Source of the DNA: Auanema rhodensis
Lineage: Eukaryota > Animalia > Nematoda
DNA length: 64,000 nucleotides
Assembly (NCBI GenBank): GCA_964057225.1
Contig: OZ059897.1
Coordinates: 22,134,001 to 22,198,000, forward strand
Direction: 5' to 3'
Below the pieces are notes generated by a model. It saw nothing but the letters and a program-made list of their open reading frames with translations, did not search any database and had not been told where the DNA came from. This document shows, piece by piece, positions 1-64,000 of this stretch (the stretch's first letter is position 1; every line of letters begins with the position of its first letter). A program made the translations under genes and the position numbers.

Positions 1-704
1 GACTTTGAAATTTACGTGAACTTTAATTTATGCTAATTAAATGTACACGTGATGTGCACTTGGTATGTAACTCGCTTCACGTGAAAGATAAAGAGATGCG
101 GTTTTCAAAATTAGATTCCCCATGTCCATATTAGTCTAAAAACAAATTTTTATTGATATTGGTTCATGGTAACCATGACTTTGAAATTTACGTGAACTTT
201 AATTTATGCTAATTAAATGTACACGTGATGTGCACTTGGTATGTAACTCGCTTCACGTGAAAGATAAAGAGATGCGGTTTTCAAAATTAGATTCCCCATG
301 TCCATATTAGTCTAAAAACAAATTTTTATTGATATTGGTGCATGGTAACCATGACTTTGAAATTTACGTGAACTTTAATTTATGCTAATTAAATGTACAC
401 GTGATGTGCACTTGGTATGTAACTCGCTTCACGTGAAAGATGAAGAGATGCGGTTTTCAAAATTAGATTCCCCATGTCCATATTAGTCTAAAAACAAATT
501 TTTATTGATATTGGTTCATGGTAACCATGACTTTGAAATTTACGTGAACTTTAATTTATGCTAATTAAATGTACACGTGATGTGCACTTGGTATGTAACT
601 CGCTTCACGTGAAAGATAAAGAGATGCGGTTTTCAAAATTAGATTCCCCATGTCCATATTAGTCTAAAAACAAATTTTTATTGATATTGGTTCATGGTAA
701 CCAT

Positions 705-3700
705 GACTTTGAAATTTACGTGAACTTTAATTTATGCTAATTAAATGTACACGTGATGTGCACTTGGTATGTAACTCGCTTCACGTGAAAGATAAAGAGA
801 TGTGGTTTTCAAAATTAGATTCCCCATGTCCATATTAGTCTAAAAACAAATTTTTATTGATATTGGTGCATGGTAACCATGACTTTGAAATTTACGTGAA
901 CTTTAATTTATGCTAATTAAATGTACACGTGATGTGCACTTGGTATGTAACTCGCTTCACGTGAAAGATAAAGAGATGCGGTTTTCAAAATTAGATTCCC
1001 CATGTCCATATTAGTCTAAAAACAAATTTTTATTGATATTGCTTCATGGTAACCATGACTTTGAAATTTACGTGAACTTTAATTTATGCTAATTAATTGT
1101 ACACGTGATGTGCACTTGGTATGTAACTCGCTTCACGTGAAAGATAAAGAGATGCGGTTTTCAAAATTAGATTCCCCATGTCCATATTAGTCTAAAAACA
1201 AATTTTTATTGATATTGGTTCATGGTAACCATGACTTTGAAATTTACGTGAACTTTAATTTATGCTAATTAAATGTACACGTGATGTGCACTTGGTATGT
1301 AACTCGCTTCACGTGAAAGATAAAGAGATGCGGTTTTCAAAATTAGATTCCCCATGTCCATATTAGTCTAAAAACAAATTTTTATTGATATTAGTTCATG
1401 GTAACCATGACTTTGAAATTTACGTGAACTTTAATTTATGCTAATTAAATGTACACGTGATGTGCACTTGGTATGTAACTCGCTTCACGTGAAAGATAAA
1501 GAGATGCGGTTTTCAAAATTAGATTCCCCATGTCCATATTAGTCTAAAAACAAATTTTTATTGATATTGGTTCATGGTAACCATGACTTTGAAATTTACG
1601 TGAACTTTAATTTATGCTAATTAAATGTACACGTGATGTGCACTTGGTATGTAACTCGCTTCACGTGAAAGATAAAGAGATGCGGTTTTCAAAATTAGAT
1701 TCCCCATGTCCATATTAGTCTAAAAACAAATTTTTATTGATATTAGTTCATGGTAACCATGACTTTGAAATTTACGTGAACTTTAATTTATGCTAATTAA
1801 ATGTACACGTGATGTGCACTTGGTATGTAACTCGCTTCACGTGAAAGATAAAGAGATGCGGTTTTCAAAATTAGATTCCCCATGTCCATATTAGTCTAAA
1901 AACAAATTTTTATTGATATTGGTTCATGGTAACCATGACTTTGAAATTTACGTGAACTTTAATTTATGCTAATTAAATGTACACGTGATGTGCACTTGGT
2001 ATGTAACTCGCTTCACGTGAAAGATAAAGAGATGTGGTTTTCAAAATTAGATTCCCCATGTCCATATTAGTCTAAAAACAAATTTTTATTGATATTGCTT
2101 CATGGTAACCATGACTTTGAAATTTACGTGAACTTTAATTTATGCTAATTAATTGTACACGTGATGTGCACTTGGTATGTAACTCGCTTCACGTGAAAGA
2201 TAAAGAGATGCGGTTTTCAAAATTAGATTCCCCATGTCCATATTAGTCTAAAAACAAATTTTTATTGATATTGGTGCATGGTAACCATGACTTTGAAATT
2301 TACGTGAACTTTAATTTATGCTAATTAAATGTACACGTGATGTGCACTTGGTATGTAACTCGCTTCACGTGAAAGAAAAAGAGATGCGGTTTTCAAAATT
2401 AGATTCCCCATGTCCATATTAGTCTAAAAACAAATTTTTATTGATATTGGTGCATGGTAACCATGACTTTGAAATTTACGTGAACTTTAATTTATGCTAA
2501 TTAAATGTACACGTGATGTGCACTTGGTATGTAACTCGCTTCACGTGAAAGATGAAGAGATGCGGTTTTCAAAATTAGATTCCCCATGTCCATATTAGTC
2601 TAAAAACAAATTTTTATTGATATTGGTTCATGGTAACCATGACTTTGAAATTTACGTGAACTTTAATTTATGCTAATTAAATGTACACGTGATGTGCACT
2701 TGGTATGTAACTCGCTTCACGTGAAAGATAAAGAGATGCGGTTTTCAAAATTAGATTCCCCATGTCCATATTAGTCTAAAAACAAATTTTTATTGAAATT
2801 GGTGCATGGTAACCATGACTTTGAAATTTACGTGAACTTTAATTTATGCTAATTAAATGTACACGTGATGTGCACTTGGTATGTAACTCGCTTCACGTGA
2901 AAGATAAAGAGATGCGGTTTTCAAAATTAGATTCCCCATGTCCATATTAGTCTAAAAACAAATTTTTATTGATATTGGTGCATGGTAACCATGACTTTGA
3001 AATTTACGTGAACTTTAATTTATGCTAATTAAATGTACACGTGATGTGCACTTGGTATGTAACTCGCTTCACGTGAAAGATAAAGAGATGCGGTTTTCAA
3101 AATTAGATTCCCCATGTCCATATTAGTCTAAAAACAAATTTTTATTGATATTGGTTCATGGTAACCATGACTTTGAAATTTACGTGAACTTTAATTTATG
3201 CTAATTAAATGTACACGTGATGTGCACTTGGTATGTAACTCGCTTCACGTGAAAGATAAAGAGATGCGGTTTTCAAAATTAGATTCCCCATGTCCATATT
3301 AGTCTAAAAACAAATTTTTATTGATATTGGTTCATGGTAACCATGACTTTGAAATTTACGTGAACTTTAATTTATGCTAATTAAATGTACACGTGATGTG
3401 CACTTGGTATGTAACTCGCTTCACGTGAAAGATAATGAGATGCGGTTTTCAAAATTAGATTCCCCATGTCCATATTAGTCTAATAACAAATTTTTATTGA
3501 TATTGGTTCATGGTAACCATGACTTTGAAATTTACGTGAACTTTAATTTATGCTAATTAAATGTACACGTGATGTGCACTTGGTATGTAACTCGCTTCAC
3601 GTGAAAGATAAAGAGATACGGTTTTCAAAATTAGATTCCCCATGTCCATATTAGTCTAAAAACAAATTTTTATTGATATTAGTTCATGGTAACCATGACT

Positions 3701-6700
3701 TTGAAATTTACGTGAACTTTAATTTATGCTAATTAAATGTACACGTGATGTGCACTTGGTATGTAACTCGCTTCACGTGAAAGATAAAGAGATGCGGTTT
3801 TCAAAATTAGATTCCCCATGTCCATATTAGTCTAAAAACAAATTTTTATTGATATTGGTTCATGGTAACCATGACTTTGAAATTTACGTGAACTTTAATT
3901 TATGCTAATTAAATGTACACGTGATGTGCACTTGGTATGTAACTCGCTTCACGTGAAAGATAAAGAGATGCGGTTTTCAAAATTAGATTCCCCATGTCCA
4001 TATTAGTCTAAAAACAAATTTTTATTGATATTAGTTCATGGTAACCATGACTTTGAAATTTACGTGAACTTTAATTTATGCTAATTAATTGTACACGTGA
4101 TGTGCACTTGGTATGTAACTCGCTTCACGTGAAAGATAAAGAGATGCGGTTTTCAAAATTAGATTCCCCATGTCCATATTAGTCTAAAAACAAATTTTTA
4201 TTGATATTGGTTCATGGTAACCATGACTTTGAAATTTACGTGAACTTTAATTTATGCTAATTAAATGTACACGTGATGTGCACTTGGTATGTAACTCGCT
4301 TCACGTGAAAGATAAAGAGATGCGGTTTTCAAAATTAGATTCCCCATGTCCATATTAGTCTAAAAACAAATTTTTATTGATATTAGTTCATGGTAACCAT
4401 GACTTTGAAATTTACGTGAACTTTAATTTATGCTAATTAAATGTACACGTGATGTGCACTTGGTATGTAACTCGCTTCACGTGAAAGATAAAGAGATGCG
4501 GTTTTCAAAATTAGATTCCCCATGTCCATATTAGTCTAAAAACAAATTTTTATTGATATTGGTTCATGGTAACCATGACTTTGAAATTTACGTGAACTTT
4601 AATTTATGCTAATTAAATGTACACGTGATGTGCACTTGGTATGTAACTGGCTTCACGTGAAAGATAAAAAGATGTGGTTTTCAAAATTAGATTCCCCATG
4701 TCCATATTAGTCTAAAAACAAATTTTTATTGATATTGCTTCATGGTAACCATGACTTTGAAATTTACGTGAACTTTAATTTATGCTAATTAATTGTACAC
4801 GTGATGTGCACTTGGTATGTAACTCGCTTCACGTGAAAGATAAAGAGATGCGGTTTTCAAAATTAGATTCCCCATGTCCATATTAGTCTAAAAACAAATT
4901 TTTATTGATATTGGTGCATGGTAACCATGACTTTGAAATTTACGTGAACTTTAATTTATGCTAATTAAATGTACACGTGATGTGCACTTGGTATGTAACT
5001 CGCTTCACGTGAAAGAAAAAGAGATGCGGTTTTCAAAATTAGATTCCCCATGTCCATATTAGTCTAAAAACAAATTTTTATTGATATTGGTGCATGGTAA
5101 CCATGACTTTGAAATTTACGTGAACTTTAATTTATGCTAATTAAATGTACACGTGATGTGCACTTGGTATGTAACTCGCTTCACGTGAAAGATAAAGAGA
5201 TGTGGTTTTCAAAATTAGATTCCCCATGTCCATATTAGTCTAAAAACAAATTTTTATTGATATTGGTGCATGGTAACCATGACTTTGAAATTTACGTGAA
5301 CTTTAATTTATGCTAATTAAATGTACACGTGATGTGCACTTGGTATGTAACTCGCTTCACGTGAAAGATAAAGAGATGCGGTTTTCAAAATTAGATTCCC
5401 CATGTCCATATTAGTCTAAAAACAAATTTTTATTGATATTGCTTCATGGTAACCATGACTTTGAAATTTACGTGAACTTTAATTTATGCTAATTAATTGT
5501 ACACGTGATGTGCACTTGGTATGTAACTCGCTTCACGTGAAAGATAAAGAGATGCGGTTTTCAAAATTAGATTCCCCATGTCCATATTAGTCTAAAAACA
5601 AATTTTTATTGATATTGGTTCATGGTAACCATGACTTTGAAATTTACGTGAACTTTAATTTATGCTAATTAAATGTACACGTGATGTGCACTTGGTATGT
5701 AACTCGCTTCACGTGAAAGATAAAGAGATGCGGTTTTCAAAATTAGATTCCCCATGTCCATATTAGTCTAAAAACAAATTTTTATTGATATTAGTTCATG
5801 GTAACCATGACTTTGAAATTTACGTGAACTTTAATTTATGCTAATTAAATGTACACGTGATGTGCACTTGGTATGTAACTCGCTTCACGTGAAAGATAAA
5901 GAGATGCGGTTTTCAAAATTAGATTCCCCATGTCCATATTAGTCTAAAAACAAATTTTTATTGATATTGGTTCATGGTAACCATGACTTTGAAATTTACG
6001 TGAACTTTAATTTATGCTAATTAAATGTACACGTGATGTGCACTTGGTATGTAACTCGCTTCACGTGAAAGATAAAGAGATGCGGTTTTCAAAATTAGAT
6101 TCCCCATGTCCATATTAGTCTAAAAACAAATTTTTATTGATATTAGTTCATGGTAACCATGACTTTGAAATTTACGTGAACTTTAATTTATGCTAATTAA
6201 ATGTACACGTGATGTGCACTTGGTATGTAACTCGCTTCACGTGAAAGATAAAGAGATGCGGTTTTCAAAATTAGATTCCCCATGTCCATATTAGTCTAAA
6301 AACAAATTTTTATTGATATTGGTTCATGGTAACCATGACTTTGAAATTTACGTGAACTTTAATTTATGCTAATTAAATGTACACGTGATGTGCACTTGGT
6401 ATGTAACTCGCTTCACGTGAAAGATAAAGAGATGTGGTTTTCAAAATTAGATTCCCCATGTCCATATTAGTCTAAAAACAAATTTTTATTGATATTGCTT
6501 CATGGTAACCATGACTTTGAAATTTACGTGAACTTTAATTTATGCTAATTAATTGTACACGTGATGTGCACTTGGTATGTAACTCGCTTCACGTGAAAGA
6601 TAAAGAGATGCGGTTTTCAAAATTAGATTCCCCATGTCCATATTAGTCTAAAAACAAATTTTTATTGATATTGGTGCATGGTAACCATGACTTTGAAATT

Positions 6701-9504
6701 TACGTGAACTTTAATTTATGCTAATTAAATGTACACGTGATGTGCACTTGGTATGTAACTCGCTTCACGTGAAAGAAAAAGAGATGCGGTTTTCAAAATT
6801 AGATTCCCCATGTCCATATTAGTCTAAAAACAAATTTTTATTGATATTGGTGCATGGTAACCATGACTTTGAAATTTACGTGAACTTTAATTTATGCTAA
6901 TTAAATGTACACGTGATGTGCACTTGGTATGTAACTCGCTTCACGTGAAAGATGAAGAGATGCGGTTTTCAAAATTAGATTCCCCATGTCCATATTAGTC
7001 TAAAAACAAATTTTTATTGATATTGGTTCATGGTAACCATGACTTTGAAATTTACGTGAACTTTAATTTATGCTAATTAAATGTACACGTGATGTGCACT
7101 TGGTATGTAACTCGCTTCACGTGAAAGATAAAGAGATGCGGTTTTCAAAATTAGATTCCCCATGTCCATATTAGTCTAAAAACAAATTTTTATTGAAATT
7201 GGTGCATGGTAACCATGACTTTGAAATTTACGTGAACTTTAATTTATGCTAATTAAATGTACACGTGATGTGCACTTGGTATGTAACTCGCTTCACGTGA
7301 AAGATAAAGAGATGCGGTTTTCAAAATTAGATTCCCCATGTCCATATTAGTCTAAAAACAAATTTTTATTGATATTGGTGCATGGTAACCATGACTTTGA
7401 AATTTACGTGAACTTTAATTTATGCTAATTAAATGTACACGTGATGTGCACTTGGTATGTAACTCGCTTCACGTGAAAGATAAAGAGATGCGGTTTTCAA
7501 AATTAGATTCCCCATGTCCATATTAGTCTAAAAACAAATTTTTATTGATATTGGTTCATGGTAACCATGACTTTGAAATTTACGTGAACTTTAATTTATG
7601 CTAATTAAATGTACACGTGATGTGCACTTGGTATGTAACTCGCTTCACGTGAAAGATAAAGAGATGCGGTTTTCAAAATTAGATTCCCCATGTCCATATT
7701 AGTCTAAAAACAAATTTTTATTGATATTGGTTCATGGTAACCATGACTTTGAAATTTACGTGAACTTTAATTTATGCTAATTAAATGTACACGTGATGTG
7801 CACTTGGTATGTAACTCGCTTCACGTGAAAGATAATGAGATGCGGTTTTCAAAATTAGATTCCCCATGTCCATATTAGTCTAATAACAAATTTTTATTGA
7901 TATTGGTTCATGGTAACCATGACTTTGAAATTTACGTGAACTTTAATTTATGCTAATTAAATGTACACGTGATGTGCACTTGGTATGTAACTCGCTTCAC
8001 GTGAAAGATAAAGAGATACGGTTTTCAAAATTAGATTCCCCATGTCCATATTAGTCTAAAAACAAATTTTTATTGATATTAGTTCATGGTAACCATGACT
8101 TTGAAATTTACGTGAACTTTAATTTATGCTAATTAAATGTACACGTGATGTGCACTTGGTATGTAACTCGCTTCACGTGAAAGATAAAGAGATGCGGTTT
8201 TCAAAATTAGATTCCCCATGTCCATATTAGTCTAAAAACAAATTTTTATTGATATTGGTTCATGGTAACCATGACTTTGAAATTTACGTGAACTTTAATT
8301 TATGCTAATTAAATGTACACGTGATGTGCACTTGGTATGTAACTCGCTTCACGTGAAAGATAAAGAGATGCGGTTTTCAAAATTAGATTCCCCATGTCCA
8401 TATTAGTCTAAAAACAAATTTTTATTGATATTAGTTCATGGTAACCATGACTTTGAAATTTACGTGAACTTTAATTTATGCTAATTAATTGTACACGTGA
8501 TGTGCACTTGGTATGTAACTCGCTTCACGTGAAAGATAAAGAGATGCGGTTTTCAAAATTAGATTCCCCATGTCCATATTAGTCTAAAAACAAATTTTTA
8601 TTGATATTGGTTCATGGTAACCATGACTTTGAAATTTACGTGAACTTTAATTTATGCTAATTAAATGTACACGTGATGTGCACTTGGTATGTAACTCGCT
8701 TCACGTGAAAGATAAAGAGATGCGGTTTTCAAAATTAGATTCCCCATGTCCATATTAGTCTAAAAACAAATTTTTATTGATATTAGTTCATGGTAACCAT
8801 GACTTTGAAATTTACGTGAACTTTAATTTATGCTAATTAAATGTACACGTGATGTGCACTTGGTATGTAACTCGCTTCACGTGAAAGATAAAGAGATGCG
8901 GTTTTCAAAATTAGATTCCCCATGTCCATATTAGTCTAAAAACAAATTTTTATTGATATTGGTTCATGGTAACCATGACTTTGAAATTTACGTGAACTTT
9001 AATTTATGCTAATTAAATGTACACGTGATGTGCACTTGGTATGTAACTGGCTTCACGTGAAAGATAAAAAGATGTGGTTTTCAAAATTAGATTCCCCATG
9101 TCCATATTAGTCTAAAAACAAATTTTTATTGATATTGCTTCATGGTAACCATGACTTTGAAATTTACGTGAACTTTAATTTATGCTAATTAATTGTACAC
9201 GTGATGTGCACTTGGTATGTAACTCGCTTCACGTGAAAGATAAAGAGATGCGGTTTTCAAAATTAGATTCCCCATGTCCATATTAGTCTAAAAACAAATT
9301 TTTATTGATATTGGTGCATGGTAACCATGACTTTGAAATTTACGTGAACTTTAATTTATGCTAATTAAATGTACACGTGATGTGCACTTGGTATGTAACT
9401 CGCTTCACGTGAAAGAAAAAGAGATGCGGTTTTCAAAATTAGATTCCCCATGTCCATATTAGTCTAAAAACAAATTTTTATTGATATTGGTGCATGGTAA
9501 CCAT
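705..9504. repeat. 25-monomer (4400-bp) tandem duplication within the satellite: 705-5104 = 5105-9504
   Basis: Private variants recur exactly 4400 bp apart: GATAATGAGA (3436/7836), GATACG, AACTGG+GATAAAAA+TGTGG (monomers at 4577/8977) and TGAAATT. The order of monomer-end alleles is also the same. Confidence 0.9.
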
Positions 9505-12496
9505 GACTTTGAAATTTACGTGAACTTTAATTTATGCTAATTAAATGTACACGTGATGTGCACTTGGTATGTAACTCGCTTCACGTGAAAGATAAAGAGA
9601 TGTGGTTTTCAAAATTAGATTCCCCATGTCCATATTAGTCTAAAAACAAATTTTTATTGATATTGGTTCATGGTAACCATGACTTTGAAATTTACGTGAA
9701 CTTTAATTTATGCTAATTAAATGTACACGTGATGTGCACTTGGTATGTAACTCGCTTCACGTGAAAGATAAAGAGATGCGGTTTTCAAAATTAGATTCCC
9801 CATGTCCATATTAGTCTAAAAACAAATTTTTATTGATATTGGTGCATGGTAACCATGACTTTGAAATTTACGTGAACTTTAATTTATGCTAATTAAATGT
9901 ACACGTGATGTGCACTTGGTATGTAACTCGCTTCACGTGAAAGATAAAGAGATGCGGTTTTCAAAATTAGATTCCCCATGTCCATATTAGTCTAAAAACA
10001 AATTTTTATTGATATTGGTGCATGGTAACCATGACTTTGAAATTTACGTGAACTTTAATTTATGCTAATTAAATGTACACGTGATGTGCACTTGGTATGT
10101 AACTCGCTTCACGTGAGAGATAAAGAGATGCGGTTTTCAAAATTAGATTCCCCATGTCCATATTAGTCTAAAAACAAATTTTTATTGATATTGGTTCATG
10201 GTAACCATGACTTTGAAATTTACGTGAACTTTAATTTATGCTAATTAAATGTACACGTGATGTGCACTTGGTATGTAACTCGCTTCACGTGAAAGATAAA
10301 GAGATGCGGTTTTCAAAATTAGATTCCCCATGTCCATATTAGTCTAAAAACAAATTTTTATTGATATTGGTTCATGGTAACCATGACTTTGAAATTTACG
10401 TGAACTTTAATTTATGCTAATTAAATGTACACGTGATGTGCACTTGGTATGTAATTCGCTTCACGTGAAAGATAAAGAGATGCGGTTTTCAAAATTAGAT
10501 TCCCCATGTCCATATTAGTCTAAAAACAAATTTTTATTGATATTGGTTCATGGTAACCATGACTTTGAAATTTACGTGAACTTTAATTTATGCTAATTAA
10601 ATGTACACGTGATGTGCACTTGGTATGTAACTCGCTTCACGTGAAAGATAAAGAGATGCGGTTTTCAAAATTAGATTCCCCATGTCCATATTAGTCTAAA
10701 AACAAATTTTTATTGATATTAGTTCATGGTAACCATGACTTTGAAATTTACGTGAACTTTAATTTATGCTAATTAAATGTACACGTGATGTGCACTTGGT
10801 ATGTAGCTCGCTTCACGTGAAAGATAAAGAGATGCGGTTTTCAAAATTAGATTCCCCATGTCCATATTAGTCTAAAAACAAATTTTTATTGATATTGGTT
10901 CATGGTAACCATGACTTTGAAATATACGTGAACTTTAATTTATGCTAATTAAATGTACACGTGATGTGCACTTGGTATGTAACTCGCTTCACGTGAAAGA
11001 TAAAGAGATGCGGTTTTCAAAATTAGATTCCCCATGTCCATATTAGTCTAAAAACAAATTTTTATTGATATTAGTTCATGGTAACCATGACTTTGAAATT
11101 TACGTGAACTTTAATTTATGCTAATTAAATGTACACGTGATGTGCACTTGGTATGTAACTCGCTTCACGTGAAAGATAAAGAGATGCGGTTTTCAAAATT
11201 AGATTCCCCATGTCCATATTAGTCTAAAAACAAATTTTTATTGATATTGGTTCATGGTAACCATGACTTTGAAATTTACGTGAACTTTAATTTATGCTAA
11301 TTAAATGTACACGTGATGTGCACTTGGTATGTAACTCGCTTCACGTGAAAGATAAAGAGATGTGGTTTTCAAAATTAGATTCCCCATGTCCATATTAGTC
11401 TAAAAACAAATTTTTATTGATATTGCTTCATGGTAACCATGACTTTGAAATTTACGTGAACTTTAATTTATGCTAATTAATTGTACACGTGATGTGCACT
11501 TGGTATGTAACTCGCTTCACGTGAAAGATAAAGAGATGCGGTTTTCAAAATTAGATTCCCCATGTCCATATTAGTCTAAAAACAAATTTTTATTGATATT
11601 GGTGCATGGTAACCATGACTTTGAAATTTACGTGAACTTTAATTTATGCTAATTAAATGTACACGTGATGTGCACTTGGTATGTAACTCGCTTCACGTGA
11701 AAGAAAAAGAGATGCGGTTTTCAAAATTAGATTCCCCATGTCCATATTAGTCTAAAAACAAATTTTTATTGATATTGGTGCATGGTAACCATGACTTTGA
11801 AATTTACGTGAACTTTAATTTATGCTAATTAAATGTACACGTGATGTGCACTTGGTATGTAACTCGCTTCACGTGAAAGATAAAGAGATGTGGTTTTCAA
11901 AATTAGATTCCCCATGTCCATATTAGTCTAAAAACAAATTTTTATTGATATTGGTTCATGGTAACCATGACTTTGAAATTTACGTGAACTTTAATTTATG
12001 CTAATTAAATGTACACGTGATGTGCACTTGGTATGTAACTCGCTTCACGTGAAAGATAAAGAGATGCGGTTTTCAAAATTAGATTCCCCATGTCCATATT
12101 AGTCTAAAAACAAATTTTTATTGATATTGGTGCATGGTAACCATGACTTTGAAATTTACGTGAACTTTAATTTATGCTAATTAAATGTACACGTGATGTG
12201 CACTTGGTATGTAACTCGCTTCACGTGAAAGATAAAGAGATGCGGTTTTCAAAATTAGATTCCCCATGTCCATATTAGTCTAAAAACCAATTTTTATTGA
12301 TATTAGTTCATGGTAACCATGACTTTGAAATTTACGTGAACTTTAATTTATGCTAATTAAATGTACACGTGATGTGCACTTGGTATGTAACTCGCTTCAC
12401 GTGAAAGATAAAGAGATGCGGTTTTCAAAATTAGATTCCCCATGTCCATATTAGTCTAAAAACAAATTTTTATTGATATTGGTTCATGGTAACCAT

Positions 12497-15400
12497 GACT
12501 TTGAAATTTACGTGAACTTTAATTTATGCTAATTAAATGTACACGTGATGTGCACTTGGTATGTAACTCGCTTCACGTGAAAGATAAAGAGATGCGGTTT
12601 TCAAAATTAGATTCCCCATGTCCATATTAGTCTAAAAACAAATTTTTATTGATATTGCTTCATGGTAACCATGACTTTGAAATTTACGTGAACTTTAATT
12701 TATGCTAATTAAATGTACACGTGATGTGCACTTGGTATGTAACTCGCTTCACGTGAAAGATAAAGAGATGCGGTTTTCAAAATTAGATTCCCCATGTCCA
12801 TATTAGTCTAAAAACAAATTTTTATTGATATTGGTAAATGGTAACCATGACTTTGAAATTTACGTGAACTTTAATTTATGCTAATTAAATGTACACGTGA
12901 TGTGCACTTGGTATGTAACTCGCTTCACGTGAAAGATGAAGAGATGCGGTTTTCAAAATTAGATTCCTCATGTCCATATTAGTCTAAAAACAAATTTTTA
13001 TTGATATTGGTTCATGGTAACCATGACTTTGAAATTTACGTGAACTTTAATTTATGCTAATTAAATGTACACGTGATGTGCACTTGGTATGTAACTCGGT
13101 TCACGTGAAAGATAAAGAGATGCGGTTTTCAAAATTAGATTCCCCATGTCCATATTAGTCTATAAACAAATTTTTATTGATATTGGTTCATGGTAACCAT
13201 GACTTTGAAATTTACGTGAACTTTAATTTATGCTAATTAAATGTACACGTGATGTGCACTTGGTATGTAACTCGCTTCACGTGAAAGATAAAGAGATGCG
13301 GTTTTCAAAATTAGATTCCCCATGTCCATATTAGTCTAAAAACAAATTTTTATTGATATTGGTAAATGGTAACCATGACTTTGAAATTTACGTGAACTTT
13401 AATTTATGCTAATTAAATGTACACGTGATGTGCACTTGGTATGTAACTCGCTTCACGTGAAAGATGAAGAGATGCGGTTTTCAAAATTAGATTCCTCATG
13501 TCCATATTAGTCTAAAAACAAATTTTAATTGATATTGGTTCATGGTAACCATGACTTTGAAATTTACGTGAACTTTAATTTATGCTAATTAAATGTACAC
13601 GTGATGTGCACTTGGTATGTAACTCGCTTCACGTGAAAGATAAAGAGATGCGGTTTTCAAAATTAGATTCCCCATGTCCATATTAGTCTAAAAACAAATT
13701 TTTATTGATATTGGTACATGGTAACCATGACTTTGAAATTTACGTGAACTTTAATTTATGCTAATTAAATGTACACGTGATGTGCACTTGGTATGTAACT
13801 CGCTTCACGTGAAAGATAAAGAGATGCGGTTTTCAAAATTAGATTCCCCATGTCCATATTAGTCTAAAAACAAATTTTTATTGATATTGGTACATGGTAA
13901 CCATGACTTTGAAATTTACGTGAACTTTAATTTATGCTAATTAAATGTACACGTGATGTGCACTTGGTATGTAACTCGGTTCACGTGAAAGATAAAGAGA
14001 TGCGGTTTTCAAAATTAGATTCCCCATGTCCATATTAGTCTATAAACAAATTTTTATTGATATTGGTTCATGGTAACCATGACTTTGAAATTTACGTGAA
14101 CTTTAATTTATGCTAATTAAATGTACACGTGATGTGCACTTGGTATGTAACTCGCTTCACGTGAAAGATAAAGAGATGCGGTTTTCAAAATTAGATTCCC
14201 CATGTCCATATTAGTCTAAAAACAAATTTTTATTGATATTGGTAAATGGTAACCATGACTTTGAAATTTACGTGAACTTTAATTTATGCTAATTAAATGT
14301 ACACGTGATGTGCACTTGGTATGTAACTCGCTTCACGTGAAAGATGAAGAGATGCGGTTTTCAAAATTAGATTCCTCATGTCCATATTAGTCTAAAAACA
14401 AATTTTTATTGATATTGGTTCATGGTAACCATGACTTTGAAATTTACGTGAACTTTAATTTATGCTAATTAAATGTACACGTGATGTGCACTTGGTATGT
14501 AACTCGCTTCACGTGAAAGATAAAGAGATGCGGTTTTCAAAATTAGATTCCCCATGTCCATATTAGTCTAAAAACAAATTTTTATTGATATTGGTACATG
14601 GTAACCATGACTTTGAAATTTACGTGAACTTTAATTTATGCTAATTAAATGTACACGTGATGTGCACTTGGTATGTAACTCGCTTCACGTGAAAGATAAA
14701 GAGATGCGGTTTTCAAAATTAGATTCCCCATGTCCATATTAGTCTAAAAACAAATTTTTATTGATATTGGTACATGGTAACCATGACTTTGAAATTTACG
14801 TGAACTTTAATTTATGCTAATTAAATGTACACGTGATGTGCACTTGGTATGTAACTCGCTTCACGTGAAAGATAAAGAGATGCGGTTTTCAAAATTAGAT
14901 TCCCCATGTCCATATTAGTCTAAAAACAAATTTTTATTGATATTGGTTCATGGTAACCATGACTTTGAAATTTACGTGAACTTTAATTTATGCTAATTAA
15001 ATGTACACGTGATGTGCACTTGGTATGTAACTCGCTTCACGTGAAAGATAAAGAGATGCGGTTTTCAAAATTAGATTCCCCATGTCCATATTAGTCTAAA
15101 AACAAATTTTTATTGAAATTGGTGCATGGTAACCATGACTTTGAAATTTACGTGAACTTTAATTTATGCTAATTAAATGTACACGTGATGTGCACTTGGT
15201 ATGTAACTCGCTTCACGTGAAAGATAAAGAGATGCGGTTTTCAAAATTAGATTCCCCATGTCCATATTAGTCTAAAAACAAATTTTTATTGATATTGGTA
15301 CATGGTAACCATGACTTTGAAATTTACGTGAACTTTAATTTATGCTAATTAAATGTACACGTGATGTGCACTTGGTATGTAACTCGCTTCACGTGAAAGA

Positions 15401-18400
15401 TAAAGAGATGCGGTTTTCAAAATTAGATTCCCCATGTCCATATTAGTCTAAAAACAAATTTTTATTGATATTGGTTCATGGTAACCATGACTTTGAAATT
15501 TACGTGAACTTTAATTTATGCTAATTAAATGTACACGTGATGTGCACTTGGTATGTAACTCGCTTCACGTGAAAGATAAAGAGATGCGGTTTTCAAAATT
15601 AGATTCCCCATGTCCATATTAGTCTAAAAACAAATTTTTATTGAAATTGGTGCATGGTAACCATGACTTTGAAATTTACGTGAACTTTAATTTATGCTAA
15701 TTAAATGTACACGTGATGTGCACTTGGTATGTAACTCGCTTCACGTGAAAGATAAAGAGATGCGGTTTTCAAAATTAGATTCCCCATGTCCATATTAGTC
15801 TAAAAACAAATTTTTATTGATATTGGTTCATGGTAACCATGACTTTGAAATTTACGTGAACTTTAATTTATGCTAATTAAATGTACACGTGATGTGCACT
15901 TGGTATGTAACTCGCTTCACGTGAAAGATAAAGAGATGCGGTTTTCAAAATTAGATTCCCCATGTCCATATTAGTCTAAAAACAAATTTTTATTGATATT
16001 GGTAAATGGTAACCATGACTTTGAAATTTACGTGAACTTTAATTTATGCTAATTAAATGTACACGTGATGTGCACTTGGTATGTAACTCGCTTCACGTGA
16101 AAGATGAAGAGATGCGGTTTTCAAAATTAGATTCCTCATGTCCATATTAGTCTAAAAACAAATTTTAATTGATATTGGTTCATGGTAACCATGACTTTGA
16201 AATTTACGTGAACTTTAATTTATGCTAATTAAATGTACACGTGATGTGCACTTGGTATGTAACTCGCTTCACGTGAAAGATAAAGAGATGCGGTTTTCAA
16301 AATTAGATTCCCCATGTCCATATTAGTCTAAAAACAAATTTTTATTGATATTGGTACATGGTAACCATGACTTTGAAATTTACGTGAACTTTAATTTATG
16401 CTAATTAAATGTACACGTGATGTGCACTTGGTATGTAACTCGCTTCACGTGAAAGATAAAGAGATGCGGTTTTCAAAATTAGATTCCCCATGTCCATATT
16501 AGTCTAAAAACAAATTTTTATTGATATTGCTTCATGGTAACCATGACTTTGAAATTTACGTGAACTTTAATTTATGCTAATTAAATGTACACGTGATGTG
16601 CACTTGGTATGTAACTCGCTTCACGTGAAAGATAAAGAGATGCGGTTTTCAAAATTAGATTCCCCATGTCCATATTAGTCTAAAAACAAATTTTTATTGA
16701 TATTGGTAAATGGTAACCATGACTTTGAAATTTACGTGAACTTTAATTTATGCTAATTAAATGTACACGTGATGTGCACTTGGTATGTAACTCGCTTCAC
16801 GTGAAAGATGAAGAGATGCGGTTTTCAAAATTAGATTCCTCATGTCCATATTAGTCTAAAAACAAATTTTTATTGATATTGGTTCATGGTAACCATGACT
16901 TTGAAATTTACGTGAACTTTAATTTATGCTAATTAAATGTACACGTGATGTGCACTTGGTATGTAACTCGGTTCACGTGAAAGATAAAGAGATGCGGTTT
17001 TCAAAATTAGATTCCCCATGTCCATATTAGTCTATAAACAAATTTTTATTGATATTGGTTCATGGTAACCATGACTTTGAAATTTACGTGAACTTTAATT
17101 TATGCTAATTAAATGTACACGTGATGTGCACTTGGTATGTAACTCGCTTCACGTGAAAGATAAAGAGATGCGGTTTTCAAAATTAGATTCCCCATGTCCA
17201 TATTAGTCTAAAAACAAATTTTTATTGATATTGGTAAATGGTAACCATGACTTTGAAATTTACGTGAACTTTAATTTATGCTAATTAAATGTACACGTGA
17301 TGTGCACTTGGTATGTAACTCGCTTCACGTGAAAGATGAAGAGATGCGGTTTTCAAAATTAGATTCCTCATGTCCATATTAGTCTAAAAACAAATTTTAA
17401 TTGATATTGGTTCATGGTAACCATGACTTTGAAATTTACGTGAACTTTAATTTATGCTAATTAAATGTACACGTGATGTGCACTTGGTATGTAACTCGCT
17501 TCACGTGAAAGATAAAGAGATGCGGTTTTCAAAATTAGATTCCCCATGTCCATATTAGTCTAAAAACAAATTTTTATTGATATTGGTACATGGTAACCAT
17601 GACTTTGAAATTTACGTGAACTTTAATTTATGCTAATTAAATGTACACGTGATGTGCACTTGGTATGTAACTCGCTTCACGTGAAAGATAAAGAGATGCG
17701 GTTTTCAAAATTAGATTCCCCATGTCCATATTAGTCTAAAAACAAATTTTTATTGATATTGGTACATGGTAACCATGACTTTGAAATTTACGTGAACTTT
17801 AATTTATGCTAATTAAATGTACACGTGATGTGCACTTGGTATGTAACTCGGTTCACGTGAAAGATAAAGAGATGCGGTTTTCAAAATTAGATTCCCCATG
17901 TCCATATTAGTCTATAAACAAATTTTTATTGATATTGGTTCATGGTAACCATGACTTTGAAATTTACGTGAACTTTAATTTATGCTAATTAAATGTACAC
18001 GTGATGTGCACTTGGTATGTAACTCGCTTCACGTGAAAGATAAAGAGATGCGGTTTTCAAAATTAGATTCCCCATGTCCATATTAGTCTAAAAACAAATT
18101 TTTATTGATATTGGTAAATGGTAACCATGACTTTGAAATTTACGTGAACTTTAATTTATGCTAATTAAATGTACACGTGATGTGCACTTGGTATGTAACT
18201 CGCTTCACGTGAAAGATGAAGAGATGCGGTTTTCAAAATTAGATTCCTCATGTCCATATTAGTCTAAAAACAAATTTTTATTGATATTGGTTCATGGTAA
18301 CCATGACTTTGAAATTTACGTGAACTTTAATTTATGCTAATTAAATGTACACGTGATGTGCACTTGGTATGTAACTCGCTTCACGTGAAAGATAAAGAGA

Positions 18401-18480
18401 TGCGGTTTTCAAAATTAGATTCCCCATGTCCATATTAGTCTAAAAACAAATTTTTATTGATATTGGTACATGGTAACCAT
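12497..18480. repeat. Variant subdomain with a 12-monomer block repeated at a 22-monomer (3872-bp) offset (12497-14608 and 16369-18480) and an internal ~5-mer repeat
   Basis: The alleles GGTAAATG, GGTACATG, ATTCCTCATG, TCGGTT+TATAAAC and TTTTAATT recur in the same order and are concentrated in this zone. Confidence 0.8.
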
Positions 18481-18656
18481 GACTTTGAAATTTACGTGAA
18501 CTTTAATTTATGCTAATTAAATGTACACGTGATGTGCACTTGGTATGTAACTCGCTTCACGTGAAAGATAAAGAGATGCGGTTTTCAAAATTAGATTCCC
18601 CATGTCCATATTAGTCTAAAAACAAATTTTTATTGATATTGGTTCATGGTAACCAT

Positions 18657-21600
18657 GACTTTGAAATTTACGTGAACTTTAATTTATGCTAATTAAATGT
18701 ACACGTGATGTGCACTTGGTATGTAACTCGCTTCACGTGAAAGATAAAGAGATGCGGTTTTCAAAATTAGATTCCCCATGTCCATATTAGTCTAAAAACA
18801 AATTTTTATTGATATTGGTTCATGGTAACCATGACTTTGAAATTTACGTGAACTTTAATTTATGCTAATTAAATGTACACGTGATGTGCACTTGGTATGT
18901 AACTCGCTTCACGTGAAAGATAAAGAGATGCGGTTTTCAAAATTAGATTCCCCATGTCCATATTAGTCTAAAAACAAATTTTTATTGATATTGGTTCATG
19001 GTAACCATGACTTTGAAATTTACGTGAACTTTAATTAATGCTAATTAAATGTACACGTGATGTGCACTTGGTATGTAACTCGCTTCACGTGAAAGATAAA
19101 GAGATGCGGTTTTCAAAATTAGATTCCCCATGTCCATATTAGTCTAAAAACAAATTTTTATTGATATTGCTTCATGGTAACCATGACTTTGAAATTTACG
19201 TGAACTTTAATTTATGCTAATTAAATGTACACGTGATGTGCACTTGGTATGTAACTCGCTTCACGTGAAAGATAAAGAGATGCGGTTTTCAAAATTAGAT
19301 TCCCCATGTCCATATTAGTCTCAACACAAATTTTTATTGATATTGCTTCATGGTAACCATGACTTTGAAATTTACGTGAACTTTAATTTATGCTAATTAA
19401 ATGTACACGTGATGTGCACTTGGTATGTAACTCGCTTCACGTGAAAGATAAAGAGATGCGGTTTGCAAAATTAGATTCCCCATGTCCATATTAGTCTAAA
19501 AACAAATTTTTATTGATATTGCTTCATGGTAACCATGACTTTGAAATTTACGTGAACTTTAATTTATGCTAATTAAATGTACACGTGATGTGGACTTGGT
19601 ATGTAACTCGCTTCACGTGAAAGATAAAGAGATGCGGTTTTCAAAATTAGATTCCCCATGTCCATATTAGTCTAAAAACAAATTTTTATTGATATTGCTT
19701 CATGGTAACCATGACTTTGAAATTTACGTGAACTTTAATTTATGCTAATTAAAAGTACACGTGATGTGCACTTGGTATGTAACTCGCTCCACGTGAAAGA
19801 TAAAGAGATGCGGTTTTCAAAATTAGATTCCCCATGTCCATATTAGTCTAAAAACAAATTTTTATTGATATTTATGCATGGTAACCATGACTTTGAAATT
19901 TACGTGAACTTTAATTTATGCTAATTAAATGTACACGTGATGTGCACTTGGTATGTAACTCGCTTCACGTGGAAGATGAAGAGATGCGGTTTTCAAAATT
20001 AGATTCCCCATTTCCATATTAGTCTAAAAACAAATTTTCATTGATATTGGTTCATGGTAACCATGACTTTGAAATTTACGTGAACTTTAATTTATGCTAA
20101 TTAAATGTACACGTGATGTGCACTTGGTATGTAACTCGCTTCACGTGAAAGATAAAGAGATGCGGTTTTCAAAATTAGATTCCCCATGTCCATATTAGTC
20201 TAAAAACAAATTTTTATTGATATTGGTTCATGGTAACCATGACTTTGAAATTTACGTGAACTTTAATTTATGCTAATTAAATGTACACGTGATGTGCACT
20301 TGGTATGTAACTCGCTTCACGTGAAAGATAAAGAGATGCGGTTTTCAAAATTAGATTCCCCATGTCCATATTAGTCTAAAAACAAATTTTTATTGATATT
20401 GGTTCATGGTAACCATGACTTTGAAATTTACGTGAACTTTAATTAATGCTAATTAAATGTACACGTGATGTGCACTTGGTATGTAACTCGCTTCACGTGA
20501 AAGATAAAGAGATGCGGTTTTCAAAATTAGATTCCCCATGTCCATATTAGTCTAAAAACAAATTTTTATTGATATTGCTTCATGGTAACCATGACTTTGA
20601 AATTTACGTGAACTTTAATTTATGCTAATTAAATGTACACGTGATGTGCACTTGGTATGTAACTCGCTTCACGTGAAAGATAAAGAGATGCGGTTTTCAA
20701 AATTAGATTCCCCATGTCCATATTAGTCTCAACACAAATTTTTATTGATATTGCTTCATGGTAACCATGACTTTGAAATTTACGTGAACTTTAATTTATG
20801 CTAATTAAATGTACACGTGATGTGCACTTGGTATGTAACTCGCTTCACGTGAAAGATAAAGAGATGCGGTTTGCAAAATTAGATTCCCCATGTCCATATT
20901 AGTCTAAAAACAAATTTTTATTGATATTGCTTCATGGTAACCATGACTTTGAAATTTACGTGAACTTTAATTTATGCTAATTAAATGTACACGTGATGTG
21001 GACTTGGTATGTAACTCGCTTCACGTGAAAGATAAAGAGATGCGGTTTTCAAAATTAGATTCCCCATGTCCATATTAGTCTAAAAACAAATTTTTATTGA
21101 TATTGCTTCATGGTAACCATGACTTTGAAATTTACGTGAACTTTAATTTATGCTAATTAAAAGTACACGTGATGTGCACTTGGTATGTAACTCGCTCCAC
21201 GTGAAAGATAAAGAGATGCGGTTTTCAAAATTAGATTCCCCATGTCCATATTAGTCTAAAAACAAATTTTTATTGATATTTATGCATGGTAACCATGACT
21301 TTGAAATTTACGTGAACTTTAATTTATGCTAATTAAATGTACACGTGATGTGCACTTGGTATGTAACTCGCTTCACGTGGAAGATGAAGAGATGCGGTTT
21401 TCAAAATTAGATTCCCCATTTCCATATTAGTCTAAAAACAAATTTTCATTGATATTGGTTCATGGTAACCATGACTTTGAAATTTACGTGAACTTTAATT
21501 TATGCTAATTAAATGTACACGTGATGTGCACTTGGTATGTAACTCGCTTCACGTGAAAGATAAAGAGATGCGGTTTTCAAAATTAAATTCCCCATGTCCA

Positions 21601-24600
21601 TATTAGTCTAAAAACAAATTTTTATTGATATTGGTGCATGGTAACCATGACTTTGAAATTTACGTGAACTTTAATTTATGCTAATTAAATGTACACGTGA
21701 TGTGCACTTGGTATGTAACTCGCTTCACGTGAAAGATAAAGAGATGCGGTTTTTAAAATTAGATTCCCCATGTCCATATTAGTCTAAAAACAAATTTTTA
21801 TTGATATTGGTTCATGGTAACCATGACTTTGAAATTTACGTGAACTTTAATTTATGCTAATTAAATGTACACGTGATGTGCACTTGGTATGTTACTCGCT
21901 TCACGTGAAAGATAAAAAGATGCGGTTTTCAAAATTAGATTCCCCATGTCCATATTAGTCTAAAAACAAATTTTTATTGATATTGGTTCATGGTAACCAT
22001 GACTTTGAAATTTACGTGAACTTTAATTTATGCTAATTAAATGTACACGTGATGTGCACTTGGTATGTAACTCGCTTCACGTGAAAGATAAAGAGATGCG
22101 ATTTTCAAAATTAGATTCCCCATGTCCATATTAGTCTAAAAACAAATTTTTATTGATATTGGTTCATGGTAACCATGACTTTGAATTTTACGTGAACTTT
22201 AATTTATGCTAATTAAATGTACACGTGATGTGCAGTTGGTATGTAACTCGCTTCACGTGAAAGATAAAGAGATGCGGTTTTCAAAATTAGATTCCTCATG
22301 TCCATATTAGTCTAAAAACAAATTTTTATTGATATTGGTTCATGGTAACCATGACTTTGAAATTTACGTGAACTTTAATTTATGCTAATTAAATGTACAC
22401 GTGATGTGCACTTGGTATGTAACTCGCTTCACGTGAAAGATAAAGAGATGCGGTTTTCAAAATTAGATTCCCCATGTCCATATTAGTCTAAAAACAAATT
22501 TTTATTGATATTGGTACATGGTAACCATGACTTTGAAATTTACGTGAACTTTAATTTATGCTAATTAAATGTACACGTGATGTGCACTTGGTATGTAACT
22601 CGCTTCACGTGAAAGATAAAGAGATGCGGTTTTCAAAATTAGATTCCCCATGTCCATATTAGTCTAAAAACAAATTTTTATTGATATTGGTTCATGGTAA
22701 CCATGACTTTGAAATTTACGTGAACTTTAATTTATGCTAATTAAATGTACACGTGATGTGCACTTGGTATGTAACTCGCTTCACGTGAAAGATAAAGAGA
22801 TGCGGTTTTCAAAATTAGATTCCCCATGTCCATATTAGTCTAAAAACAAATTTTTATTGATATTGGTTCATGGTAACCATGACTTTGAAATTTACGTGAA
22901 CTTTAATTTATGCTAATTAAATGTACACGTGATGTGCACTTGGTATGTAACTCGCTTCACGTGAAAGATAAAGAGATGCGGTTTTCAAAATTAGATTCCC
23001 CATGTCCATATTAGTCTAAAAACAAATTTTTATTGATATTGGTTCATGGTAACCATGACTTTGAAATTTACGTGAACTTTAATTAATGCTAATTAAATGT
23101 ACACGTGATGTGCACTTGGTATGTAACTCGCTTCACGTGAAAGATAAAGAGATGCGGTTTTCAAAATTAGATTCCCCATGTCCATATTAGTCTAAAAACA
23201 AATTTTTATTGATATTGCTTCATGGTAACCATGACTTTGAAATTTACGTGAACTTTAATTTATGCTAATTAAATGTACACGTGATGTGCACTTGGTATGT
23301 AACTCGCTTCACGTGAAAGATAAAGAGATGCGGTTTTCAAAATTAGATTCCCCATGTCCATATTAGTCTCAACACAAATTTTTATTGATATTGCTTCATG
23401 GTAACCATGACTTTGAAATTTACGTGAACTTTAATTTATGCTAATTAAATGTACACGTGATGTGCACTTGGTATGTAACTCGCTTCACGTGAAAGATAAA
23501 GAGATGCGGTTTGCAAAATTAGATTCCCCATGTCCATATTAGTCTAAAAACAAATTTTTATTGATATTGCTTCATGGTAACCATGACTTTGAAATTTACG
23601 TGAACTTTAATTTATGCTAATTAAATGTACACGTGATGTGGACTTGGTATGTAACTCGCTTCACGTGAAAGATAAAGAGATGCGGTTTTCAAAATTAGAT
23701 TCCCCATGTCCATATTAGTCTAAAAACAAATTTTTATTGATATTGCTTCATGGTAACCATGACTTTGAAATTTACGTGAACTTTAATTTATGCTAATTAA
23801 AAGTACACGTGATGTGCACTTGGTATGTAACTCGCTCCACGTGAAAGATAAAGAGATGCGGTTTTCAAAATTAGATTCCCCATGTCCATATTAGTCTAAA
23901 AACAAATTTTTATTGATATTTATGCATGGTAACCATGACTTTGAAATTTACGTGAACTTTAATTTATGCTAATTAAATGTACACGTGATGTGCACTTGGT
24001 ATGTAACTCGCTTCACGTGGAAGATGAAGAGATGCGGTTTTCAAAATTAGATTCCCCATTTCCATATTAGTCTAAAAACAAATTTTCATTGATATTGGTT
24101 CATGGTAACCATGACTTTGAAATTTACGTGAACTTTAATTTATGCTAATTAAATGTACACGTGATGTGCACTTGGTATGTAACTCGCTTCACGTGAAAGA
24201 TAAAGAGATGCGGTTTTCAAAATTAAATTCCCCATGTCCATATTAGTCTAAAAACAAATTTTTATTGATATTGGTGCATGGTAACCATGACTTTGAAATT
24301 TACGAGAACTTTAATTTATGCTAATTAAATGTACACGTGATGTGCACTTGGTATGTAACTCGCTTCACGTGAAAGATAAAGAGATGCGGTTTTTAAAATT
24401 AGATTCCCCATGTCCATATTAGTCTAAAAACAAATTTTTATTGATATTGGTTCATGGTAACCATGACTTTGAAATTTACGTGAACTTTAATTTATGCTAA
24501 TTAAATGTACACGTGATGTGCACTTGGTATGTTACTCGCTTCACGTGAAAGATAAAAAGATGCGGTTTTCAAAATTAGATTCCCCATGTCCATATTAGTC

Positions 24601-27600
24601 TAAAAACAAATTTTTATTGATATTGGTTCATGGTAACCATGACTTTGAAATTTACGTGAACTTTAATTTATGCTAATTAAATGTACACGTGATGTGCACT
24701 TGGTATGTAACTCGCTTCACGTGAAAGATAAAGAGATGCGATTTTCAAAATTAGATTCCCCATGTCCATATTAGTCTAAAAACAAATTTTTATTGATATT
24801 GGTTCATGGTAACCATGACTTTGAATTTTACGTGAACTTTAATTTATGCTAATTAAATGTACACGTGATGTGCAGTTGGTATGTAACTCGCTTCACGTGA
24901 AAGATAAAGAGATGCGGATTCCAAAATTAGATTCCTCATGTCCATATTAGTCTAAAAACAAATTTTTATTGATATTGGTTCATGGTAACCATGACTTTGA
25001 AATTTACGTGAACTTTAATTAATGCTAATTAAATGTACACGTGATGTGCACTTGGTATGTAACTCGCTTCACGTGAAAGATAAAGAGATGCGGTTTTCAA
25101 AATTAGATTCCCCATGTCCATATTAGTCTAAAAACAAATTTTTATTGATATTGCTTCATGGTAACCATGACTTTGAAATTTACGTGAACTTTAATTTATG
25201 CTAATTAAATGTACACGTGATGTGCACTTGGTATGTAACTCGCTTCACGTGAAAGATAAAGAGATGCGGTTTTCAAAATTAGATTCCCCATGTCCATATT
25301 AGTCTAAAAACAAATTTTTATTGATATTGGTTCATGGTAACCATGACTTTGAAATTTACGTGAACTTTAATTAATGCTAATTAAATGTACGCGTGATGTG
25401 CACTTGGTATGTAACTCGCTTCACGTGAAAGATAAAGAGATGCGGTTTTCAAAATTAGATTCCCCATGTCCATATTAGTCTAAAAACAAATTTTTATTGA
25501 TATTGCTTCATGGTAACCATGACTTTGAAATTTACGTGAACTTTAATTAATGCTAATTAAATGTACACGTGATGTGCACTTGGTATGTAACTCGCTTCAC
25601 GTGAAAGATAAAGAGATGCGGTTTTCAAAATTAGATTCCCCATGTCCATATTAGTCTAAGAACAAATTTTTATTGATATTGGTTCATGGTAACCATGACT
25701 TTGAAATTTACGTGAACTTTAATTTATGCTAATTAAATGTACACGTGATGTGCACTTGGTATGTAACTCGCTTCACGTGAAAGATAAAGAGATGCGGTTT
25801 TCAAAATTAGATTCCCCATGTCCATATTAGTCTAAAAACAAATTTTTATTGATATTGGTTCATGGTAACCATGACTTTGAATTTTACATGAACTTTAATT
25901 TATGCTAATTAAATGTACACGTGATGTGCACTTGGTATGTAACTCGCTTCACGTGAAAGATAAAGAAATGCGGTTTTCAAAATTAGATTCCCCATGTCCA
26001 TATTAGTCTAAAAACAAATTTTTATTGATATTGGTGCATGGTAACCATGACTTTGAAATTTACGTGAACTTTAATTTATGCTAATTAAATGTACGCGTGA
26101 TGTGCACTTGGTATGTAACTCGCTTCACGTGAAAGATAAAGAGATGCGGTTTTCAAAATTAGATTCCCCATGTCCATATTAGTCTAAAAACAAATTTTTT
26201 TTGATATTGGTTCATGGTAACCATGACTTTGAAATTTACGTGAACTTTAATTTATGCTAATTAAATGTACACGTGATGTGCACTTGGTATGTAACTCGCT
26301 TCACGTGAAAGATAAAGAGATGCGGTTTTCAAAATTAGATTCCCCATGTCCATATTAGTCTAAAAACAAATTTTTATTGATATTGGTGCATGGTAACCAT
26401 GACTTTGAAATTTACGTGAACTTTAATTTATGCTAATTAAATGTACGCGTGATGTGCACTTGGTATGTAACTCGCTTCACGTGAAAGATAAAGAGATGCG
26501 GTTTTCAAAATTAGATTCCCCATGTCCATATTAGTCTAAAAACAAATTTTTTTTGATATTGGTGCATGGTAACCATGACTTTGAAATTTACGTGAACTTT
26601 AATTTATGCTAATTAAATGTACACGTGATGTGCACTTGGTATGTAACTCGCTTCACGTGAAAGATAAAGAGATGCGGTTTTCAAAATTAGATTCCCCATG
26701 TCCATATTAGTCTAAAAACAAATTTTTATTGATATTGGTGCATGGTAACCATGACTTTGAAATTTACGTGAACTTTAATTTATGCTAATTAAATGTACAC
26801 GTGATGTGCACTTGGTATGTAACTCGCTTCACGTGAAAGATAAAGAGATGCGGTTTTCAAAATTAGATTCCCCATGTCCATATTAGTCTAAAAACAAATT
26901 TTTATTGATATTGGTTCATGGTAACCATGACTTTGAAATTTACGTGAACTTTAATTTATGCTAATTAAATGTACACGTGATGTGCACTTGGTATGTAACT
27001 CGCTTCACGTGAAAGATAAAGAGATGCGGTTTTCAAAATTAGATTCCCCATGTCCATATTAGTCTAAAAACAAATTTTTATTGATATTGGTTCATGGTAA
27101 CCATGACTTTGAAATTTACGTGAACTTTAATTAATGCTAATTAAATGTACACGTGATGTGCACTTGGTATGTAACTCGCTTCACGTGAAAGATAAAGAGA
27201 TGCGGTTTTCAAAATTAGATTCCCCATGTCCATATTAGTCTAAAAACAAATTTTTATTGATATTGCTTCATGGTAACCATGACTTTGAAATTTACGTGAA
27301 CTTTAATTTATGCTAATTAAATGTACACGTGATGTGCACTTGGTATGTAACTCGCTTCACGTGAAAGATAAAGAGATGCGGTTTTCAAAATTAGATTCCC
27401 CATGTCCATATTAGTCTCAACACAAATTTTTATTGATATTGCTTCATGGTAACCATGACTTTGAAATTTACGTGAACTTTAATTTATGCTAATTAAATGT
27501 ACACGTGATGTGCACTTGGTATGTAACTCGCTTCACGTGAAAGATAAAGAGATGCGGTTTGCAAAATTAGATTCCCCATGTCCATATTAGTCTAAAAACA

Positions 27601-30600
27601 AATTTTTATTGATATTGCTTCATGGTAACCATGACTTTGAAATTTACGTGAACTTTAATTTATGCTAATTAAATGTACACGTGATGTGGACTTGGTATGT
27701 AACTCGCTTCACGTGAAAGATAAAGAGATGCGGTTTTCAAAATTAGATTCCCCATGTCCATATTAGTCTAAAAACAAATTTTTATTGATATTGCTTCATG
27801 GTAACCATGACTTTGAAATTTACGTGAACTTTAATTTATGCTAATTAAAAGTACACGTGATGTGCACTTGGTATGTAACTCGCTCCACGTGAAAGATAAA
27901 GAGATGCGGTTTTCAAAATTAGATTCCCCATGTCCATATTAGTCTAAAAACAAATTTTTATTGATATTTATGCATGGTAACCATGACTTTGAAATTTACG
28001 TGAACTTTAATTTATGCTAATTAAATGTACACGTGATGTGCACTTGGTATGTAACTCGCTTCACGTGGAAGATGAAGAGATGCGGTTTTCAAAATTAGAT
28101 TCCCCATTTCCATATTAGTCTAAAAACAAATTTTCATTGATATTGGTTCATGGTAACCATGACTTTGAAATTTACGTGAACTTTAATTTATGCTAATTAA
28201 ATGTACACGTGATGTGCACTTGGTATGTAACTCGCTTCACGTGAAAGATAAAGAGATGCGGTTTTCAAAATTAAATTCCCCATGTCCATATTAGTCTAAA
28301 AACAAATTTTTATTGATATTGGTGCATGGTAACCATGACTTTGAAATTTACGAGAACTTTAATTTATGCTAATTAAATGTACACGTGATGTGCACTTGGT
28401 ATGTAACTCGCTTCACGTGAAAGATAAAGAGATGCGGTTTTTAAAATTAGATTCCCCATGTCCATATTAGTCTAAAAACAAATTTTTATTGATATTGGTT
28501 CATGGTAACCATGACTTTGAAATTTACGTGAACTTTAATTTATGCTAATTAAATGTACACGTGATGTGCACTTGGTATGTTACTCGCTTCACGTGAAAGA
28601 TAAAAAGATGCGGTTTTCAAAATTAGATTCCCCATGTCCATATTAGTCTAAAAACAAATTTTTATTGATATTGGTTCATGGTAACCATGACTTTGAAATT
28701 TACGTGAACTTTAATTTATGCTAATTAAATGTACACGTGATGTGCACTTGGTATGTAACTCGCTTCACGTGAAAGATAAAGAGATGCGATTTTCAAAATT
28801 AGATTCCCCATGTCCATATTAGTCTAAAAACAAATTTTTATTGATATTGGTTCATGGTAACCATGACTTTGAATTTTACGTGAACTTTAATTTATGCTAA
28901 TTAAATGTACACGTGATGTGCAGTTGGTATGTAACTCGCTTCACGTGAAAGATAAAGAGATGCGGATTCCAAAATTAGATTCCTCATGTCCATATTAGTC
29001 TAAAAACAAATTTTTATTGATATTGGTTCATGGTAACCATGACTTTGAAATTTACGTGAACTTTAATTAATGCTAATTAAATGTACACGTGATGTGCACT
29101 TGGTATGTAACTCGCTTCACGTGAAAGATAAAGAGATGCGGTTTTCAAAATTAGATTCCCCATGTCCATATTAGTCTAAAAACAAATTTTTATTGATATT
29201 GCTTCATGGTAACCATGACTTTGAAATTTACGTGAACTTTAATTTATGCTAATTAAATGTACACGTGATGTGCACTTGGTATGTAACTCGCTTCACGTGA
29301 AAGATAAAGAGATGCGGTTTTCAAAATTAGATTCCCCATGTCCATATTAGTCTAAAAACAAATTTTTATTGATATTGGTTCATGGTAACCATGACTTTGA
29401 AATTTACGTGAACTTTAATTAATGCTAATTAAATGTACGCGTGATGTGCACTTGGTATGTAACTCGCTTCACGTGAAAGATAAAGAGATGCGGTTTTCAA
29501 AATTAGATTCCCCATGTCCATATTAGTCTAAAAACAAATTTTTATTGATATTGCTTCATGGTAACCATGACTTTGAAATTTACGTGAACTTTAATTAATG
29601 CTAATTAAATGTACACGTGATGTGCACTTGGTATGTAACTCGCTTCACGTGAAAGATAAAGAGATGCGGTTTTCAAAATTAGATTCCCCATGTCCATATT
29701 AGTCTAAGAACAAATTTTTATTGATATTGGTTCATGGTAACCATGACTTTGAAATTTACGTGAACTTTAATTTATGCTAATTAAATGTACACGTGATGTG
29801 CACTTGGTATGTAACTCGCTTCACGTGAAAGATAAAGAGATGCGGTTTTCAAAATTAGATTCCCCATGTCCATATTAGTCTAAAAACAAATTTTTATTGA
29901 TATTGGTTCATGGTAACCATGACTTTGAATTTTACATGAACTTTAATTTATGCTAATTAAATGTACACGTGATGTGCACTTGGTATGTAACTCGCTTCAC
30001 GTGAAAGATAAAGAAATGCGGTTTTCAAAATTAGATTCCCCATGTCCATATTAGTCTAAAAACAAATTTTTATTGATATTGGTGCATGGTAACCATGACT
30101 TTGAAATTTACGTGAACTTTAATTTATGCTAATTAAATGTACGCGTGATGTGCACTTGGTATGTAACTCGCTTCACGTGAAAGATAAAGAGATGCGGTTT
30201 TCAAAATTAGATTCCCCATGTCCATATTAGTCTAAAAACAAATTTTTTTTGATATTGGTTCATGGTAACCATGACTTTGAAATTTACGTGAACTTTAATT
30301 TATGCTAATTAAATGTACACGTGATGTGCACTTGGTATGTAACTCGCTTCACGTGAAAGATAAAGAGATGCGGTTTTCAAAATTAGATTCCCCATGTCCA
30401 TATTAGTCTAAAAACAAATTTTTATTGATATTGGTGCATGGTAACCATGACTTTGAAATTTACGTGAACTTTAATTTATGCTAATTAAATGTACGCGTGA
30501 TGTGCACTTGGTATGTAACTCGCTTCACGTGAAAGATAAAGAGATGCGGTTTTCAAAATTAGATTCCCCATGTCCATATTAGTCTAAAAACAAATTTTTT

Positions 30601-30800
30601 TTGATATTGGTGCATGGTAACCATGACTTTGAAATTTACGTGAACTTTAATTTATGCTAATTAAATGTACACGTGATGTGCACTTGGTATGTAACTCGCT
30701 TCACGTGAAAGATAAAGAGATGCGGTTTTCAAAATTAGATTCCCCATGTCCATATTAGTCTAAAAACAAATTTTTATTGATATTGGTGCATGGTAACCAT
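18657..30800. repeat. Nested 8-, 15- and 23-monomer duplications; 22705-26752 = 26753-30800
   Basis: A six-monomer marker cassette (TTAATTAATG; TCAACAC; GTTTGC; TGGAC; AAAAGT+CTCC+TATGC; GGAAG+TTTCC+TTTTCA) starts at 19009, 20417, 23057 and 27105. Confidence 0.9.
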
Positions 30801-33800
30801 GACTTTGAAATTTACGTGAACTTTAATTTATGCTAATTAAATGTACACGTGATGTGCACTTGGTATGTAACTCGCTTCACGTGAAAGATAAAGAGATGCG
30901 GTTTTCAAAATTAGATTCCCCATGTCCATATTAGTCTAAAAACAAATTTTTATTGATATTGGTTCATGGTAACCATGACTTTGAAATTTACGTGAACTTT
31001 AATTTATGCTAATTAAATGTACACGTGATGTGCACTTGGTATGTAACTCGCTTCACTTGAAAGATAAAGAGATGCGGTTTTCAAAATTAGATTCCTCATG
31101 TCCATATTAGTCTAAAAACAAATTTTTATTGATATTGCTTCATGGTAACCATGACTTTGAAATTTACGTGAACTTTAATTTATGCTAATTAATTGTACAC
31201 GTGATGTGCACTTGGTATGTAACTCGCTTCACGTGAAAGATAAAGAGATGCGGTTTTCAAAATTAGATTCCCCATGTCCATATTAGTCTAAAAACAAATT
31301 TTTATTGATATTGGTTCATGGTAACCATGACTTTGAAATTTACGTGAACTTTAATTTATGCTAATTAAATGTACACGTGATGTGCACTTGGTATGTAACT
31401 CGCTTCACGTGAAAGATAAAGAGATGCGGTTTTCAAAATTAGATTCCCCATGTCCATATTAGTCTAAAAACAAATTTTTATTGATATTGGTTCATGGTAA
31501 CCATGACTTTGAAATTTACGTGAACTTTAATTTATGCTAATTAAATGTACACGTGATGTGCACTTGGTATGTAACTCGCTTCACGTGAAAGATAAAGAGA
31601 TGCGGTTTTCAAAATTAGATTCCCCATGTCCATATTAGTCTAAAAACAAATTTTTATTGATATTGGTGCATGGTAACCATGACTTTGAAATTTACGTGAA
31701 CTTTAATTTATGCTAATTAAATGTACACGTGATGTGCACTTGGTATGTAACTCGCTTCACGTGAAAGATAAAGAGATGCGGTTTTCAAAATTAGATTCCC
31801 CATGTCCATATTAGTCTAAAAACAAATTTTTATTGATATTGCTTCATGGTAACCATGACTTTGAAATTTACGTGAACTTTAATTTATGCTAATTAAATGT
31901 ACACGTGATGTGCACTTGGTATGTAACTCGCTTCACGTGAAAGATAAAGAGATGCGGTTTTCAAAATTAGATTCCCCATGTCCATATTAGTCTAAAAACA
32001 AATTTTTTTTGATATTGGTGCATGGTAACCATGACTTTGAAATTTACGTGAACTTTAATTTATGCTAATTAAATGTACACGTGATGTGCACTTGGTATGT
32101 AACTCGCTTCACGTGAAAGATAAAGAGATGCGGTTTTCAAAATTAGATTCCCCATGTCCATATTAGTCTAAAAACAAATTTTTATTGATATTGGTGCATG
32201 GTAACCATGACTTTGAAATTTACGTGAACTTTAATTTATGCTAATTAAATGTACACGTGATGTGCACTTGGTATGTAACTCGCTTCACGTGAAAGATAAA
32301 GAGATGCGGTTTTCAAAATTAGATTCCCCATGTCCATATTAGTCTAAAAACAAATTTTTATTGATATTGGTTCATGGTAACCATGACTTTGAAATTTACG
32401 TGAACTTTAATTTATGCTAATTAAATGTACACGTGATGTGCACTTGGTATGTAACTCGCTTCACGTGAAAGATAAAGAGATGCGGTTTTCAAAATTAGAT
32501 TCCCCATGTCCATATTAGTCTAAAAACAAATTTTTATTGATATTGGTGCATGGTAACCATGACTTTGAAATTTACGTGAACTTCAATTTATGCTAATTAA
32601 ATGTACACGTGATGTGCACTTGGTATGTAACTCGCTTCACGTGAAAGATAAAGAGATGCGGTTTTCAAAATTAGATTCCCCATGTCCATATTAGTCTAAA
32701 AACAAATTTTTATTGATATTGCTTCATGGTAACCATGACTTTGAAATTTACGTGAACTTTAATTTATGCTAATTAAATGTACACGTGATGTGCACTTGGT
32801 ATGTAACTCGCTTCACGTGAAAGATAAAGAGATGCGGTTTTCAAAATTAGATTCCCCATGTCCATATTAGTCTAAAAACAAATTTTTATTGATATTGGTG
32901 CATGGTAACCATGACTTTGAAATTTACGTGAACTTTAATTTATGCTAATTAAATGTACACGTGATGTGCACTTGGTATGTAACTCGCTTCACGTGAAAGA
33001 TAAAGAGATGCGGTTTTCAAAATTAGATTCCCCATGTCCATATTAGTCTAAAAACAAATTTTTATTGATATTGGTTCATGGTAACCATGACTTTGAAATT
33101 TACGTGAACTTTAATTTATGCTAATTAAATGTACACGTGATGTGCACTTGGTATGTAACTCGCTTCACGTGAAAGATAAAGAGATGCGGTTTTCAAAATT
33201 AGATTCCCCATGTCCATATTAGTCTAAAAACAAATTTTTATTGATATTGGTGCATGGTAACCATGACTTTGAAATTTACGTGAACTTTAATTTATGCTAA
33301 TTAAATGTACACGTGATGTGCACTTGGTATGTAACTCGCTTCACGTGAAAGATAAAGAGATGCGGTTTTCAAAATTAGATTCCCCATGTCCATATTAGTC
33401 TAAAAACAAATTTTTATTGATATTGGTGCATGGTAACCATGACTTTGAAATTTACGTGAACTTTAATTTATGCTAATTAAATGTACACGTGATGTGCACT
33501 TGGTATGTAACTCGCTTCACGTGAAAGATAAAGAGATGCGGTTTTCAAAATTAGATTCCCCATGTCCATATTAGTCTAAAAACAAATTTTTATTGATATT
33601 GGTGCATGGTAACCATGACTTTGAAATTTACGTGAACTTTAATTTATGCTAATTAAATGTACACGTGATGTGCACTTGGTATGTAACTCGCTTCACGTGA
33701 AAGATAAAGAGATGCGGTTTTCAAAATTAGATTCCCAATGTCCATATTAGTCTAAAAACAAATTTTTATTGATATTGGTGCATGGTAACCATGACTTTGA

Positions 33801-36800
33801 AATTTACGTGAACTTTAATTTATGCTAATTAAATGTACAAGTGATGTGCACTTGGTATGTAACTCGCTTCACGTGAAAGATAAAGAGATGCGGTTTTCAA
33901 AATTAGATTCCCCATGTCCATATTAGTCTAAAAACAAATTTTTATTGATATTGGTTCATGGTAACCATGACTTTGAAATTTACGTGAACTTTAATTTATG
34001 CTAATTAAATGTACACGTGATGTGCACTTGGTATGTAACTCGCTTCACGTGAAAGATAAAGAGATGCGGTTTTCAAAATTAGATTCCCCATGTCCATATT
34101 AGTCTAAAAACAAATTTTTATTGATATTGGTTCATGGTAACCATGACTTTGAATTTTACGTGAACTTTAATTTATGCTAATTAAATGTACACGTGATGTG
34201 CACTTGGTATGTAACTCGCTTCACGTGAAAGATAAAGAAATGCGGTTTTCAAAATTAGATTCCCCATGTCCATATTAGTCTAAAAACAAATTTTCATTGA
34301 TATTGGTTCATGGTAACCATGACTTTGAAATTTACGTGAACTTTAATTTATGCTAATTAAATGTACACGTGATGTGCACTTGGTATGTAACTCGCTTCAC
34401 GTGAAAGATAAAGAGATGCGGTTTTCAAAATTAGATTCCCCATGTCCATATTAGTCTAAAAACAAATTTTTATTGATATTGCTTCATGGTAACCATGACT
34501 TTGAAATTTACGTGAACTTTAATTTATGCTAATTAAATGTACACGTGATGTGCACTTGGTATGTAACTCGCTTCACGTGAAAGATAAAGAGATGCGGTTT
34601 TCAAAATTAGATTCCCCATGTCCATATTAGTCTAAAAACAAATTTTTATTGATATTGGTGCATGGTAACCATGACTTTGAAATTTACGTGAACTTTAATT
34701 TATGCTAATTAAATGTACATGTGATGTGCACTTGGTATGTAACTCGCTTCACGTGAAAGATAAAGAGATGCGGTTTTCAAAATTAGATTCCCCATGTCCA
34801 TATTAGTCTAAAAACAAATTTTTATTGATATTGGTGCATGGTAACCATGACTTTGAAATTTACGTGAACTTTAATTTATGCTAATTAAATGTACACGTGA
34901 TGTGCACTTGGTATGTAACTCGCTTCACGTGAAAGATAAAGAGATGCGGTTTTCAAAATTAGATTCCCCATGTCCATATTAGTCTAAAAACAAATTTTTA
35001 TTGATATTGGTGCATGGTAACCATGACTTTGAAATTTACGTGAACTTTAATTTATGCTAATTAAATGTACACGTGATGTGCACTTGGTATGTAACTCGCT
35101 TCACGTGAAAGATGAAGAGATGCGGTTTTCAAAATTAGATTCCCCATGTCCATATTAGTCTAAAAACAAATTTTTATTGATATTGGTTCATGGTAACCAT
35201 GACTTTGAAATTTACGTGAACTTTAATTTATGCTAATTAAATGTACACGTGATGTGCACTTGGTATGTAACTCGCTTCACGTGAAAGATAAAGAGATGCG
35301 GTTTTCAAAATTAGATTCCCCATGTCCATATTAGTCTAAAAACAAATTTTTATTGATATTGGTTCATGGTAACCATGACTTTGAAATTTACGTGAACTTT
35401 AATTTATGCTAATTAAATGTACACGTGATGTGCACTTGGTATGTAACTCGCTTCACGTGAAAGATAAAGAGATGCGGTTTTCAAAATTAGATTCCCCATG
35501 TCCATATTAGTCTAAAAACAAATTTTTATTGATATTGCTTCATGGTAACCATGACTTTGAAATTTACGTGAACTTTAATTTATGCTAATTAAATGTACAC
35601 GTGATGTGCACTTGGTATGTAACTCGCTTCACGTGAAAGATAAAGAGATGCGGTTTTCAAAATTAGATTCCCCATGTCCATATTAGTCTAAAAACAAATT
35701 TTTATTGATATTGGTGCATGGTAACCATGACTTTGAAATTTACGTGAACTTTAATTTATGCTAATTAAATGTACACGTGATGTGCACTTGGTATGTAACT
35801 CGCTTCACGTGAAAGATAAAGAGATGCGGTTTTCAAAATTAGATTCCCCATGTCCATATTAGTCTAAAAACAAATTTTTATTGATATTGGTTCATGGTAA
35901 CCATGACTTTGAAATTTACGTGAACTTTAATTTATGCTTATTAAATGTACACGTGATGTGCACTTGGTATGTAACTCGCTTCACGTGAAAGATAAAGAGA
36001 TGCGGTTTTCAAAATTAGATTCCCCATGTCCATATTAGTCTAAAAACAAATTTTTATTGATATTGGTTCATGGTAACCATGACTTTGAATTTTACGTGAA
36101 CTTTAATTTATGCTAATTAAATGTACACGTGATGTGCACTTGGTATGTAACTCGCTTCACGTGAAAGATAAAGAAATGCGGTTTTCAAATTAGATTCCCC
36201 ATGTCCATATTAGTCTAAAAACAAATTTTCATTGATATTGGTTCATGGTAACCATGACTTTGAAATTTACGTGAACTTTAATTTATGCTAATTAAATGTA
36301 CACGTGATGTGCACTTGGTATGTAACTCACTTCACGTGAAAGATAAAGAGATGCAGTTTTCAAAATTAGATTCCCCATGTCCATATTAGTCTAAAAACAA
36401 ATTTTTATTGATATTGGTGCATGGTAACCATGACTTTGAAATTTACGTGAACTTTAATTTATGCTAATTAAATGTACACGTGATGTGCACTTGGTATGTA
36501 ACTCGCTTCACGTGAAAGATAAAGAGATAAGGTTTTCAAAATTAGATTCCCCATGTCCATATTAGTCTAAAAACAAATTTTTATTGATATTGGTTCATGG
36601 TAACCATGACTTTGAAATTTACGTGAACTTTAATTTATGCATATTAAATGTACACGTGATGTGCACTTGGTATGTAACTCGCTTCACGTGAAAGATAAAG
36701 AGATGCGGTTTTCAAAATTAGATTCCCCATGTCCATATTAGTCTAAAAACAAATTTTTATTGATATTGGTTCATGGTAACCATGACTTTGAATTTTACGT

Positions 36801-38015
36801 GAACTTTAATTTATGCTAATTAAATGTACACGTGATGTGCACTTGGTATGTAACTCGCTTCACGTGAAAGATAAAGAAATGCGGTTTTCAAAATTAGATT
36901 CCCCATGTCCATATTAGTCTAAAAACAAATTTTCATTGATATTGGTTCATGGTAACCATGACTTTGAAATTTACGTGAACTTTAATTTATGCTAATTAAA
37001 TGTACACGTGATGTGCACTTGGTATGTAACTCGCTTCACGTGAAAGATAAAGAGATGCGGTTTTCAAAATTAGATTCCCCATGTCCATATTAGTCTAAAA
37101 ACAAATTTTTATTGATATTGCTTCATGGTAACCATGACTTTGAAATTTACGTGAACTTTAATTTATGCTAATTAAATGTACACGTGATGTGCACTTGGTA
37201 TGTAACTCGCTTCACGTGAAAGATAAAGAGATGCGGTTTTCAAAATTAGATTCCCCATGTCCATATTAGTCTAAAAACAAATTTTTATTGATATTGGTGC
37301 ATGGTAACCATGACTTTGAAATTTACGTGAACTTTAATTTATGCTAATTAAATGTACACGTGATGTGCACTTGGTATGTAACTCGCTTCACGTGAAAGAT
37401 AAAGAGATGCGGTTTTCAAAATTAGATTCCCCATGTCCATATTAGTCTAAAAACAAATTTTTATTGATATTGGTGCATGGTAACCATGACTTTGAAATTT
37501 ACGTGAACTTTAATTTATGCTAATTAAATGTACACGTGATGTGCACTTGGTATGTAACTCGCTTCACGTGAAAGATAAAGAGATGCGGTTTTCAAAATTA
37601 GATTCCCCATGTCCATATTAGTCTAAAAACAAATTTTTATTGATATTGGTGCATGGTAACCATGACTTTGAAATTTACGTGAACTTTAATTTATGCTAAT
37701 TAAATGTACACGTGATGTGCACTTGGTATGTAACTCGCTTCACGTGAAAGATGAAGAGATGCGGTTTTCAAAATTAGATTCCCCATGTCCATATTAGTCT
37801 AAAAACAAATTTTTATTGATATTGGTTCATGGTAACCATGACTTTGAAATTTACGTGAACTTTAATTTATGCTAATTAAATGTACACGTGATGTGCACTT
37901 GGTATGTAACTCGCTTCACGTGAAAGATAAAGAGATGCGGTTTTCAAAATTAGATTCCCCATGTCCATATTAGTCTAAAAACAAATTTTTATTGATATTG
38001 GTTCATGGTAACCAT

Positions 38016-41000
38016 GACTTTGAAATTTACGTGAACTTTAATTTATGCTAATTAAATGTACACGTGATGTGCACTTGGTATGTAACTCGCTTCACGTGAA
38101 AGATAAAGAGATGCGGTTTTCAAAATTAGATTCCCCATGTCCATATTAGTCTAAAAACAAATTTTTATTGATATTGGTGCATGGTAACCATGACTTTGAA
38201 ATTTACGTGAACTTTAATTTATGCTAATTAAATGTACACGTGATGTGCACTTGGTATGTAACTCGCTTCACGTGAAAGATAAAGAGATGCGGTTTTCAAA
38301 ATTAGATTCCCCATGTCCATATTAGTCTAAAAACAAATTTTTATTGATATTGGTTCATGGTAACCATGACTTTGAAATTTACGTGAACTTTAATTTATGC
38401 TAATTAAATGTACACGTGATGTGCACTTGGTATGTAACTCGCTTCACGTGAAAGATAAAGAGATGCGGTTTTCAAAATTAGATTCCCCATGTCCATATTA
38501 GTCTAAAAACAAATTTTTATTGATATTGGTGCATGGTAACCATGACTTTGAAATTTACGTGAACTTTAATTTATGCTAATTAAATGTACACGTGATGTGC
38601 ACTTGGTATGTAACTCGCTTCACGTGAAAGATGAAGAGATGCGGTTTTCAAAATTAGATTCCCCATGTCCATATTAGTCTAAAAACAAATTTTTATTGAT
38701 ATTGGTTCATGGTAACCATGACTTTGAAATTTACGTGAACTTTAATTTATGCTAATTAAATGTACACGTGATGTGCACTTGGTATGTAACTCGCTTCACG
38801 TGAAAGATAAAGAGATGCGGTTTTCAAAATTAGATTCCCCATGTCCATATTAGTCTAAAAACAAATTTTTATTGATATTGCTTCATGGTAACCATGACTT
38901 TGAAATTTACGTGAACTTTAATTTATGCTAATTAAATGTACACGTGATGTGCACTTGGTATGTAACTCGCTTCACGTGAAAGATAAAGAGATGCGGTTTT
39001 CAAAATTAGATTCCCCATGTCCATATTAGTCTAAAAACAAATTTTTATTGATATTGGTGCATGGTAACCATGACTTTGAAAATTACGTGAACTTTAATTT
39101 ATGCTAATTAAATGTACACGTGATGTGCACTTGGTATGTAACTCGCTTCACGTGAAAGATAAAGAGATGCGGTTTTCAAAATTAGATTCCCCATGTCCAT
39201 ATTAGTCTAAAAACAAATTTTTATTGATATTGGTTCATGGTAACCATGACTTTGAAATTTACGTGAACTTTAATTTATGCTAATTAAATGTACACGTGAT
39301 GTGCACTTGGTATGTAACTCGCTTCACGTGAAAGATAAAGAGATGCGGTTTTCAAAATTAGATTCCCCATGTCCATATTAGTCTACAAACAAATTTTTAT
39401 TGATATTGGTGCATGGTAACCATGACTTTGAAATTTACGTGAACTTTAATTTATGCTAATTAAATGTACACGTGATGTGCACTTGGTATGTAACTCGCTT
39501 CACGTGAAAGATGAAGAGATGCGGTTTTCAAAATTAGATTCCCCATGTCCATATTAGTCTAAAAACAAATTTTTATTGATATTGGTTCATGGTAACCATG
39601 ACTTTGAAATTTACGTGAACTTTAATTTATGCTAATTAAATGTACACGTGATGTGCACTTGGTATGTAACTCGCTTCACGTGAAAGATAAAGAGATAAGG
39701 TTTTCAAAATTAGATTCCCCATGTCCATATTAGTCTAAAAACAAATTTTTATTGATATTGGTTCATGGTAACCATGACTTTGAAATTTACGTGAACTTTA
39801 ATTTATGCTAATTAAATGTACACGTGATGTGCACTTGGTATGTAACTCGCTTCACGTGAAAGATAAAGAGATGCGGTTTTCAAAATTAGATTCCCCATGT
39901 CCATATTAGTCTAAAAACAAATTTTTATTGATATTGGTGCATGGTAACCATGACTTTGAAATTTACGTGAACTTTAATTTATGCTAATTAAATGTACACG
40001 TGATGTGCACTTGGTATGTAACTCGCTTCACGTGAAAGATAAAGAGATGCGGTTTTCAAAATTAGATTCCCCATGTCCATATTAGTCTAAAAACAAATTT
40101 TTATTGATATTGGTTCATGGTAACCATGACTTTGAAATTTACGTGAACTTTAATTTATGCTAATTAAATGTACACGTGATGTGCACTTGGTATGTAACTC
40201 GCTTCACGTGAAAGATAAAGAGATGCGGTTTTCAAAATTAGATTCCCCATGTCCATATTAGTCTAAAAACAAATTTTTATTGATATTGGTGCATGGTAAC
40301 CATGACTTTGAAATTTACGTGAACTTTAATTTATGCTAATTAAATGTACACGTGATGTGCACTTGGTATGTAACTCGCTTCACGTGAAAGATGAAGAGAT
40401 GCGGTTTTCAAAATTAGATTCCCCATGTCCATATTAGTCTAAAAACAAATTTTTATTGATATTGGTTCATGGTAACCATGACTTTGAAATTTACGTGAAC
40501 TTTAATTTATGCTAATTAAATGTACACGTGATGTGCACTTGGTATGTAACTCGCTTCACGTGAAAGATAAAGAGATGCGGTTTTCAAAATTAGATTCCCC
40601 ATGTCCATATTAGTCTAAAAACAAATTTTTATTGATATTGCTTCATGGTAACCATGACTTTGAAATTTACGTGAACTTTAATTTATGCTAATTAAATGTA
40701 CACGTGATGTGCACTTGGTATGTAACTCGCTTCACGTGAAAGATAAAGAGATGCGGTTTTCAAAATTAGATTCCCCATGTCCATATTAGTCTAAAAACAA
40801 ATTTTTATTGATATTGGTGCATGGTAACCATGACTTTGAAAATTACGTGAACTTTAATTTATGCTAATTAAATGTACACGTGATGTGCACTTGGTATGTA
40901 ACTCGCTTCACGTGAAAGATAAAGAGATGCGGTTTTCAAAATTAGATTCCCCATGTCCATATTAGTCTAAAAACAAATTTTTATTGATATTGGTTCATGG

Positions 41001-41450
41001 TAACCATGACTTTGAAATTTACGTGAACTTTAATTTATGCTAATTAAATGTACACGTGATGTGCACTTGGTATGTAACTCGCTTCACGTGAAAGATAAAG
41101 AGATGCGGTTTTCAAAATTAGATTCCCCATGTCCATATTAGTCTACAAACAAATTTTTATTGATATTGGTGCATGGTAACCATGACTTTGAAATTTACGT
41201 GAACTTTAATTTATGCTAATTAAATGTACACGTGATGTGCACTTGGTATGTAACTCGCTTCACGTGAAAGATGAAGAGATGCGGTTTTCAAAATTAGATT
41301 CCCCATGTCCATATTAGTCTAAAAACAAATTTTTATTGATATTGGTTCATGGTAACCATGACTTTGAAATTTACGTGAACTTTAATTTATGCTAATTAAA
41401 TGTACACGTGATGTGCACTTGGTATGTAACTCGCTTCACGTGAAAGATAA
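38016..41450. repeat. 10-monomer (1760-bp) tandem duplication
   Basis: GAAAATTACG at ~39081/40841 and GTCTACAAAC at ~39386/41146, with matching order of end alleles. Boundaries are approximate. Confidence 0.8.
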
Positions 41451-44400
41451 AGAGATGCGGTTTTCAAAATTAGATTCCCCATGTCCATATTAGTCTAAAA
41501 ACAAATTTTTATTGATATTGGTTCATGGTAACCATGACTTTGAAATTTACGTGAACTTTAATTTATGCTAATTAAATGTACACGTGATGTGCACTTGGTA
41601 TGTAACTCGCTTCACGTGAAAGATAAAGAGATGCGGTTTTCAAAATTAGATTCCCCATGTCCATATTAGTCTAAAAACAAATTTTTATTGATATTGGTTC
41701 ATGGTAACCATGACTTTGAAATTTACGTGAACTTTAATTTATGCTAATTAAATGTACACGTGATGTGCACTTGGTATGTAACTCGCTTCACGTGAAAGAT
41801 AAAGAGATGCGGTTTTCAAAATTAGATTCCCCATGTCCATATTAGTCTAAAAACAAATTTTTATTGATATTGGTGCATGGTAACCATGACTTTGAAATTT
41901 ACGTGAACTTTAATTTATGCTAATTAAATGTACACGTGATGTGCACTTGGTATGTAACTCGCTTCACGTGAAAGATAAAAAGATGCGGTTTTCAAAATTA
42001 GATTCCCCATGTCCATATTAGTCTAAAAACAAATTTTTATTGATATTGGTTCATGGTAACCATGACTTTGAAATTTACGTGAACTTTAATTTATGCTAAT
42101 TAAATGTACACGTGATGTGCACTTGGTATGTAACTCGCTTCACGTGAAAGATAAAGAGATGCGGTTTTCAAAATTAGATTCCCCATGTCCATATTAGTCT
42201 AAAAACAAATTTTTATTGATATTGGTTCATGGTAACCATGACTTTGAAATTTACGTGAACTTTAATTTATGCTAATTAAATGTACACGTGATGTGCACTT
42301 GGTATGTAACTCGCTTCACGTGAAAGATAAAGAGATGCGGTTTTCAAAATTAGATTCCCCATGTCCATATTAGTCTAAAAACAAATTTTTATTGATATTG
42401 GTGCATGGTAACCATGACTTTGAAATTTACGTGAACTTTAATTTATGCTAATTAAATGTACACGTGATGTGCACTTGGTATGTAACTCGCTTCACGTGAA
42501 AGATAAAGAGATGAGGTTTTCAAAATTAGATTCCCCATGTCCATATTAGTCTAAAAACAAATTTTTATTGATATTGGTGCATGGTAACCATGACTTTGAA
42601 ATTTACGTGAACTTTAATTTATGCTAATTAAATGTACACGTGATGTGCACTTGGTATGTAACTCGCTTCACGTGAAAGATAAAGAGATGCGGTTTTCAAA
42701 ATTAGATTCCCCATGTCCATATTAGTCTAAAAACAAATTTTTATTGATATTGGTGCATGGTAACCATGACTTTGAAATTTACGTGAACTTTAATTTATGC
42801 TAATTAAATGTACACGTGATGTGCACTTGGTATGTAACTCGCTTCACGTGAAAGATAAAGAGATGCGGTTTTCAAAATTAGATTCCCCATGTCCATATTA
42901 GTCTAAAAACAAATTTTTATTGATATTGGTTCATGGTAACCATGACTTTGAAATTTACGTGAACTTTAATTTATGCTAATTAAATGTATACGTGATGTGC
43001 ACTTGGTATGTAACTCGCTTCACGTGAAAGATAAAGAGATGCGGTTTTCAAAATTAGATTCCCCATGTCCATATTAGTCTAAAAACAAATTTTTATTGAT
43101 ATTGGTTCATGGTAACCATGACTTTGAAATTTACGTGAACTTTAATTTATGCTAATTAAATGTATACGTGATGTGCACTTGGTATGTAACTCGCTTCACG
43201 TGAAAGATAAAGAGATGCGGTTTTCAAAATTAGATTCCCCATGTCCATATTAGTCTAAAAACAAATTTTTATTGATATTGGTGCATGGTAACCATGACTT
43301 TGAAATTTACGTGAACTTTAATTTATGCTAATTAAATGTACACGTGATGTGCACTTGGTATGTAACTCGCTTCACGTGAAAGATAAAGAGATGCGGTTTT
43401 CAAAATTAGATTCCCCATGTCCATATTAGTCTAAAAACAAATTTTTATTGATATTGGTGCATGGTAACCATGACTTTGAAATTTACGTGAACTTTAATTT
43501 ATGCTAATTAAATGTACACGTGATGTGCACTTGGTATGTAACTCGCTTCACGTGAAAGATGAAGAGATGCGGTTTTCAAAATTAGATTCCCCATGTCCAT
43601 ATTAGTCTAAAAACAAATTTTTATTGATATTGGTTCATGGTAACCATGACTTTGAAATTTACGTGAACTTTAATTTATGCTAATTAAATGTACACGTGAT
43701 GTGCACTTGGTATGTAACTCGCTTCACGTGAAAGATAAAGAGATGCGGTTTTCAAAATTAGATTCCCCATGTCCATATTAGTCTAAAAACAAATTTTTAT
43801 TGATATTGGTTCATGGTAACCATGACTTTGAAATTTACGTGAACTTTAATTTATGCTAATTAAATGTACACGTGATGTGCACTTGGTATGTAACTCGCTT
43901 CACGTGAAAGATAAAGAGATGCGGTTTTCAAAATTAGATTCCCCATGTCCATATTAGTCTAAAAACAAATTTTTATTGATATTGGTTCATGGTAACCATG
44001 ACTTTGAAATTTACGTGAACTTTAATTTATGCTAATTAAATGTACACGTGATGTGCACTTGGTATGTAACTCGCTTCACGTGAAAGATAAAGAGATGCGG
44101 TTTTCAAAATTAGATTCCCCATGTCCATATTAGTCTAAAAACAAATTTTTATTGATATTGGTGCATGGTAACCATGACTTTGAAATTTACGTCAACTTTA
44201 ATTTATGCTAATTAAATGTACACGTGATGTGCACTTGGTATGTAACTCGCTTCACGTGAAAGATGAAGAGATGCGGTTTTCAAAATTAGATTCCCCATGT
44301 CCATATTAGTCTAAAAACAAATTTTTATTGATGTTGGTGCATGGTAACCATGACTTTGAAATTTACGTGAACTTTAATTTATGCTAATTAAATGTACACG

Positions 44401-47400
44401 TGATGTGCACTTGGTATGTAACTCGCTTCACGTGAAAGATAAAGAGATGCGGTTTTCAAAATTTGATTCCCCATGTCCATATTAGTCTAAAAACAGATTT
44501 TTATTGATATTGGTGCATGGTAACCATGACTTTGAAATTTACGTGAACTTTAATTTATGCTAATTAAATGTACACGTGATGTGCACTTGGTATGTAACTC
44601 GCTTCACGTGAAAGATAAAGAGATGCGGTTTTCAAAATTAGATTCCCCATGTCCATATTAGTCTAAAAACAAATTTTTATTGATATTGGTTCATGGTAAC
44701 CATGACTTTGAAATTTACGTGAACTTTAATTTATGCTAATTAAATGTATACGTGATGTGCACTTGGTATGTAACTCGCTTCACGTGAAAGATAAAGAGAT
44801 GCGGTTTTCAAAATTAGATTCCCCATGTCCATATTAGTCTAAAAACAAATTTTTATTGATATTGGTTCATGGTAACCATGACTTTGAAATTTACGTGAAC
44901 TTTAATTTATGCTAATTAAATGTATACGTGATGTGCACTTGGTATGTAACTCGCTTCACGTGAAAGATAAAGAGATGCGGTTTTCAAAATTAGATTCCCC
45001 ATGTCCATATTAGTCTAAAAACAAATTTTTATTGATATTGGTGCATGGTAACCATGACTTTGAAATTTACGTGAACTTTAATTTATGCTAATTAAATGTA
45101 CACGTGATGTGCACTTGGTATGTAACTCGCTTCACGTGAAAGATAAAGAGATGCGGTTTTCAAAATTAGATTCCCCATGTCCATATTAGTCTAAAAACAA
45201 ATTTTTATTGATATTGGTTCATGGTAACCATGACTTTGAAATTTACGTGAACTTTAATTTATGCTAATTAAATGTATACGTGATGTGCACTTGGTATGTA
45301 ACTCGCTTCACGTGAAAGATAAAGAGATGCGGTTTTCAAAATTAGATTCCCCATGTCCATATTAGTCTACAAACAAATTTTTATTGATATTGGTTCATGG
45401 TAACCATGACTTTGAAATTTACGTGAACTTTAATTTATGCTAATTAAATGTACACGTGATGTGCACTTGGTATGTAACTCGCTTCACGTGAAAGATAAAG
45501 AGATGCGGTTTTCAAAATTAGATTTCCCATGTCCATATTAGTCTAAAAACAAATTTTTATTGATATTGGTGCATGGTAACCATGACTTTGAAATTTACGT
45601 GAACTTTAATTTATGCTAATTAAATGTACACGTGATGTGCACTTGGTATGTAACTCGCTTCACGTGAAAGATAAAGAGATGCGGTTTTCAAAATTAGATT
45701 CCCCATGTCCATATTAGTCTAAAAACAAAATTTATTGATATTGGTGCATGGTAACCATGACTTTGAAATTTACGTGAACTTTAATTTATGCTAATTAAAT
45801 GTACACGTGATGTGCACTTGGTATGTAACTCGCTTCACGTGAAAGATAAAGAGATGCGGTTTTCAAAATTAGATTCCCCATGTCCATATTAGTCTAAAAA
45901 CAAATTTTTATTGATATTGGTTCATGGTAACCATGACTTTGAATTTTACGTGAACTTTAATTTATGCTAATTAAATGTACACGTGATGTGCACTTGGTAT
46001 GTAACTCGCTTCACGTGAAAGATAAAGAAATGCGGTTTTCAAAATTAGATTCCCCATGTCCATATTAGTCTAAAAACAAATTTTCATTGATATTGGTTCA
46101 TGGTAACCATGACTTTGAAATTTACGTGAACTTTAATTTATGCTAATTAAATGTACACGTGATGTGCACTTGGTATGTAACTCGCTTCACGTGAAAGATA
46201 AAGAGATGCGGTTTTCAAAATTAGATTCCCCATGTCCATATTAGTCTAAAAACAAATTTGTATTGATATTGCTTCATGGTAACCATGACTTTGAAATTTA
46301 CGTGAACTTTAATTTATGCTAATTAAATGTACACGTGATGTGCACTTGGTATGTAACTCGCTTCACGTGAAAGATAAAGAGATGCGGTTTTCAAAATTAG
46401 ATTCCCCATGTCCATATTAGTCTAAAAACAAATTTTTATTGATATTGGTGCATGGTAACCATGACTTTGAAATTTACGTGAACTTTAATTTATGCTAATT
46501 AAATGTACACGTGATGTGCACTTGGTATGTAACTCGCTTCACGTGAAAGATAAAGAGATGCGGTTTTCAAAATTAGATTCCCCATGTCCATATTAGTCTA
46601 AAAACAAATTTTTATTGATATTGGTTCATGGTAACCATGACTTTGAAATTTACGTGAACTTTAATTTATGCTAATTAAATGTACACGTGATGTGCACTTG
46701 GTATGTAACTCGCTTCACGTGAAAGATAAAGAGATGCGGTTTTCAAAATTAGATTCCCCATGTCCATATTAGTCTAAAAACAAATTTTTATTGATATTGC
46801 TTCATGGTAACCATGACTTTGAAATTTACGTGAACTTTAATTTATGCTAATTAAATGTACACGTGATGTGCACTTGGTATGTAACTCGCTTCACGTGAAA
46901 GATAAAGAGATGCGGTTTTCAAAATTAGATTCCCCATGTCCATATTAGTCTAAAAACAAATTTTTATTGATATTGGTGCATGGTAACCATGACTTTGAAA
47001 TTTACGTGAACTTTAATTTATGCTAATTAAATGTACACGTGATGTGCACTTGGTATGTAACTCGCTTCACGTGAAAGATAAAGAGATGCGGTTTTCAAAA
47101 TTAGATTCCCCATGTCCATATTAGTCTAAAAACAAATTTTTATTGATATTGGTGCATGGTAACCATGACTTTGAAATTTACGTGAACTTTAATTTATGCT
47201 AATTAAATGTACACGTGATGTGCACTTGGTATGTAACTCGCTTCACGTGAAAGATAAAGAGATGCGGTTTTCAAAATTAGATTCCCCATGTCCATATTAG
47301 TCTAAAAACAAATTTTTATTGATATTGGTGCATGGTAACCATGACTTTGAAATTTACGTGAACTTTAATTTATGCTAATTAAATGTACACGTGATGTGCA

Positions 47401-50400
47401 CTTGGTATGTAACTCGCTTCACGTGAAAGATGAAGAGATGCGGTTTTCAAAATTAGATTCCCCATGTCCATATTAGTCTAAAAACAAATTTTTATTGATA
47501 TTGGTTCATGGTAACCATGACTTTGAAATTTACGTGAACTTTAATTTATGCTAATTAAATGTACACGTGATGTGCACTTGGTATGTAACTCGCTTCACGT
47601 GAAAGATAAAGAGATGCGGTTTCCAAAATTAGATTCCCCATGTCCATATTAGTCTAAAAACAAATTTTTATTGATATTGGTTCATGGTAACCATGACTTT
47701 GAAATTTACGTGAACTTTAATTTATGCTAATTAAATGTACACGTGATGTGCACTTGGTATGTAACTCGCTTCACGTGAAAGATAAAGAGATGCGGTTTTC
47801 AAAATTAGATTCCCCATGTCCATATTAGTCTAAAAACAAATTTTTATTGATATTGGTTCATGGTAACCATGACTTTGAAATTTACGTGAACTTTAATTTA
47901 TGCTAATTAAATGTACACGTGATGTGCACTTGGTATGTAACTCGCTTCACGTGAAAGATAAAGAGATGCGGTTTTCAAAATTAGATTCCCCATGTCCATA
48001 TTAGTCTAAAAACAAATTTTTATTGATATTGGTGCATGGTAACCATGACTTTGAAATTTACGTGAACTTTAATTTATGCTAATTAAATGTACACGTGATG
48101 TGCACTTGGTATGTAACTCGCTTCACGTGAAAGATAAAGAGATGCGGTTTTCAAAATTAGATTCCCCATGTCCATATTAGTCTAAAAACAAATTTTTATT
48201 GATATTGGTGCATGGTAACCATGACTTTGAAATTTACGTGAACTTTAATTTATGCTAATTAAATGTACACGTGATGTGCACTTGGTATGTAACTCGCTTC
48301 ACGTGAAAGATAAAGAGATGCGGTTTTCAAAATTAGATTCCCCATGTCCATATTAGTCTAAAAACAAATTTTTATTGATATTGGTGCATGGTAACCATGA
48401 CTTTGAAATTTACGTGAACTTTAATTTATGCTAATTAAATGTACACGTGATGTGCACTTGGTATGTAACTCGCTTCACGTGAAAGATAAAGAGATGCGGT
48501 TTTCAAAATTAGATTCCCCATGTCCATATTAGTCTAAAAACAAATTTTTATTGATATTGGTGCATGGTAACCATGACTTTGAAATTTACGTGAACTTTAA
48601 TTTATGCTAATTAAATGTACACGTGATGTGCACTTGGTATGTAACTCGCTTCACGTGAAAGATAAAGAGATGCGGTTTTCAAAATTAGATTCCCCATGTC
48701 CATATTAGTCTAAAAACAAATTTTTATTGATATTGGTGCATGGTAACCATGACTTTGAAATTTACGTGAACTTTAATTTATGCTAATTAAATGTACACGT
48801 GATGTGCACTTGGTATGTAACTCGCTTCACGTGAAAGATAAAGAGATGCGGTTTTCAAAATTAGATTCCCCATGTCCATATTAGTCTAAAAACAAATTTT
48901 TATTGATATTGGTTCATGGTAACCATGACTTTGAAATTTACGTGAACTTTAATTTATGCTAATTAAATGTACACGTGATGTGCACTTGGTATGTAACTCG
49001 CTTCACGTGAAAGATAAAGAGATGCGGTTTTCAAAATTAGATTCCCCATGTCCATATTAGTCTAAAAACAAATTTTTATTGATATTGGTTCATGGTAACC
49101 ATGACTTTGAAATTTACGTGAACTTTAATTTATGCTAATTAAATGTACACGTGATGTGCACTTGGTATGTAACTCGCTTCACGTGAAAGATAAAGAGATG
49201 CGGTTTTCAAAATTAGATTCCCCATGTCCATATTAGTCTAAAAACAAATTTTTATTGATATTGGTGCATGGTAACCATGACTTTGAAATTTACGTGAACT
49301 TTAATTTATGCTAATTAAATGTACACGTGATGTGCACTTGGTATGTAACTCGCTTCACGTGAAAGATAAAGAGATGCGGTTTTCAAAATTAGATTCCCCA
49401 TGTCCATATTAGTCTAAAAACAAATTTTTATTGATATTGGTGCATGGTAACCATGACTTTGAAATTTACGTGAACTTTAATTTATGCTAATTAAATGTAC
49501 ACGTGATGTGCACTTGGTATGTAACTCGCTTCACGTGAAAGATAAAGAGATGCGGTTTTCAAAATTAGATTCCCCATGTCCATATTAGTCTAAAAACAAA
49601 TTTTTATTGATATTGGTTCATGGTAACCATGACTTTGAAATTTACGTGAACTTTAATTTATGCTAATTAAATGTACACGTGATGTGCACTTGGTATGTAA
49701 CTCGCTTCACGTGAAAGATAAAGAGATGCGGTTTTCAAAATTAGATTCCCCATGTCCATATTAGTCTAAAAACAAATTTTTATTGATATTGGTGCATGGT
49801 AACCATGACTTTGAAATTTACGTCAACTTTAATTTATGCTAATTAAATGTACACGTGATGTGCACTTGGTATGTAACTCGCTTCACGTGAAAGATGAAGA
49901 GATGCGGTTTCCAAAATTAGATTCCCCATGTCCATATTAGTCTAAAAACAAATTTTTATTGATATTGGTGCATGGTAACCATGACTTTGAAATTTACGTG
50001 AACTTTAATTTATGCTAATTAAATCTACACGTGATGTGCACTTGGTATGTAACTCGCTTCACGTGAAAGATAAAGAGATGCGGTTTTCAAAATTAGATTC
50101 CCCATGTCCATATTAGTCTAAAAACAAATTTTTATTGATATTGGTGCATGGTAACCATGACTTTGAAATTTACGTGAACTTTAATTTATGCTAATTAAAT
50201 GTACACGTGATGTGCACTTGGTATGTAACTCGCTTCACGTGAAAGATAAAGAGATGCGGTTTTCAAAATTAGATTCCCCATGTCCATATTAGTCTAAAAA
50301 CAAATTTTTATTGATATTGGTTCATGGTAACCATGATTTTGAAATTTACGTGAACTTTAATTTATGCTAATTAAATGTACACGTGATGTGCACTTGGTAT

Positions 50401-53400
50401 GTAACTCGCTTCACGTGAAAGATAAAGAGATGCGGTTTTCAAAATTAGATTCCCCATGTCCATATTAGTCTAAAAACAAATTTTTATTGATATTGGTGCA
50501 TGGTAACCATGACTTTGAAATTTACGTCAACTTTAATTTATGCTAATTAAATGTACACGTGATGTGCACTTGGTATGTAACTCGCTTCACGTGAAAGATG
50601 AAGAGATGCGGTTTTCAAAATTAGATTCCCCATGTCCATATTAGTCTAAAAACAAATTTTTATTGATGTTGGTGCATGGTAACCATGACTTTGAAATTTA
50701 CGTGAACTTTAATTTATGCTAATTAAATGTACACGTGATGTGCACTTGGTATGTAACTCGCTTCACGTGAAAGATAAAGAGATGCGGTTTTCAAAATTAG
50801 ATTCCCCATGTCCATATTAGTCTAAAAACAAATTTTTATTGATATTGGTGCATGGTAACCATGACTTTGAAATTTACGTGAACTTTAATTTATGCTAATT
50901 AAATGTACACGTGATGTGCACTTGGTATGTAACTCGCTTCACGTGAAAGATAAAGAGATGCGGTTTTCAAAATTAGATTCCCCATGTCCATATTAGTCTA
51001 AAAACAAATTTTTATTGATATTGGTTCATGGTAACCATGACTTTGAAATTTACGTGAACTTTAATTTATGCTAATTAAATGTACACGTGATGTGCACTTG
51101 GTATGTAACTCGCTTCACGTGAAAGATAAAGAGATGCGGTTTTCAAAATTAGATTCCCCATGTCCATATTAGTCTAAAAACAAATTTTTATTGATATTGG
51201 TTCATGGTAACCATGACTTTGAATTTTACGTGAACTTTAATTTATGCTAATTAAATGTACACGTGATGTGCACTTGGTATGTAACTCGCTTCACGTGAAA
51301 GATAAAGAAATGCGGTTTTCAAAATTAGATTCCCCATGTCCATATTAGTCTAAAAACAAATTTTCATTGATATTGGTTCATGGTAACCATGACTTTGAAA
51401 TTTACGTGAACTTTAATTTATGCTAATTAAATGTACACGTGATGTGCACTTGGTATGTAACTCGCTTCACGTGAAAGATAAAGAGATGCGGTTTTCAAAA
51501 TTAGATTCCCCATGTCCATATTAGTCTAAAAACAAATTTTTATTGATATTGCTTCATGGTAACCATGACTTTGAAATTTACGTGAACTTTAATTTATGCT
51601 AATTAAATGTACACGTGATGTGCACTTGGTATGTAACTCGCTTCACGTGAAAGATAAAGAGATGCGGTTTTCAAAATTAGATTCCCCATGTCCATATTAG
51701 TCTAAAAACAAATTTTTATTGATATTGGTGCATGGTAACCATGACTTTGAAATTTACGTGAACTTTAATTTATGCTAATTAAATGTACACGTGATGTGCA
51801 CTTGGTATGTAACTCGCTTCACGTGAAAGATAAAGAGATGCGGTTTTCAAAATTAGATTCCCCATGTCCATATTAGTCTAAAAACAAATTTTTATTGATA
51901 TTGGTGCATGGTAACCATGACTTTGAAATTTACGTGAACTTTAATTTATGCTAATTAAATGTACACGTGATGTGCACTTGGTATGTAACTCGCTTCACGT
52001 GAAAGATAAAGAGATGCGGTTTTCAAAATTAGATTCCCCATGTCCATATTAGTCTAAAAACAAATTTTTATTGATATTGGTGCATGGTAACCATGACTTT
52101 GAAATTTACGTGAACTTTAATTTATGCTAATTAAATGTACACGTGATGTGCACTTGGTATGTAACTCGCTTCACGTGAAAGATGAAGAGATGCGGTTTGC
52201 AAAATTAGATTCCCCATGTCCATATTAGTCTAAAAACAAATTTTTATTGATATTGGTGCATGGTAACCATGACTTTGAAATTTACGTGAACTTTAATTTA
52301 TGCTAATTAAATGTACACGTGATGTGCACTTGGTATGTAACTCGCTTCACGTGAAAGATAAAGAGATGCGGTTTTCAAAATTAGATTCCCCATGTCCATA
52401 TTAGTCTAAAAACAAATTTTTATTGATATTGCTTCATGGTAACCATGACTTTGAAATTTACGTGAACTTTAATTTATGCTAATTAAATGTACACGTGATG
52501 TGCACTTGGTATGTAACTCGCTTCACGTGAAAGATAAAGAGATGCGGTTTTCAAAATTAGATTCCCCATGTCCATATTAGTCTAAAAACAAATTTTTATT
52601 GATATTGGTGCATGGTAACCATGACTTTGAAATTTACGTGAACTTTAATTTATGCTAATTAAATGTACACGTGATGTGCACTTGGTATGTAACTCGCTTC
52701 ACGTGAAAGATAAAGAGATGCGGTTTTCAAAATTAGATTCCCCATGTCCATATTAGTCTAAAAACAAATTTTTATTGATATTGGTGCATGGTAACCATGA
52801 CTTTGAAATTTACGTGAACTTTAATTTATGCTAATTAAATGTACACGTGATGTGCACTTGGTATGTAACTCGCTTCACGTGAAAGATAAAGAGATGCGGT
52901 TTTCAAAATTAGATTCCCCATGTCCATATTAGTCTAAAAACAAATTTTTATTGATATTGGTGCATGGTAACCATGACTTTGAAATTTACGTGAACTTTAA
53001 TTTATGCTAATTAAATGTACACGTGATGTGCACTTGGTATGTAACTCGCTTCACGTGAAAGATAAAGAGATGCGGTTTTCAAAATTAGATTCCCCATGTC
53101 CATATTAGTCTAAAAACAAATTTTTATTGATATTGGTGCATGGTAACCATGACTTTGAAATTTACGTGAACTTTAATTTATGCTAATTAAATGTACACGT
53201 GATGTGCACTTGGTATGTAACTCGCTTCACGTGAAAGATGAAGAGATGCGGTTTGCAAAATTAGATTCCCCATGTCCATATTAGTCTAAAAACAAATTTT
53301 TATTGACATTGGTTCATGGTAACCATGACTTTGAAATTTACGTGAACTTTAATTTATGCTAATTAAATGTACACGTGATGTGCACTTGGTATGTAACTCG

Positions 53401-56400
53401 CTTCACGTGAAAGACAAAGAGATGCGGTTTTCAAAATTAGATTCCCCATGTCCATATTAGTCTAAAAACAAATTTTTATTGATATTGGTGCATGGTAACC
53501 ATGACTTTGAAATTTACGTGAACTTTAATTTATGCTAATTAAATGTACACGTGATGTGCACTTGGTATGTAACTCGCTTCACGTGAAAGATGAAGAGATG
53601 CGGTTTGCAAAATTAGATTCCCCATGTCCATATTAGTCTAAAAACAAATTTTTATTGACATTGGTGCATGGTAACCATGACTTTGAAATTTACGTGAACT
53701 TTAATTTATGCTAATTAAATGTACACGTGATGTGCACTTGGTATGTAACTCGCTTCACGTGAAAGACAAAGAGATGCGGTTTTCAAAATTAGATTCCCCA
53801 TGTCCATATTAGTCTAAAAACAAATTTTTATTGATATTGGTGCATGGTAACCATGACTTTGAAATTTACGTGAACTTTAATTTATGCTAATTAAATGTAC
53901 ACGTGATGTGCACTTGGTATGTAACTCGCTTCACGTGAAAGATAAAGAGATGCGGTTTTCAAAATTAGATTCCCCATGTCCATATTAGTCTAAAAACAAA
54001 TTTTTATTGATATTGGTTCATGGTAACCATGACTTTGAAATTTACGTGAACTTTAATTTATGCTAATTAAATGTACACGTGATGTGCACTTGGTATGTAA
54101 CTCGCTTCACGTGAAAGATAAAGAGATGCGGTTTTCAAAATTAGATTCCCCATGTCCATATTAGTCTAAAAACAAATTTTTATTGACATTGGTGCATGGT
54201 AACCATGACTTTGAAATTTACGTGAACTTTAATTTATGCTAATTAAATGTACACGTGATGTGCACTTGGTATGTAACTCGCTTCACGTGAAAGATAAAGA
54301 GATGCGGTTTTCAAAATTAGATTCCCCATGTCCATATTAGTCTAAAAACAAATTTTTATTGATATTGGTGCATGGTAACCATGACTTTGAAATTTACGTG
54401 AACTTTAATTTATGCTAATTAAATGTACACGTGATGTGCACTTGGTATGTAACTCGCTTCACGTGAAAGATGAAGAGATGCGGTTTTCAAAATTAGATTC
54501 CCCATGTCCATATTAGTCTCAAAACAAATTTTTATTGATATTGGTGCATGGTAACCATGACTTTGAAATTTACGTGAACTTTAATTTATGCTAATTAAAT
54601 GTACACGTGATGTGCACTTGGTATGTAACTCGCTTCACGTGAAAGATAAGGAGATGCGGTTTTCAAAATTAGATTCCCCATGTCCATATTAGTCTAAAAA
54701 CAAATTTTTATTGATATTGGTGCATGGTAACCATGACTTTGAAATTTACGTGAACTTTAATTTATGCTAATTAAATGTACACGTGATGTGCACTTGGTAT
54801 GTAACTCGGTTCACGTGAAAGATGAAGAGATGCGGTTTTCAAAATTAGATTCCCCATGTCCATATTAGTCTCAAAACAAATTTTTATTGATATTGGTGCA
54901 TGGTAACCATGACTTTGAAATTTACGTGAACTTTAATTTATGCTAATTAAATGTACACGTGATGTGCACTTGGTATGTAACTCGCTTCACGTGAAAGATA
55001 AGGAGATGCGGTTTTCAAAATTAGATTCCCCATGTCCATATTAGTCTAAAAACAAATTTTTATTGATATTGGTGCATGGTAACCATGACTTTGAAATTTA
55101 CGTGAACTTTAATTTATGCTAATTAAATGTACACGTGATGGGCACTTGGTATGTAACTCGCTTCACGTGAAAGATAAAGAGATGCGGTTTTCAAAATTAG
55201 ATTCCCCATGTCCATATTAGTCTAAAAACAAATTTTTATTGATATTGGTTCATGGTAACCATGACTTTGAAATTTACGTGAACTTTAATTTATGCTAATT
55301 AAATGTACACGTGATGTGCACTTGGTATGTAACTCGCTTCACGTGAAAGATAAAGAGATGCGGTTTTCAAAATTAGATTCCCCATGTCCATATTAGTCTA
55401 AAAACAAATTTTTATTGATATTGGTGCATGGTAACCATGACTTTGAAATTTACGTGAACTTTAATTTATGCTAATTAAATGTACACGTGATGTGCACTTG
55501 GTATGTAACTCGGTTCACGTGAAAGATAAAGAGATGCGGTTTTCAAAATTAGATTCCCCATGTCCATATTAGTCTAAAAACAAATTTTTATTGATATTGG
55601 TGCATGGTAACCATGACTTTGAAATTTACGTGAACTTTAATTTATGCTAATTAAATGTACACGTGATGTGCACTTGGTATGTAACTCGCTTCACGTGAAA
55701 GATAAAGAGATGCGGTTTTCAAAATTAGATTCCCCATGTCCATATTAGTCTAAAAACAAATTTTTATTGATTTTGGTTCATGGTAACCATGACTTTGAAA
55801 TTTACGTGAACTTTAATTTATGCTAATTAAATGTACACGTGATGTGCACTTGGTATGTAACTCGCTTCACGTGAAAGATAAAGAGATGCGGTTTTCAAAA
55901 TTAGATTCCCCATGTCCATATTAGTCTAAAAACAAATTTTTATTGATATTGGTTCATGGTAACCATGACTTTGAAATTTACGTGAACTTTAATTTATGCT
56001 AATTAAATGTACACGTGATGTGCACTTGGTATGTAACTCGCTTCACGTGAAAGATAAAGAGATGCGGTTTTCAAAATTAGATTCCCCATGTCCATATTAG
56101 TCTAAAAACAAATTTTTATTGATATTGGTGCATGGTAACCATGACTTTGAAATTTACGTGAACTTTAATTTATGCTAATTAAATGTACACGTGATGTGCA
56201 CTTGGTATGTAACTCGCTTCACGTGAAAGATAAAGAGATGCGGTTTTCAAAATTAAATTTCCCATGTCCATATTAGTCTAAAAACTAATTTTTATTGATA
56301 TTGGTGCATGGTAACCATGACTTTGAAATTTACGTGAACTTTAATTTATGCTAATTGAATGTACACGTGATGTGCACTTGGTATGTAACTCGCTTCACGT

Positions 56401-59400
56401 GAAAGATAAAGAGATGCGGTTTTCAAAATTAGATTCCCCATGTCCATATTAGTCTAAAAACAAATTTTTATTGATATTGGTTCATGGTAACCATGACTTT
56501 GAAATTTACGTGAACTTTAATTTATGCTAATTAAATGTACACGTGATGTGCACTTGGTGTGTAACTCGCTTCACGTGAAAGATAAAGAGATGCGGTTTTC
56601 AAAATTAGATTCCCCATGTCCATATTAGTCTAAAAACAAATTTTTATTGATATTGGTGCATGGTAACCATGACTTTGAAATTTACGTGAACTTTAATTTA
56701 TGCTAATTAAATGTACACGTGATGTGCACTTGGTATGTAACTCGCTTCACGTGAAAGATAAAGAGATGCGGTTTTCAAAATTAGATTCCCCATATCCATA
56801 TTAGTTTAAAAACAAATTTTTATTGATATTGGTGCATGGTAACCATGACTTTGAAATTTACGTGAACTTTAATTTATGCTAATTAAATGTACACGTGATG
56901 TGCACTTGGTATGTAACTCGCTTCACGTGAAAGATAAAGAGATGCGGTTTTCAAAATTAGATTCCCCATGTCCATATTAGTCTAAAAACAAATTTTTATT
57001 GATATTGGTTCATGGTAACCATGACTTTGAAATTTACGTGAACTTTAATTTATGCTAATTAAATGTACACGTGATGTGCACTTGGTATGTAACTCGCTTC
57101 ACGTGAAAGATAAAGAGATGCGGTTTTCAAAATTAGATTCCCCATGTCCATATTAGTCTAAAAACAAATTTTTATTGATATTGGTGCATGGTAACCATGA
57201 CTTTGAAATTTACGTGAACTTTAATTTATGCTAATTAAATGTACACGTGATGTGCACTTGGTATGTAACTCGCTTCACGTGAAAGATAAAGAGATGCGGT
57301 TTTCAAAATTAGATTCCCCATATCCATATTAGTTTAAAAACAAATTTTTATTGATATTGGTGCATGGTAACCATGACTTTGAAATTTACGTGAACTTTAA
57401 TTTATGCTAATTAAATGTACACGTGATGTGCACTTGGTATGTAACTCGCTTCACGTGAAAGATAAAGAGATGCGGTTTTCAAAATTAGATTCCCCATGTC
57501 CATATTAGTCTAAAAACAAATTTTTATTGATATTGGTTCATGGTAACCATGACTTTGAAATTTACGTGAACTTTAATTTATGCTAATTAAATGTACACGT
57601 GATGTGCACTTGGTATGTAACTCGCTTCACGTGAAAGATAAGGAGATGCGGTTTTCAAAATTAGATTCCCCATGTCCATATTAGTCTAAAAACAAATTTT
57701 TATTGATATTGGTGCATGGTAACCATGACTTTGAAATTTACGTGAACTTTAATTTATGCTAATTAAATGTACACGTGATGGGCACTTGGTATGTAACTCG
57801 CTTCACGTGAAAGATAAAGAGATGCGGTTTTCAAAATTAGATTCCCCATATCCATATTAGTCTAAAAACAAATTTTTATTGATATTGGTTCATGGTAACC
57901 ATGACTTTGAAATTTACGTGAACTTTAATTTATGCTAATTAAATGTACACGTGATGTGCACTTGGTATGTAACTCGCTTCACGTGAAAGATAAAGAGATG
58001 CGGTTTTCAAAATTAGATTCCCCATGTCCATATTAGTCTAAAAACAAATTTTTATTGATATTGGTGCATGGTAACCATGACTTTGAAATTTACGTGAACT
58101 TTAATTTATGCTAATTAAATGTACACGTGATGTGCACTTGGTATGTAACTCGCTTCACGTGAAAGATAAAGAGATGCGGTTTTCAAAATTAGATTCCCCA
58201 TGTCCATATTAGTCTAAAAACAAATTTTTATTGATATTGGTGCATGGTAACCATGACTTTGAAATTTACGTGAACTTTAATTTATGCTAATTAAATGTAC
58301 ACGTGATGTGCACTTGGTATGTAACTCGCTTCACGTGAAAGATAAAGAGATGCGGTTTTCAAAATTAGATTCCCCATATCCATATTATTAGTTTAAAAAC
58401 AAATTTTTATTGATATTGGTGCATGGTAACCATGACTTTGAAATTTACGTGAACTTTAATTTATGCTAATTAAATGTACACGTGATGTGCACTTGGTATG
58501 TAACTCGCTTCACGTGAAAGATAAGGAGATGCGGTTTTCAAAATTAGATTCCCCATATCCATATTAGTTTAAAAACAAATTTTTATTGACATTGGTGCAT
58601 GGTAACCATGACTTTGAAATTTACGTGAACTTTAATTTATGCTAATTAAATGTACACGTGATGGGCACTTGGTATGTAACTCGCTTCACGTGAAAGATAA
58701 GGAGATGCGGTTTTCAAAATTAGATTCCCCATGTCCATATTAGTCTAAAAACAAATTTTTATTGATATTGGTTCATGGTAACCATGACTTTGAAATTTAC
58801 GTGAACTTTAATTTATGCTAATTAAATGTACACGTGATGTGCACTTGGTATGTAACTCGCTTCACGTGAAAGATAAAGAGATGCGGTTTTCAAAATTAGA
58901 TTCCCCATGTCCATATTAGTCTAAAAACAAATTTTTATTGATATTGGTGCATGGTAACCATGACTTTGAAATTTACGTGAACTTTAATTTATGCTAATTA
59001 AATGTACACGTGATGTGCACTTGGTATGTAACTCGCTTCACGTGAAAGATAAAGAGATGCGGTTTTCAAAATTAGATTCCCCATGTCCATATTAGTCTAA
59101 AAACAAATTTTTATTGATATTGGTGCATGGTAACCATGACTTTGAAATTTACGTGAACTTTAATTTATGCTAATTAAATGTACACGTGATGTGCACTTGG
59201 TATGTAACTCGCTTCACGTGAAAGATAAAGAGATGCGGTTTTCAAAATTAGATTCCCCATATCCATATTATTAGTTTAAAAACAAATTTTTATTGATATT
59301 GGTGCATGGTAACCATGACTTTGAAATTTACGTGAACTTTAATTTATGCTAATTAAATGTACACGTGATGTGCACTTGGTATGTAACTCGCTTCACGTGA

Positions 59401-59890
59401 AAGATAAGGAGATGCGGTTTTCAAAATTAGATTCCCCATATCCATATTAGTTTAAAAACAAATTTTTATTGACATTGGTGCATGGTAACCATGACTTTGA
59501 AATTTACGTGAACTTTAATTTATGCTAATTAAATGTACACGTGATGTGCACTTGGTATGTAACTCGCTTCACGTGAAAGATAAGGAGATGCGGTTTTCAA
59601 AATTAGATTCCCCATGTCCATATTAGTCTAAAAACAAATTTTTATTGATATTGGTGCATGGTAACCATGACTTTGAAATTTACGTGAACTTTAATTTATG
59701 CTAATTAAATGTACACGTGATGGGCACTTGGTATGTAACTCGCTTCACGTGAAAGATAAAGAGATGCGGTTTTCAAAATTAGATTCCCCATGTCCATATT
59801 AGTCTAAAAACAAATTTTTATTGATATTGGTTCATGATAACCATGACTTTGAAATTTACGTGAACTTTAATTTATGCTAATTAAATGTAC

Positions 59891-59906
59891 ACGTTTATAC
59901 GTTTAT
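59891..59906 (-). repeat. LINE 3'-terminal octamer repeat (ATAAACGT)x2
   Basis: Plus strand ACGTTTAT at 59891-59898 and 59899-59906. The first ACGT is shared with the satellite. CR1 elements typically end in short tandem repeats rather than poly(A). Confidence 0.8.
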
Positions 59907-59907
59907 T
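59902..59907 (-). promoter_or_regulatory. AATAAA polyadenylation-signal hexamer overlapping the tail repeat
   Basis: Plus TTTATT = minus AATAAA at the element's 3' end. Function is not demonstrable from sequence and the context is AT-rich. Confidence 0.45.
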
Positions 59908-60380
59908 GGTTTAATGTTCAATATTACAGGTTTAACGAAATGAGTAAATAATTGTGTAGTAGGATGTATAAGAACCTTACAATAGGAACAGGAAAAATAG
60001 GAAACATTATAAAACATAGTTAGGGAGAGAATGATCTGAGAATGAGTTGCAGTGAGCAGTTTCTTTCAAATTTTTCCAGTGAGAACAGGGGGTTTTGTTC
60101 AGCGAATTGCTGACCTCCGGTTGGTAGTTGTTAGGTACGGAGGTACTCATGATTCGAGCCGAGCCCGTTCTAACAATAGGAGGTAACTTGCATTCAATCC
60201 GTATGACTCATGTCTATAAGATTTGAAGCGAAGTAACAAGAAGTGTAGAAGGGTTGGAAAAAAGAAATGAAACTGTCGCACTTAGTCATAATCAGAAAAA
60301 CATTTAAAGAGAAAAAAACAAAAACGCGAAGAGTAATATGAAAAAAAAACAAAACAAAGAGATTATAACCAAGAATGAAC
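59907..60380 (-). other. LINE 3' UTR with a structured core at ~60083-60185
   Basis: Lies between the ORF2 stop (60381-60383) and the tail. U-rich on the sense strand, with several 5-7 bp inverted repeats. Confidence 0.8.
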
Positions 60381-63269
60381 TTAACTACATAAAAATGTGG
60401 AAGGATCATGTTGTGAGCCTCGTAGGGCATTGTAGAGGTGTTTCTTGAAGCTTCCGATTTTTGTTTGTTGAATTAGGTTCTCAGGTAAGGAATTCCATGC
60501 CTTTATAACTCTGTATTCGATGCCGTTTCTTGAAGTGTTTTTCCGAAGATTCGGAAAAACAACATTCCATTGGTGTCTACGTAGAGAGTGAGAAAAAAGT
60601 TTAATTTCAAAAATTCTAAATTCTGCCTCAGCTTTAATATGGTTAAAATAAAATAAAAGATCGGTTACCAGCCTTCTGGTTGATAGATCATCGGCATGAA
60701 GAGCGGTAAGCTGATCGGCGTAGCTAGAAAAAATTCCTGCCCTACAAAAAACTGCACGCAAAAACTTTTTCTGTACGTTTTCTATACGAGCTTTGTTTTT
60801 GTTATCCTGTGGTGACCATACGACTGATGCGTACTCAAGAATAGGACGAACATAGCAACAAAAAAGTCTAAACATTAAAACCGGGGATCTAGAATGAAAA
60901 CAACGTAGGATAATGCGGCATTTTTGAGCTGCCAAGTTGCTAACATAGTTGATGTGACTACCAAATAATAAGTTTTGGTCTGTTAAAACTCCGAGGTCTT
61001 TATAGCTTGATGCTAGAGACAAAGGGAACTCACCGAAAGAAAACGTTTTTTCAATTTTTTGAGATGAGCTATCATCAGAAAACACCATTATTTTAGTTTT
61101 GCTTGTGTTGACTCTCATTCCGTTGTTGTTACACCAATCATTAAGAGAATTGAGTGCATTTTGAAGACTTACCCGGTTAGTGCTGTACAGCTTGAGATCG
61201 TCAGCAAATAAAGTGGAATGAACGTCATCAGGGAGAAAAGATGTGATGTCGTTGATGTAAAAAAGAAAAAGAAGAGGGCCTAAAACAGTACCTTGGGGAA
61301 CGCCACACAATAAATTGGTAGAGTTGGAGAGAGAATTATTGACCAAAACTGAGTAAGATCTGTTTGTGATGAAATTTTTGAGAAATGATAGAAGAGAGCC
61401 ACGCACACCAATGGAGTGAAGTTTGTGGATGAGTATAGAGTGATTGATGAGGTCAAATGCTTTTGAGAAATCTATGAATGCAACAAAAACTGGTAAGTTT
61501 TTGTCGATAGATGATCTCCAAGCAATATGACTGTTGATAATGGCTGAAACCGTATTACGCTTAGGAAGAAAAGCGTGTTGGTTAGAAGATATTGAACCGG
61601 TTGAAATGCCAAAGTTGAGAAGGGGGGAGCTTATAAGACGCTCAAAAACCTTGGAGAGACTAGGAGTAAGAGATATAGGACGATAATTGGAAGGAGTAGA
61701 ACGATTGCCGGATTTGAAGATTGGTCGAATCCAAGCTTTTTTCCAAGCAGGAGGACAGGATGAGGAAACGAGAAGATTGTGAAAAATGAAAGCCAGTGGG
61801 AGAGTGAGAGAGAAAGCGCATTGTTTGAGAAAGTAGTAAGGAATTCCGTCCGGAGAAGTTGAAACTCTAAGAGGAAGATGAGAAAGAACCTTGTAGACTT
61901 TGTCCGGAGAAATATCTATGAAGTCTATGGTAGAAGAAAAAGCAGGGGAAGGATTTATTTTTTTGAAAGAAGATCCTGGTTTGACAAAAAAAGTATCTGC
62001 GAAAACAGATGCTTTATCGCTGTCGGATGAGTACGTGTTGTTTTCACATTTAATGGTGGGGATATCTGAAGTGCATGCTCCAAGACGAGCTCTGCAAAAT
62101 TGATAGAAAATTCTAGGGTTGTTGAGAGCTGCGGTTTTCTCTTCTTCAGAAGCAGATTTAAGTTTCAGAAGTCTATCAAGCTTGATAGTCAGTTTTTTGC
62201 GATGAAGTTCGTCTCGAGGGCAGATAGATGAACTAAGTCTGCTGATAAAACTAGAAAGACTAGCAATTTCTTTATCGATTTTGTTCTTTCGTTTTGGCTG
62301 CTTATAGGGAACAAACCTGTTAATGACAGAGTGAATAATTTCGATAAATTTTGTGTAGGAGTCCAGAGGAGTAAGAACGGAAAGTTCCGTAGCAAAGTCG
62401 ATGCTGGCAAGGTGGTGGTTAATTATGTTGTAATCCGCCCGAAGAAAATTGAGTTGAGCAAAGTTTGGTAAAGAAGAATTGATAGGTGAAACAACGGGAG
62501 GAAGAGACAAATCCGATCTGACAGAGTTGCTGAGTATAGAAAAAATGACAGAGTAGTGGTCGGAGTTACCTAAAGGAGAGGAACGGACTATGTTACTGAC
62601 CATAGTAGAATTATTTGTGATGATGTAGTCGAGAATATATTTTCCACGGGTAGGAAAATTTACCAGCTGATCCGAACAGCTATCTTTCAAAAATTGAAAA
62701 ATAGATCCACTGGAGGGGGACGGGCGGGAAGATTCAGAAAGATCCCAGTTGATGTAGGGAAAATTTAAATCACCTGTGATGAGGAATGAACGGTTTTTTA
62801 TATGGCCAGTAAGATCTGAAAGATAATGAGAAAAATCGGAATGAAGAGAAGAGGGAGAGCGGTAACAAACCGAAAAAACTGTGTTGATAGAAGAGATGAG
62901 TATGTTGATGAATTGGACGGAAGAAGATTGAGAAGAACAAGAAAGTAAGGTAGAGTTAATAGATTTTTTGATGAAGATAAGAGTGCCGCCGCCACGGGCT
63001 GTACACTTGTCGGCTCTGAATAGATTGTAATAGTTACCGAGCGGAATATGATTAGAGTTGAAATTGGGAAAAAGCCAGGATTCTGATATCGCAATGATAT
63101 CAGGAGATGAAATACTATGGATAGTAGTAAGAAAATGAAATTTGTTGAGAATAGAGCGTGCATTATAACAATGAACAGAAAAATTAACAGGGACACAGGA
63201 ACTGGACGTAGTTGACGGTTGTGAAGCCTTAACGAAATAACCTGTTCGTATCAGACTCAGGTTGAGATG
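60381..63269 (-). CDS. LINE ORF2: AP-like endonuclease + reverse transcriptase (962 sense codons stop-to-stop; no initiating AUG)
   Basis: The supplied 769-aa ORF starts at an internal TTG. Manual translation continues without stops to TAA at 63270-63272. EN motifs: YNARSILNK, PDIIAISESWL, RGGGTLIFIK, CYRSP, ITGDLNFPYINW, PTRGKYILDY, GNSDH. RT motifs: NYRPISL, FIDFSKAFD, GVPQGTVLGPLLF, LFADD (FADD at 61197-61208), YKDLGV. Confidence 0.93.
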   Translation of the reverse strand, partial: HLNLSLIRTGYFVKASQPSTTSSSCVPVNFSVHCYNARSILNKFHFLTTIHSISSPDIIAISESWLFPNFNSNHIPLGNYYNLFRADKCTARGGGTLIFIKKSINSTLLSCSSQSSSVQFINILISSINTVFSVCYRSPSSLHSDFSHYLSDLTGHIKNRSFLITGDLNFPYINWDLSESSRPSPSSGSIFQFLKDSCSDQLVNFPTRGKYILDYIITNNSTMVSNIVRSSPLGNSDHYSVIFSILSNSVRSDLSLPPVVSPINSSLPNFAQLNFLRADYNIINHHLASIDFATELSVLTPLDSYTKFIEIIHSVINRFVPYKQPKRKNKIDKEIASLSSFISRLSSSICPRDELHRKKLTIKLDRLLKLKSASEEEKTAALNNPRIFYQFCRARLGACTSDIPTIKCENNTYSSDSDKASVFADTFFVKPGSSFKKINPSPAFSSTIDFIDISPDKVYKVLSHLPLRVSTSPDGIPYYFLKQCAFSLTLPLAFIFHNLLVSSSCPPAWKKAWIRPIFKSGNRSTPSNYRPISLTPSLSKVFERLISSPLLNFGISTGSISSNQHAFLPKRNTVSAIINSHIAWRSSIDKNLPVFVAFIDFSKAFDLINHSILIHKLHSIGVRGSLLSFLKNFITNRSYSVLVNNSLSNSTNLLCGVPQGTVLGPLLFLFYINDITSFLPDDVHSTLFADDLKLYSTNRVSLQNALNSLNDWCNNNGMRVNTSKTKIMVFSDDSSSQKIEKTFSFGEFPLSLASSYKDLGVLTDQNLLFGSHINYVSNLAAQKCRIILRCFHSRSPVLMFRLFCCYVRPILEYASVVWSPQDNKNKARIENVQKKFLRAVFCRAGIFSSYADQLTALHADDLSTRRLVTDLLFYFNHIKAEAEFRIFEIKLFSHSLRRHQWNVVFPNLRKNTSRNGIEYRVIKAWNSLPENLIQQTKIGSFKKHLYNALRGSQHDPSTFLCS
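62545..63170 (-). other. APE (exonuclease-endonuclease-phosphatase) domain of ORF2, mostly missed by the ORF track
   Basis: All canonical catalytic residues are in one frame: N (63162-64), E (63081-83), Y (62862-64), GDxN (62763-74), D of LDY, and SDH (62556-64). Confidence 0.9.
63229..63237 (-). promoter_or_regulatory. Candidate +1 programmed ribosomal frameshift site UUU_CGU_UAA
   Basis: These are the last two sense codons and the stop of ORF1. A +1 slip (UUU to UUC) enters the ORF2 frame (UUC GUU AAG GCU). Confidence 0.55.
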
Positions 63270-63999
63270 TTATATTAGAACCGCTTTTAGATCTGGTATG
63301 GTACTCGGAATTGGTTTCAGTACAGCGTGGGGGATTTTTCCTCTTTCTGGGGCTGATTGAAAATCTCTCAACCGTAGAAAGAGGTTTGGATCTACCTGCT
63401 GAACGGTTATTCCTACCAGATTTAGAAGGCGGACTGGCTATTACAACAGTGTCGGACACAGACGGACAAGGAACGATAGGGTCATTTTGGACCACAGGAC
63501 AGAGACTGGAGACATTTTGAGAAGCATTAATGTTTGAGAGAACATGAATAGAGGGTGAAGTTGATTTACGAAGAACCTTGATAAGTTTAAGGTCGCGTAC
63601 AAGGTAAATTGATTCATTATTGTCCAGATTTTTATTTTTAGCTTCCTCACGAAGTTTTTTTTCTATTTCTACCTCGAAAGGAAGATAGTCGCGGCGAATA
63701 AAAGTTTTTGACAAACAAGCAAAGCATTTCGCTTTGTTGGACTTAATGATATCAATAATTTTGTCACGTAAATCAACTGTTGAACATGAAATTACAAGAG
63801 GACCAAGAGATTTAGATTTTAGAGTTGAACGGGTTATAGTAATTTGGTTGCTGTTAATGAGAGAAGTCAAAGTAGAGTCGTTAGATTTTTCAACGACAAG
63901 TTTTAGGAGAGAAGTGGGGTCCGAGGGTAGTTCGGATGAGTCGTGGGGAACACGAAACCACACCGCTCTATTCAAACGATAGGAAAACTTTGACTCCTC
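63229..63999 (-). CDS. LINE ORF1 (5'-partial), likely nucleic-acid-binding RRM/CTD-type protein with a basic S/P/R-rich tail
   Basis: The frame is open to the window edge (EESKFSYRLNRAVWFRVP...), so the TTG start in the track is not the true start. RAVWFRVP, LVISCS..RDKII and FIRRDY..E.E.EKKLR...N...YLVRDLK resemble invertebrate CR1-type ORF1 segments (recognised from memory, not by search). It lies directly upstream of ORF2. Confidence 0.8.
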   Translation of the reverse strand, partial: EESKFSYRLNRAVWFRVPHDSSELPSDPTSLLKLVVEKSNDSTLTSLINSNQITITRSTLKSKSLGPLVISCSTVDLRDKIIDIIKSNKAKCFACLSKTFIRRDYLPFEVEIEKKLREEAKNKNLDNNESIYLVRDLKLIKVLRKSTSPSIHVLSNINASQNVSSLCPVVQNDPIVPCPSVSDTVVIASPPSKSGRNNRSAGRSKPLSTVERFSISPRKRKNPPRCTETNSEYHTRSKSGSNITSQPESDTNRLFR

Positions 64000-64000
64000 A

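What the first reader, a model, noticed from the sequence alone, without database searches (positions are those of the whole stretch)
63229..63272. AUG-less ORF2 reached by a PA-X/amalgavirus-type +1 frameshift motif (UUU_CGU) at the end of ORF1
Seen: ORF2 is open from 63269, overlaps ORF1 by 41 nt in the +1 frame, and has no in-frame AUG until 62601-62603, after nearly the whole intact endonuclease. ORF1 ends AGG UUA UUU CGU UAA. Established: UUU_CGN is the +1 slippage motif of influenza A PA-X and amalgaviruses, where P-site tRNA-Phe re-pairs from UUU to UUC. Characterised LINEs more often use termination-reinitiation (human L1) or an overlapping UAAUG (SART1). Inference: this element makes an ORF1-EN-RT fusion (...NRLF-VKASQPSTTSSS..., at least 1205 aa) by +1 frameshifting, with the S/T/P-rich stretch acting as a linker. 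I am not aware of this motif being described in CR1-like LINEs but cannot check the literature.
Basis: partly seen in the sequence, partly recalled or inferred. Interest (0 to 1): 0.85.

Follow-up and report, generated by a model that had tools for sequence, protein, structure and literature searches.

The report
Influenza-type ribosome slip in nematode LINE
In this jumping gene (a LINE, probably of a roundworm) the second gene has no usable start codon and overlaps the first at the short sequence known to make ribosomes slip in influenza virus, so its copying enzyme is likely made as an extension of the first protein, as retroviruses do and unlike the studied LINEs, which restart translation.

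Summary
Observation confirmed. The window ends in an intact CR1-group LINE inserted in a 176-bp satellite. ORF2 overlaps ORF1 by 41 nt in the +1 frame, has no AUG before aa 223, and ORF1 ends TTT CGT TAA, the only cognate +1 re-pairing site in the overlap. It is not an assembly error: contigs from 4 of 4 runs (3 studies) span the junction without gaps and unchanged, and changes upstream of the first AUG are mostly synonymous in ORF2. New evidence: the three closest ORF1 homologues (32-38% identity, labelled Auanema) end in FR or FRK, although the one tail compared directly does not align. Their codons could not be read. Two of six distant +1-overlap CR1 elements carry TTT CGT, which is suggestive only (p 0.02-0.11). 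Best reading: a PA-X-type +1 frameshift giving an ORF1-EN-RT fusion (0.68); untested experimentally. Ten literature searches listed no such LINE. This scan earlier noted a different, slippery-heptamer junction in vertebrate CR1s (unchecked AI notes).

The parts
59895..64000 (-). CR1-group non-LTR retrotransposon (LINE), 5' part cut by the window edge, single copy in the window
63229..63999 (-). ORF1, 5'-open, 256 aa in the window
   Evidence: homologues have 91-98 aa more upstream
63562..63999 (-). ORF1 RRM + CTD core (L1-type, 'type II' ORF1)
   Evidence: model pLDDT 87.5; top 11 Foldseek PDB hits are human LINE-1 ORF1p, best E 4.1e-4, TM 0.57; no Pfam hit
63238..63561 (-). S/T/P-rich ORF1 tail, probable linker in the fusion
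   Evidence: sequence; does not align with the tail of homologue P0049, E 2.2; linker role inferred
63229..63269 (-). 41-nt ORF1/ORF2 overlap, ORF2 in the +1 frame
63232..63237 (-). TTT CGT, candidate +1 shift site, directly followed by the ORF1 stop TAA (63229-63231)
   Evidence: only cognate +1 re-pairing site in the overlap; unchanged in 4 of 4 runs; FR at the end of 3 of 3 closest ORF1 homologues
60381..63269 (-). ORF2 open frame, 962 aa; the predicted post-shift part begins at 63233 (950 aa)
62556..63164 (-). APE-type endonuclease (aa 36-238)
   Evidence: Pfam PF03372, PF14529; motifs
62601..62603 (-). first in-frame ATG of ORF2 (aa 223)
61065..61694 (-). reverse transcriptase (aa 526-735, FADD)
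   Evidence: Pfam PF00078 E 5.9e-34
63202..63241 (-). possible 40-nt GT-AG intron that would fuse the frames (rival explanation; weak acceptor)
59895..60380 (-). 3' UTR ending in AATAAAC/TATAAAC repeats at the satellite border
1..59894 (.). 176-bp tandem satellite, 340 copies, 98% matches, bordering the element's 3' end

Best explanation
This intact CR1-group LINE has an AUG-less ORF2 overlapping the end of ORF1 in the +1 frame, and it likely makes its endonuclease-reverse transcriptase as an ORF1-ORF2 fusion by a low-level +1 ribosomal frameshift at UUU_CGU just before the ORF1 stop. Shown: the frames, the motif, the lack of an AUG, their presence in sister copies, selection on the ORF2 frame upstream of the first AUG, and Phe-Arg at the end of divergent ORF1 homologues. 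Inferred by analogy with PA-X: tRNA-Phe in the P site re-pairs from UUU to UUC while CGU is slow in the A site, so most ribosomes stop one codon later and make ORF1p, and about 1-2% continue (junction ...RLF-VKASQ...) into a protein of about 1300 aa. Inferred further: the fusion would join the ORF1p trimer coat through its own ORF1 part, fixing a high ORF1:RT ratio and tethering the RT to the RNA that made it.
For: (1) No AUG before aa 223; initiation there would lose NARS, ISESW, GDLN and LDYI of the endonuclease. (2) The region upstream of that AUG is under purifying selection in the ORF2 frame: 8 of 9 listed substitutions are synonymous (p 7e-5 against 24% expected, no transition bias modelled), 5 of 6 within the four fully accounted junction contigs; 47 rows of the table were not shown. 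(3) TTT to TTC is the only one of 13 overlap codons that re-pairs at +1 with no mismatch at positions 1-2. (4) Junction gap-free and unchanged over 63217-63317 in 4 of 4 runs, 3 studies. (5) 3 of the 3 closest ORF1 homologues (38, 32, 34% identity; 16 hits at E <= 1e-3) end ...NSFR...TSFRK...STFRK; the window ends ...RLFR. The distance from the last aligned motif to FR varies by up to 22 residues, the tail compared directly does not align, and chance is 0.3-0.5% each. (6) Distant CR1-group elements L013 and L086 (29-30% ORF2 identity) have in-frame TTT CGT in a +1 overlap; in L086 it lies 5 codons after the +1 frame opens, with no AUG before the endonuclease. (7) UUU_CGU +1 slippage is proven by mass spectrometry for PA-X at 0.7-1.3%, with no downstream stimulator evident (PMC3498833 passages; PMC5009743 passage); no stable RNA structure is found here either, z 0.06-1.22.
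Against: No translation data. The codons behind FR in the three homologues were not seen, so a peptide constraint is not excluded, and the three share ancestry, so they are not independent. The other 13 of 16 ORF1 hits (27-33% identity; Pristionchus and other nematode labels, one repetitive false hit) do not end in FR, and four are gene models with ORF1 and endonuclease in one chain. In the distant survey only 2 of 6 +1-overlap elements have TTT CGN: p 0.016 by own codon use but 0.11 against 17 control elements. TTT C occurs in 4 of 6 (p 0.003 and 0.035), but two of these are the Phe of a PAM2-like peptide; L003, L008 and L013 have an AUG in the overlap, and L009 has neither AUG nor TTT C. The RT trees do not place the window element inside that group. 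A second in-frame TTT CGT in ORF1 is a dead end. Mammalian L1 is thought to initiate ORF2 independently of its AUG (PMC5009743 passage), so a missing AUG alone does not force a frameshift.
Confidence: 0.68

Rival explanations
1. ORF2 is made as a separate protein by termination-reinitiation or near-cognate initiation close to the ORF1 stop (CTG at 63260 or 63254, or AUG-independent as proposed for L1); FR at the ORF1 end is a peptide feature or a pause signal.
For: Reinitiation is the reported mechanism for SART1 and L1 (review passages PMC5972666; PMC2881922); calicivirus reinitiation tolerates non-AUG codons. Two CTG codons lie 25-31 nt upstream of the stop. Fits selection on the endonuclease.
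Against: Does not explain why the conserved terminal dipeptide is exactly the one that UUU_CGN encodes, nor L086, where TTT CGT lies 41 codons before the stop and 5 after the +1 frame opens. No UAAUG and no downstream structure as in SART1.
Confidence: 0.19
2. A small intron (best candidate 63241-63202, 40 nt, CAG|GTTATT ... GTCCAG|) removes the ORF1 stop and fuses ORF1 to ORF2 in frame.
For: 26 GT-AG pairs would fuse the frames; this one matches 4 of 6 donor and 4 of 7 acceptor consensus bases (consensus recalled). Some Pristionchus gene models join ORF1 and endonuclease.
Against: No strong TTTTCAG acceptor among the 4 AG sites. Both substitutions inside the would-be intron (63213, 63216) are synonymous in ORF2, p 0.056. 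No joints were seen, but only DNA contigs covered the region. A spliced LINE RNA would be copied back without the intron (inference).
Confidence: 0.06
3. The motif is chance: the family descends from a single-ORF or AUG-bearing ancestor, this lineage carries a fixed indel, and it is mobilised in trans or leaks by unprogrammed slippage.
For: An in-frame TTT CGN occurs once elsewhere in 243 ORF1 codons; sister copies are only about 2% apart around the junction, so their agreement is a weak test.
Against: Both ORFs are intact; ORF2 is under selection right after the junction; stand-alone ORF1s ending in FR occur at 32-38% identity.
Confidence: 0.07

Closest known systems
Influenza A PA-X +1 frameshift (UCC_UUU_CGU) and amalgavirus UUU_CGN sites (PMC3498833, PMC5052127; passages)
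   Same: In-frame UUU_CGU, +1 downstream frame, transframe F-V junction, no stimulatory structure found; in amalgaviruses it gives an ORF1-polymerase fusion.
   Different: Chromosomal retrotransposon, not an RNA virus. Preceded by UUA rather than UCC (the homologues have S or T before F). The site is the last sense codon pair of a 41-nt overlap, against overlaps of 287-968 nt in amalgaviruses. Not tested experimentally.
CR1-group LINEs with type II (L1-like coiled coil-RRM-CTD) ORF1 (PMC4120745 passages); nematode T1/CR1 elements Sam and Frodo (names recalled, not seen in any call)
   Same: APE endonuclease + RT, no CCHC knuckle, L1-type ORF1 fold, short 3' repeats.
   Different: Best ORF2 relatives reached are only about 30% identical; no frameshift is mentioned in the CR1 papers checked (0 occurrences in PMC13343379 and PMC4120745).
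SART1 (UAAUG) and human L1 ORF2 reinitiation (known here only through reviews)
   Same: Bicistronic LINE RNA, ORF2 made at low level and dependent on ORF1 translation.
   Different: They have an AUG near the stop and make a separate ORF2p; this element has none.
Dictyostelium TRE5-A/TRE3-A, said to need a -1 frameshift (review figure legend, PMC5911963); Ty1/Ty3 +1 Gag-Pol shifts
   Same: Frameshift access to the RT frame in a retrotransposon.
   Different: TRE: -1 direction, another LINE clade. Ty: LTR elements with other motifs.

Membership tests
CR1-group LINE | APE-type endonuclease followed by non-LTR RT in ORF2 | tested here: met
   Pfam PF03372/PF14529 and PF00078; motifs
CR1-group LINE | No RNase H and no C-terminal CCHC knuckle | tested here: met
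   no RNase H family among Pfam hits at E <= 1; no CCHC pattern; criterion recalled
CR1-group LINE | ORF1 of a type known in the group (type II, RRM + CTD) | tested here: met
   model matches human L1 ORF1p; type II occurs in CR1 and L2
CR1-group LINE | RT phylogeny places it in the CR1 superfamily proper rather than L2, Crack or Daphne | tested here: inconclusive
   long branch, no named reference elements in the trees; the C-terminal region aligns throughout with CR1-like hits
CR1-group LINE | 3' end of short tandem repeats; target-site duplication | tested here: inconclusive
   two imperfect 7-nt repeats at the 3' end; 5' end outside the window
PA-X/amalgavirus-type +1 frameshift | In-frame UUU_CGN inside an overlap with an open +1 frame | tested here: met
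PA-X/amalgavirus-type +1 frameshift | Motif conserved at nucleotide level across divergent relatives | tested here: inconclusive
   unchanged in sister copies about 98% identical; FR conserved at protein level in 3 of 3 closest families, codons unseen; TTT CGT in 2 of 6 distant +1-overlap elements
PA-X/amalgavirus-type +1 frameshift | Transframe product detected and lost on motif mutation | not testable with these tools
   needs a reporter assay or mass spectrometry
SART1-type stop-start reinitiation | AUG overlapping or near the ORF1 stop, with downstream structure | tested here: not met
   no ORF2-frame ATG before aa 223; no stable fold

The most novel reading that the evidence does not exclude
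CR1-group LINEs of invertebrates widely use a Gag-Pol strategy: ORF2 is made as an ORF1 fusion by recoding, through UUU_CG +1 shifts (this nematode clade, L013, L086) or UGA-C readthrough (L019, L084). This nematode clade would be the first chromosomal use of the PA-X motif to express a polymerase, and LINE ORF2p annotated as a separate protein would often be the C-terminal part of a fusion.
Probability: 0.35. Interest if true: 0.82.

Novelty: new variant of a known kind. Interest (0 to 1): 0.64.

Why it matters
How LINEs translate ORF2 is called an open question in reviews (PMC3894237 passage), with reinitiation the only mechanism tested in animals that I found. The PA-X paper leaves open whether UUU_CG motifs are used outside viruses. 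A conserved six-base site at the end of ORF1 makes both questions testable with one reporter and one genome comparison. If true, the RT is delivered covalently attached to the RNA chaperone, which offers a simple basis for cis preference and for the ORF1:ORF2 ratio, and such elements are misannotated as broken or as intron-containing genes.

Tried and rejected
No whole genome is held for this window, so a copy-by-copy survey was impossible. Word-indexed protein searches with ORF1 found nothing, neither longer fused forms nor near lengths; weak evidence. Scans with the ORF1 alignment found no locus in viral contigs or prokaryote genomes, so no DNA for the close families. No RNA holder listed; the second laying on X10-X13 laid 0 records: no evidence either way on expression or splicing. 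Exact look-up of three ORF2 forms: 0 of 3 in the collection. The ESM Atlas on P0048 gave only unnamed eukaryote clusters. A stimulatory RNA structure was rejected: 4 of 4 segments fold no better than shuffles. A -2 shift was rejected by inspection (TTT would face TAT). Apparent -1 slippery heptamers in L005 and L006 lie inside a conserved RDMTPLE peptide and were set aside. L081 and L082 gave no junction. The careful RT tree did not finish; quick and FastTree versions were used. The primary SART1 and L1 papers are not held. No supplements were read; repeat libraries in genome-paper supplements could bear on novelty.
Full report
Setting. The window is 59.9 kb of a 176-bp satellite (340 copies) followed by one retroelement on the minus strand, cut at its 5' end by the window edge; it has no second copy in the window. 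No whole genome is held. ORF2 has an APE endonuclease and an RT and no CCHC knuckle. ORF1 has no Pfam hit, but a model of its core built on 15 sequences (pLDDT 87.5) matches human LINE-1 ORF1p in the top 11 Foldseek hits (best E 4.1e-4), the type II ORF1 reported in CR1 and L2 lineages (PMC4120745 passages). The named ORF1 homologues are mostly from nematodes, the closest from Auanema, so the host is probably a rhabditid nematode (inference).

Observation. Confirmed in every detail. ORF1 ends AGG TTA TTT CGT TAA at 63229; ORF2 is open from 63269 in the +1 frame; the overlap is 41 nt; the first ATG is aa 223; CTG codons lie at 63260 and 63254. Of 13 overlap codons only TTT re-pairs at +1 without a mismatch at positions 1-2. 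Chance of TTT CGN in the overlap is 0.018, and ORF1 has one other in-frame TTT CGT that leads nowhere.

Artefact test. Ten runs of 3 studies hold the stretch, 9 of them with half the words or more. I laid 4 of these. In each, one contig bridges the junction with no gap. Their 11, 6, 9 and 6 substitutions are all accounted for in the table, and none falls in 63217-63317. These copies are only about 2% apart there, one run may be the window's source, and contigs collapse variants, so this excludes an assembly error but says little on deep conservation. Of 9 listed substitutions in the ORF2 frame upstream of the first AUG, 8 are synonymous (5 of 6 in the fully accounted contigs), including aa 18 and 19 just after the ORF1 stop; 24% would be expected, p 7e-5 without transition bias; 47 rows of the table were not shown. 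So the AUG-less stretch is read as protein. Four further runs laid nothing.

Divergent relatives, protein level. A full HMMER scan with the ORF1 core gave 16 hits. The best three (38, 32, 34% identity) are stand-alone ORF1s of 360-404 aa ending ...CQNSFR...LTSFRK and ...HSTFRK; the window ends ...NRLFR. The spacing before FR differs by up to 22 residues, and the window's tail does not align with that of P0049 (E 2.2). Of 68 proteins held at that point 4 ended in FR or FRx: these three and one unrelated ORF2. Phe-Arg is what UUU_CGN encodes, and S-F-R is the zero-frame reading of the PA-X site. The other 13 hits do not end so, and four of them are gene models joining ORF1 to the endonuclease, whether by true fusion or by predicted introns I cannot tell. 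I could not obtain DNA for the three, so their codons are untested. This is the main gap.

Distant relatives, DNA level. I fetched 162 loci, probably animal DNA within metagenomes and MAGs (inference). With the window, 55 held the endonuclease start and 24 had both an ORF1 of 180 aa or more and an ORF2 of 500 aa or more: 9 with ORF2 at +1 (7 overlapping), 8 at -1, 7 in frame; 31 were dropped for lacking one of these. Among the six +1-overlap elements other than the window, L013 and L086 have in-frame TTT CGT, L003 and L008 have TTT C, L009 and L043 have neither. L086 is the cleanest: CTC TTC TTT CGT five codons after the +1 frame opens and no AUG before the endonuclease. Against their own codon use p is 0.016 (TTT CG) and 0.003 (TTT C); against the last 99 codon pairs of 17 control ORF1s p is 0.11 and 0.035. 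Confounders: in L003 and L008 the Phe belongs to a PAM2-like peptide (motif recalled), and L003, L008 and L013 have an AUG in the overlap. The trees leave the window element on a long branch outside or unresolved against this group. This survey is suggestive only.

Mechanism. [quoted passage not shown] The slip itself is inferred from PA-X, where the site and direction were proven by mass spectrometry at 0.7-1.3% (PMC3498833 passages), and from amalgaviruses, where UUU_CGN is proposed to give an ORF1-polymerase fusion (PMC5052127 passages). No RNA stimulator is seen, as for PA-X. Rivals: reinitiation at a near-cognate or non-AUG codon (0.19), which has precedent in L1 and caliciviruses but leaves the conserved FR unexplained; a 40-nt intron (0.06); chance (0.07).

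Known or new. Ten full-text searches listed no paper on a UUU_CGN shift in a LINE; three combined queries returned 0 or 1 paper. I read passages of 11 papers, none whole and no supplements: PMC5009743, PMC3498833, PMC5052127, PMC13343379 (abstract and passages; 49, 50), PMC5972666, PMC5911963, bioRxiv 10.64898/2026.08.27.747507 (78), PMC3894237, PMC4120745, PMC2881922, PMC1925062. Frameshifting in non-LTR elements is not new as such: TRE5-A and TRE3-A are said to need a -1 shift and HeT-A gag a frameshift; I recall a proposed shift in Bombyx TRAS1 but did not see it. Subscription papers and Repbase entries were not searchable. Two earlier notes of this scan describe a slippery heptamer with a one-base-back ORF2 in vertebrate CR1s; I did not test them and they are not counted as support.

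Verdict. A real, intact and selected junction, best explained by a PA-X-type +1 frameshift in a nematode CR1-group LINE; a new variant of known recoding in a new setting. Interest 0.64; one genome look-up and one reporter would settle it.

Noticed in passing
L003 ORF1 end (stop at 663), L008 (1861), L009 (1727), L013 (1770), L084: ORF1 tails carry a PAM2-like peptide (TLNPSAAPFP, TLNPDAVSFH, QLNTSATPFVP, MLDANATPW; L084 SLNAAVQSFVP), a possible poly(A)-binding-protein docking motif (consensus recalled); in L003, L008 and L009 it starts where the +1 ORF2 frame opens.
   Followed up: partly
L019 (stop 702-704) and L084 (stop at about 1701): ORF1 and ORF2 are in frame, separated by a single TGA followed by C (CAA TGA CAC; TCG TGA CAA), with no AUG before the endonuclease (first Met aa 206 and 59): stop-codon readthrough candidates. 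L138 is similar with TAG GGA.
   Followed up: partly
window 1-59894: A 176-bp satellite array of 340 copies at 98% identity abuts an intact LINE. A preprint reports that eliminated, repeat-rich DNA in an Auanema species is rich in TE-derived genes; whether this window is such DNA was not tested.
   Followed up: no
window 62830-62957 and 63559-63792: Contigs with 14 differences in 128 nt and up to 40 in 234 nt show further subfamilies in the same runs, while the variant bridging the junction differs by only about 2%; possible recombination or gene conversion between copies.
   Followed up: no
P0054, P0065-P0068 (Pristionchus-labelled cluster): A related nematode family ends ORF1 in a conserved ...VVKA/AVKA, not FR, so it probably uses another junction.
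   Followed up: no
L083-L162: Dozens of animal-type CR1 LINE contigs lie inside prokaryotic MAGs of GTDB, many in one Cytophagales bin and in Sedimenticola bins: probable host contamination.
   Followed up: no
L023, ORF1 end at 1459: ORF1 ends CGT TTT TTA GTA TAA with ORF2 in the -1 frame: a U UUU UUA heptamer at the stop, although an AUG follows at aa 46.
   Followed up: no
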